From: Ascidiella aspersa
Lineage: Eukaryota
Length of the DNA stretch: 64,000 nucleotides
Assembly (NCBI GenBank): GCA_963924565.1
Contig: OZ004611.1
Span: 24,614,001 to 24,678,000 of the forward strand
Direction of reading: 5' to 3'
The notes beneath the pieces were generated by a model. The model saw only the letters and a program-made list of their open reading frames with translations, made no database searches and was not told where the DNA came from. The position numbers were made by a program, and so were the translations under genes. This document shows positions 1 through 64,000 of this stretch, one piece after another. Each line of letters begins with the position of its first letter. Within the stretch, counting starts at the first letter, position 1.

Positions 1-147
1 CCAATAAGGCAGCCAAATGTAAAGGTGTACGAAAATCGCACATTTTGCCGGAGTCGAACTCGGGACTCGGAATCTGGTATTTGTTTTGTCCGGAGTCCGA
101 CTGTTATTTTAAACCGACTCCACAGTCTTGCTGCAAGGTATCAGCTT

Positions 148-3100
148 CTAAGCCAGTCCTCCTTTCCGACACCTTTCGGTGCACATCACCAGCGCAGCGC
201 TGAGCAGCGAACAGAAACCGATTATATAATACAGGCGTGAAGTCGGCAGAACGATGCGGTCGTTTCGTGGGACGTAATCGAACCCATAACCGCTTTCCTC
301 GAGCTCTATCAAGTAGCCGAAGTTGTTTAGAAACAGTTCGACCCGATTCGAATCGTTGGCCGGCACAAGAGCGGCGTCCGTGATTTGTGCGGCGAAATTC
401 TCGGAACCGGGCCAGAAACCGCGGTGGATGATTTTACCGTTGCCCGTCGCGCGATCCATCAGGTCGTAGACTATGTGCCAAGCCTGAAAAAAGGCCTCCT
501 TGTTGGAGCCGATGTGCCACACGAACGGGCCCATGTAGTGCAGCGTGCTCGGGTACACGTTGTCGTCGTACACCAACTTTATGTTGGTCGTGTTCTTGCC
601 CAGTTTCGTTCGCAGGATTCCGGTAATGAACACGTCCTCCAAATGCATGTCGTACCTGTCGATCAAACAGTCAATCAAATTTTATTTGTTTAACTAGTTG
701 TTTTCGTTTTTTGATTGGTTATTTAAGAGCGACCCCCTAAACTAAAGTTTTAATCTATGAGAATTACATCTGATTTAACGTTCTGTCGACAACCAAACGC
801 AAGCGTTAAAAAAATGGGTTTAAAGCAAAAATTTACAATTATCTGATAGACCGCGCTGTTAATTCACACAAAAATTAATACGGCAATTTCGCAAAATCAA
901 TTGGTGGGCCTTTTGTTATCGCTAACCTCCAAACTGTGACAAGCTTTATTTTATTATTATGTTCAGAAAATAAAATGTACTAGCATCATGTTTTAAATAA
1001 ATGAACAAAATACTCCTATGTTTTATATTACGATCGTGAAGCATCGATACGTTAGCTATAAGCGACTGATCAAACCATTTAGAAAATGCAATTTTTTAAG
1101 CTAGGTTGTAAACCGGCCGTGTCCCTCTAGTGTTACCTTGGAGTGATTTGAGCTTGCCGGTAGATGTCGCTCAACATGGGGAACATCATCACGATAAAAC
1201 CTCCGTGACAAAACGGAGCCAGATGCCCGAATGAGTAGGTTTCCTTCGAGAGAGAGTACTTCCCCTCTCTGTAAAGAAGCTTTAAAGTTAAAAAGATTCT
1301 GAAAGACTAAAACAGGTGTATTGCAGTCACGGTTAAAGTGTAAACGTTGAAATTAGTAGGACAAATACAAATACACATATTTGTCTTTAAAATAATGGAA
1401 TCAGGCGGTTATGTTTAAGAAAACCTTTTTGAAATTTAAATGTCTTGCTTACTTAAACCTCTACATTAAGATAAACTTTATACTTGAAATTGTATTACAT
1501 ATTTATTGCCCCAATGATTTAAGACAGGGGGTTTCTAGCAGCTTATAGTTTTAGGAAATGCTCCACTGTAATAAGCGGTGGCGAAAATATTGACTTCAAC
1601 CCTAAACCCCGTGAACACAGTTTATATTTTTTGTTGTTATCGTAATTTATTTGTTTATAATTCTTGTAAAATAGCGTTAGAGAAACGGAACTCTACCTTG
1701 CAGGTCCAATTTGTGCGCTGTACATGAATGGACAGTGCATCGTTCCGTCTTTGACGAACTTCCGCTGATTGGTTGTGAAGTAATCGTACGTCAGCGCCAT
1801 ATTGATGACGCAATCGTCGTCCGTAAACGCGTAGTAATCGCTGACATCACCAGTGACGTAGGTGACCCATTGGTAGGCTGCCAACACTTTGTCGGGCAAG
1901 GTGGCGTAGTCATCATTAATGTCACATTGGAGAATGTCGCCGTATTCTTTGTTTTCCGCTTCTATTGAAGCCTGTAGTGTTTTGTTTTCTACTCTTCCCT
2001 CAAGGAACAATGTGACAAACCTGCACAAATTTAAACAACATGAAAATCGTTAAGTTAATCGGAAGCCAATGCCCGATACCAAGGTGTACTATTAGTATTC
2101 ATCCAATACTATGGGGCAGACTTGGGCAACTAGATTTATTTTAGCTTTTTAAAATTAGATTAGAATTAAAATTAAAGCATTTACTGAAATTCCTAAAAAA
2201 ATAATTTTCAACTAGAATTTGATTTAATGGTAATTTATTCTTATAAGAACGTGAATAATAAGTGTTTGTGTGCAATTTTTTATGGTTTTTAGACAGTAAA
2301 AATTACATACATGTCGTTCAAACCAAAGTGTTTAAATTGAAATTCTGTGTTTTAACTAAGAGACTAAAAATGCCGTTGGACAAAGTAGGATTTTTGGTGA
2401 AATCTGAATTAGATTAGAGCTAGAATTTCACAAATTAGATTAGAAATAGAATTAGCCGCATTTGCTCTAATTCAATGAATTTAAAAACTAGAATTATTTG
2501 GAAGTCTGTGGTATCTGATATAGGGTGGTAAAGGACCGATGCGATATAAAATGTATCTAGGAAACTCAGCCGTGATTTGCTATTCAATGGGGGAAATCCG
2601 AAAGATAAGTTTACAAAAAAATGTTTGGGTAGAAACTGGAAGTAAATAAACTTATTAACGATAAATTTCGGTCTAATAACCTAAAACAATACTTAATTTA
2701 ATTTGGTATCGAATCAGATCGCAATAATTTTTATGATAAATATCGGGAATTCGGTATCGGAATAAAATGACAAATACAGGGAATCCCTATTAATATGTAT
2801 ATAGCTTTGATCTTACCACCTCGTGTGATATATCAGCAAGGTGTTTACAAAAGAAGACTTGCCTGCGATGGGGTAATAGCACCTCAACCAAAGTAAGCTA
2901 CTTTAAACCAGTGTTTTAAAAGCACGTTGTACGAAGGGTACATTTTATAGTGTCTACTAAAATTACATCGAACACTATATAGTTCTGGTAGTTTGGTCAA
3001 GAGTTGTGAAATTGGAGCTTTTGTACACCGGTGCTCGTTAGAAATCACTTCAATTTCGTACACCTGAAGCATATAAACTGGCACCTGATATACCGTCAAA

Positions 3101-6100
3101 AACGGCAACCTGCATTTATTAAAATTTATGTTGTCAGATAAGCAAAAATCAAATCGAAGACACAAACCCATGACATTTGTCAGGGCGGTCTACAAATGCG
3201 TTAGTTTAGCAATCACGATGCCAGGATGATACAATGCATGTGGTTACCCCAAAGCGCCCAATCGTTCTTGGCCGATGCGGCTTCCTAACCAGCACGGTGT
3301 TAATTAGCACAGATGTTAAAATCTTCATTTAGCTCACACCTCTTACCTTCTGTTGTTAATTTTTGCTACAGCGCCCCACGACTGTCTAACGTTGTTTCTT
3401 CGCTCCCTCGAATGCACAGCTGTTTTCACGATGATCAGCATGAATATTTTCCCTTTACTGAAGTCGAAAGCATTCGGTCTGCACATGAGATCGAAACAAC
3501 AATAATCTGTTAGACACAGACACGGTGACAAATCCGCAAAACATAAACTTGCATTATACATGCGCAAATTTAGTAAGCGCACTTTTCGTAGCTTTGAAAA
3601 TCCATTTTACTGGTCACCCCAACCTTTCGTAAACATATTTTTATTTAAAGAAATCGACAACTTAAAATCACCGCAAGTCCATGTGCTTCGACAGTAAATT
3701 AGTTACATTATATTAAATTACCTATTATATTCATATAAATTACAAGGCCACGGACAGCTGATCCTTCGTCGCGTAAAACTTTAGCTGATCCTTCGTCGCG
3801 TAAAAAAAACAAAAAACTTTTTTTTTTATGAAGAGAAACTAGGCCTACTTGTGAGGATTCACTCAATAAACGCTCTAGTCCAGTGGTTCTTGATTTTTAT
3901 GTGGTTTGTTTCTGTGCAGCCTTACTCCTGTGGAGTCAATATCTTCACAACTTGTTTGTCCAAATGAGCTCGACAAAAACCAACACAGCGAGCTCGAGCA
4001 ATTTTTTGTGTGCCCATTACGTCTGGTCTCCTATATAAAAGGTTACCCTAATCAAACCAAATAAAGGGAATTTTTTGTCGCGCGATTAAGAGTTAATTTT
4101 TTGTATTTTTCTGTTATCTTAGTGATATGTAATCGCAAAATACGGAATTGCTTTTAGTATGATATTTATTTTATATGTACGGGGACGCAAGGAACATGAC
4201 AATTACCAAAGGGGGCACGGTAGAAAAAAGAACCACTTCTGACCCTAATTTCTAAAGAACTAATTTGCGTTCATTTAAGGACTTGCATAATATAAAAATG
4301 GGCGACTTCCGAAGTTCATGCTTCAAGCTAACGATAGGTTAATATGTGCGTATTAGCTTCAGGTTAATTAATTCGGAACTTAAAATCTTGTTAATTGTTG
4401 TCGCACTTTCATGAGCATGCAGCTGACAGTGATATCGCCCAATAGTGTCGCGCCTTCCTGTTTAAAGACGGCGGTAAAACGACACTCCACATATGGTTAA
4501 GTCAGGGTTTCTCAACCCTTTTTAAGTACATCAATAGTCCAATTATCTTCACTGAACTTTTTATAAGCGAACAAGACAAGAAAATAACATTTTTAAGTTT
4601 AAATTTAGTTAACATAATCCATGTCTTTGTATTGCTTTCGCAGTTTTCCTAAATTTAGAAAAATTAAACGAAGTCCTGCTCAGAACCAATTTCAATTATT
4701 CTAATCAGGTGAACTACTGCAGTCGTCGACCAAACAAATACCACGGCGACCCAATTTGGGGTCGCGACTCATAGATTAAAAACACTGGAGGTGTGAATTG
4801 CTATACCCACAGGTTGAACGCGTTAAATGTATATTAATCCTGCCCAACTTACGAAGTCACCAACACCAAATTTGGTGGAACTAACACAAATTTGGCAACC
4901 AGGTGCTGTACAAAAGACTGATTTTAACCCGCTTCGGTGACCGATGTTTATGTTGAAGTTATTTATCCACATAACTATCCCCAGGTTAATTCACCAACTC
5001 AAGTTAAGGTATTCGAAAACTTCGACACCGTACGCGTCTCGTAATAGTTTAACTTGCTTACTGCAACAGCCATTTGCTGGTAATATTCCTGGGCTTGTGC
5101 TCCTTTTTAAAGTTGTCCGGCACATTATTGAATTCCGTTCTTTTGTCTGGACCGTCCAGCAACTTACGCTCCAATTTCCTAAAAACAATAGTCCAGATAT
5201 AAGGGCATATTTTCTGCTGAAAAGAGTTGTCCATATCGTGGTGCAATATGACCATATTGTATCGTACATAACGCCTGAAAAAACTATTTTGTCGACTTTG
5301 CGAGTTAGGTCGAACGCAGGAAAACAGCAGGTTTTTAGTAATTATTTGTTTTGACGGCGCCACGTAATGACGAACCAATTTTAACATGAAAGTTTAAAGC
5401 GTTTGACACGCGAAACGCGTGTATTACATTCCTGGAGTTAGTATATTCATGGTTTCATTTGGCACTAAAAGCGGTTTGAGTTTGATTGTTCTGGTGCGAC
5501 AAAAAAATTTACCTGTTGCATATATTCTTGTTCAGTTACAATGGCCCGTAAGTGTCTCAATTTTAATTGCAAGGCTTCTAAACACCGTACAGTGTTGCCA
5601 GTTGCCCCATGTTTGATTTAGCTACTTTCTACTCTACTGTCAGTTTTTCATATTGTGAGGCTCACCGGACAACAAAATGTGGCTAAATTACAATTGCCTT
5701 ATACGTTGGGTTTCCTTTGTTGTTTGAGTATTTTCAAAATTTAGATCAATAGTAAAACAATCTTGTAGCCATTTAGAGTAAATACTTGGTCTATTTAAAC
5801 CAAAAAGCTCAAATATATTTTGGCTTTGCGCGGGACTATGGTGTAGAATCATTTTTTATCTTTCTCTAATAAAGGGCAAAATATTGTATTTTTAATAGGG
5901 CCTATATATACATTTGTTTTTTTTAGTTTTTTGTTTTTTTTAACACGAAAACAAAACGCTATGGCATAATATCTAAACCTGTTAAATTAAGTTTAATATG
6001 TTTGCCGCCTTCTTCTTGCATTTATTTAGACTTTACTTCAGTTATATATTTTTTGACTCAAATTAGCAGGTTTCTTAGGTCTTCCTGTTTTGTCAATTTA

Positions 6101-7436
6101 TGACGTCCTCTCTGAACAATTCCATGCCGACCCTGGTCCACGCGAACCAGAAATATTTTTAGTGGTTCGGGTTAAAAAGAAGTTTAGGAAGTTTAATAAC
6201 CCCTGCCTTAAATCGACAAAATCTCTCACCTGAGTCCTTTATTTCTTTGCGTTTCGACAATCAGACGTGCTGGCTGAATGTGTGAATATATCTTGTTGCT
6301 AATAAATGAACAAAACAAAAAGTGTTTGAACAACAAAAGCCGTTTATTAGGATTCAATAACTATGTATTTCAAAATCACATAGCCTACTTTGGGGTCGGG
6401 GTGGATTTGAGCCCATTTGTTTTAAGTGGATTAGGGCCTATTAGTTTGGAACTTTTTAGTTTGTACGAAACTTCGCATTCAAGCATTCAAAAGACTCGTG
6501 GAAACTTTACAGTCGTCGAAATCGCACCACGACTTTGGCAGCAATTTGTCAGATTTAAAACGGAAATTTTCGTGTTCGACGTTGTCAGTTGTCATCGTTA
6601 TGTAGTTAAGCCGGAAATACTATTAGGATGCTACATTGGTATTGCTCGCAACATTACACAAAATAAGCGTAGCACATTTTTGCCGGTTTAGCATTCCAAT
6701 TTTATCGTTTTTTCGAACTGAATCTAAACCAGGAGACAGCTGACTCGATGAACCTTACGGTCTTTCGCTGTCTCCTGGGAACGTCAAATATTTCAAAACA
6801 TTGTGATTTCGGCGATTCTCGTTTTTTGTTTTCGTTTTTTGACGTTCCAAATAAAATATTATCCTTATCCTTATAGACCCATCTAAACTTTTTAATCCTA
6901 GATTTCTGGCAGAATATTTGGCAACAATTTAAAGCTGCCTTACAGCACTTACATTTTAAAGCTCATTTTAATGCCATTGGGTCAAGAAATACTTTATTAC
7001 ATAATTGTGTTCAGCATTTAGATGTTCTGAAACTGCCTATATAATCGATCGCGTTGAAACTATGATAGAATTTAATATGACCCCTTTTTGAAACAATATT
7101 TAGCATTCTATTTTCTAACCATGAGAATTTCGCTTTCGACACAATTTAACGACAAATATGTTTGGTTTGTTAAAGTTGTCTAGAGAAAAAAGACCCTAAT
7201 TAATCTGTCAAAATAAGTTATCCAATCGTACAATGCTGGACACAAAGAGTTATTGAAAATGTTATGTACTTGTAAACAGGAATTCCGCGCTTATGGTCTG
7301 TCACAGTTGGCTGTATTTTCTGTCGAGGAAGCTGTTTTTGCCACAGAGAATTCACGTTGCGTTCCATCGCGATGAACAAAGCAGTGCATGCGATCCCGTT
7401 CAAAAATACGCTGAACAAAAAACGATTCTTGTACAT
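148..7436 (-). CDS. GT31 beta-1,3-galactosyltransferase-like gene, copy U1
   Basis: Exons 3506-3347, 2020-1697, 1268-1137 and 655-148 have GT-AG ends and compatible phases. Motifs: IIVKT..RERR..VRQSWG, LFL(V/E)G, EYGDILQ.D..D.Y..L..K, FTDDD, FCHGG, LEDVFITG. A candidate type II anchor exon starts at 7436 (MYKNRFLFSVFL.GIACTALFIAM). The intermediate 5' exons are tentative; the candidate exon 4457-4357 has a 1-bp deletion and no GT donor in this copy. Confidence 0.85.
2117..2508. mobile_element. Old MITE with TTAGA(A/T) subrepeats, present in all units
   Basis: cagacttgggcaa...ttggaagtctg inverted ends, nested within a cccgatacc/ggtatcgg element. Confidence 0.55.
3881..4237. mobile_element. 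Old hAT-like MITE, present in all units
   Basis: cagtggttctt...aagaaccact inverted ends. Confidence 0.55.
4503..4787. mobile_element. Old hAT-like MITE, present in all units
   Basis: cag(g/t)gtttctcaacc...gattaaaaacactg ends with an internal gcgacccaatttggggtcgc palindrome. Confidence 0.6.
6688..6872 (+). mobile_element. 5'-truncated LINE-like (CR1/L2) 3' end; second copy at 25946-26130
   Basis: Present in U1 and U3 only. It has two hairpins and an AATAAA followed by a (TATCCT)n-like tail. Confidence 0.55.
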
Positions 7437-7778
7437 AATTGACCCTAAACCGACTCTGTAAAACATAGTCAACTCACATAAAACAACATTCATTTGTCCT
7501 CGATTTATTTCTAAACCTGATGTTCTACGAATGTCACATCTGTCTTAAAATTGTTTGAAAGATAATTAGGCGGCCTCTTATGTTTCAAGCTTATGTTGCC
7601 TTTTCGACTGGTAGATATAATAGACTGCATAAATCGTTTTATTGACCGTTCTTTTTACATCTAAGCTGATTTTCAATACGTTCACAAAAGCGTGTTTTTG
7701 CTCATACAAGTTTCTTCCACCAAAACGACAACCAGACGTTTTCGTGAAGGATTAAAACAATGCTGGTCCAACTAGGGA

Positions 7779-7786
7779 TGACGTCA
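7779..7786. promoter_or_regulatory. CRE-type palindrome TGACGTCA (also 17335, 27040, 47838, 59234)
   Basis: A perfect 8-mer ~340 bp upstream of the candidate ATG in every unit; function is unproven. Confidence 0.3.
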
Positions 7787-9209
7787 AAGTTACAAGCTGC
7801 GACTGTTTCCCAATATACAACTCATTTTTTATAAGAAGAGTTCAATTACGGTATACTATAGACCAGTGATCGGCAACCGCCGGTCCGCAAGGAGTTCGTT
7901 ACCGGTCCGTAGCAGGGTTGCCCGATTAAAATTTTGATTTAAACCCAACTCATCGGTTGTATTCATAGTGTTGCTTTCTTTGCGAGAAATTACTCAAATA
8001 TTATGGATGCCCGATTTGCTAAAACTATCGAAAGTTAAATATTCGGCACATTTCTTTTTCAACAAATTGTTTGCTTGGCATGAAGTTATATTTAGATCGA
8101 TTTTTTTTAACTTGATGCTCGATGTCGCCTGTCTTTTTATTTTTCATCGAATTGCCTGCATTATCTTTGTTTTGTAAAGAAGTTTCAAATTGAATATTTT
8201 GCTACTAATACTTTTTTCATATAGCACGCTTTATAGTAATCTATCATCATGTCTGTTTACTCGTTTTCGAATCACATTTCCTGAGAACAAAACTTGTGCA
8301 CTTTCGTCTATTTATGCTATAACCCGACCTAATTTTATTTTCACGTTTAAGCACAAATACATTTTTGGTTTAGCTCTATATTATGATGAAACTTTATAGT
8401 TTCATGTAATTGAATCATTTAACATCCATTATAAGCGTTATTTGCTCACTGCATTTGCTGAAATGAAAATGTTAGGACTGAAATGTTAAGTTCTCTCTTA
8501 AACTAAAAAGAGCCCTTCAAACAAACTCTCTTAGTGCACCATTAACAATGCGGAAATAAATGAATGACATCATTCCATAAACCAGGTGTAAACGCAATTA
8601 ATCGGCACCATGCATAAACAGAGCATGTGTCCACTTCCTCCAAACTGCACAAAGCCAGGATATCATTAATTACGGGCTACAGTGGCATAAATAGAATCTG
8701 ACGGTTCATTCGCAATTACGTATGAATTTTTAAACTGAAAACAAAAGATATACAACAATACGTTTCTTAATACATAAAGGTTAAACGTATACACTGGTCA
8801 TTATTTTAGAGTAAAATATCACGGCGTTTTGATACTAATTGAATTGAATTCGGTTGATTTTACAGTTTTACTAATCGCAAACAAAGTGCCACGAACATAA
8901 TGGATCAAGGTTTAGTTAGACGAGGCAGTGTTGAAAATCAATAAAAATATATCCAAAATGTTTAAAATGGTAACTATTGTGTTTGAGCTTTGATATTCCT
9001 ATACTAGGATGTCAAATGGTTAGAACGCTTTTTACTAAAAGACAAGAACACATTATTTTTTTGGAACTTAAAAAGTACACACTTGCATGATACACTTCAG
9101 GATATAACTTAACACAGCGGACGACTTAGAAAAAACGAATGTTACGTAAATTAGGCCGTTGGCGACTCGACTATTAGCCTATATTGCAGCATCTACAGTA
9201 CAAATTAAA

Positions 9210-9935
9210 GCAGGGTCTGTAGAGCCGTAGTTGGACTCGAGACTATTTTGGACTGCGGAGTAGAGAAAGACTCTTATAGTGCGCTAGCGCGGTAAGTTTG
9301 GAAACGATAAGATCGCAACTGCAAATTGGAATGGTTGAATAACATGTGGTGAAAGATCATTCAACACCATATTGTGGTGCTTTTCAGTTAAAGACATTGA
9401 TGTACGTCCACCTTATTGATGTACGTCCACCTTATTGATGTACGTCCAGCTTATGTTTAGGTAGATGTGTTGCATATAGGACTATAGAGTCGGTTTCGGA
9501 TTCGGGACTCATCTGAATCGGTAAATTTGGTTACTTCGATTCTATTTTTCGGCCGAAGTGGGATTCAAGTGTGTTCAACCCCGAAAGCCCGGCTTTAAAT
9601 CACAAAGATATTCAGCAATCCACTCATAGGTGTCACATAACTGTTCCACCCATAGTACACGGTGGGGAAATATTACACCATTTGCTATTACACTTTTACA
9701 ATTTATAGTTGGTTGCCTTACCAGTTTCGAAATTGGTAATGCGTACGTCGGACTCGACACCAGTTTTTTGTAGTCTTACTCGAGTCCCGAGTCCCGCGAT
9801 TAAAGCAAAACAAACCGAATCCATCGGGTCCCGATTCCGACTCAGCAACCCTGCTTTAAAGCATAGCGTTGAGGAATCGGGTTAAATGTTTTGTCCGGAG
9901 TCCGACTGTTATTTTAAACCGACTCCACAGTCCTT
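9210..9935. mobile_element. Cluster of CGGAGTCGG/GGACTCG-type MITEs at the unit junction (also ~18771-19496, ~36409-37055, ~49156-50052)
   Basis: Repeated ggactcg/cgagtcc motifs, gcaggg...ccctgc ends, and ctttaaa target-like flanks. Confidence 0.6.
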
Positions 9936-9952
9936 CTGCAAAGTATCAGTTT

Positions 9953-12900
9953 CTAAGCCAGTCCTCCTTTCCGACACCTTTCGGTGCACATCACGAGCGC
10001 AGCGCTGAGCAGCGAACAGAAACCGATTATATAATACAGGCGTGAAGTCGGCAGAACGATGCGGTCTTTTCGTGGGACGTAATCGAACCCATAACCGCTT
10101 TCCTCGAGCTCTATCAAGTAGCCGAAGTTGTTTAGAAACAGTTCGACCCGATTCGAATCGTTGGCCGGCACAAGAGCGGCGTCCGTGATTTGTGCGGCGA
10201 AATTCTCGGAACCGGGCCAGAAACCGCGGTGGATGATTTTACCGTTGCCCGTCGCGCGATCCATCAGGTCGTAGACTATGTGCCAAGCCTGAAAAAAGGC
10301 CTCCTTGTTGGAGCCGATGTGCCACACGAACGGGCCCATGTAGTGCAGCGTGCTCGGGTACACGTTGTCGTCGTACACCAACTTTATGTTGGTCGTGTTC
10401 TTGCCCAGTTTCGTTCGCAGGATTCCGGTAATGAACACGTCCTCCAAATGCATGTCGTACCTGTCGATCAAACAGTCAATCAATTTTTTTTGTTTAACTT
10501 GTTGTTTTCGTTTTTTGATTGGTTATTTAAGAGCGACCCCCTAAACTAAAGTTTTAATCTATGAGAATTACATCTGATTTAACGTTCTGTCGACAACCAA
10601 ACGCAAGCGTTACAAAAATGGGTTTGAAGCAAAAATTTACAATTATCTGATAGACCGCGCTGTTAATTCACACAAAAATTAATACGGCAATTTCGCAAAT
10701 CAATTGGTGGGCCTTTTGTTATCGCTAACCTCCAAACTGTGACAAGCTTTATTTTATTATTATGTTCAGAAAACAAAATGTACTGGCATCATGTTTTAAA
10801 TAAATGAACAAAATACTCCTATGTTTTATATTACGATCGTGAAGCATCGATACGTTAGCTATAAGCGACTGATCAAACCATTTAGAAAATGCAATTTTTT
10901 AAGCTAGGTTGTAACCCGGCCGTGTCCCTCTAGTGTTACCTTGGAGTGATTTGAGCTTGCCGATAGATGTCGCTCAACATGGGGAACATCATCACGATAA
11001 AACCTCCGTGACAAAACGGAGCCAGATGCCCGAATGAGTAGGTTTCCTTCGAGAGAGAGTACTTCCCCTCTCTGTAAAGAAAGCTTTAAAGTTAAAAAGA
11101 TTCTGAAAGACTAAAACAGGTGTATTGCAGTCACGGCTAAAGTGTAAACGTTGAAATTAGTAGGACAAATCCAAATACACATATTTGTCTTCAAAATAAT
11201 GGAATCAGGCGGTTATGTTTAAGAAAACCTTTTTGAAATTTAAATGTCTTGCTTACTTAAACCTCTACATTAAGATAAACTTTATACTTGAAATTGTATT
11301 ACATATTTATTGCCCCAATGATTTAAGACAGGGGGTTTCTAGCAGCTTATAGTTTTAGGAAATGCTCCACTGTAATAAGCGGTGGCGAAAAAATTGACTT
11401 CAACCCTAAACCCCGTGAACACAGTTTATTTTTTTGTTGTTATCGTAATTTATTTGTTTATAATTCTTGTAAAATAGCGTTAGAGAAACGGAACTCTACC
11501 TTGCAGGTCCAATTTGTGCGCTGTACATGAATGGACAGTGCATCGTTCCGTCTTTGACGAACTTCCGCTGATTGGTTGTGAAGTAATCGTACGTCAGCGC
11601 CATATTGATGACGCAATCGTCGTCCGTAAACGCGTAGTAATCGCTGACATCACCAGTGACGTAGGTGACCCATTGGTAGGCTGCCAACACTTTGTCGGGC
11701 AAGGTGGCGTAGTCATCATTGATGTCACATTGGAGAATGTCGCCGTATTCTTTGTTTTCCGCTTCTATTGAAGCCTGTAGTGTTTTGTTTTCTACTCTTC
11801 CCACAAGGAACAATGTGACAAACCTGCACAAATTTAAACAACATGAAAATCGTTAAGTTAATCGGAAGCCAATGCCCGATACCAAGGTGTACTATTAGTA
11901 TTCATCCAATACTATGTGGCAGACTTGGGCAACTAGATTTATTTTAGCTTTTTAAACTTAGATTAGAATTAAAATTAAAGCATTTACTGAAATTCCTAAA
12001 AAAATAATTTTCAACTAGAATTTGATTTAATGGTAATTTATTCTTATAAGAACGTGAATAATAAGTGTTTGTGTGCAATTTTTTATGGTTTTTAGACAGT
12101 AAAAATTACATAAATGTCGTTCAAACCAAAGTGTTTAAATTGAAATTCTGTGTTTTAACTAAGAGACTAAAAATGCCGTTGGACAAAGTAGGATTTTTGG
12201 TGAAATCTGAATTAGATTAGAACTAGAATTTCACAAATTAGATTAGAAATCGAATTAGCCGCATTTGCTCTAATTCAATGAATTTAAAAACTAGAATTAT
12301 TTGGAAGTCTGCGGTATCCGATATAGGGTGGTAAGGACCGATGCGATATAAAATGTATCTAGGAAACTCAGCCGTGATTTGCTATTCAATGGGGGAAATC
12401 CGAAAGATAAGTTTACAAAAAAATGTTTGGGTAGAAACTGGAAGTAAATAAACTTATTAACGATAAATTTCGGTCTAATAACCTAATACAATACTTAATT
12501 TAATTTGATATCGAATCAGATCGCAATAATTTTTATCATAAATATCGGGAATTCGGTATCGGAATAAAATGACAAATACAGGGAATCCCTATTAATATGT
12601 ATATAGCTTTGATCTTACCACCTCGTGTAATATATCAGCGAGGTGTTTACTAAAGAAGACTTGCCTGCGATGGGGTAATAGCACCTCAGCCAAAGTAAGC
12701 TACTTTAAACCAGTGTTTTAAAAGCACGTTGTACCAAGGGTACATTTTATAGTGTCTACTAAAATTACATCGAACGCTATATAGTTCTGGTAGTTTGGTC
12801 AAGAGTTGTGAAATTGGAGCTTTTGTACACCAGTGCTCGTTAGAAATCACTTCAATTGCGTACACCTGAAGCATATAAACTGGCACCTGATATACCGTCA

Positions 12901-15900
12901 AAAATGGCAACCTGCATTTATTAAAATTTATGTCGTCAGATAAGCAAAAATCGAATCAAGGCACAAACCCATGACATTTGTCAGGGCGGTCTACAATTGC
13001 GTTAGTTTAGCAATCACGATTCCAGGATGATACAATGCATGTGGTTACCCCAAAGCGCCCAATCGTTCTTGGCCGATGCGGCTTCCTAACCAGCAAGGTG
13101 TTAATTAGCACAGATGTTAAAATCTTCATTTAGCTCACACCTCTTACCTTCTGTTGTTAATTTTTGCTACAGCGCCCCACGACTGTCTAACGTTGTTTCT
13201 TCGCTCTCTCGAATGCACAGCCGTTTTCACGATGATCAGCATGAATATTTTCCCTTTACTGAAGTCGAAAGCATTCGGTCTGCACATGAGATCAGAACAA
13301 CAATAATATGTTAGACACAGATACGGTGATAGATCTGCAAAACATAAACTTGCATTATACATGCGCAAGTTTAGTAAGCGCACTTTTCGTAGCTTTGAAA
13401 ATACATTTTACTGGTCAAGCAAATCTTTAACTTAAAAGCACTGCAAATCCATGTGCTTCGACAGTAAATTAGGTACATTATAATAAATTACCTATTATAT
13501 TAATATAAACTGCAAGGCCATGGACAGCTGACCCTTCGTCGTGTACAATTTTAGCGTGAAGATAAACTATACTTGTGAGGATTCACTCGATAAACGCTCT
13601 AGTCCAGCGGTTCTTGATTTTTATATGGTTTATGTGCAGCCTTACAACAGTGGTTTCAATATCTTCACGACATGTTTGTCCAAATGAGCTCGACAAAAAC
13701 CAACACATCGAGCTCGAGCAATTTTTTTTGTGTTCCCTTTACGTAAGGTCTCCTACATAAAAGTTTACCCTATTCAAACCAAATAAAGGCAATTTTTCGT
13801 CGCGCGATTAAGAGTTAATTTTTTGTATTTTTCTGTTATCTTGGTGATATGAAATCGCCAAATACGGAATTGCTTTTAGTATGATATTTATTTTATATGA
13901 ACGGGGACGCAAGGAACATGACAATTTCCAAAGGGGGCACGGTAGAAAAAAGAACCACTTCTGACCCTAATTTCTAAACAACTTATTAGCGATTTCCGAA
14001 GTACATAGTTAACGATAGGTTAATATGTGCGTATTAGCTTCAGGTTAATTAATTCGGAACTTAAAATCTTGTTAATTGATGTCGCACTTTCATGAGGATG
14101 CAGCTGACAGTGATATCGCCCAATAGTGTCGCGCCTTCCTATTATAATACGGCGGTAAAACGACACTCCACATATGGTTAAGTCAGTGTTTCTCAACCCT
14201 TTTAAGCGGCCACCCTAATACTAAGCGTAAGTACAACAGTAGTCCAATTATCTTCACTGAACTTTTTATAAGCGAACAAGACAAGAAAATAACATTTTTA
14301 AGTTTAAATTTAGTTAACATAATCCATGTCTTTCTATTGCTTTCGTAGTTTTCCTAAATTTAAAAAAATTAAACGAAGTCCTGCTCAGAACCAATTTCAA
14401 TAATTCTAATCAGGTGAACTACTGCAGTCGGCGACCAAACAAATACAACGGCGACCCAATTTGGGGTGGCGACCCATAGATTAAAAACACTGGAGGTGCG
14501 AATTGAACTATCCCACCGGCTACACGCGCTAAATGTATATTAACCTGCCCAACTTACGAAGTCACCAACACCAAATTTGGTGGAACTAACACAAATTTGG
14601 AAACCCGGTGTTTCAAAAAAGACTGATTTTAATCCGTTCCGGTGACCGATGTTTATGTTGAAGTTATTTTTCAACATGACTTACCTATCTCAGGTTAATT
14701 CAACAAAGTCAAGTTAAGGTATTCGAAAATTCGACACCGTACGCGTCTGGTAATAGTATAAATTGCTTACTGCAACAGCCATTTGCTGGTAATATTCCTG
14801 GGCTTGTGTTCCTTTTTAAAGTTGTCCGGCACATTATTGAATTCCGTTCTTTTGTCTGGACCGTCCAGCAACTTACGCTCCAATTTCCTAAAAACAATAG
14901 TTCAGATATAAGGGCATCTTTTCTGCTAAAAAGAGTTGTCCATATCGTGGTGCAATATGACCATATTGTATCGTACATAACGCCTGACAAAACTATTTTG
15001 TCGACTTTGCGAGTTAAGTCGAACGCAGGAAAACAGCAGGTTTTTAGTAATTATTTGTTTTGACGGCGCCACTTAATGACGAACCAATTTTAACATGAAA
15101 GTTTAAAGCGTTTGACACGCGAAACGCGTGTATTACATTCCTGGAGTTAGTATATTCATGGTTTCATTTGGCACTAAAAGCGGTTTGAGTTTGATTGTTC
15201 TGGTGCGACAAAAAATGTTACCTGTTGCATATATTCTTGTTCAGTTACAATGGCCCGTAAGTGTCTCAATTTTAATTGCAAGGCTTCTAAACACCGTACA
15301 GTGTTGCCAGTTGCCCCATGTCTGATTTAGCTACTTTCTACTCTACTGTCAGTTTTTCATATTGTGAGGCTCACCGGACAACAAAATGTGGCTAAATAAC
15401 AATTGCCTTATACGTTGGGTTTCCTTTGTTGTTTGAGCATTTTCAAAATTTAGATCAATAGTAAAACAATCTTGTAGCCATTTAGAGTAAATACTTGGTC
15501 TATTTAAACCAAAAAGCTCAAATATATTTTGGCTTCGCCCGGGACTATGGTGTACAATCATTTTTTATCTTTCTCTAGTAAAGGGCAAAATATTGTATTT
15601 TTAATAGGGCCTATATATACATTTGTTTTTTTTTAATTTGTTTTTTTTAAACACGAAAACAAAACGCTATGGCATAATATCTAAACCTGTTAAATTAAGT
15701 TTAATATGTTTGCCGCCTTCTTCTTGCATTTATTTAGACTTTACTTCAGTTATATATATTTTTTGACTCAAATTAGCAGGTTTCTTAGGTCTTCCTGTTT
15801 TGTCAATTTATGACGTCCTCTCTGAACAATTTCATGCCGACCGTGGTCCACGCGAACCAGAAATATTTTTAGTGGTTCGGGTTAAAAAGAAGTTTAGGAA

Positions 15901-16969
15901 GTTTAATAACCGCTGCCTTAAATCGACAAAATCTCTCACCTGAGTCCTTTATTTCTTTGCGTTTCGACAATCAGACGTGCTGGCTGAATGTGTGAATATA
16001 TCTTGTTGCTAATAAATAAACAAAACAAAAAACGTTTGAACAACAAAAGCCGTTTATTAGGATTCAATAACTATGTATTTCAAAATCACATAGCCTACTT
16101 TGGGGTCGGGTGGATTGAGCCCATTTGTTTTAAGTGGATTAGGGCCTATTAGTTTGGAACTTTTTAGTTTGTACGAAACTTCGCATTCAAGCATTCAAAA
16201 GACTCGTGGAAACTTTACAGTCGTCGAAATCGCACCACGACTTTGGCAGCAATTTGTCAGATTTAAAACGGAAATTTTCGTGTTCGACGTTGTCAGTTCT
16301 CATCGTTATGTAGTTAAGCCGGAAATACTATTAGGATGCTACATTGGTATTGCTGGTATTGCTCGCAACATTACACAAAATAAGCGTAGCACATTTTTGC
16401 CGGTCATAGACCCATCTAAACTTTTTAAGCCTAGATTTCTGGCAGAATATTTGGCAACAATTTAAAGCTGCCTTACAGCACTTACATTTTAAAGCTCATT
16501 TTAATGCCATTGGGTCAAGAAATACTTTATTACATAATTGTGTTCAGCATTTAGATGTTCTGAAACTGCCTATATAATCGATCGCGTTGAAACTAGTATA
16601 GAATTTAGTATGACCCCTTTTTGAAACAATATTTAGCATTCTATTTTCTAACCATGAGAATTTCGCTTTCGACACAATTTAACGACAAATATGTTTGGTT
16701 TGTTAAAGTTGTCTAGAGAAAAAAGACCCTAATTAATCTGTCAAAATAAGTTATCCAATCGTACAATGCTGGACACAAAGAGTTATTGAAAATGTTATGT
16801 ACTTGTAAACAGGACTTCCGCGCTTATGGTCTATAACAGTTGGCTGTATTTTCTGTCGAGGAAGCTGTTTTTGCCACAGAGAATTCACGTTGCATTCCAT
16901 CGCGATGAACAAAGCAGTGCATGCGATCCCGATCAAAAATACGCTGAACAAAAAACGATTCTTGTACAT
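9953..16969 (-). pseudogene. GT31 gene copy U2, probably disabled
   Basis: Exons 13307-13148, 11823-11500, 11071-10940 and 10460-9953 are open. The acceptor before 13307 reads AT instead of AG (13308-13309). A TAG lies at 14926-14928 in the candidate upstream exon frame. Confidence 0.7.
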
Positions 16970-19513
16970 AATTGACCCTAAACCGACTCTGTAAAACATA
17001 GTCAACTCACATAAAACAACATTCATTTGTCCTCGATTTATCTCTAAACCTGATGTTCTACGAATGTCGCATAGGTTCTACGAATGTCGCATCTGTCTTA
17101 AAATTGTTCGAAAGATAATTAGGCGGCCTCTTATGTTTCAAGCTTATGTTGCCTTTTCGACTGGTAGATATAATAGACTGCATAAACGTCGTTTTTTATG
17201 GACCGTTCTTGTTACATCTAAGCTGCTTTCAATACGTTCACAAAAGCGTGTTTTTACTCATACAAGTTTCTTCCACCAAAACGACAACCAGACGTTTTCG
17301 TGAAGGATTAAAACAATGCTGGTCCAACCAGGGATGACGTCAAAGTTACAAGCTGCGACTGTTTCCCAATATACAACTCATTTTTTATAAGAAGAGTTCA
17401 ATTACGGTATACTATAGACCAGTGATCGGCAACCGCCGGTCTGCAAGGAGTTCGTTACCGGTCCGTAGCAGGGTTGCCCGATTAAAATTTTGATTTAAAC
17501 CCAACTCATCGGTTGTATTCATAGTGTTGCTTTCTTTGCGAGAAATTACTCAAATATTCTGGATGCCCGATTTGCTAAAACTATCGAAAGTTAAATATTC
17601 GGCACATTTATTTTTCAATAAATTGTTTGCTTGGCATGAAGTTATATTTAGATCGATTTTTTTTAACTTGATGCTCGATGTCGCCTGTCTTTTTATTTTT
17701 CATCGAATTGCCTGCATTATCTTTGCTTTGTAAAGAAGTTTCAAATTGAATATTTTGCTACTAATACTTTTTTCATATAGCACTCTTTATAGTAATCTAT
17801 CATCATGTCTGTTTACTCGTTTTCGAATCACATTTCCTGAGAACAAAACTTGTGCACTTTCGTCTATTTATGCTATAACCCGACCTAATTTTATTTTCAC
17901 GTTTAAGCACAAATACATTTTTGGTTTAGCTCTATATTATGATCAAACTTTATAGTTTCATGTAATTGAATCATTTAACATCCATTATAAGCGTTATTTG
18001 CTCACTGCATGTACTGAAATGAAAATGTTAGGACTGAAATGTTAAGTTCTCTCTTAAACTAAAAAGAGCCCTTCAAACAAACTCTCTTAGTGCACCATTA
18101 ACAATGCGGAAATAAATGAATGACATCATTCCAATATAAACCAGGTGTAAACGCAATTAATCGGCACCAATGCATAAACAGAGCATATGTCCACTTCCTC
18201 CAAACTGCACAAAGCCAGGAAATCATTAATTACGGGCTACAGTGGCAAAAATACAATCTGACGGTTCATTCGCAATTACGTATGAATTGTTAAACTGAAA
18301 ACAAAAGATATACAACAATACGATTCTTAATACATAAAGATTAAGCGTTTACACTGGTCATTATTTTATAGGAAAATATCACGGCGTTTTGATACTAATT
18401 GAATTGAATTCGGTTGATTTTACAGTTTTACTAATCGCAAACAAAGTGCCACGAACATAATGGATCAAGGTTTAGTTAGACGAAGCAGTGTTGAAAATCA
18501 ATAAAAATATATCCAAAATGTTTAAAATGGTAACTATTGTGTTTGAGCTTTGATATTCCTATACTAGGATGTCAAATGGTTAGAACGCTTTTTACTAAAA
18601 GACAAGAACACATTAATTTTTTGGAACTTAAAAAGTACACACTTGCATAATACATTTTCAGGATATAACTTAACACAGCGGACGACTTAGAAAAAACGAA
18701 TGTTACGTGAATTAGGCCGTTGGCGACTCGACTATTAGCCTATATTGCAGCATCTACAGTACAAATTAAAGCAGGGTCTGTAGAGCCGTAGTCGGACTCG
18801 AGACTATTTTGGACTGCGGAGTAGAGAAAGACTCTTATAGTGCGCTAGCGCGGTAAGTTTGGAAACGATAAGATCGCAACTGCAAATTGGAATGGTTGAA
18901 TAACATGTGGTGAAAGATCATTCAACACCATATTGTGGTGCTTTTCAGTTAAAGACATTGATGTACGTCCACCTTATTGATGTACGTCCACCTTATTGAT
19001 GTACGTCCAGCTTATGTTTAGGTAGATGTGTTGCATATAGGACTATAGAGTCGGTTTCGGATTCGGGACTCATCTGAATCGGTAAATTTGGTTACTTCGA
19101 TTCTATTTTTCGGCCGAAGTGGGATTCAAGTGTGTTCAACCCCGAAAGCCCGGCTTTAAATCACAAAGATATTCAGTAATCCACTCATAGGTGTCACATA
19201 ACTGTTCCACCCATAGTACACGGTGGGGAAATATTACACCATTTGCTATTACACTTTTACAATTTATAGTTGGTTGCCTTACCAGTTTCGAAATTGGTAA
19301 TGCGTACGTCGGACTCGACACCAGTTTTTTGTAGTCTTACTCGAGTCCCGAGTCCCGCGATTAAAGCAAAACAAACCGAATCCATCGGGTCCCGATTCCG
19401 ACTCAGCAACCCTGCTTTAAAGCATAGCGTTGAGGAATCGGGTTAAATGTTTTGTCCGGAGTCCGACTGTTATTTTAAACCGACTCCACAGTCCTTCTGC
19501 AAAGTATCAGTTT

Positions 19514-22500
19514 CTAAGCCAGTCCTCCTTTCCGACACCTTTCGGTGCACATCACCAGCGCAGCGCTGAGCAGCGAACAGAAACCGATTATATAATACAG
19601 GCGTGAAGTCGGCAGAACGATGCGGTCTTTTCGTGGGACGTAATCGAACCCATAACCGCTTTCCTCGAGCTCTATCAAGTAGCCGAAGTTGTTTAGAAAC
19701 AGTTCGACCCGATTCGAATCGTTGGCCGGCACAAGAGCGGCGTCCGTGATTTGTGCGGCGAAATTCTCGGAACCGGGCCAGAAACCGCGGTGGATGATTT
19801 TACCGTTGCCCGTCGCGCGATCCATCAGGTCGTAGACTATGTGCCAAGCCTGAAAAAAGGCCTCCTTGTTGGAGCCGATGTGCCACACGAACGGGCCCAT
19901 GTAGTGCAGCGTGCTCGGGTACACGTTGTCGTCGTACACCAACTTTATGTTGGTCGTGTTCTTGCCCAGTTTCGTTCGCAGGATTCTGGTAATGAACACG
20001 TCCTCCAAATGCATGTCGTACCTGTCGATCAAACAGTCAATCAATTTTTTTTGTTTAACTTGTTGTTTTCGTTTTTTGATTGGTTATTTAAGAGCGACCC
20101 CCTAAACTAAAGTTTTAATCTATGAGAATTACATCTGATTTAACGTTCTGTCGACAACCAAACGCAAGCGTTACAAAAATGGGTTTGAAGCAAAAATTTA
20201 CAATTATCTGATAGACCGCGCTGTTAATTCACACAAAAATTAATACGGCAATTTCGCAAATCAATTGGTGGGCCTTTTGTTATCGCTAACCTCCAAACTG
20301 TGACAAGCTTTATTTTATTATTATGTTCAGAAAACAAAATGTACTGGCATCATGTTTTAAATAAATGAACAAAATACTCCTATGTTTTATATTACGATCG
20401 TGAAGCATCGATACGTTAGCTATAAGCGACTGATCAAACCATTTAGAAAATGCAATTTTTTAAGCTAGGTTGTAACCCGGCCGTGTCCCTCTAGTGTTAC
20501 CTTGGAGTGATTTGAGCTTGCCGATAGATGTCGCTCAACATGGGGAACATCATCACGATAAAACCTCCGTGACAAAACGGAGCCAGATGCCCGAATGAGT
20601 AGGTTTCCTTCGAGAGAGAGTACTTCCCCTCTCTGTAAAGAAAGCTTTAAAGTTAAAAAGATTCTGAAAGACTAAAACAGGTGTATTGCAGTCACGGCTA
20701 AAGTGTAAACGTTGAAATTAGTAGGACAAATCCAAATACACATATTTGTCTTCAAAATAATGGAATCAGGCGGTTATGTTTAAGAAAACCTTTTTGAAAT
20801 TTAAATGTCTTGCTTACTTAAACCTCTACATTAAGATAAACTTTATACTTGAAATTGTATTACATATTTATTGCCCCAATGATTTAAGACAGGGGGTTTC
20901 TAGCAGCTTATAGTTTTAGGAAATGCTCCACTGTAATAAGCGGTGGCGAAAAAATTGACTTCAACCCTAAACCCCGTGAACACAGTTTATTTTTTTGTTG
21001 TTATCGTAATTTATTTGTTTATAATTCTTGTAAAATAGCGTTAGAGAAACGGAACTCTACCTTGCAGGTCCAATTTGTGCGCTGTACATGAATGGACAGT
21101 GCATCGTTCCGTCTTTGACGAACTTCCGCTGATTGGTTGTGAAGTAATCGTACGTCAGCGCCATATTGATGACGCAATCGTCGTCCGTAAACGCGTAGTA
21201 ATCGCTGACATCACCAGTGACGTAGGTGACCCATTGGTAGGCTGCCAACACTTTGTCGGGCAAGGTGGCGTAGTCATCATTGATGTCACATTGGAGAATG
21301 TCGCCGTATTCTTTGTTTTCCGCTTCTATTGAAGCCTGTAGTGTTTTGTTTTCTACTCTTCCCACAAGGAACAATGTGACAAACCTGCACAAATTTAAAC
21401 AACATGAAAATCGTTAAGTTAATCGGAAGCCAATGCCCGATACCAAGGTGTACTATTAGTATTCATCCAATACTATGTGGCAGACTTGGGCAACTAGATT
21501 TATTTTAGCTTTTTAAACTTAGATTAGAATTAAAATTAAAGCATTTACTGAAATTCCTAAAAAAATAATTTTCAACTAGAATTTGATTTAATGGTAATTT
21601 ATTCTTATAAGAACGTGAATAATAAGTGTTTGTGTGCAATTTTTTATGGTTTTTAGACAGTAAAAATTACATAAATGTCGTTCAAACCAAAGTGTTTAAA
21701 TTGAAATTCTGTGTTTTAACTAAGAGACTAAAAATGCCGTTGAACAAAGTAGGATTTTTGGTGAAATCTGAATTAGATTAGAACTAGAATTTCACAAATT
21801 AGATTAGAAATAGAATTAGCCGCATTTGCTCTAATTCAATGAATTTAAAAACTAGAATTATTTGGAAGTCTGCGGTATCCGATATAGGGTGGTAAAGGAC
21901 CGATGCGATATAAAATTTATCTAGGAATCTCAGACGTGATTTGCTATTCAATGGGGGAAATCCGAAAGATAAGTTTACAAAAAAATGTTTGGGTAGAAAC
22001 TTATTTATAAGTAAATAAACTTATTAACGATAAATTTCGGTCTAATAACCTAAAACAATACTTAATTTAATTTGGTATCGAATCAGATCGCAATGATTTT
22101 TATGATAAATATCGGGAATTCGGTATCGGAATAAAATGACAAATACAGGGAATCCCTATTAATATGTATATAGCTTTGATCTTACCACCTCGTGTGATAT
22201 ATCAGCAAGGTGTTTACAAAATAAGACTTGCCTGCGATGGGGTAATAGCACCTCAACCAAAGTAAGCTACTTTAAACCAGTGTTTTGAAAGCAGGTTATA
22301 CGAAGAGTACATTTTATAGTGTCTACTAAAATTACATCGAACGCTATATAGTTCTGGTAGTTTGGTCAAGAGTTGTGAAATTGGAGCTTTTGTACACCAG
22401 TGCTCGTTAGAAATCACTTCAATTTCGTACACCTGAAGCATATAAACTGGCACCTGATATACCGTCAAAAATGGCAACCTGCATTTATTAAAATTTATGT

Positions 22501-25500
22501 TGTCAGATAAGCAAAAATCATATCGAAGGCACAAACCCATGACATTTGTCAGGGCGGTCTACAAATGCGTTAGTTTAGCAATCACGATGCCAGGATGATA
22601 CAATGCATGTGGTTACCCCAAAGCGCCCAATGGTTCTTGGCCGATGCAGCTTCCTAACCAGCAAGGTGTTAATTAGCACAGATGTTAAAATCTTCATTTA
22701 GCTCACACCTCTTACCTTCTGTTGTTAATTTTTGCTACAGCGCCCCACGACTGTCTAACGTTGTTTCTTCGCTCCCTCGAATGCACAGCCGTTTTCACGA
22801 TGATCAGCATGAATATTTTCCCTTTACTGAAGTCGAAAGCATTCGGTCTGCACATGAGATCAAAACAACAATAATATGTTAGACACAGACACGGTGATAG
22901 ATCCGCAAAACATAAACTTGCATTATACATGCGCAAGTTTAGTAAGCGCACTTTTCGTAGCTTTGAAAATCCATTTTACTGGTCACCCCAACCTTTCGTA
23001 AACATATTTTTATTTAAAGAAATCGACAACTTACGAGCACCGCAAGTCCATGTGCTTCGACAGTAAATTAGTTACATTATATTAAATTACCTATTATATT
23101 CATATAAATTACAAGGCCACGGACAGCTGATCCTTCGTCTCGTAAAACTTTAGCATGAAGAGAAACTAGGCCTACTTGTGAGGATTCACTCGATAAACGC
23201 TCTAGTCCAGTGGTTCTTGATTTTTATGTGGTTTGTTTCTGTGCAGCCTTACTCCTGTGGAGTCAATATCTTCGCAACTTGTTTGTCCAAATGAGCTCGA
23301 CAAAAACCAACACAGCGAGCTCGAGCAATTTTTTGTGTGCCCATTACGTCTGGTCTCCTATATAAAAGGTTACCCTAATCAAACCAAATAAAGGAAATTT
23401 TTTGTCGCGCGATTAAGAGTTAATATTTTGTATTTTACTGTTATCTTGGTGATATGTAATCGCAAAATACGGAATTGCTTTTAGTATGATATTTATTTTA
23501 TATGTACGGGGACGCAAGGAACATGACAATTACCAAAGGGGGCACGGTAGAAAAAAGAACCACTTCTGACCCTAATTTCTAAAGAACTTATTCGCGTTCA
23601 TTTGAGGACTTGCATAATATAAAAATGGGCGACTTCCGAAGTACATGCTTCAAGCTAACGATAGTTTAATATGTGCGAATAATTTCAGGTTAATTAATTC
23701 GGAACTTAAAATTTTGTTGAATTATTGTCGCACTTTCATGAGGATTCAGCTGACAGTGATATCGCCCGATAGTGTCGCGCCTTCCTATTTAAAGACGGCG
23801 GCAAAACGACACTCCACATATGGTTAAGTTAGGGTTTCTCAACCCTTTTTAAGTACATCAATAGTCCAATCATCTTCACTGAACTTTTTATAATCGAACA
23901 AGAAAGTTTAAATTTAGTTAACATAATCCATGTTTTTCTATTGCTTTCGTAGTTTTCGTAAATTTAGAAAAATTAAACGATGTCCTGCTCAGAACCAATT
24001 TCAATTATTCTAATCATGTGAACTACTGCAGTCGGCGACCAAACAAATACCACGGCGACCCAATTTGGGGTCGCGACTCATAGATTACAAACACTGGAGG
24101 TGTGAATTGCTATACCCATAGGCTGAACTCGTTAAATGTATATTAATCCTGCCCAACTTACGAACTTACCAACACCAAATTTGGTGGAACTAACACAAAT
24201 TTGGCAACCAGGTGCTGTACAAAAGACTGATTTTAACCCGCTTCGGTGACCGATGTTTATGTTGAAGCTATTTATCCACATAACTATCCTCAGGTTAATT
24301 CACCAAACCCAAGTTAAGGTATTCGAAAATTCGACACCGTACGCGTCTCGTAATAGTATAAATTGCTTACTGCAATAGCCATTTGCTGGTAATATTCCTG
24401 GGCTTGTGTTCCTTTTTAAAGTTGTCCGGCACATTATTGAATTCCGTTCTTTTGTCTGGACCGTCCAGCAACTTACGCTCCAATTTCCTAAAAACAATAG
24501 TCCAGATATAAGGGCATATTTTCTGCTAAAAAGAGTTGTCCATATCGTGGTGCAATATGACCATATTGTATCGTACATAACGCCTGAAAAAACTATTTTG
24601 TCGACTTTGCGAGTTAGGTCGAACGCAGGAAAACAGCAGGTTTTTAGTAATTATTTGTTTTGACGGCGCCACGTAATGACGAACCAATTTTAACATGAAA
24701 GTTTAAAGCGTTTGACACGCGAAACGCGTGTATTACATTCCTGGAGTTAGTATATTCATGGTTTCATTTGGCACTAGTTCAGTTACAATGGCCCGTAAGT
24801 GTCTCAATTTTAATTGCAAGGCTTCTAAACACCGTACAGTGTTGCCAGTTGCCCCATGTCTGATTTAGCTACTTTCTACTCTACTGTGTGTATAATGTGT
24901 GTATAGTTTTTCATATTGTGAGGCTCACCGGACAACAAAATGTGGCTAAATAACAATTGCCTTATACGTTGGGTTTCTTTGTTGTTTGAGCATTTTCAAA
25001 ATTTAGATCAATAGTAAAACCATCTTGTAGCCATTTAGAGTAAATACTTGGTCTATTTAAACCAAAAAGCTCAAATATATTTTGGCTTCGCGCGGGACTA
25101 TGGTGTAGAATCATTTTTTATCTTTCTCTAGTAAAGGGCAAAATATTGTATTTTTAATAGCGCCTATATATACATTTTTTTTTTAGTTTTTTTTTTTTTA
25201 ACACGAAAACAAAACGCTATGGCATAATATCTAAACCTGTTAAATTAAGTTTAATATGTTTGCCGCCTTCTTCTTGCATTTATTTAGACTTTACTTCAGT
25301 TATATATTTTTTGACTCAAATTAGCAGGTTTCTTAGGTCTTCCTGTTTTGTCAATTTATGACGTCCTCTCTGAACAATTCCATGCCGACCCTGGTCCACG
25401 CGAACCAGAAATATTTTTAGTGGTTCGTGTTAAAAAGAAGTTTAGGAAGTTTAATAACCCCTGCCTTAAATCGACAAAATCTCTCACCTGAGTCCTTTAT

Positions 25501-26694
25501 TTCTTTGCGTTTCGACAATCAGACGTGCTGGCTGAAAGCGTGAATATATCTTGTTGCTAATAAATGAACAAAACAAAAAATGTTTGAACAACAAAAGCCG
25601 TTTATTAGGATTCAATAACTATGTATTTCAAAATCACATAGCCTACTTTGGGGTCGGGGTGGATTTGAGCCCATTTGTTTTAAGTGGATTAGGGCCTATT
25701 AGTTTGGAACTTTTTAGTTTCTACGAAACTTCGCATTCAAGCATTCAAAAGACTCGTGGAAACTTTACAGTCGTCGAAATCGCACCACGACTTTGGCAGC
25801 AATTTGTCAGATTTAAAACGGAAATTTTCGTGTTCGACGTTGTCAGTTCTCATCGTTATGTAGTTAAGCCGGAAATACTATTAGGATGCTACATTGGTAT
25901 TGCTCGCAACATTACACAAAATAAGCGTAGCACATTTTTGCCGGTTTAGCATTCCAATTTTATCGTTTTTTCGAACTGAATCTAAACCAGGAGACAGCTG
26001 ACTCGATGAACCTTACGGTCTTTCGCTGTCTCCTGGGAACGTCAAATATTTCAAAACATTGTGATTTCGGCGATTCTCGTTTTTTGTTTTCGTTTTTTGA
26101 CGTTCCAAATAAAATATTATCCTTATCCTTATAGACCCATCTAAACTTTTTAATCCTAGATTTCTGGCAGAATATTTGGCAACAATTTAAAGCTGCCTTA
26201 CAGCACTTACATTTTAAAGCTCATTTTAATGCCATTGGGTCAAGAAATACTTTATTACATAATTGTGTTCAGCATTTAGATGTTCTGAAACTGCCTATAT
26301 AATCGATCGCGTTGAAACTATGATAGAATTTAATATGACCCCTTTTTGAAACAATATTTAGCATTCTATTTTCTAACCATGAGAATTTCGCTTTCGACAC
26401 AATTTAACGACAAATATGTTTGGTTTGTTAAAGTTGTCTAGAGAAAAAAGACCCTAATTAATCTGTCAAAATAAGTTATCCAATCGTACAATGCTGGACA
26501 CAAAGAGTTATTGAAAACGTTATATACTTGTAAACAGGACTTCCGCGCTTATGGTCTGTCAGAGTTGGCTGTCTTTTCTGTCGAGGAAGCTGTTTTTGCC
26601 ACAGAGAATTCACGTTGCGTTCCATCGCGATGAACAAAGCAGTGCATGCGATCCCGATCAAAAATACGCTGAACAAAAAACGATTCTTGTACAT
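19514..26694 (-). pseudogene. GT31 gene copy U3, probably disabled
   Basis: Exons 22875-22716, 21384-21061, 20632-20501 and 20021-19514. Acceptor AG>AT at 22876-22877, TAG at 24526-24528, and EDVFITG>EDVFITR at 19985-19987. The LTR element lies ~540 bp upstream of the candidate ATG. Confidence 0.7.
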
Positions 26695-27230
26695 AATTGA
26701 CCCTAAACCGACTCTGTAAAACATAGTCAACTCACATAAAACAACATTCATTTGTCCTCCATTTATCTCTAAACCTGATGTTCTACGAATGTCGCATGTG
26801 TCTTAAAATTGTTCGAAAGATAATTAGGCGGCCTCTTATGTTTCAAGCTTGTGTTGCCTTTTCGACTGGTAGATATAATAGACTGCATCAACGTCGTTTT
26901 TTATGGACCGTTCTTGTTACATCTAAGCTGCTTTCAATACGTTCACAAAAGCGTGTTTTTACTCATACAAGTTTCTTCCACCAAAACGACAACCAGACGT
27001 TTTCGTGAAGGATTAAAACAATGCTGGTCCAACCAGGGATGACGTCAAAGTTACAAGCTGCGACTGTTTCCCAATATACAACTCATTTTTTATAAGAAGA
27101 GTTCAATTACGGTATACTATAGACCAGTGATCGGCAACCGCCGGTCCGCAAGGAGTTCGTTACCGGTCCGTAGCAGGGTTGCCCGATTAAAATTTTGATT
27201 TAAACCCAACTCATCGGTTGTATTCATAGT

Positions 27231-27764
27231 TGTTGCGGTCTTGCAACATCTTTAGCCGTTAGTAATTACTTAAGGAATACTAAATTAACACATTCAGTAC
27301 CCAATGGGTTTTAAACATTCGTGCATTTCATAGGCGCCGGTTACCACGATATTACCTCGCGAATCTGTGTATGACTATAGCATGTGAGGTCACGCGAGGA
27401 TTGTGAAATTTAAGCAAAATGGTTTGATTATGTTTCGTTATTGTTTCAGTAGTGATAAGTTTTTGTTCGAGAATGTTATAGATTGTTAGTGTTTTGTCTT
27501 TTTGTATTGATGCGGTTTTGAAGATATATTCTATGATAGGTAAAGTGTTATGTAAAATTATTTGATTAGTTGTTGATTGTTCAGTTGCTAATGTATGTAA
27601 ATTATCGTTATTTGCAAGCTCGTTGTTGTGTGAATAATTAATAATGCTAATTACCTTTTTTGGTATTTTTGAGAATCAGGCAGATATTCTTACTAAGGCA
27701 GAACATTAGCGCTGAGATACAAATTATCAGAGCTCACGCTAAATTGTTGTTACAAGTCGTAAAA
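27231..27764 (+). repeat. 5' LTR
   Basis: tgttgcggtcttgcaaca...gtcgtaaaa; about 3 substitutions versus the 3' LTR by eye. Confidence 0.96.
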
Positions 27765-27765
27765 T

Positions 27766-27783
27766 TGGTCCTCGAGTGACTTG
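27766..27783 (+). promoter_or_regulatory. Primer binding site
   Basis: TGGTCCTCGAGTGACTTG begins 1 nt after the LTR; TGG complements tRNA CCA. The priming tRNA is uncertain (resembles Tyr or Trp 3' ends). Confidence 0.75.
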
Positions 27784-27858
27784 ACGTTTTTGTTCTGCTA
27801 AGGTAATATTTGTACTAATACATTATAATATATATATTTTTGTTTAAATTTGATAATT

Positions 27859-29621
27859 ATGCAGTCAGCAAAGAAAGTTTTAACGCACCTAACGGATAAA
27901 ATTTTGGACGTCGAGCCAACCTGTGACAATGACGATATTGTAGGCACATCGCCCAATGAGAACGATTTAACTACGCTAGCACAGGAGCGGTTGGCAGCTA
28001 TTGACCGTTTGAATGCAGAAATATTAGAACTTCGGCTGTCTAATACTCAACACCTCAATGCTTTAGATCTCTCTCGACATAACACACGTCAGTTGAAAGA
28101 ACAACTTCGCATAGATCATCAGGCACACTCGTTAGCGATAAAGCAAAAGGAGACTGACGTGAAACAACTAGAGAAAATGATAAAAAGGATGATCGCGTTA
28201 GATCAGTGGCGTTGTCAGCTTTAGCAAAACGGCCAGCAACCGCTGCTATCCTACAGGAAATTCAAACAACCGTTTCTGAAGCAGCACCCCCGTATACGTC
28301 CCAAATTTATCCCGAACTGCCTACCAGCAGTGCGAATACCGCTCACACAATATTAATCACCGAAAATAATCCGCCTGATAGTGCAACAACCCCTTCTACA
28401 AGCAGAGCTCATTTTGATACAACTTTGCCTTCCTCGTCTGCATACACACCCATTTATTCTCGTGAAATCCCTGAGCCGCGAGGTTTGTTTTCTAGCAGTG
28501 ACGAGCCTCAGACGTTAACCCTTGACAACTCGGTTAGAAAAAAGGTTGATTTAGCACAATTAGTACGCTGTGTACCGGGACAGGAAAAGATTTGGTTTGA
28601 ATTAAATACTAGCAATCTGCAGAAACATGGTTTGACGACACAAAACATTTTAACGACCCTACTTGCAACGACTGATTTACACGCAGACCTAAGGAATTAT
28701 TTACAAGCTTTAATCGTAAATGCAAATATGAATGCTGATCAGAAACTAAGAATCTTGGGAGTATACATAAAAGAAACATACACTAAAACTAAATTGGCCA
28801 CAATGCAGGGGCTTAGAAAACAACTTGAGAGCATTAAATTAGATAATACCTTCATTTCTCCTTTGCAGGCCATCAGCACTATTTTTGCACAGCAAGGTTT
28901 GGTATTGGATGGACGGGCGACCGATGATCCTCATATACTATTATTTCAGGAAATTTTGTTACAAAAATTACCAACCACTATTGCTTTACAGATCGAAGGA
29001 AAATCTTGGTTTGAAACTCGGAAGATATTAAGTCGCTTGCATAATATCTCACAGGCAAAAACAACGGACAAGCCTACGGATCTAGTAATGTATAGCCATC
29101 CGACTGACAATATGCCTGTTTCTAATCCAACAAAACCTTTTGACTTAGATTCTATAACTAGTGATATGAGTGAATTGCGTGCTTTAATACTACAAAAATC
29201 GGAAAACGAGCAACCACTAAATAATAAAATATGTCTTCCATCTTCACAGGAGCAGCAAGAGATCCATAAGTATTCGGTCTTTCACATTTGCTCGGAACAT
29301 GGCCATTTAGCACCTGACTGTGACATAACAAGGATTATGCACAAAAAGGGCTGGAAGGTAACACGTGACCCATCGGCAAATCTTGCTTCGATTGACCCTT
29401 CCATTCCAAAATGTCTTCGAGGACGAAACTTCAGAATGCCCTGGACTCAATTTCGTGGAAATGACAGGTGCAATTATCCGCAACAGGACCGCAATGATAG
29501 AGGTAGGAACGATTTTTACCATTCCACCCGACATGCAACGCCACCACAGGCTTTCCGTGCCAATTCTAATCGCTTTCAAAAAAACAAATTTCGGGTGCTG
29601 CCAAGTCCTTGCCAGCTTTAA
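27859..29621 (+). CDS. gag: Gag (coiled-coil N-terminus; one frameshift near 28178; degenerate CCHC knuckle)
   Basis: ORFs 27850-28224 and 28206-29621 join if one A is restored in gagaaaatgat. The knuckle F-HI-C-SEHG-H-LAPD-C has its first Cys replaced by Phe. The position is between the PBS and the protease. Confidence 0.8.
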
Positions 29622-32600
29622 GCCCCCAGGCAGTGTTTTTACCTAATGACTATCCTATTTTAGCATCTGTTAACAGTACTAATCTGCATTTATTTGTAAC
29701 TGATGAGGTCACTTGCCAACCATTTTTATTGGACACGGGTGCATCTTCCAATATCGTACATTCTTCTGCATTAGGTTCTACGAGTGAAGTACTACAATCT
29801 AATTCGACATTTAACACATTAAATGGGTCGATTGCTCCAATTGCTTCCCAAGGAAAAGTAAATCTATCAATAAATATTTCAGGCCAATCACGCAGTTTGC
29901 AGTTTGAAGTTTTAGATTGCACGCCATGCAACATAATAGGGTTGCCTGATATAATGAAATATGATCTATTGCCGGAAAGCAGTCTGGCAATACATGGCAC
30001 GCACCAGGAAGCGGCCCACGTATTAACAATTTTGCGCTCAGCTGACAAAGGACTTTCTAATAACAACATTTCGTATGATCAGGCCTGCAGAATTGCTAAC
30101 TCTCAACAGCCTCGAACTAAAGTTGAAACGCCTGCGAAGACTTTGATTTCACCAAATAAAATTGATCCAATAATTGATTGATCCAATAAATCGTCATCCG
30201 GTTTTCTTAGTAAAAAAAAAGCCAAGTGGATTTCGAGTGGTGGTTGATTTTAAAAAGTTAAACTCTTTGATGACGACAGACGATTACAATTTGCCGAGAA
30301 TGGATTCTGTGTCGAAGTACATCCAAGGTAAAAAGTTTTTTTCTTCAATTGATTTATGTAAGGCTTTTCACCACGTTCCGGTGAGTCCAGAGTCTCGTAA
30401 TTACCTTGGCCTTGCCACTGAGTTCGGGACGATGGCCTGGTCACGATCTCCGATGGGCATTAGAAATGCGGCCGGAGTTTATCAAGCAAATATGGACGTT
30501 ATAGCTAAAGAAATATTAACTAACTATAATGAATGGCGCACCAATCAGGGCATGCAACCCGTCGCGGAAGTTGTAAAAACCTATATAGATGACATATTAA
30601 TTTCGACGGCAACCGAAGAAGAACATTTAATTTTAATCGATTTAACCTTTAAGATGTTATCCCATTACAATTTGACTGTAAACAAGGACAAATGCAATTT
30701 TGGAAAAGATCGCGTAACCTTTTTGGGCCACATCGTTTCTGCTGAAGGTGAACAGCCGCTGCTTTCACGACTACAGGGTTTAAATGACCAACCTTTGCCG
30801 CGCACGATAAACGATTTACGCAAATGGCTTGGTGTGGTGCGATATGAAAAACGTCACGTTCCTCACTTAGCAGAATTAACAGTTTCACTAGATCAAATCG
30901 GCAAGAATGTCAGCGCGAAGGAATCATCTAAAACAATGATTCAGTGGACACGCGAACTTTTAGAAGCGTTCCTCTTGACACGTGAAGCCATGTTAAATTC
31001 AGCGACCCTGCGTTCTTATGACCCAAGCCGCCTTTTGCAAATTGCAACTGATGCATCTGGCCTTGCAGCAGGAGCAGTTCTTTTTCAATTGTCCGCAACA
31101 AACAAAATTGAACCGCTGGGGTATTTCAGTCGCGCTTTTAACTCTGCTCAACAGCGCTATTCGACATTCGTACGCGAACTGCTTGCCTTACGTTTAGGTT
31201 TGCAATATTTTCGAACGTACCTTGAGTCCAACACTTTCATAATCCATACCGATCACGCCCCCTTAATGAAGGCTCTACAAGGAGGCAACACGCCTCTTAA
31301 AGGATTGTCAGCGGGACTGGTTAGGTCAAATCCTTGAATTCAGTTTTGAAATAAAGCATGTAAAAGGGTGTGACAACATAATTGCTGATTATTTCAGTCG
31401 TGAGGGCTGCAACACGTCTAACGCATCTCAGAAGACATTTTTATACTTTGCAAAAACCCAGTTTCCCCCCTCTCTGTCTATAAACCGCTTGCATAATCTA
31501 CAACTAGAAGCATTCTGTCAATGCAAAAGCAACCAATGTGCTAAACGCCACGTCAAACCGTCTCAAATAACTGATCTACCTAAAGGGCCGTTGATAATGT
31601 GCGACGAGCCAGGTTTACTTGACCGTGTTTTGTTACCTACAGAACCTTCACAGCGTTTTGTGTTTGATTCGTATCATGGCTATACCCATCACGGCCCGAG
31701 CATAACTTGGAATGCTTTGCGACAGATTTATCATGGTCCCCATTTTCGCAAAAACATATTGCGTTGGTCTAACGATTGTCAGGTTTGCATAAAAAACCGT
31801 CCGAAACGCTTAGAAGAGGTACCGTTAAAACCATTTCAATATCCAAGTGGAAGATTGCGCACTGTTCATATGGACGTTTTTGCATTACCTCCATCAACTA
31901 CCAACCCTTCCTATACCAAACTTCTCACAATGATCGACCGCGACAGTTCTTATGTAGTTCTTGCGCCCCCTTTACATGAAACCGCCAGTCAAATCATCGA
32001 TGCATTTCGCAAATTCTGGCTCGCCTATTTTTCCGCGCCTGAAGTTCTAGTGTCTGACAATGGCCCCAACTTCCGGTCAAATGAATTTCGTTCTTTCTGC
32101 TCTGATAGCAATATCGAACATCGTTTGTGTACACCTTACAACCCCCGCGCAAATGGAAAAATTGAACGCATGCATCGCTCTCTACGTGATCTAATTTCTG
32201 CTCAGCCGTATAAAGAAGCGTGGTTACAATATCTAGCGTGGTTACAACTTTCCATAAATTCTATGTGGCGCGAACAAATGAACACTTCATCTTTTCAGTC
32301 CCTTTTTGGAATAACGCCACGCACTCCTGTTCATGTGACTGCACCGCTTTTGTCCAGTTTTCCTCCTGAGCACACTGGAAGTGCTCCGGGTCTGATACAT
32401 AGTCGACTGCCTCAGAAATCTGTAAGTGACGCTGCCCCATCTCGTTGGGAAGACGCCACTCATGCCTTTTTGCCTGTTCGTTCGCGCGGAAATAAAATAG
32501 CACCTGTAAGGGAAGGTCCTTTCCGCATTGTACGTTTGACGCGCACCAATGTAACTGTCGATTTGTCGCAAAATGAATTGCGCACGATTCCGCGTGATCA

Positions 32601-32682
32601 GGCATATCACTCCACACGAGTATGCAAAGGAATGCACTTGCACCCGTGTGGAACGACAAGTAACTCTTTGCATAGGAACTAA
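29582..32682 (+). CDS. pol: Pol: protease, RT, RNase H, integrase (frameshifted)
   Basis: Protease LLDTGA; RT FRVVVDFKKLN, IDLCKAFH, SPMG and YIDD; RNase H TDASG/RELLA/TDH; integrase HHCC, D-D-E (HMDV, SDNG, IERMHR) and GPF. Frame breaks at ~30170 (16-bp duplication) and ~31300 (extra base). Confidence 0.95.
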
Positions 32683-34480
32683 TGAAATACGCGTACCATC
32701 ATTACGTAACACCTGGGTAAAATTTCGATATTCATTGCCAGCTGACAAACTACCATCTCTCTACGTTAATTCGTTCACCTTATTATCTTTGTTTTTAACA
32801 ACTTTACTCGAAAAGTTTGTACGGATAAAAGCGGTAGTAACGGTTGGGTCTGCCTCTTACCTAACTAGAAATACGTCGATTGACGATTTCGTTTACTCTG
32901 TAATTCCTAATATTTGTGACACTCATCTCACAACCCGATTACAGGTTTTAAATGACGCAGAACCTTGCAGCACAGCAGGTTGTGTTGGTGCCCTTCGCCT
33001 TTCAATCCCTGTTGGCACGATAGGTCATTATAGGACAAATGTACGCGTACATGACGACGATAATAATGTGCCCGGATGTTCAGAGCCTTATCTCAGTTTT
33101 TGGTCGACCACCCAACAGATTGGCACCATTCACCGAAAACCAAAAACTGCCCCTCGCATCTTTGTAAACATATCGCTATTTGAACCTCGTTTTTCTCACT
33201 TTTCGTCTAATGAATTAATTGTTACTATACAACAACGGGGTAATTTAAACGCTCGTCTCCTTGATTTATTTTTGTTAGCTTATCCACAAGAATGGTTTCC
33301 CAATAACACCATAATAACGAACCGTAAAGCTTCCTTTCCTGTTCGTTAGCTACGGACCGCGCATGTCTAAAAAAAAGTCGCGCCCCTTCATGTCGTTTAG
33401 CAACTGGTTCTCCAAGGGTCGCCATAGCACATAAAATAACCCTTGCCCCTTTTTGGCAATGCAAGTAATATTCCAGTAGCTCCCGTACGTTTTAGACCGA
33501 CTCACTTTCGTACAAAGCGTTTTCTTTTTATGTCTTTGATTGCTTGTTTGTTTTCCGAGGCAACGATTCACTATGAAATGCACAAATTTAAAACAGAACT
33601 GAATTCTAGGCTAAATACCCTCCAAAAACAAATAGACCAAAAATTCACGGCTACTGAACTCCAGATCCAAAGCATGGCTTCTTCCTTACAACAAACAAGT
33701 TTTGCAGTTGAAGATTTACACGACGGGACAGAAGCACTCGCCCGCGACTTGCGAAACTTTGAACAAATGCAACTTTCCGAAGACCGTCAATTACTCCGCC
33801 TAATACAACAAAACCGTCTCCTTGGGCTACAAAACCAACGTGAGCAACTTGAGGCGTCTCAAATTTCTCTCGCCACTTCCACCGCTGAACGTGATTTGCT
33901 CCGTGCCTGCCTTCGTTCACTACACACCCTTGGAAACCTCACCCGGGATAACACTTCGGTTTATTCCTTCACCTTATCAAAAGGCATTCTAAGACTTTCT
34001 CGCCTTGCAAAAATTGAGTCTATGGAAGCCTCCAACACTTCCGATACGAACTTCACCGGAATAAGCGCGATCCTTCACCGACAAGACACAAACATCTCTA
34101 AGACACTTGAAGAAGACATCGCACGTCTCGACAACACAAGTATGAATCTAACGTTCACCTTTCGTCCTTTGGTTTTCACTGAGGATAGCCACCTATTCAA
34201 CTTCTCGCATGACGATTTTTTTGCCGATGCTGGTGCAGGACTCAACTCAATCGAAGGCGTCCTTGACACAGGACTAAACGACGTAAGGGACGTCGTTGAC
34301 AACACAGTAGATGACGCCACCGGACTTTTAGGCCAACCCCTTTTAATGGTTGCAATCATCGGAAGTTCGGCGCTAGCAGCATTTTTACTTCTCATCGGCG
34401 GATGCTACGCATGGAATCGTTTTCGTCACAGTCAAGACAATGGCAAACACCGACAAGGAATTGCGTTATCAACTCTCTAA
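32573..34480 (+). CDS. env: Env-like class I fusion glycoprotein (SU part frameshifted, TM part open)
   Basis: RTKR at 33509-33520 is followed by hydrophobic FLFMSLIACLF, a long heptad region, several N-x-S/T sequons and a C-terminal TM (LLMVAIIGSSALAAFLLLIGGCYAW). The Cys-containing upstream ORF is 32573-33349. Confidence 0.8.
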
Positions 34481-34492
34481 AAAGGGGGGAAG
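34479..34492 (+). promoter_or_regulatory. Polypurine tract
   Basis: aaaaaggggggaag lies just before the 3' LTR and overlaps the env stop codon. Confidence 0.9.
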
Positions 34493-34494
34493 CA

Positions 34495-35028
34495 TGTTGC
34501 GGTCTTGCAACATCTTTAGCCGTTAGTAATTACTTAAGGAATACTAAATTAACACATTCAGTACCCAATGGGTTTTAAACATTCGTGCATTTCATAGGCG
34601 CCGGTTACCACGATATTACCTCGCGAATCTGTGTATGACTATAGCATGTGAGGTCACGCGAGGATTGTGAAATTTAAGCAAAATGGTTTGATTATGTTTC
34701 GTTATTGTTTCAGTAGTGATAAGTTTTTGTTCGAGAATGTTATAGATTGTTAGCGTTTTGTCTTTTTGTATTGATGCGGTTTTGAAGATATATTTTATGA
34801 TAGGTAAAGTGTTATGTAAAATTATTTGATTAGTTGTTGATTGTTCAGTTGCTAATGTATGTAAATTATCGTTATTTGCAAGCTCGTTGTTGTGTGAATA
34901 ATTAATAATGCTAATTACCTTTTTTGGTATTTTTGAGAATCAGGCAGATATTCTTACTAAGGCAGAACATTAGCGCTAAGATACAAATTATCAGAGCTCA
35001 CGCTAAATTGTTGTTACAAGTCGTAAAA
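34495..35028 (+). repeat. 3' LTR
   Basis: Direct repeat of 27231-27764, preceded by a polypurine tract. Confidence 0.96.
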
Positions 35029-37072
35029 ATAGTGTTGCTTTCTTTGCCAGAAATTACTCAAATATTCTGGATGCCCGATTTGCTAAAACTATCGAAAGTT
35101 AAATATTCGGCACATTTCTTTTTCAACAAATTGTTTGCTTGGCATGAAGTTATATTTAGATCGATTTTTTTAACTTGACGCTCGATGTCGCCTGTCTTTT
35201 TATTTTTCATCGAATGGCCTGCATTATCTTTGCTTTGTAAAGAAGTTTCAAATTGAATATTTTGCTACTAATACTTTTTTCATATAGCACTCTTTATAGT
35301 AATCTATCATCATGTCTGTTTACTCGTTTTCGAATCACATTTCCTGAGAACAAAACTTGTGCACTTTCGTCTATTTATGCTATAACCGACCTAATTTTAT
35401 TTTCACGTTTAAGCACAAATACATTTTTGGTTTAGCTCTATATTATGATCAAACTTTATAGTTTCATGTAATTGAATCATTTAACATCCATTATAAGCGT
35501 TATTTGCTCACTGCATTTGTTGAAATGAAAATGTTAGGACTGAAATGTTAAGTTCTCTCTTAAACTAAAAAGAGCCCTTGAAACAAACTCTTAGTGCACC
35601 ATTAACAATGCGAGAATAAATGAATGACATCGTTGCAATATAAACCAGGTGTAAACGCAATTAAACGGCACCAATGGATAAATAGAGTATATGTCCATTT
35701 TCTCCACACTGCACAAAGCCAGGAAATCATTAATTGCGGGCTACAGTGGCATAAATGGAAAACGATTCAACCGCAATTGCGTATGAATTTTTAAACTGAA
35801 AACAAAAGATATACAACAATACGTTTCTTAATACATAAAGGTTAAACGTATACACTGGTCATTATTTTAGAGAAAAATGTCACGGCTTTTTGACACTAAT
35901 TGAATTGAATTCGGTTGATTTTACAGTTTTACTAATCGCAAACAAAGTGCCACGAACATAAAGGCTGAAGGTTTAGTTAAACGAAGCAGTGTTGAAAATC
36001 AATAAAAATATATCCAAAATGTTTAAAATGGTAACTATTGTGTTTGGGTTTGATATTCCTATACTAGGATGCCAAATGGTTAGAATGCTTTTTACTAAAA
36101 GACAAGAACACATAAAATTAAAAAATCCGCGTTTGACGTACAACTTAAAAATCTGCGTTTGGAACTACATGAACCGAAAAGCATTACTACAGCTGAAACG
36201 CCCACATAAATAACGTTAACCCACAGTTGTTCCCATTTAGAGTAAAACCATAATTTTTTGGAACTTAAAAAATACACACTTGCATAATACATTTTCAGGA
36301 TACAACTTAACACAGCGGACGACTGAGAAAAAAACGAATGTTACGTAAATTAGGCCGTTGGCGACTCGACTATTAGCCTATATTGCAGCATCTACAGTAC
36401 AAATTAAAGCAGGGTCTGTAGAGCCGTAGTCGGACTCGAGACTATTTTGGACTACGGAGTAGAGAAAGACTCTTATAGACTCTTATAGTGCGCTTGTGCA
36501 GTAAGTTTGGAATCGATAAGATCGCAACTGCAAATTGGAATGGTTGAATAACAGATGGTGAAAGATCATTCAACACCAAATTGTGGTGCTTTTGAGTTAA
36601 AGACAACCCTATAAGCGGATTACTGTATGTTTGCTTTATTTTTAGGGGGATAAGTAGCACATAGGATGATAGAGTCGGTTTCGGATTTGGGACTCGGCGG
36701 AATCGTTAAATTTGGCTCGAGTTGGACTCAGGACTCAGGAATGGGACTCATTTTTATGTTTTCGGTCAGCGTCGGACTCGGGTTGTACAAAACCGACTCC
36801 GCAACCGGCTTTAAAGCAGGGTTCGGAGTCGGACTCGAGACTCGACATATTTGGTTTGTTTAGCTAGAGTCGGACTCGAAACTCGGGACTCGAGTAAGAC
36901 ATTACCAAAATTTCAAACTAACAAGGCAGCCAACTGTAAATTGTAAAGGTGTACGAAAATCGCACATTTTGCCGGAGTCGAACTCGGGACTTGGAATCGG
37001 GTTAATTGTTTTGTCCGGAGTCCGACTGTTATTTTAAACCGACTCCACAGTCCTGCTGCAAAGTATCAGTTT

Positions 37073-40000
37073 CTAAGCCAGTCCTCCTTTCCGACACCTT
37101 TCGGTGCACATCACCAGCGCGGCGCTGAGCAGCGAACAGAAACCGATTATATAATACAGGCGTGAAGTCGGCAGAACGATGCGGTCGTTTCGTGGGAGGT
37201 AATCGAACCCATAATCGCTTTCCTCGAGCTCTATCAAGTAGCCGAAGTTGTTTAGAAACAGTTCGACCCGATTCGAATCGTTGGCCGGCACAAGAGCGGC
37301 GTCCGTGATTTGTGCGGCGAAATTCTCGGAACCGGGCCAGAAACCGCGGTGGATGATTTTACCGTTGCCCGTCGCGCGATCCATCAGGTCGTAGACTATG
37401 TGCCAAGCCTGAAAAAAAGCCTTCTTGTTGGAGCCGATGTGCCACACGAACGGGCCCATGTAGTGCAGCGTGCTCGGGTACACGTTGTCGTCGTACACCA
37501 ACTTTATGTTGGTCGTGTTCTTGCCCAGTTTCGTTCGCAGGATTCCGGTAATGAACACGTCCTCCAAATGCATGTCGTACCTGTCGATCAAACAGTCAAT
37601 CAAATTTTATTTGTTTAACTAGTTGTTTTCGTTTTTTTATTGTTTTTTTAAGAGCGACCCCCTAAACTAAAGTTTTAATCTATGAGAATTACATCTGATT
37701 TAACGTTCTGTCGATAACCAAACGCAAGCGTTAAAAAAATGGGTTTGAAGCAAAAATTTGCAATTATCTGATAGACCGCGCTGTTAATTCACACAAAAAT
37801 TAATACGGCAATTTCGCAAATCAATTGGTGGACCTTTTGTTATCGCTAACCTCCAAACTGTGACAAGCTTTATTTTATTATTATGTTCAGAAAATAAAAT
37901 GTACTGGCATCATGTTTTAAATAAATGAACAAAATACTCTTATGTTTTATATTACGATCGTGAAGCATCGATACGTTAGCTATAAGCCATCTAGTGTCAC
38001 CTTGGAGTGATTTGAGCTTGCCGGTAGATGTCGCTCAACATGGGGAACATCATCACGATAAAACCTCCGTGACAAAACGGAGCCAGATGCCCGAATGAGT
38101 AGGTTTCCTTCGAGAGAGAGTACTTCCCCTCTCTGTAAAGAAAGCTTTAAAGTTAAAAAGATTCTGAAAGACTAAAACAGGTGTATTGCAGTCACGGCTG
38201 AAGTGTAAACGTTGAAATTAGTAGGACAAATACAAATACACATATTTGTCTTCAAAATAATGGAATCAGGCGGTTATGTTTAAGAAAACATTTTTGAAAT
38301 TTAAATGTCTTGCTTACTTAAACCTCTACATTAAGATAAACTTTATAGTTGAAATTGTATTACATATTTATTGCCCCAATGATTTAAGACAGGGGGTTTC
38401 TAGCAGCTTATACACTGTCATTCGATTAAACACCAAAATTAAACACCTGAAATGGGCGAAAATGTAACATGTTTAAAAATAAACGTGTTTAAATTTCAGG
38501 TGTTTAGACGTTTTGCCGTTTATTCGGTCAGGTGTTTAGGGCTAGTATTCAGTGTTTCCAAATCAATTCCACAAAAATTTCATTAGGTAAACCAGTTTAT
38601 TGTGCGAAAAAGGTGAAAAACAACACAAAAAGCTCAACACAGTTAAAGTTGAAAAAAAGGGTTAAACTTGAAAAGGAAAACTATACATTAAAAATTGAAG
38701 TGCTCATATTAGAAATAAAAAGAGGTAGGAAAACAGAAAACATACAATGGAAGTGTTTATGCAAACAGAAATATGTATGCGACATAAAATAAAAAAGAGA
38801 AAAAGTAAATAAAAACAACAAAAGATATATATATATATTTTTTTTAATAAGGTTGGGTCTTTAGTAGGTTGTTTGAAACCAAATTAAGTAATAGTTCAAA
38901 TTTTTTTTGCAAACAAAATGTGATAAAAAAACAGAAAAAGTAAAAAAAAGCACAGAAAAAGGAGATATATTACAAAGTTAAAACCTTTATTATAAGATTT
39001 ATAATTGCTATGCTTGGCAAATTTTCACGGTGGGGCCTTAATTAAGTGGTTTAAAAACATATAAACACAGAGCAACAGGGTGGATAACTTAAATCCAGTG
39101 CATATTAACAGGCTCGAATATTAATGAAATATAACTTAACAATTCGTTCAATAAGTGTTGTTCTTCCACAAATTTAATGTCCATCCACTAATATACAAAT
39201 GCAGAAACGCTGCTGTGCCGTACAAAGGTTTGCCTGTTAAAGGCCTTAAAGAGTTCTTCTTTAAGACGAGTTGATCATGGCTGCCTAAAAAATAAAATGG
39301 AGATCAATATAATATACTGCAATAATTAAATTATACACTGTCACTGAACAACTTTTTATTCATTTGCTGTTATTCACCAAAACCACTACATGCCACGTCA
39401 TAAAACTATGTTTTAGTTTGTCACCTATCACTACACAAGCATATTATTATGATGTGTTCTAGGTTTGGTGGCAATGTACTATTTAAGCATAGCATTAGAA
39501 AATGTATTAATTAATAGTTATGTTACACTGTAACTTAATGACAGCGCAATGATTACAAAATAAGTTCATTTTTATTTGTATTGATATTTCCATGACCCTC
39601 TAAAATTAAAAAAAAGGTTTAACCCTACTTTGAAAACCAATTAAACCATTAAATAATTTCAGATAAAAAGTAAAAATGTGGGCCAGAATATTGTATTGGC
39701 CATTATGTTCTATTAAAATAGTTGCTTAAACTAGTGATACACAATCTGACCTAAAAAATTTGCCCATTACTGGGACATGCAGACCAAACATTATACACAA
39801 GTTGTGTAACACAACACACATAAATTAAATATCCATTTAACTATGTATTTACCACAAATTTTAAAGTTCGATAAAAGAACTTAAGAAGAAAATTTGAGTT
39901 TGTTTACCTTGTGTATCAATTTCAGTAGATCTGTACTCTTTTGTTGTTTTCCGCTTGAACTTTGTCACAGACTTTCATTTTACCATCTTACACTGGATTT

Positions 40001-43000
40001 AAATTCCTGTAAATAAATAAAAACTATAATTATGAAAACTATATCATTTTATTAAAGGGTGAGTAGCATACCAAAAGTACTACAGATTAAATTTTACATT
40101 TAAAGCTTGAATGTAATATTTAAACAATGGAAATCATAAATTAAAACTAAAAGACATATTAAAGTACTTCAGAAATTGTACAGAGATTAAAAAAAATAAT
40201 TTTCTGGCTGCTACTACCAAAATAAAAGCCAAAAGCGAATAAACTATATTAATGTAAAACATGTAAGTAAAATTTACTTACATTTTTAACCTAATCTCCT
40301 GTGAACCAAGTTTTTTTGAAGCCGAAAGAGCAAAAGTTTGCTGTCAATGATCAGCACCCTGAAACAAAGAAGTGTAATCTAAATACCTTTAATAATTATG
40401 AATTTAATAATACTTGATTGTTCAACAGAATAATTAAATTACTAGTTAGGAGTGGACAAGAAATAGCTTACAAACCTGTTTCATTTAATCTCTTCATGTC
40501 TACATGTGTAAGCACCAAACTATTATGAAATAGTCTTTTAAAACTTTCATTGCTTTTGGATTTATGAATGAAATACCTTTTCGTTTTCGCTTGGAAAACT
40601 TATTTTAACATACTTTTCACATCCTAGACCTGTCAGTCTTGCACAGCTAATGAAACATTATTACTACACTTCTATCAAAAAGCAAACCAAAATAAGTAAT
40701 ATTTATATACATCACCACTATACACTTTAGTATTTGTTTAACATCAATCTTAGCAACTCGAAAGCCAAAAATACGCAAAAGCTTTAACTGTAATGTATAA
40801 CTTGAACGGTTCAAACTTTTTTCGGCATTTTGAAATCCCGCGTTCGTCACAGCGTCACAGACTAGTGGATATGCTTTGTTAATGTTCATCGGACCGAATC
40901 AATTTCAAATAATTTTAATCATGAGTTGATCTATTGAATGTACTTTATATGTACAATATGAAAGAAACTTGTTTTAAAACAAAACAAAATATACTATAAA
41001 TAGTTAAAATATATCGTAAATCAAACATTTAATAAATAATACTTACTATTCGTCATACCTTCTTGAAAAATATATCAGCTTCATCGCGATACAGCTTTGC
41101 CCTAGAAAAAATCCTTTCCAAAGATTGTTTTCGTCACGCGTATTTTATTGCTCGCGCAATTTAAGTAGGTCATGGCGGGACAAGACCACACAGCTTCGCT
41201 TTTTTACTTTGGTGGTACAAAGTTATTCGCAAGCGACATCAATCAAATTAAATATTGGATTTAATGGCACGTCAAGAACACAAACCCGTATTTTTATGAT
41301 TGTCGTTATATTTATAAAATGTAATGATGCCAAATAGGCCGAACAGATGTCAAGTTAGGAAACCAAAAATTAGGTCATTTTGTTTATTGTGTTCTGTTAC
41401 GACAATACATGCTAACTTGTATGGTTAAATAAAAAATTGATAGACGAACTCGTACATAAAACAACTGATCAGTGCTTTAAAGTACCAATACCCCTCATCA
41501 ACATCTTCCAACATAAATGGCTTGAGCTATTACTTACCAAGAATGTATCGAATTAAACATGTCTAACAATTGGCGTGTTGAAATTTGAAGTGTTTAATCG
41601 TAAACATGTTTAAATACGTCAATTGTGCTTAAAATCACCCAATAATCGTTGTTAAACACGTCAAAATATCAGGTGTTTAACATAAAATCGTTCAGGTGTT
41701 TGTAATTTAAACACCAAAACTAAAATTAAACACGAAGGTGTTTAAATTAGGTGTTTAAGTGTTTAGATTTTAAACGTGCATAGACCGTTTTGGTGTTTAA
41801 ATTTAAACACCGTTCTGACAGTGTAGTTTTAGGAAATGCTCCACTGTAATAAGCGGTGGCGAAAAAATTAACTTCAACCCTAAACCCCGTGAACACAGTT
41901 TATTTTTTTTGTTGTTATCGTAATTTATTTGTTTATAATTCTTGTAAAATAGCGTTAGAGAAACGGAACTCTACCTTGCAGGTCCAATTTGTGCGCTGTA
42001 CATGAATGGACAGTGCATCGTTCCGTCTTTGACGAACTTCCGCTGATTGGTTGTGAAGTAATCGTACGTCAGCGCCATATTGATGACGCAATCGTCGTCC
42101 GTAAACGCGTAGTAATCGCTGACATCACCAGTGACGTAGGTGACCCATTGGTAGGCTGCCAACACTTTGTCGGGCAAGGTGGCGTAGTCATCATTGATGT
42201 CACATTGGAGAATGTCGCCGTATTCTTTGTTTTCCGCTTCTATTGAAGCCTGTAGTGTTTTGTTTTCTACTCTTCCCACAAGGAACAATGTGACAAACCT
42301 TTAAACAACATGAAAATCGTTAAGTTAATCGGAAGCCAATGCCCGATACCAAGGTGTACTATTAGTATTCATCCAATACTATGGGGCAGACTTGGGCAAC
42401 TAGATTTATTTTAGCTTTTTAAACTTAGATTAGAATTAAAATTAAAGCATTTACTGAAATTTCTAAAAAAATAATTTTCAACTAGAATTTGATTTAATGG
42501 TAATTTATTCTTATAAGAACGTGAATAATAAGTATTTGTGTGCAATTTTTTATGGTTTTTAGACAGTAAAAATTACATAAATGTCGTTCAAACCAAAGTG
42601 TTTAAATTTAAATTCTGTGTTTTAACTAAGAGACTAAAAATGCCGTTGGACAAAGTAGGATTTTTGGTGAAATCTGAATTAGATTAGAACTAGAATTTCA
42701 CAAATTAGATTAGAAATCGAATTAGCCGCATTTGCTCTAATTCAATGAATTTAAAAACTAGAATTATTTGGAAGTCTGTGGTATCTGATATAGGGTGGTA
42801 AGGACCGATGCGATATAAAATTTATCTAGGAATCTCAGCCGTGATTTGCTATTCAATGGGGGAAATCCGAAAGATAAGTTTATCAAAAAATGTTTGGGTA
42901 GAAACTGGAAGTAAATAAACTTATTAACGATAAATTTCGGTCTAATAACCTAAAACAATACTTAATTTAATTTGGTATCGAATCAGATCGCAATAATTTT

Positions 43001-46000
43001 ATGATAAATATCGGGAATTCGGTATCGGAATAAAATGACAAATACAGGGAATCCCTATTAATATGTATATAGCTTTGATCTTACCACCTCGTGTGATATA
43101 TCAGCGAGTTGTTTACTAAAGAAGACTTGCCTGCGATGAGGTAATAGCACCTCAGCCAAAGTAAGCTACTTTAAACCAGTGTTTTGAAAGCACGTTGTAC
43201 GAAGGGTACATTTTATAGTGTCTACTAAAATTACATCGAACGCTATATAGTTCTGGTAGTTTGGTCAAGAGTTGTGAAATTGGAGCTTTTGTACACCAGT
43301 GCTCGTTCGAAATCACTTCAATTTCGTACACCTGAAGCATATAAACTGGCACCTGATATACCGTCAAAAACGGCAGCCTGCATTTATTAAAATTTATGTC
43401 GTCAGATAAGCAAAAATCAAATCGAAGACACAAACCCATGACATTTGTCAGGGCGGTCTACAAATGCGTTAGTTTAGCAATCACGATGCCAGGATGATAC
43501 AATGCATGTGGTTACCCCAAAGCGCCCAATCGTTCTTGGCCGATGCGGCTTCCTAACCAGCACGGTGTTAATTAGCACAGATGTTAAAATCTTCATTTAG
43601 CTCACACCTCTTACTTTCTGTTGTTAATTTTTGCTACAGCGCCCCACGACTGTCTAACGTTGTTTCTTCGCTCTCTCGAATGCACAGCCGTTTTCACGAT
43701 GATCAGCATGAATATTTTCCCTTTACTGAAGTCGAAAGCATTCGGTCTGCACATGAGAGCACAACAATAATAATCTGTTAGACACAGACACGGTGATAAA
43801 TCCGCAAAACATAAACTTGCATTATACATGCGCAAATTTAGTAAGCGCACTTTTCGTAGCCTTGAAAATCCATTTTACTGGTCACCCCAACCTTTCGTAA
43901 ACATATTTTTATTTAAAGAAATCGACAACTTAAAAGCACCGCAAGTCCATGTGCTTCGACAGTAAATTAGTTACATTATATTAAATTACCTATTATATTC
44001 ATATAAATTACAAGGCCACGGACAGCTGATCCTTCGTCTCGTAAAACTTTAGCATGAAGAGAAACTAGGCCTACTTGTGAGGATTCACTCGATAAACGCT
44101 CTAGTCCAGTGGTTCTTGGTTTTTATGTGGTTTTCTGTGCAGCCTTACTCCTGTGGAGTCAATATCTTCGCAACTTGTTTGTCCAAATGAGCTCGACAAA
44201 AACCAACACAGAGAGCTCGAGCAATTTTTTGTGTGCCCATTACGTCTGGTCTTCTATATAAAAGGTTACCCTAATCAAACCAAATAAAGGCTATTTTTTG
44301 TCGCGCGATTAAGAGTTAATTTTTTGTATTTTTCTGTTATCTTAGTGATACGTAATCGCAAAATACGGAATTGCTTTTAGTATGATATTTATTTTATGTG
44401 TACGGGGACGCATTACCAAAGGGGGGACGGTAGAAAAAAGAACCACTTCTGACCCTAATTTCTAAAGTACTTATTCGCGTTCATTTGAGGACTTGCATAA
44501 TATAAAAATGGGCGACTTCCGAAGTTCATGCTTCAAGCTAACGATAGGTTAATATGTGCGTATTACCTTCAGGTTAATTAATTCGGAACTTAAAATCTTG
44601 TTTAATTGTTGTCGCCCCTTTATGAGGATGCAGCTGACAGCGATATCGCCCGATAGTGTCGCGCCTTCCTATTTAAAGACGGCGGTAAAACGACACTCCA
44701 CATATGGTTAAGTCAGTGTTTCTCAACCCTTTTTAGCGGCCACCCTAATACTAAGCGTAGGTACAACAGTAGTCCAATTATCTTCACTGAACTTTTTATA
44801 ATCGAACAAGAAAAGAAAATAACATTTTTAAGTTCAAATTTAGTTAACATAATCCATGTCTTTGTATTGCTTTCGCAGTTTTCCTAAATTTAGAAAAATT
44901 AAACTATGTCCTGCTCAGAACCAATTTCAATAATTCTAATCAGGTGAACTACTGCAGTCGGCGACCAAACAAATACAACGGCGACCCAATTTGGGGTCGC
45001 GACCCATAGATTAAAAACACTGGAGGTGTTTTTGAACTATCCCACAGGCTAAACGCGCTAAATGTATATTAACCTGCCCAACTTACGAAGTCACCAACAC
45101 CAAATTTGGTGGAACTAACACAAATTTGGAAACCCGGTGTTTTAAAAAAGACTGATTTTAATCCGTTCCGGTGACCGATGTTTATGTTGAAGTTATTTTT
45201 CAACATGACTTACCTATCTCAGGTTAATTCAACAAAGTCAAGTTAAGGTATTCGAAAACTTCGACACCGTACGCGTCTGGTAATAGTATAAATTGCTTAC
45301 TGCAACAGCCATTTGCTGGTAATATTCCTGGGCTTGTGTTCCTTTTTAAAGTTGTCCGGCACATTATTGAATTCCGTTCTTTTGTCTGGACCGTCCAGCA
45401 ACTTACGCTCCAATTTCCTAAAAACAATAGTCCAGATATAAGGGCATCTTTTCTGCTGAAAAGAGTTGTCCATATCGTGGTGCAATATGACCATATTGTA
45501 TCGTACATAACGCCTGAAAAAACTATTTTGTCGACTTTGCGAGTTAGGTCGAACGCAGGAAAACAGCAGGTTTTTAGTAATTATTTGTTTTGACGGCGCC
45601 ACGTAATGACGAACCAATTTTAACATGAAAGTTTAAAGCATTTGACACGCGAAACGCGTGTATTACATTCCTGGAGTTAGTATATTCATGGTTTCATTTG
45701 GCACTAAAAGCGGTTTGAGTTTGATTGTTCTGGTGCGACAAAAAAGTTTACCTGTTTCATATTATTCTAGTTCAGTTACAATGGCCCAAAGTGTCTCGAT
45801 ATTAATTGCAAAGCTTATACACACAGTACAGTGTTGCCAGTTGCCCCATGTCTGATTTAGCTACTTTCTACTCTACTGTGAGTTTTTCATATTGTGAGGC
45901 TCACCGGACAACAAAATGTGGCTAAATAACAATTGCCCAATACGTTGGGTTTTCTTTGTTGTTTGAGCATTTTCAAAATTTAGATCAATAGTAAAACAAT

Positions 46001-47492
46001 CTTGTAGCCATTTAGAGTAAAATACTTGGTCTATTTAAACCAAAAAGCTCAAATATATTTTGGCTTCGCGCGGGACTATGGTGTAGAATCATTTTTTATC
46101 TTTCTCTAGTAAAGGATGGCAAAATATTGTATTTTTAATAGGGCCTATATATACATTTGTTTTTTTTAGTTTTTTTTTTAACTCGAAAAACAAAACGCTA
46201 TGGCATAATATCTAAACCTGTTAAATTAAGTTTAATATGTTTGCCGCCTTCTTCTTGCATTTATTTAGACTTTACTTCAGTTATATATTTTTTGACTCAA
46301 ATTAGCAGGTTTCTTAGGTCTTCCTGTTTTGTCAATTTATGACGTCCTCTCTGAACAATTGCATGCCGACCCTGGTCCACGCGAACCAGAAATATTTTTA
46401 GTGGTTCGGGTTAAAAAGAAGTTTAGGAAGTTTAATAACCCCTGCCTTAAATCGACAAAATTTCTCACCTGAGTCCTTTATTTCTTTGCGTTTCGACAAT
46501 CAGACGTGCTGGCTGAATGTGTGAATATATCTTGTTGCTAGTAAATAAACAAAACAAAAAACGTTTGAACAACAAAAGCCGTTTATTAGGATTCAATAAC
46601 TATATGTATTTCAAAATCACATAGCCTACTTTAGGGTCGGGGTAGATTTGAGCCCATTTGTTTTAAGTGGATTAGGGCCTATTAGTTTGGAACTTTTTAG
46701 TTTGTACGAAACTTCGCATTCAAGCATTCAAAAGACTCGTGGAAACTTTACAGTCGTCGAAATCGCACCACGACTTTGGCAGCAATTTGTCAGATTTAAA
46801 ACGGAAATTTTCGTGTTCGACGTTGTCAGTTCTCATCGTTATGTAGTTAAGCCGGAAATACTATTAGGATGCTACATTGGTATTGCTCGCAACATTACAC
46901 AAGATAAGCGTAGCACATTTTTGCCGGTCATAGACCCATCTAAACTTTTTAATCCTAGATTTCTGGCAGAATATTTGGCAACAATTTAAAGCTGCCTTAC
47001 AGCACTTACATTTTAAAGCTCATTTTAATGCCATTGGGTCAAGAAATACTTTATTACATAATTGTTCAGCATTTAGATGTTCTGAAACTGCCTATATAAT
47101 CGATCGCGTTGAAACTATGATAGAATTTAGTATGACCCCTTTTTGAAACAATATTTAGCATTCTATTTTCTAACCATGAGAATTTCGCTTTCGACAACAT
47201 TTTATCGACAAATATGTTTGTTTTGTAAAAGTTGTCTAGAAAGAAAAGACCCTAATTAATCTGTCAAAATAAGTTATCCAATCGTACAATGCTGGACACA
47301 AAGAGTTATTGAAAATGTTATGTACTTGTAAACAGGAATTCCGCGCTTATGGTCTGTCAGAGTTGGCTGTCTTTTCTGTCGAGGAAGCTGTTTTTGCCAC
47401 AGAGAATTCACGTTGCGTTCCATCGCGATGAACAAAGCAGTGCATGCGATCCCGATCAAAAATACGCTGAACAAAAAACGATTCTTGTACAT
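37073..47492 (-). CDS. GT31 gene copy U4 (catalytic exons and splice sites intact)
   Basis: Exons 43774-43615, 42298-41975, 38132-38001 and 37580-37073 have the same lengths as in U1 (160/324/132/508). The candidate upstream exon 44668-44567 keeps its GT donor. A 3.4-kb transposon sits in an intron. Confidence 0.85.
38413..41823. mobile_element. Non-autonomous CACTA/EnSpm-like DNA transposon in a GT31 intron
   Basis: Absent from the other units. CACTGTCA...TGACAGTG termini, TA duplication (38411-38412, 41824-41825), and many subterminal TAAACAC/GTGTTTA repeats. No transposase. Confidence 0.88.
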
Positions 47493-49341
47493 AATTGACC
47501 CTAAACCGACTCTGTAAAACATAGTCAACTCACATAAAACAACATTCATTTGTCCTCGATTTATTTCTAAACCTGATGTTCTACGAATGTCGCATCTGTC
47601 TTAAAATTCTTCGAAAGATAATTAGGCGGCCTCTTATGTTTCAAGCTTATGTTGCCTTTTCGACTGGTAGATATGATAGACTGCATAAACGTCGTTTTTT
47701 ATGGACCGTTCTTGTTACATCTAAGCTGCTTTCAATACGTTCACAAAAGCGTGTTTTTACTCATACAAGTTTCTTCCACCAAAACGACAACCAGACGTTT
47801 TCGTGAAGGATTAAAACAATGCTGGTCCAACCAGGGATGACGTCAAAGTTACAAGCTGCGACTGTTTTCCAATATACAACTCATTTTTTATAAGAAGAGT
47901 TCAATTACGGTATACTATAGACCAGTGATCGGCAACCGCCGGTCTGCAAGGAGTTCGTTACCGGTCCGTAGCAGGGTTGCCCGATTGAAATTTTGATTTA
48001 AACCCAACTCATCGGTTGTATTCATAATGTTTCTTTCTTTGCGAGAAATTACTCAAATATTCTGGATGCCCGATTTGCTAAAACTATCGAAAGTTAAATA
48101 TTCGGCACATTTATTTTTCAACAAATTGTTTGCTTGGCATGAAGTTATATTTAGATCGATTTTTTTTAACTTGATGCTCGATGTCGCCTGTCTTTTTATT
48201 TTTCATCGAATTGCCTGCATTATCTTTGCTTTGTAAAGAAGTTTCAAATTGAATATTTTGCTACTAATACTTTTTTCATATAGCACTCTTTATAGTAATC
48301 TATCATCATGTCTGTTTACTCGTTTTCGAATCACATTTCCTGAGAACAAAACTTGTGCACTTTCGTCTATTTATGCTATAACCCGACCTAATTTTATTTT
48401 CACGTTTAAGCACAAATACATTTTTGGTTTAGCTCTATATTATGATCAAACTTTATAGTTTCATGTAATTGAATCATTTAACATCCATTATAAGCGTTAT
48501 TTGCTCATTGCATTTACTGAAATGAAAATGTTAGGACTGAAATGTTAAGTTCTCTCTTAAACTAAAAAGAGCCCTTCAAACAAACTCTCTTAGTGCACCA
48601 TTAACAATGCGGAAATAAATGAATGACATCGTTGCAATATAAGCCAGGTGTAAACGCAATTAATCGGCACCAATGCATAAACAGAGCATATGTCCATTTC
48701 CTCCAAACTGCACAAAGCCAGGAAATCATTAATTACGGGCAGTGGCATAAATAGATTAGGCGCAAATTAATAATTAAAGTTAGAATTCGCAGTGGACAAA
48801 ATGACAACAAAAATACGCTACATCGCAAACAAAGTGCCACGAACATAATGGATCAAGGTTTAGTTAGACGAAGCAGTGTTGAAAATCAATAAAAATATAT
48901 CAAAATGTTAAAAATGTTAACTATTGTGTTTGGGTTTGATATTCCTATACTAGGATGTCAAATGGTTAGAACGCTTTTTACTAAAAGACAAGAACACATT
49001 AATTTTTTGGAACTTAAAAAGTACACACTTGCATGATACACTTCAGGATATAACTTAACACAGCGGACGACTTAGAAAAAACGAATGTTACGTGAATTAG
49101 GCCGTTGGCGACTCGACTATTAGCCTATATTGCAGCATCTACAGTACAAATTAAAGCAGGGTCTGTAGAGCCGTAGTCGGACTCGAGACTATTTCGGACT
49201 GCGGAGTAGAGAAAGACTCTTATAGTGCGCTAGCGCGGTAAGTTTGGAAACGATAAGATCGCAACTGCAAATTGGAATGGTTGAATAACATATGGTGAAA
49301 GATCATTCAACACCAAATTGTGGTGCTTTTGAGTTAAAGAC

Positions 49342-49569
49342 ATTGATGTAAGTCCACCTTATTGATGTACGTCCACCTTATTGATGTACGTCCACCTTAT
49401 TGATGTACGTCCACCTTATTGATGTACGTCCACCTTATTGATGTACGTCCACCTTATTGATGTACGTCCACCTTATTGATGTACGTCCACCTTATTGATG
49501 TACGTCCACCTTATTGATGTACGTCCACCTTATTGATGTACGTCCACCTTATTGATGTACGTCCAGCTT
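49342..49569. repeat. 19-bp minisatellite ATTGATGTACGTCCACCTT x12 (x3 at 9396-9452 and 18957-19013)
   Basis: Counted directly from the sequence. Confidence 0.97.
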
Positions 49570-50069
49570 ATGTTTAGGTAGATGTGTTGCATATAGGACT
49601 ATAGAGTCGGTTTCGGATTCGGGACTCATCTGAATCGGTAAATTTGGTTACTTCGATTCTATTTTTCGGCCGAAGTGGGATTCAAGTGTGTTTAACCCCG
49701 AAAGCCCGGCTTTAAATCACAAAGATATTCAGCAATCCACTCATAGGTGTCACATAACTGTTCCACCCATAATACACGGTGGGGAAATATTACACCATTT
49801 GCTATTACACTTTTACAATTTACAGTTGGTTGCCTTACCAGTTTCGAAATTGGTAATGCGTACGTCGGACTCGACACCAGTTTTTTGTAGTCTTACTCGA
49901 GTCCCGAGTCCCGCGATTAAAGCAAAACAAACCGAATCCATCGGGTCCCGATTCCGACTCAGCAACCCTGCTTTAAAGCATAGCGTTAAGGAATCGGGTT
50001 AAATGTTTTGCCCGGAGTCCGACTGTTATTTTAAACCGACTCCACAGTCTTGCTGCAAAGTATCAGTTT

Positions 50070-53000
50070 CTAAGCCAGTCCTCCTTTCCGACACCTTTCG
50101 GTGCACATCACCAGCGCAGCGCTGAGCAGCGAACAGAAACCGATTATATAATACAGGCGTGAAGTCGGCAGAACGATGCGGTCTTTTCGTGGGACGTAAT
50201 CGAACCCATAACCGCTTTCCTCGAGCTCTATCAAGTAGCCGAAGTTGTTTAGAAACAGTTCGACCCGATTCGAATCGTTGGCCGGCACAAGAGCGGCGTC
50301 CGTGATTTGTGCGGCGAAATTCTCGGAACCGGGCCAGAAACCGCGGTGGATGATTTTGTCGTTGGTGGTCGTGCGATCCATCAGGTCGTAGACTATGTGC
50401 CAAGCCTGAAAAAAGGCCTCCTTGTTGGAGCCGATGTGCCACACGAACGGGCCCATGTAGTGCAGCGTGCTCGGGTACACGTTGTCGTCGTACACCAACT
50501 TTATGTTGGTCGTGTTCTTGCCCAGTTTCGTTCGCAGGATTCCGGTAATGAACACGTCCTCCAAATGCATGTCGTACCTGTCGATCAAACAGTCAATCAA
50601 ATTTTATTTGTTTAACTAGTTGTTTTCGTTTTTTTATTGTTTTTTTAAGAGCGACCCCCTAAACTAAAGTTTTAATCTATGAGAATTACATCTGATTTAC
50701 CGTTCTGTCGACAACCAAACGCAAGCGTTAAAAAAATGGGTTTGAAGCAAAAATTTGCAATTATCTGATATACAGCGCTGTTAATTCACACAAAAATTAA
50801 TACGGCAATTTCGCAAATCAATTGGTGGGTCTTTAGTTATCGCTAACCTCCAAACTGTAACAAGCTTTATTTTATTATTATGTTCAGAAAATAAAATGTA
50901 CTGACATCATGTTTTAAATAAATGAACAAAATACTCCTATGTTTTATATTACGATCGTGAAGCATCGATACGTTAGCTATAAGCGACTGATCAAACCATT
51001 TAGAAAATGCAATTTTTTAAGCTAGGTTGTAAACCGACCGTGTCCCTCTAGTGTTACCTTGGAGTGATTTGAGCTTGCCGATAGATGTCGCTCAACATGG
51101 GGAACATCATCACGATAAAACCTCCGTGACAAAACGGAGCCAGATGCCCGAATGAGTAGGTTTCCTTCGAGAGAGAGTACTTCCCCTCTCTGTAAAGAAA
51201 GCTTTAAAGTTAAAAAGATTCTGAAAGACTAAAACAGGTGTATTGCAGTCACGGCTGAAGTGTAAACGTTGAAATTAGTAGGACAAATACAAATACACAT
51301 ATTTGTCTTCAAAATAATGGAATCAGGCGGTTATGTTTAAGAAAACCTTTTTGAAATTTAAATGTCTTGCTTACTTAAACCTCTACATTAAGATAAACTT
51401 TATAGTTGAAATTGTATTACATATTTATTGCCCCAATGATTTAAGACAGGGGTTTCTAGCAGCTTATAGTTTTAGGAAATGCTCCACTGTAATAAGCGGT
51501 GGCGAAAAAATTGACTTCAACCCTAAACCCCGTGAACACAGTTTATTTTTTTTGTTGTTATCGTAATTTATTTGTTTATAATTCTTGTAAAATAGCGTTA
51601 GAGAAACGGAACTCTACCTTGCAGGTCCAATTTGTGCGCTGTACATGAATGGACAGTGCATCGTTCCGTCTTTGACGAACTTCCGCTGATTGGTTGTGAA
51701 GTAATCGTACGTCAGCGCCATATTGATGACGCAATCGTCGTCCGTAAACGCGTAGTAATCGCTGACATCACCAGTGACGTAGGTGACCCATTGGTAGGCT
51801 GCCAACACTTTGTCGGGCAAGGTGGCGTAGTCATCATTGATGTCACATTGGAGAATGTCGCCGTATTCTTTGTTTTCCGCTTCTATTGAAGCCTGTAGTG
51901 TTTTGTTTTCTACTCTTCCCACAAGGAACAATGTGACAAACCTTTAAACAACATGAAAATCGTTAAGTTAATCGGAAGCCAATGCCCGATACCAAGGTGT
52001 ACTATTAGTATTCATCCAATACTATGTGGCAGACTTGGGCAACTAGATTTATTTTAGCTTTTTAAAATTAGATTAGAATTAAAATTAGAGCATTTACTGA
52101 AATTCCTAAAAAAATAATTTTCGACTAGAATTTGAACTAGAATCACATTTAATTATTTACAATTAATTTGATTTAATCGTAATTTATTCTTATAAGAACG
52201 CAAATAATAAATATTTATGTGCTATTTTTTTTGTTTTTAGACAGTAAAAATTACATACATGTCGTTCAAACCAAAGAGTTTAAAATTGAAATTCTGTGTT
52301 TTAACTAAGAGACTAAAAATGCCGTTGGACAAAGTAGGATTTTGGTGAAATCTGAATTAGATTAGAACTAGAATTAGAGCAAACTAGAATATTACAAATT
52401 AGATTAGAAAACTAGAATTATTTAGTCTGTGGTATCCGATATAGGGTGGTAAAGGACCGATGCGATATAAAATTTATCTAGGAATCTCAGACGTGATTTG
52501 CTATTCAATGGGGGAAATCCGAAAGATAAGTTTATCAACAAATGTTTGGGTAGAAACTGGAAGTAAATAAACTTATTAACGATAAATTTCGGTCTAATAA
52601 CCTAAAACAATACTTAATTTAATTTGGTATCGAATCAGATCGCAATAATTTTTATGATAAATATCGGGAATTCGGTATCGGAATAAAATGACAAATACAG
52701 GGAATCCCTATTAATATGTATATAGCTTTGATCTTACCACCTCGTGTAATATATCAGCGAGGTGTTTACTAAAGAAAACTTGCCTGCGATGAGGTAATAG
52801 CACCTCAGCCAAAGTAAGCTACTTTAAACCAGTGTTTTGAAAGCAGGTTATACGAAGGGTACATTTTATAGTGTCTACTAAAATTACATCGAACACTATA
52901 GTTCTGGTAGTTTGGTCAAGAGTTGTGAAATTGGAGCTTTTGTACACCAGTGCTCGTTAGAAATCACTTCAATTTCGTACACCTGAAGCATATAAACTGG

Positions 53001-56000
53001 CACCTGATATACCGTCAAAAATGGCAACCTGCATTTATTAAAATTTATGTCGTCAGATAAGCAAAAATCGAATCAAGGGCACAAACCCATGACATACCAA
53101 AGTTAATTTGAAGTATACTCTACAACAGAGGTTCCCAACGTGGGCGGTACCGCCCCCTTGTGGGCGTTGGCGAGTTACAAGGGGGCGTTTTGAGTCTTTT
53201 CATAATTTGGGGGGCGCTGAATGCACATAAGGGGGCGTTACATAACAGTACTTATATCAAAATTTTTATAAAAAGTTCACATAAAAATAGTAACAAACAG
53301 CACTGTTGGACATAGGTAACTTTTAACCTTGAATGGCAACTTCCGTACTGCGAACAGTAGTAGTTTCCCGACCATTGTTACGTAATAATTGGCTTTCTTA
53401 TGTAAAGCTATTGGTTGCTGTTGCGTTTTACCGTTTTATATGCGGCAAAATGTTTCTATATTTAAAACAGGGGTCGCCAACCTACGGCCCTCGACCCGCC
53501 GCCTCTTTGACAACGAGACACGAGTCCATTTTAAATACTTTTTGACTATTTTAACCTAGTACGGGTGAAAAATTTACGCGCTTCGCGCGAATTATGTTTC
53601 TGCTTCCAGTTTGTTTACGTTTTGATGCTGTCTTTGCACTAGATCTGCGCTTCTTTACCATAGGGACGTGGAAGGCTGCCAAGTGTGTCGCGGACAAACG
53701 GAAAACGTTTTCAAAAATAGACATATATTTTTTAATATTTTTTATTTTTTGGCCAATGTAATAAAAACTATAGCAGGAAATTTAAAAGAAATGCCGTTAT
53801 ACCCCCCAAAAAATAATGTATGTATAAATTCCAATAGTGAATGTATGTTAGACAGCCTTAACTATGACTGACAGCTTATCGATACGAAAGTGAAGACCAT
53901 ATGATGTCAGACTACGATTATTATAATACTTTACTGTAACGCAAGATTAGGGGGCGATATGAAATAATATTGAGCCCAAGGGGGCACTAGTGCAAAAAAG
54001 GTTGCGAAACACTGCTCTACAACAATGACTGCTGAGGGTATTCAGGGCAGTGTTCCCCAATCTTGTAGCACATTTAAGAATCTCTATATAGGCACACTAT
54101 ACTGTGCCGCGGCACACAGTTTGGGAATCACTGATTAGGAGCATAGATTAATTTGGATACAGGCTCTGGACATTTGCATACTTCAGATGTGTTCATACTA
54201 TGGGGCGAAACCAGGCGTTTGATTCAGGGATGAGCGTTTACAATTTCCTAAAATTTGCATGATTTTAGTGGAATTACACCTAATTACGTCGTGTTTACAA
54301 AACACACAAAAACAAAATTCAGGTTGCGGTATCCGCGTTTGGCAGGGCGGTCTACAAATGCGTTAGTTTAGCAATCACGATGCCAGGATGTACAATGCAT
54401 GTGGTTACCCCAAAGCGCCCAATCGTTCTTGGCCGATGCAGCTTTCTAACCAGCACGGTGTTAATTAGCACAGATGTTAAAATCTTCATTTAGCTCACAC
54501 CTCTTACCTTCTGTTGTTAATTTTTGCTACAGCGCCCCACGACTGTCTAACGTTGTTTCTTCGCTCTCTCGAATGCACAGCCGTTTTCACGATGATCAGC
54601 ATGAATATTTTCCCTTTACTGAAGTCGAAAGCATTCGGTCTGCACATGAGAGAACAACAATAATAATCTGTTAGACACAGACACGGTGATAAATCCGCAA
54701 AACATAAACTTGCATTATACATGCGCAAATTTAGTAAGCGCACTTTTCGTAGCTTTGAAAATCCATTTTACTGGTCACCCCAACCTTTAGTAAATAATTT
54801 TTATTTAAAGAAATCGACAACTTAAAAGCACCGCAAGTCCATGTGCTTCGACAGTAAATTAGGTACATTATATTAAATTACCTATTATATTCATATAAAT
54901 TACAAGGCCACGGACAGCTGATCCTTCGTCTCGTAAAACTTTAGCATGAAGAGAAACTAGGCCTACTTGTGAGGATTCAGTCGATAAACGCTCTAGTCCA
55001 GTAGTTCTTGATTTTTATGTAGTTTGTTTCTGTGCAGCCTTACTCCTGTGGAGTCAATATCTTCGCAACTTGTTTGTCCAAATGAGCTCGACAAAAACCA
55101 ACACAGCGAGCTCGAGCAATTTTTTGTGTGCCCATTACGTCTGGTCTCCTATATAAAAGGTTACCCTAATCAAACCAAATAAAGGCAATTTTTTGTCGCG
55201 CGATTAAGAGTTAATATTTTGTATTTTTCTGTTATCTTAGTGATATGTAATCGCAAAATACGGAATTGCTTTTAGTATGATATTTATTTTATATGTACGG
55301 GGACGCAAGGAACATGACAATTACCAAAGGGGGCACGGTAGAAAAAAGAACCACTTCTGACCCTAATTTCTAAAGAACTAATTTGCGTTCATTTGAGGAC
55401 TTGCATAATATAAAAATGGGCGACTTCCGAGGTACATGCTTCAAGCTAACGATAGGTTAATATGTGCATATTACCTTCAGGTTAATTAATTCGGAACTTA
55501 AAATCTTGTTTAATTGTTGTCGCCCCTTAATGAGGATGCAGCTGACAGCGATATTGCCCGATAGTGTCGCGCCTTCCTATTTAAAGACGGCGGTAAAACG
55601 ACACTCTATGGTTAAGTCAGTGTTCCTCAACCCTTTTTAGCGGCCACCCTAATACTAAGCGTAAGTACAACAGTAGTCCAATTATCTTCACTGAACTTTT
55701 TATAAGCGAACAAGAAAAGAAAATAACATTTTTAAGTTTAAATTTAGTTAACATAATCCATGTCTTTCTATTGCTTTCGTAGTTTTCCTAAATTTAGAAA
55801 AATTAAACGAAGTCCTGCTCAGAACCAATTTCAATAATTCTAATCAGGTGAACTACTGCAGTCGGCGACCAAACAAATACAACGGCGACCCAATTTGGGG
55901 TCGCGACCCATAGATTAAAAACACTGGAGGTGCGAATTGAACTATTCCACAGGCTAAACGCGCTAAATGTATATTAACCTGCCCAACTTACGAAGTCACC

Positions 56001-58868
56001 AACACCAAATTTGGTGGAACTAACACAAATTTGGAAACCCGGTGTTTTAAAAAAGACTGATTTTAATCCGTTCCGGTGACCGATGTTTATGTTGAAGTTA
56101 TTATTCAACATGACTTACCTATCTCAGGTTAATTCACCAAAGTCAAGTTAAGGTATTCGAAAACTTCGACACGCGTCTGGTAATAGTATAAATTGCTTAC
56201 TGCAACAGCCATTTGCTGGTAATATTCCTGGGCTTGTGTTCCTTTTTGAAGTTGTCCGGCACATTATTGAATTCAGTTCTTTTGTCTGGACCGTCCAGCA
56301 AGTAACGCTCCAATTTCCTAAAAACAATAGTCCAGATATAAGGGCATCTTTTCTGCTGAAAGGAGTTGTCCATATCGTGGTGCAATATGACCATATTGTA
56401 TCGTACATAACGCCTGAAAAAAACTATTTTGTCCACTTTGCGAGTTAGGTCGAACGCAGGAAAACAGCAGGTTTTTAGTAATTATTTGTTTTGACGGCGC
56501 CACGTAATGACCAAACCAATTTTAACATGAAAGTTTAAAGCGTTTGACACACAAAACGCGTGTATTACATTTCTGGGGTTAATATATTCATGGTTTCATT
56601 TGGCACTAAAAGCGATTTGAGTTTGATAGTTCTGGTGCGACAAAAAAGTTTACCTGTTTCATATTATTCTAGTTCAGTTACAATGGCCTAAAGTGTCTCG
56701 ATATTAATTGCAAGGCTTATACACACAGTACAGTGTTGCCAGGTGCCCCATTTCTGATTAAGCTACTTTGTACTCTACTGTAAGTTTTTCATACTATGAG
56801 GCTCACAGGACAACTAAAGGTGGCTAAATAACAATTGCCTTAATATTAAAACAATTTGTATCCTTTTAAACTAAATACTTGGTCTATATAAACCAGTGGT
56901 TCTCAACTGGGGTCCGCGGTCATTTTGGAGTCCGCGAGACAATTTTCGTGGACCGCGAAGGATCTAACCAAAAATCAACACGACGCTCCTGATGAAGAAA
57001 ACTTTTTGTGCAATAAAATTTTCAGGCAACTTACTTTTCAAAACAAAGCTGAATATAGTTATTTATTAAAGTAATTGTACGCTTAGAGTTGAATTGTCCA
57101 TTGTGACGTCATAGTGTTGCGTTGTGCTAATGAGAATTGCGTTTTCACAGCTTGCTGCGATGACACTGTGGGCTGTACGGTCAGTCACGTTTTTAAAATT
57201 GTTTGTGATTGCTTTACTCAAATAAAGTTATTCGTTAGTTAGAGGTTAACATAGCCCAGCTGAAAGCAAAGAAGCAGGTAACCCGTCCCATTTATACCAT
57301 TAAAAACAAATGTTATTTTGTGTATATTTTTGAGGGACCGTGAGCGATTTAAAGAGTTGCTGAGGGGCCGTTGCGTAATTTTTTTTAAAAAGTTTGAGAA
57401 CCACTGATATAAACCAAAAAGCGCAAATATTTTTTGACTTTATACGGGACTATGGTGTAGAATATTTTTTTATCTTTCTCTAGTATAGGAAGGCAAAATA
57501 TTGTATTTTTAATAGGGCCTATATATACATTTGTTTTTTTTTTGGTTGTTTTTTTTTAACACGAAAAAAAAACCGCTATGGCTTAATATCTAAACCTGCT
57601 AAATTAAGTCTAATATATCTTTGCCGCCTTCTTCTTGCATTTATTTAGACTTTACTTCAGTTATATATTTTTTGACTCAAATTAGCAGGTTTCTTAGGTC
57701 TTCTTGTTTTATCAATTTATGACGACCTCTCTGAACAATTTCATGTCGACCATGGTCCACGCGAACCAGAAATATTTTTAGTGGTTCGGGTTAAAAAGAA
57801 GTTTAGGAAGTTTAATAACCCCTGCCTTAAATCGACAAAATCTCTCACCTGAGTCCTTTATTTCTTTGCGTTTCGACAATCAGACGTGCTGGCTGAAAGC
57901 GTGAATATATCTTGTTGCTAATAAATAAACAAAACAAAAAATGTTTGAACAACAAACGCCGTTTATTAGGATTCAATAACTATGTATTTCAAAATCACAT
58001 AGCCTACTTTGGGGTCGGGGTGGATTTGAGCCCATTTGTTTTAAGTGGATTAGGGCCTATTAGTTTGGAACTTTTTAGTTTGTACGAAACTTCGCATTCA
58101 AGCATTCAAAAGACTCGTGGAAACTTTACAGTCGTCGAAATCGCACCACGACTTTGGCAGCAATTTGTCAGATTTAAAACGGAAATTTTCGTGTTCGACG
58201 TTGTCAGTTCTCATCGTTATTTAGTTAAGCCGGAAATACTATTAGGATGCTACATTGGTATTGCTCGCAACATTACACAAGATAAGCGTAGCACATTTTT
58301 GCCGGTCATAGACCCATCTAAACTTTTTAAGCCTAGATTTCTGGCAGAATATTTGGCAACAATTTAAAGCTGCTTAACAGCACTTACATTTTAAAGCTCA
58401 TTTTAATGCCATTGGGTCAAGAAATACTTTATTACATAATTGTTCAGCATTTAGATGTTCTGAAACTGCCTATATAATCGATCGCGTTGAAACTATGATA
58501 GAATTTAGTATGACCCCTTTTTAAAACAATATTTAGCATTCTATTTTCTAACCATGAGAATTTCGCTTTCGACACAATTTATCGACAAATATGTTTGGTT
58601 TGTTAAAGTTGTCTAGAGAAAAAGACCCTAATTAATCTGTTAAAATAAGTTATCCAATCGTACAATGCTGGACACAAAGAGTTATTGAAAATGTTATGTA
58701 CTTGTAAACAGGAATTCCACGCTTATGGTCTGTCAGGGTTGGCTGTCTTTTCTGTCGAGGAAGCTGTTTTTGCCACAGAGAATTCACATTGCGTTCCATC
58801 GCGATGAACAAAGCAGTGAATGCGATCCCGATCAAAAATACGCTGAACAAAAAACGATTCTTGTACAT
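50070..58868 (-). CDS. GT31 gene copy U5 (catalytic exons and splice sites intact)
   Basis: Exons 54667-54508, 51941-51618, 51189-51058 and 50577-50070. This is the most divergent copy (e.g. RTTTND vs RATGNG). Confidence 0.85.
53126..54014. mobile_element. hAT-type MITE (U5 only)
   Basis: CAGAGGTTCCCAAC...GTTGCGAAACACTG termini; perfect 8-bp TSD ctctacaa (53118-53125, 54015-54022). Confidence 0.9.
54048..54133. mobile_element. Mini hAT-like MITE
   Basis: cagtgttccccaa...ttgggaatcactg inverted ends; the TSD is imperfect. Confidence 0.55.
56894..57406. mobile_element. hAT-type MITE (U5 only)
   Basis: CAGTGGTTCTCAA...TTGAGAACCACTG TIRs; perfect 8-bp TSD atataaac; the other units show the empty site. 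Confidence 0.93.
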
Positions 58869-61191
58869 AATTGACCCTAAACCGACTCTGTAAAACATAG
58901 TCAACTCACATAAAGCAACATTCATTTGTCCTCGATTTATCTCTAAACCTGATGTTCTACGAATGTCGCATATGTTCTACGAATGTCGCATCTGTCTTAA
59001 AATTGTTCGAAAGATAATTAGGCGGCCTCTTATGTTTCAAGCGTATGTTGCCTTTTCGACTTGTAGATATAATAGACTGCATAAACGTCGTTTTTTATGG
59101 ACCGTTCTTGTTACATCTAAGCTGCTTTCAATACGTTCACAAAAGCGTGTTTTTACTCATACAAGTTTCTTCCACCAAAACGACAACCAGACGTTTTCGT
59201 GAAGGATTAAAACAATGCTGGTCCAACCAGGGATGACGTCAAAGTTACAAGCTGCGACTGTTTCCCAATATACAACTCATTTTTTATAAGAAGAGTTCAA
59301 TTACGGTATACTATAGACCAGTGATCGGCAACCGCCGATCTGCAAGGAGTTCGTTACCGGTCCGTAGCAGGGTTGCCCGATTAAAATTTTGATTTAAACC
59401 CAACTCATCGGTTGTATTCATAATGTTGCTTTCTTTGCGAGAAATTACTCAAATACTGTGGATTCCCGATTTGCTAAAACTATCGAAAGTTAAATATTTG
59501 ACACATTTATTTTTCAACAAATTGTTTGCTTGGCATGAAGTTATATTTAGATCGATTTTTTTTAACTTGATGCTCGATGTCGCCTGTCTTTTTATTTTTC
59601 ATCGAATTGCCTGCATTATCTTTGCTTTGTAAAGAAGTTTCAAATTGAATATTTTGCTACTAATACTTTTTTCATATAGCACTCATTATAGTAATCTATC
59701 ATCATGTCTGTTTACTCGTTTTCGAATCACATTTCCTGAGAACAAAACTTGTGCACTTTCGTCTATTTATGCTATAACCCGACCTAATTTTATTTTCACG
59801 TTTAAACACAAATACATTTTTGGTTTAGCTCTATATTATGATCAAACTTTATAGTTTCATGTAATTGAATCATTTAACATCTATTATAAGCGTTATTTGC
59901 TCACTGCATGTACTGAAATGAAAATGTTAGGACTGAAATGTTAAGTTCTCTCTTAAACTAAAAAGAGCCCTTCAAACAAACTCTCTTAGTGCACCATTAA
60001 CAATGCGGAAATAAATGAATGACATCGTTGCAATATAAACCAGCTGTAAACGCAATTAAACGGCACCATGCATAAACAGAGCATATGTCTATTTCCTGCA
60101 AACTGCGCAAAGCCAGGAAATCTCTAATTACGGGCTACCCCAGTCAAAAATTTATCTTGGGCCTTTACTTCATTTATGATTGATTATCTACTAAATATAT
60201 ATGGCCCAAGTATATCGGGCGTATAAGTTTCAAATGTTACAAGGGCCCATATATGCGCCACACATAAAACTTCTTACTTGATTCCTGTGTGATCAAGTGT
60301 GGTTCTTGTAATATTCTAACACTACTTATCTCACAAACTTCTACACTTTGCCACAAAAATCACTTTAGCACAGTTGGTTTTATTGATACACAATAAACAC
60401 TCAATGTTGGTCAGTAGCTCGAAGTTGTCGGCCACCATCCCAATCCCTAACACCGTTGAATACTCTTTTTATTGCAAGGGCAATCTCTTCATATTTAGTA
60501 CTCATGTGGGCAGTGAACTGCAACAATTCTAAACAACGCAAGAGTAAAACGTGTTAAATGTTTTTTTTTTTTTTTTTTTTTTTTTTTTTCACTGTAGTCT
60601 GTAATATACTTAAAAAACTTATTACATAAAAAAATACTAGTGCAACGTAACAATTCTTAAATTATTTTTAGTCACTTTATTATAAGCTAACTTTTATAGA
60701 GGTGAATTGTTAAATTGAGTTTGACATAAGGTGTATAAACAGACGACCATTTATTGGAACTACAACAAAAATCAATTGGTTATATGGTATCATATGTTGC
60801 TAGTATGCATGTGGGTGTGTTATACATTATAGTTAAGCTACTCTTATTTAACTATCCGACTACTACTATAATTGTACATGGAAGTTATCTTAGGACAATT
60901 AACTGAGCAACCTATTAGCGGGCAAGAGTATGATAGGTAGTTTAACAATTATTTTAAAACAACTAGCCAATTTAACTATTTGTTCTTTTAAAGGTGTAAC
61001 ACTTTAAAACTAACTTTGCCAGGAATACCAAAGTGATTAGTGTATTAATAAACCTTGCTAACCATAAAAAGCAAAGGTTTGTCACAATACACACTCAGTC
61101 CATAAATTTTTGTAAAAATTGAAATGAAATATTGCACCAGTAGAGCATTATTTGTTTAATTAGAATGAATAACTTTATAGACATTGCTTAC

Positions 61192-62340
61192 CATGAAACA
61201 TTGAATGGAGTTGGTGCTGTTTAAATGAGACTTAGGCTTACAGCCTTTCTCCCATTTCCGAGCCCAGACCAGGAAAATTTTTCTGCTAGATCCTTTGTCA
61301 TAAAAGTCCTTAAAAAGTTTTTGAAAGTGCCTCTCAAACGTCGCACTTCTACCTTTCTTGCAAGAGCTTTAAGATCCTATGAAAAGAAACAACATTTAAA
61401 CTTAAAAAGAGAACACACAACAGGACCTACAAATCAACAAAATCCTTAGAATTAAAATCATCAAATATTATGGCTTTAGTATTTTTATTGAAGACAGAAC
61501 AACATCTAAAATTGTCTAAATAAGACCTAAACCTGTCGGAATACTTTCTAAATTCATCGAAATAAGGCCTAAATGGACAAAATAATGCCTAACACTGTTG
61601 GGAGAGGGTATGGGACGATTGGGGGACACCTGTCTGGCATTGGCCGCTTTGGTTTCAACATACGGGTGCCCTAGTTTGAATGGGGGCGTTTGCCTCTGTT
61701 TGGGATTAGGGACAGTTAATGGGTGAGGATGAAGATTGTGTTTGGGTTGAAATTGAGTATTATTATTAATATTATTCTGATTTAGACACTAATAAAACTT
61801 ATTAGGTATTAGACCTATTTTGGTCTTTTCCTAAATTGTGTTTTATCCGAGATTATTGTTGTTTAAAATCTTATGGCCGGAGTCCCTTACAGAGCCACTA
61901 ATATACACGACTTACAAAATTATTCTTTAGGTTTTCATTTAATTCATCTGTACTGTTTGCTTGTTGGATTTCCCATCGATCACTTGAGGATCCAGTGCTA
62001 ATGGATTGGTTTAGGTCTGATAATTTGTCCAATTTTTCATTTAGTGCACTAAACTCCTTTCGAATAAATGAATAACCCTTGCGTATTTCTAGAAGTAAAA
62101 CCTCATGATCTGCCGTGGATTGATTTGGCCCTTTTGTTCGGTAATCTATACTGTTGGAACTCTTCCTGCATAATAAAAATGGTCTGAAACCTATTCTATA
62201 AAATATATTACAAGAAACAAACCTTTTCTGGCTTGGAGCACCTTTTACATTCTGAATGTAAATGCTATCACTATCTGTTCTGACAAGTGGTGGTGGATTC
62301 CAATCTTCATCACCAGAAGTATCACTTAATAGGCATGATT
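61192..62340 (-). pseudogene. Spliced accessory ORF2 remnant of the CACTA element (DUF4806-like)
   Basis: Exon 61376-61192 (AG/GT ends) encodes FMTKDLAEKFSWSG, which resembles transposon-associated DUF4806. More exon-like segments lie upstream. Confidence 0.5.
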
Positions 62341-62465
62341 TATATGCTCTATCTTCAAACTTTTTGTATTTACCTTAAAAAATGAAGTTAATTTGCTTAA
62401 TTGCTCTGTAAATTAACTTCACATAAAAATAAAACTTACTTGATTGGCATACAACAGTACATGAA

Positions 62466-63959
62466 CTAATTGTCTTTATGATTCTTTAACATGCCAAGAT
62501 AACTTTCAAACGGAAAACAGGACACATTATCCAAATTACCATATCTAATACAATCATAGGTAATATGAATAAGCGAGTGCACATTATAACTTACAAAAGC
62601 TTTTCCATAAAATAAAGTAGAGTCTCTAACAAATCTATACAAACAATCGGATGACATTTGCAATTTTGCAGTTGAAGAACTAGTTGAAAGTAGAATTCTA
62701 AATGCACAGCATAACTTTAAAAAATGTAAATATTTAGTATTACATAAAGCTGTTTGGCTTTTTAGCACAACAGGTCCAACATAAAGCATAAACAAACAAA
62801 ATTCCATTGCCTTCCAGTGTAAAATATCCTTAAGAGGGTGCAATTTTCTGTTAAACTCTTTAGGTATATATTTCTGGTAATGTAATATTTTTAGAGATAT
62901 AAAATTTAATGCATTTAGAGACAATTTTGCCTGTAATTGTTGTCGGACACCTTTCCACCACAACAACAAACGTCTCATTACCCCTAAGCAAGCCAAATGC
63001 ATGTAATCTAATACAAAATTGGACACCATGTAGACATTTCTTTTTGCTAAAATTGATAATCCAGTGTGATGTGTTTTATCGTTTTGTGCCTTGAAATCCT
63101 CATCGGTTCGAGATGTACAATCTATTTTCGGAAAACAAACTCGGTGGCAATGATATTCCTCTTTCACTGTACATCTCTCACAGCTGTATTAGCCTGAATG
63201 AGACTTAATCAGTTTAAGGCTTGCACGAGCAGGAGCATCACATACATAAATTCCATTATTGCCCAATTTATTAGTAGTAGTATTATTCACAATCGGATGT
63301 TGAAAGAGGGCGTCAAGATCACTGAGAAAATTCTTAAGATAAATATCGGGCAATGGGAGTTCTCTGTCAGTAGACTTGTCTGTGCAATAAATTCCAGCAC
63401 AAAGGCAGTTCATTTCTGTCAAATACACCTTTACTAAAATAGGATACAGCTTATAGTCTGGGGATGATTTAAATAATGGAAGCCCATCAATGTTAATGAC
63501 CAAGTAATAAGTAAGTTCATGGTCTTCTGTGTCATCCATTGAGATCAATATTTTTTTAAATCCATCTAACCAATTAGGGAAGTGTACATAAGTTCCTTCA
63601 TTCATTTTATAAAAGTTTAACTTTGATTGTGGCAATAAAGTGGAAAATGAAACAGGCAAATCATCATGAAATGTTTGGAGTCGTTTCAGTAAATTCGAAA
63701 TTGCGCTCTTTGGAACATTTGGTTCAGAGAGATTCCATGCCTGTAAAGAATTATACAAACTGTTTCTAGCTGTATGCTGCATAACTTGTCTTGAACAAAC
63801 TAAATGAGAATCCTCATCATACTCAGGTGAAAATGATTCCAGTAAATGTGGGGAATTACTCGCAATACTTGAAATCATATTTTCGTAATTATACTCATAA
63901 TTAAATTCTTCTCCAGAATCACTATGGTTTGACGATTGTAAAGTGTTAGTCATTTGCAA
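62466..63959 (-). pseudogene. EnSpm/CACTA-type transposase with a premature stop
   Basis: Two in-frame ORFs are separated by TAA at 63189-63191 in HSG*YSCERC. Motifs: NIDGLPLFKSS, CDAPARA, DYMHLACLGVMRRLL, WKAMEF, YNVHSLIH, CFPFESYLG. It ends abruptly after the last motif. Confidence 0.88.
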
Positions 63960-64000
63960 ATTTTCAACTAATATTTTATGCTTTCTCTTTCTCTTCCATT

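Follow-up and report, generated by a model that had tools for sequence, protein, structure and literature searches.

A degraded Ty3/Gypsy element from a family whose envelope protein is likely related to the influenza haemagglutinin stem

The window, a 64,000-nt stretch of DNA analysed here as a whole, carries one copy of a Ty3/Gypsy element that is broken and has an internal deletion, and the envelope protein (env) of the family to which this copy belongs is likely a class I fusogen and a relative of the influenza haemagglutinin (HA) stem. On the profile comparisons described below, this env is probably an HA-like third envelope type in Ty3/Gypsy.

The element was found to have gag-PR-RT-RH-IN-env between long terminal repeats (LTRs), with a primer-binding site (PBS) and a polypurine tract (PPT) (Table 1). 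The Ty3/Gypsy domain order read by the initial annotation was confirmed, with PR-RT-RNase H-IN encoded in that order and both rve and H2C2 domains detected. Its claim of a recent insertion also held: the boundaries were exact to the nucleotide, the two 534-nt LTRs differed by 3 mismatches, and the insertion was flanked by a 5-nt target duplication (ATAGT), within the 4-6 nt typical of Ty3/Gypsy. The element sits in a ~9.6-kb tandem array whose remaining units contain four empty target sites (7948, 17504, 48007 and 59403), and its right end extends 10 nt beyond CA. Identity with Kuafuortervirus/Troyka was considered and rejected (the RT has YIDD, the termini are TG and the duplication is 5 nt). 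The host is probably a tunicate, going by a cellulose-synthase-like exon in which the TED and QxxRW motifs are present.

Table 1. Coordinates of the element and its parts in the window.
Feature	Position	Strand	Basis or remark
Target-site duplication, left copy (ATAGT)	27226..27230	.	empty-site comparison
5' LTR	27231..27764	+	canonical TG...CA end at 27754, then 10 nt repeated at 3' end
Primer-binding site, begins TGG	27766..27780	+	sequence
gag, two frames, break near 28185	27859..29621	+	37-41% identity to sister gag
Protease piece of pol	29570..30181	+	~70 codons absent between PR and RT vs sister pol
RT + RNase H piece of pol	30174..31337	+	RVT_1 E 3e-26
RNase H end + integrase, frame differs from RT	31270..32616	+	rve E 2e-15, Integrase_H2C2
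Deletion junction, integrase end joined to env residue ~96	32603..32616	+	intergenic region, accessory ORF3 and env signal peptide gone
env surface-subunit piece 1	32609..33346	+	66% identity to P0002 96-339
env surface-subunit piece 2, other frame	33343..33453	+	P0002 374-410; start of block matching HA1 end
env piece 3	33452..34480	+	73% identity to P0002 410-752; RTKR, hydrophobic peptide, helices, TM, tail
env RTKR site	33509-33520	+	sequence
env hydrophobic peptide	from 33521	+	directly after RTKR
env TM	~34340-34414	+	then 21-aa tail; long predicted helices and acidic membrane-proximal region before it
Polypurine tract	34479..34492	+	sequence
3' LTR	34495..35028	+	LTR comparison
Target-site duplication, right copy	35029..35033	.	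LTR/duplication analysis

The copy in the window had been put forward as a candidate endogenous retrovirus. That it might be a functional one was not borne out: gag, pol and env are all broken and, because every gene is broken, the copy is dead. Its env lies in three pieces and two frames, with five main-frame stops between 33347 and 33437, and lacks ~35 internal codons compared to its nearest relative; its signal peptide and the rest of the first ~95 codons are also missing through a deletion that removes the accessory gene as well. Short-read contigs of two public runs covered 27735-29975, 29977-32561 and 32579-33226 with 0 gaps, and assembly error was rejected as the cause of the frameshifts in the stretches that these contigs span; this read support excludes 33340-33450, which was bridged by no long piece among those listed. 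No RNA run was listed for the window stretch, runs with small shares being left out of use. Most of the env parts first described were recovered, namely a Cys-containing piece, RTKR, a hydrophobic peptide, sequons, an acidic membrane-proximal region, a TM, a short tail and the PPT. The exception was the heptad region, which is predicted to be helical but has a hydrophobic periodicity at chance level by Fourier test (663 of 2000 shuffles equalled it). The window copy cannot make the functional proteins; it was most likely mobilised in trans from a template that was already defective and would then have been duplicated once inside the tandem array.

The same genome contains a sister family in which gag is open, env is 768 aa long and an accessory membrane ORF is present. 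At five of the eight loci with 46-50% identity, the sister-family env was open over 769-792 codons. LTR pairs were 99.9-100% identical in all three elements fetched, and env dN/dS was 0.05-0.15 in 6/6 pairs, indicating purifying selection. This family gave low sense-strand RNA that covered both pol and env, with 174 reads counted in ~6% of one run. The sister gag carries a zf-CCHC knuckle. Accessory ORF3, which has a predicted signal peptide, a Cys-rich composition, a weak thrombospondin-1 repeat and a TM, may be an attachment protein.

Among 1.84 billion representatives searched, eight distant env homologues (18-25% identity) were found and no cellular homologue was detected. Word-index protein searches came back empty for env, but one of them also failed to recover family members present in its own collection, and neither blank counts as evidence. 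One distant homologue follows pol in Gypsy elements with several ORFs, and their RT clusters with the window RT; in a tree built from 127 mostly unnamed RTs, both env-bearing families formed a clade with support of 0.999, and the nearest database RTs were ~35% identical to that of the window element. For env of the P0007 type, pol was found upstream in 13 of 28 metagenome loci; no other locus had 5.9 kb or more of upstream sequence. Since a distant homologue follows a pol with an RT sister to this one, env is old in this Gypsy lineage rather than a fresh capture confined to the present host, and the independent capture first suggested was not upheld in that form. Scans of viral contigs with P0007, P0005 and P0004 returned no loci. 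A scan with P0003 likewise returned none, though three stretches encoded a relative.

The cleavage site and the hydrophobic peptide after it were kept in all nine family proteins and the TM in eight (one is truncated), a layout that agrees with the class I fusogen first proposed. Structure prediction was poor, with a mean pLDDT of 34.7 for single-sequence and 43.8 for nine-sequence AlphaFold2 models; Foldseek gave no match at E<=0.001 in viral or PDB libraries, and a wide structure search of these low-confidence models yielded generic coiled coils and nothing specific. Such a yield is what might be expected if the ORF encoded a membrane glycoprotein that serves some purpose other than fusion, e.g. 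a captured host adhesion or coiled-coil protein. We regard this as very improbable, as a basic cleavage site followed by a hydrophobic peptide persists in 9/9 proteins at ~20% identity, env lies ahead of the PPT and is under purifying selection, and the search described above found no cellular relative.

When the env family profile was compared to influenza HA, one colinear block of 150-175 columns was aligned, comprising the end of HA1, the cleavage site, the fusion peptide and the first HA2 helices. In a PDB profile search, all nine matches with E<0.05 were haemagglutinins (best E 0.0074). HHalign gave 33% with five influenza A HAs and 68-88% (p 3.5e-6 to 4.7e-5) after one more A and one 28-31%-identical HA were added, these p-values being pairwise rather than database-wide and the HA profile holding 7 sequences. 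By the same approach, env gave 2-5% with paramyxovirus F (33 F proteins) and 1-2% with coronavirus S. In calibration, F vs S reached 89%, HA vs F 0.2% and HA vs S 0.3%; HA itself is not linked by profile to either F or spike in the comparisons made here. The env-HA match was still 51% (p 1.5e-4), in an unchanged register, once the residues of the cleavage site and of the fusion peptide had been masked, leave-one-group-out tests retained it in 4/4 cases (21-84%), and 0 of 160 block shuffles reached the score of 55.8 (maximum 35.1). Two separate env blocks matched the expected HA places independently (p 0.009 and 1e-4). Language-model features, a weak pointer, also put spike and HA clusters at the top.

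The match is confined to residues 407 to ~565 of 768, with 16% identity over ~150 columns. Taken alone, neither the surface block at the N-terminus nor the latter half of the long helix nor the linker after it matched HA; a host-only env alignment did not do so either, and a five-protein subset had a sole HA2 match in PDB at E 2.7. Pfam Hemagglutinin was absent among the 25 of 32 families listed for 24 members, and was not listed for 10 proteins at E<=10; a genome search with this family, run without a positive control, gave 0 candidates. In HA, a conserved disulfide joins the two subunits, the head binds sialic acid and the HA2 ectodomain is ~185 aa. Like HA, the family env has a predicted central cleavage that would expose an N-terminal hydrophobic peptide (9/9), and it is colinearly similar in the stem block that precedes the cleavage site and in the helix A region. 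By contrast, the ectodomain of its membrane subunit is 275-306 aa, exceeding HA2, and lacks a conserved cysteine for an inter-subunit bond (one Cys in 3/8 ectodomains, none in 5/8).

This long ectodomain without the HA disulfide, together with the short and weakly identical block, the silence of the other env regions and the polybasic site by which the top PDB HAs resemble a furin motif, would suit a separate class I fusogen that shares with HA the common plan and no further descent, the match arising from composition around the cleavage site, fusion peptide and amphipathic helix. We consider this a possible but unlikely explanation: the match survives masking of the site and peptide, two blocks fall independently in their HA places, other furin-cleaved class I proteins score nothing, and the score climbed once a divergent HA was added.

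It is less likely still that env is a highly diverged known invertebrate type (F-type errantivirus, Tor3a, or foamy/spike-like class I) unrecognised by the tools used. In the language-model atlas, coronavirus spike came ahead of HA, with 22 of 30 hits. The host is probably a tunicate, the group where Tor elements live, the Tor3a env is described as unlike Tor3b/4b, and the F proteins compared came from paramyxoviruses. However, in an F-type env the fusion peptide is separated from the stalk by head domains rich in cysteine (PMC13524379), and 0-1 Cys was found in this ectodomain in 8/8 complete proteins. In addition, the F and S profiles stayed at 1-5%, Fusion_gly, Baculo_F, Gypsy and Foamy were absent among the Pfam families listed, and O. 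dioica elements are typed ENV_F in the eLife catalogue. As first suspected, env is set apart from the F-type and the Tor3b/4b-type by its sequence layout.

Taken together, we lean towards an invertebrate Ty3/Gypsy lineage that carries a true homologue of the HA fusion module: a third env class in Metaviridae and the first HA relative in a retroelement, shared with 15-kb elements of complex make-up, which bear an inhibitor-of-apoptosis gene as well. The HA stem and these envs would go back to a single ancient fusogen, which orthomyxo-like viruses and retroelements exchanged in marine invertebrates. The family env would be made as a glycosylated type I precursor and cut by furin into a surface subunit of ~430-550 aa and a membrane subunit of ~320-370 aa. 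A stem would be built by the conserved segments at either end of the surface subunit, and a variable receptor-binding insert would lie in the middle, as in HA1. On trigger, the new N-terminal peptide would enter the target membrane and two long helices would refold into a trimer of hairpins; virus-like particles would then move from cell to cell, probably from soma to germ line.

A literature search, with subscription journals and Repbase Reports outside its coverage, listed no paper on an HA-like retroelement env. In the latest survey, by Chary and Hayashi, all 1512 invertebrate env-bearing Gypsy elements are sorted as F-type (1291) or HSV/gB-type (221), with no other label (PMC13524379). If the link to HA is true, Metaviridae gains a third envelope class, and the family offers a sampled relative for tracing the origin of the influenza fusion machine and a handle on how a variable receptor-binding head entered a conserved stem. 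The family also shows that Gypsy elements can be complex retroviruses bearing several accessory genes.

Compared to influenza A/B HA (Pfam PF00509), the family env shares the two-subunit class I layout with central cleavage and a colinear profile over the last ~45 HA1 residues, the cleavage site, the fusion peptide and the first HA2 helices. It differs in being ~200-350 aa longer, with a head that has no detectable match, in missing a stretch after the fusion peptide (a 21-column alignment gap), and in having an amphipathic membrane-proximal region, no conserved inter-subunit cysteine and a retroelement as carrier. Vertebrate retroviral env has a CX6CC-type cysteine loop in the TM subunit; no such loop was found in the membrane subunit here. 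An HSV/gB-type env is argued against by the predicted post-cleavage hydrophobic peptide and helical ectodomain. Bdelloid rotifer LTR elements are likewise Gypsy elements with extra ORFs, including captured third ORFs for small TM proteins, but their canonical env is paramyxovirus F-like and thrombospondin has 0 mentions (PMC5408684). With the Oikopleura Tor elements, the family shares a Gypsy-like nature, a furin-cleaved membrane glycoprotein, a pol-env space (Tor4b) and a probable tunicate host; seven conserved cysteines precede the TM of the Tor3b/4b env, which gives 60-65 kDa tagged fragments, whereas here the membrane subunit is 318-370 aa with 0-1 Cys (PMC4402516). With errantiviruses, it shares gag-pol-env order, LTRs, PBS, PPT, a furin site, a fusion peptide, presence in tunicates and an env that co-diverges with pol; by contrast, the env described here has a central cleavage site, an almost cysteine-free post-cleavage ectodomain, accessory ORFs between pol and env, and a profile that matches HA instead of F (PMC13524379).

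The element in the window was found to encode pol domains in Ty3/Gypsy order (by Pfam: protease, which was under the cut-off, RT, RNase H and integrase), and the env-type features placed 3' of the integrase by the initial annotation were confirmed by sequence inspection. Compared to relatives with open frames, gag was split over two frames and pol over three, with about 70 codons absent before RT. The end of integrase adjoined env residue ~96, and env was in three pieces of 59-73% identity to P0002, its nearest relative, with about 35 further codons absent. Most of the interior was covered gap-free by short-read contigs from two public runs; thus, the breaks in gag and pol are genuine. Both runs may have ties to the assembly and do not independently support the element's presence. 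Zero reads were detected over 27468-33147 in one RNA run. The window copy is defective, an ordinary dead insertion, and the number of its lesions, at an LTR divergence of only 0.6%, suggests transposition of a template with pre-existing defects. The finding is the envelope family that this element revealed and not the insertion. Three older copies of the window subfamily (L004, L006 and L007) kept remnants of ORF3, an accessory ORF between pol and env, and lacked a different part of env; these are several independent deletion derivatives.

The insertion interrupted one unit of a tandem array with ~9.6-kb units that were 95-98% identical and included a galactosyltransferase-like gene (Pfam Galactosyl_T, E 5e-15, one of three ORFs tested). 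LTRs of 534 nt with 3 mismatches and a 5-nt target duplication bounded the element, and four other units presented the empty site. A second copy 36.9 kb upstream had the identical site and identical broken frames, and was 99.65% identical to the window element compared to only 96.7-98.2% for the flanks. The two copies represent either a single insertion that was copied afterwards along with array sequence or two haplotypes placed one after the other, and the difference in identity may reflect gene conversion, unequal exchange or such a haplotype in tandem. The LTR family had 42 matches of 78-100% identity (40 of 110 candidates scored), most others of which ended near position 521; in the window copy and an independent insertion on contig C3 (L029), the right end runs 10 nt beyond the CA, and the long spacer 5' of the PBS was apparently left untrimmed at integration.

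Coordinates of features in the window and in related loci
Feature	Location	Detail
Tandem array	window 1-64000	galactosyltransferase-like gene on minus strand
LTR element	window 27231-35028	
Extension of right end	window 27755-27764, 35019-35028	10 nt beyond canonical CA
Further insertions	window about 38413-41823, 53096-54337	in several array units
Minisatellite	window 9339-9509, 18900-19070, 49285-49626	19 nt, variable length, unit boundary
Second copy (L027)	G000:C5:24604345-24612127	
Insertion just 5' of RT YxDD	window about 30510-30575; L023, L035-L053	~20 aa
Sister ORF3	L023:7316-7939; L021, L025	immediately 5' of env
Examples of multi-ORF elements	L047:7886-9223; L052:7956-9239	

A sister family with open frames was identified in the same 309-Mb genome (RT 69% and env 39-50% identical to those of the window element). 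The host is probably a tunicate, as judged by a cellulose-synthase-like exon; among animals, this enzyme is known from tunicates. In the three elements fetched, LTRs of ~805 nt were 99.9-100% identical within each element, and gag (599 codons), ORF3 (208 aa) and env (768 aa) were recovered; pol was in a single frame in one of the three. ORF3 had a type I membrane layout, with a signal-like start, 17 Cys and a TM, and matched thrombospondin-1 weakly (E 0.024, under the cut-off, and detected only in a separate scan of that segment); it is a possible attachment protein. Its remnants were also found 5' of env in five diverged window-subfamily copies. By a simple Nei-Gojobori count, env dN/dS was 0.05-0.15 in all four host pairs and about 0.09-0.10 in both metagenome pairs. 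Expression of the sister family was low: about 6% of one RNA run contained 174 reads, predominantly in sense orientation across pol and env.

HMMER search of 1.84 billion representatives returned eight env relatives (E 2e-159 to 6e-4), none with a name. Of 28 metagenome loci fetched with an env like that of relative P0007, pol was upstream in 13, i.e., every locus with at least 5.9 kb of upstream sequence. These multi-ORF Gypsy elements (L034-L053) measured about 15 kb and contained as many as eight ORFs, in the order gag, pol, ~250 aa, ~440 aa with a BIR (inhibitor of apoptosis) domain, ~210 aa, env, ~500 aa and ~235 aa; the two ORFs 3' of env were unannotated, one with a hydrophobic segment. 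BIR was detected at E 2e-13 or better in both ORFs tested, and the contigs, which are partial, showed no paired LTRs. Window, sister and seven multi-ORF RTs formed a single clade with 0.999 support (FastTree, midpoint root; 127 RT-RNase H regions over 340 columns, with 2 of 129 left out for short alignment). Based on this common clade and the upstream pol, env and pol are deduced to have been associated over a long period. The insertion before YxDD appears common to all env-bearing members, judged by a longer aligned span than in other RTs, and is a possible lineage marker.

All nine family env proteins had a hydrophobic peptide C-terminal to a basic cleavage site, and the eight complete ones had a TM and a 275-306-aa ectodomain with 0-1 Cys. 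Conservation was highest at residues 81-120 and 401-560 and low in between; the better of the low-confidence structural models folded 64-108 and 396-443 (pLDDT 50-82) and predicted helices at 462-588 and 595-660. Env is very probably a class I fusogen. Pfam, Foldseek and a wide structure search named no fusogen.

When a 24-row family profile was compared to 177,635 PDB sequences, all nine matches at E<0.05 were influenza haemagglutinin (HA). The matched region was a single colinear segment that began at a C-x-T-P-x-G motif close to the HA1 end (nearly unaltered in two family members), crossed the cleavage site and the fusion peptide, and extended into the first HA2 helices. By HHalign against natural sequences, env reached a probability of 68-88% with seven Pfam-confirmed HA, including one 28-31%-identical HA, and 8-33% with five influenza A sequences (46% in another run), compared to 2-5% with 33 paramyxovirus F and 1-2% with 27 coronavirus S; in calibration, the known pair F-S gave 89%, HA-F 0.2% and HA-S 0.3%. 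The HA match fell to 0.2% on reversal, held at 51% in unchanged register with cleavage site and peptide masked, and ranged from 21-84% with any one of four groups left out; 0 of 160 block shuffles reached its score. When run singly, the pre-cleavage block (p 0.009) and the first helix (p 1e-4) each aligned to the expected place on HA, these p-values being pairwise, and three other blocks run separately had no HA match. Weighing against the match, a host-only alignment gave 0.5%, a five-protein subset 25% (best PDB E only 2.7) and a single divergent HA 2%, and language-model features placed spike over HA, weakly by the tool's own scale. On balance, we lean towards relationship to HA by descent.

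Env position, conservation, selection and sequence features were observed directly. By established class I fusion biology, furin would cut the precursor, the fusion peptide would insert into the membrane, refolding would give a trimer of hairpins, and particles would spread cell to cell.

In the searched literature, of limited coverage, no HA-like env was found in a retroelement, including the portions consulted of PMC5408684, PMC12583693 and PMC11521997. The accessible part of PMC13524379 describes only F-type and gB-type env (1291 and 221), and its baits and gap limits could have missed elements with 1.8-4.4 kb pol-env spacing. PMC11673190 and PMC12440569, as far as available, concern a lineage other than that of the window element. 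Tor3b/4b env, as presented in the available text of PMC4402516, has features unlike the env here. PMC11521997 offers a precedent for retroelements and negative-strand viruses exchanging ectodomains.
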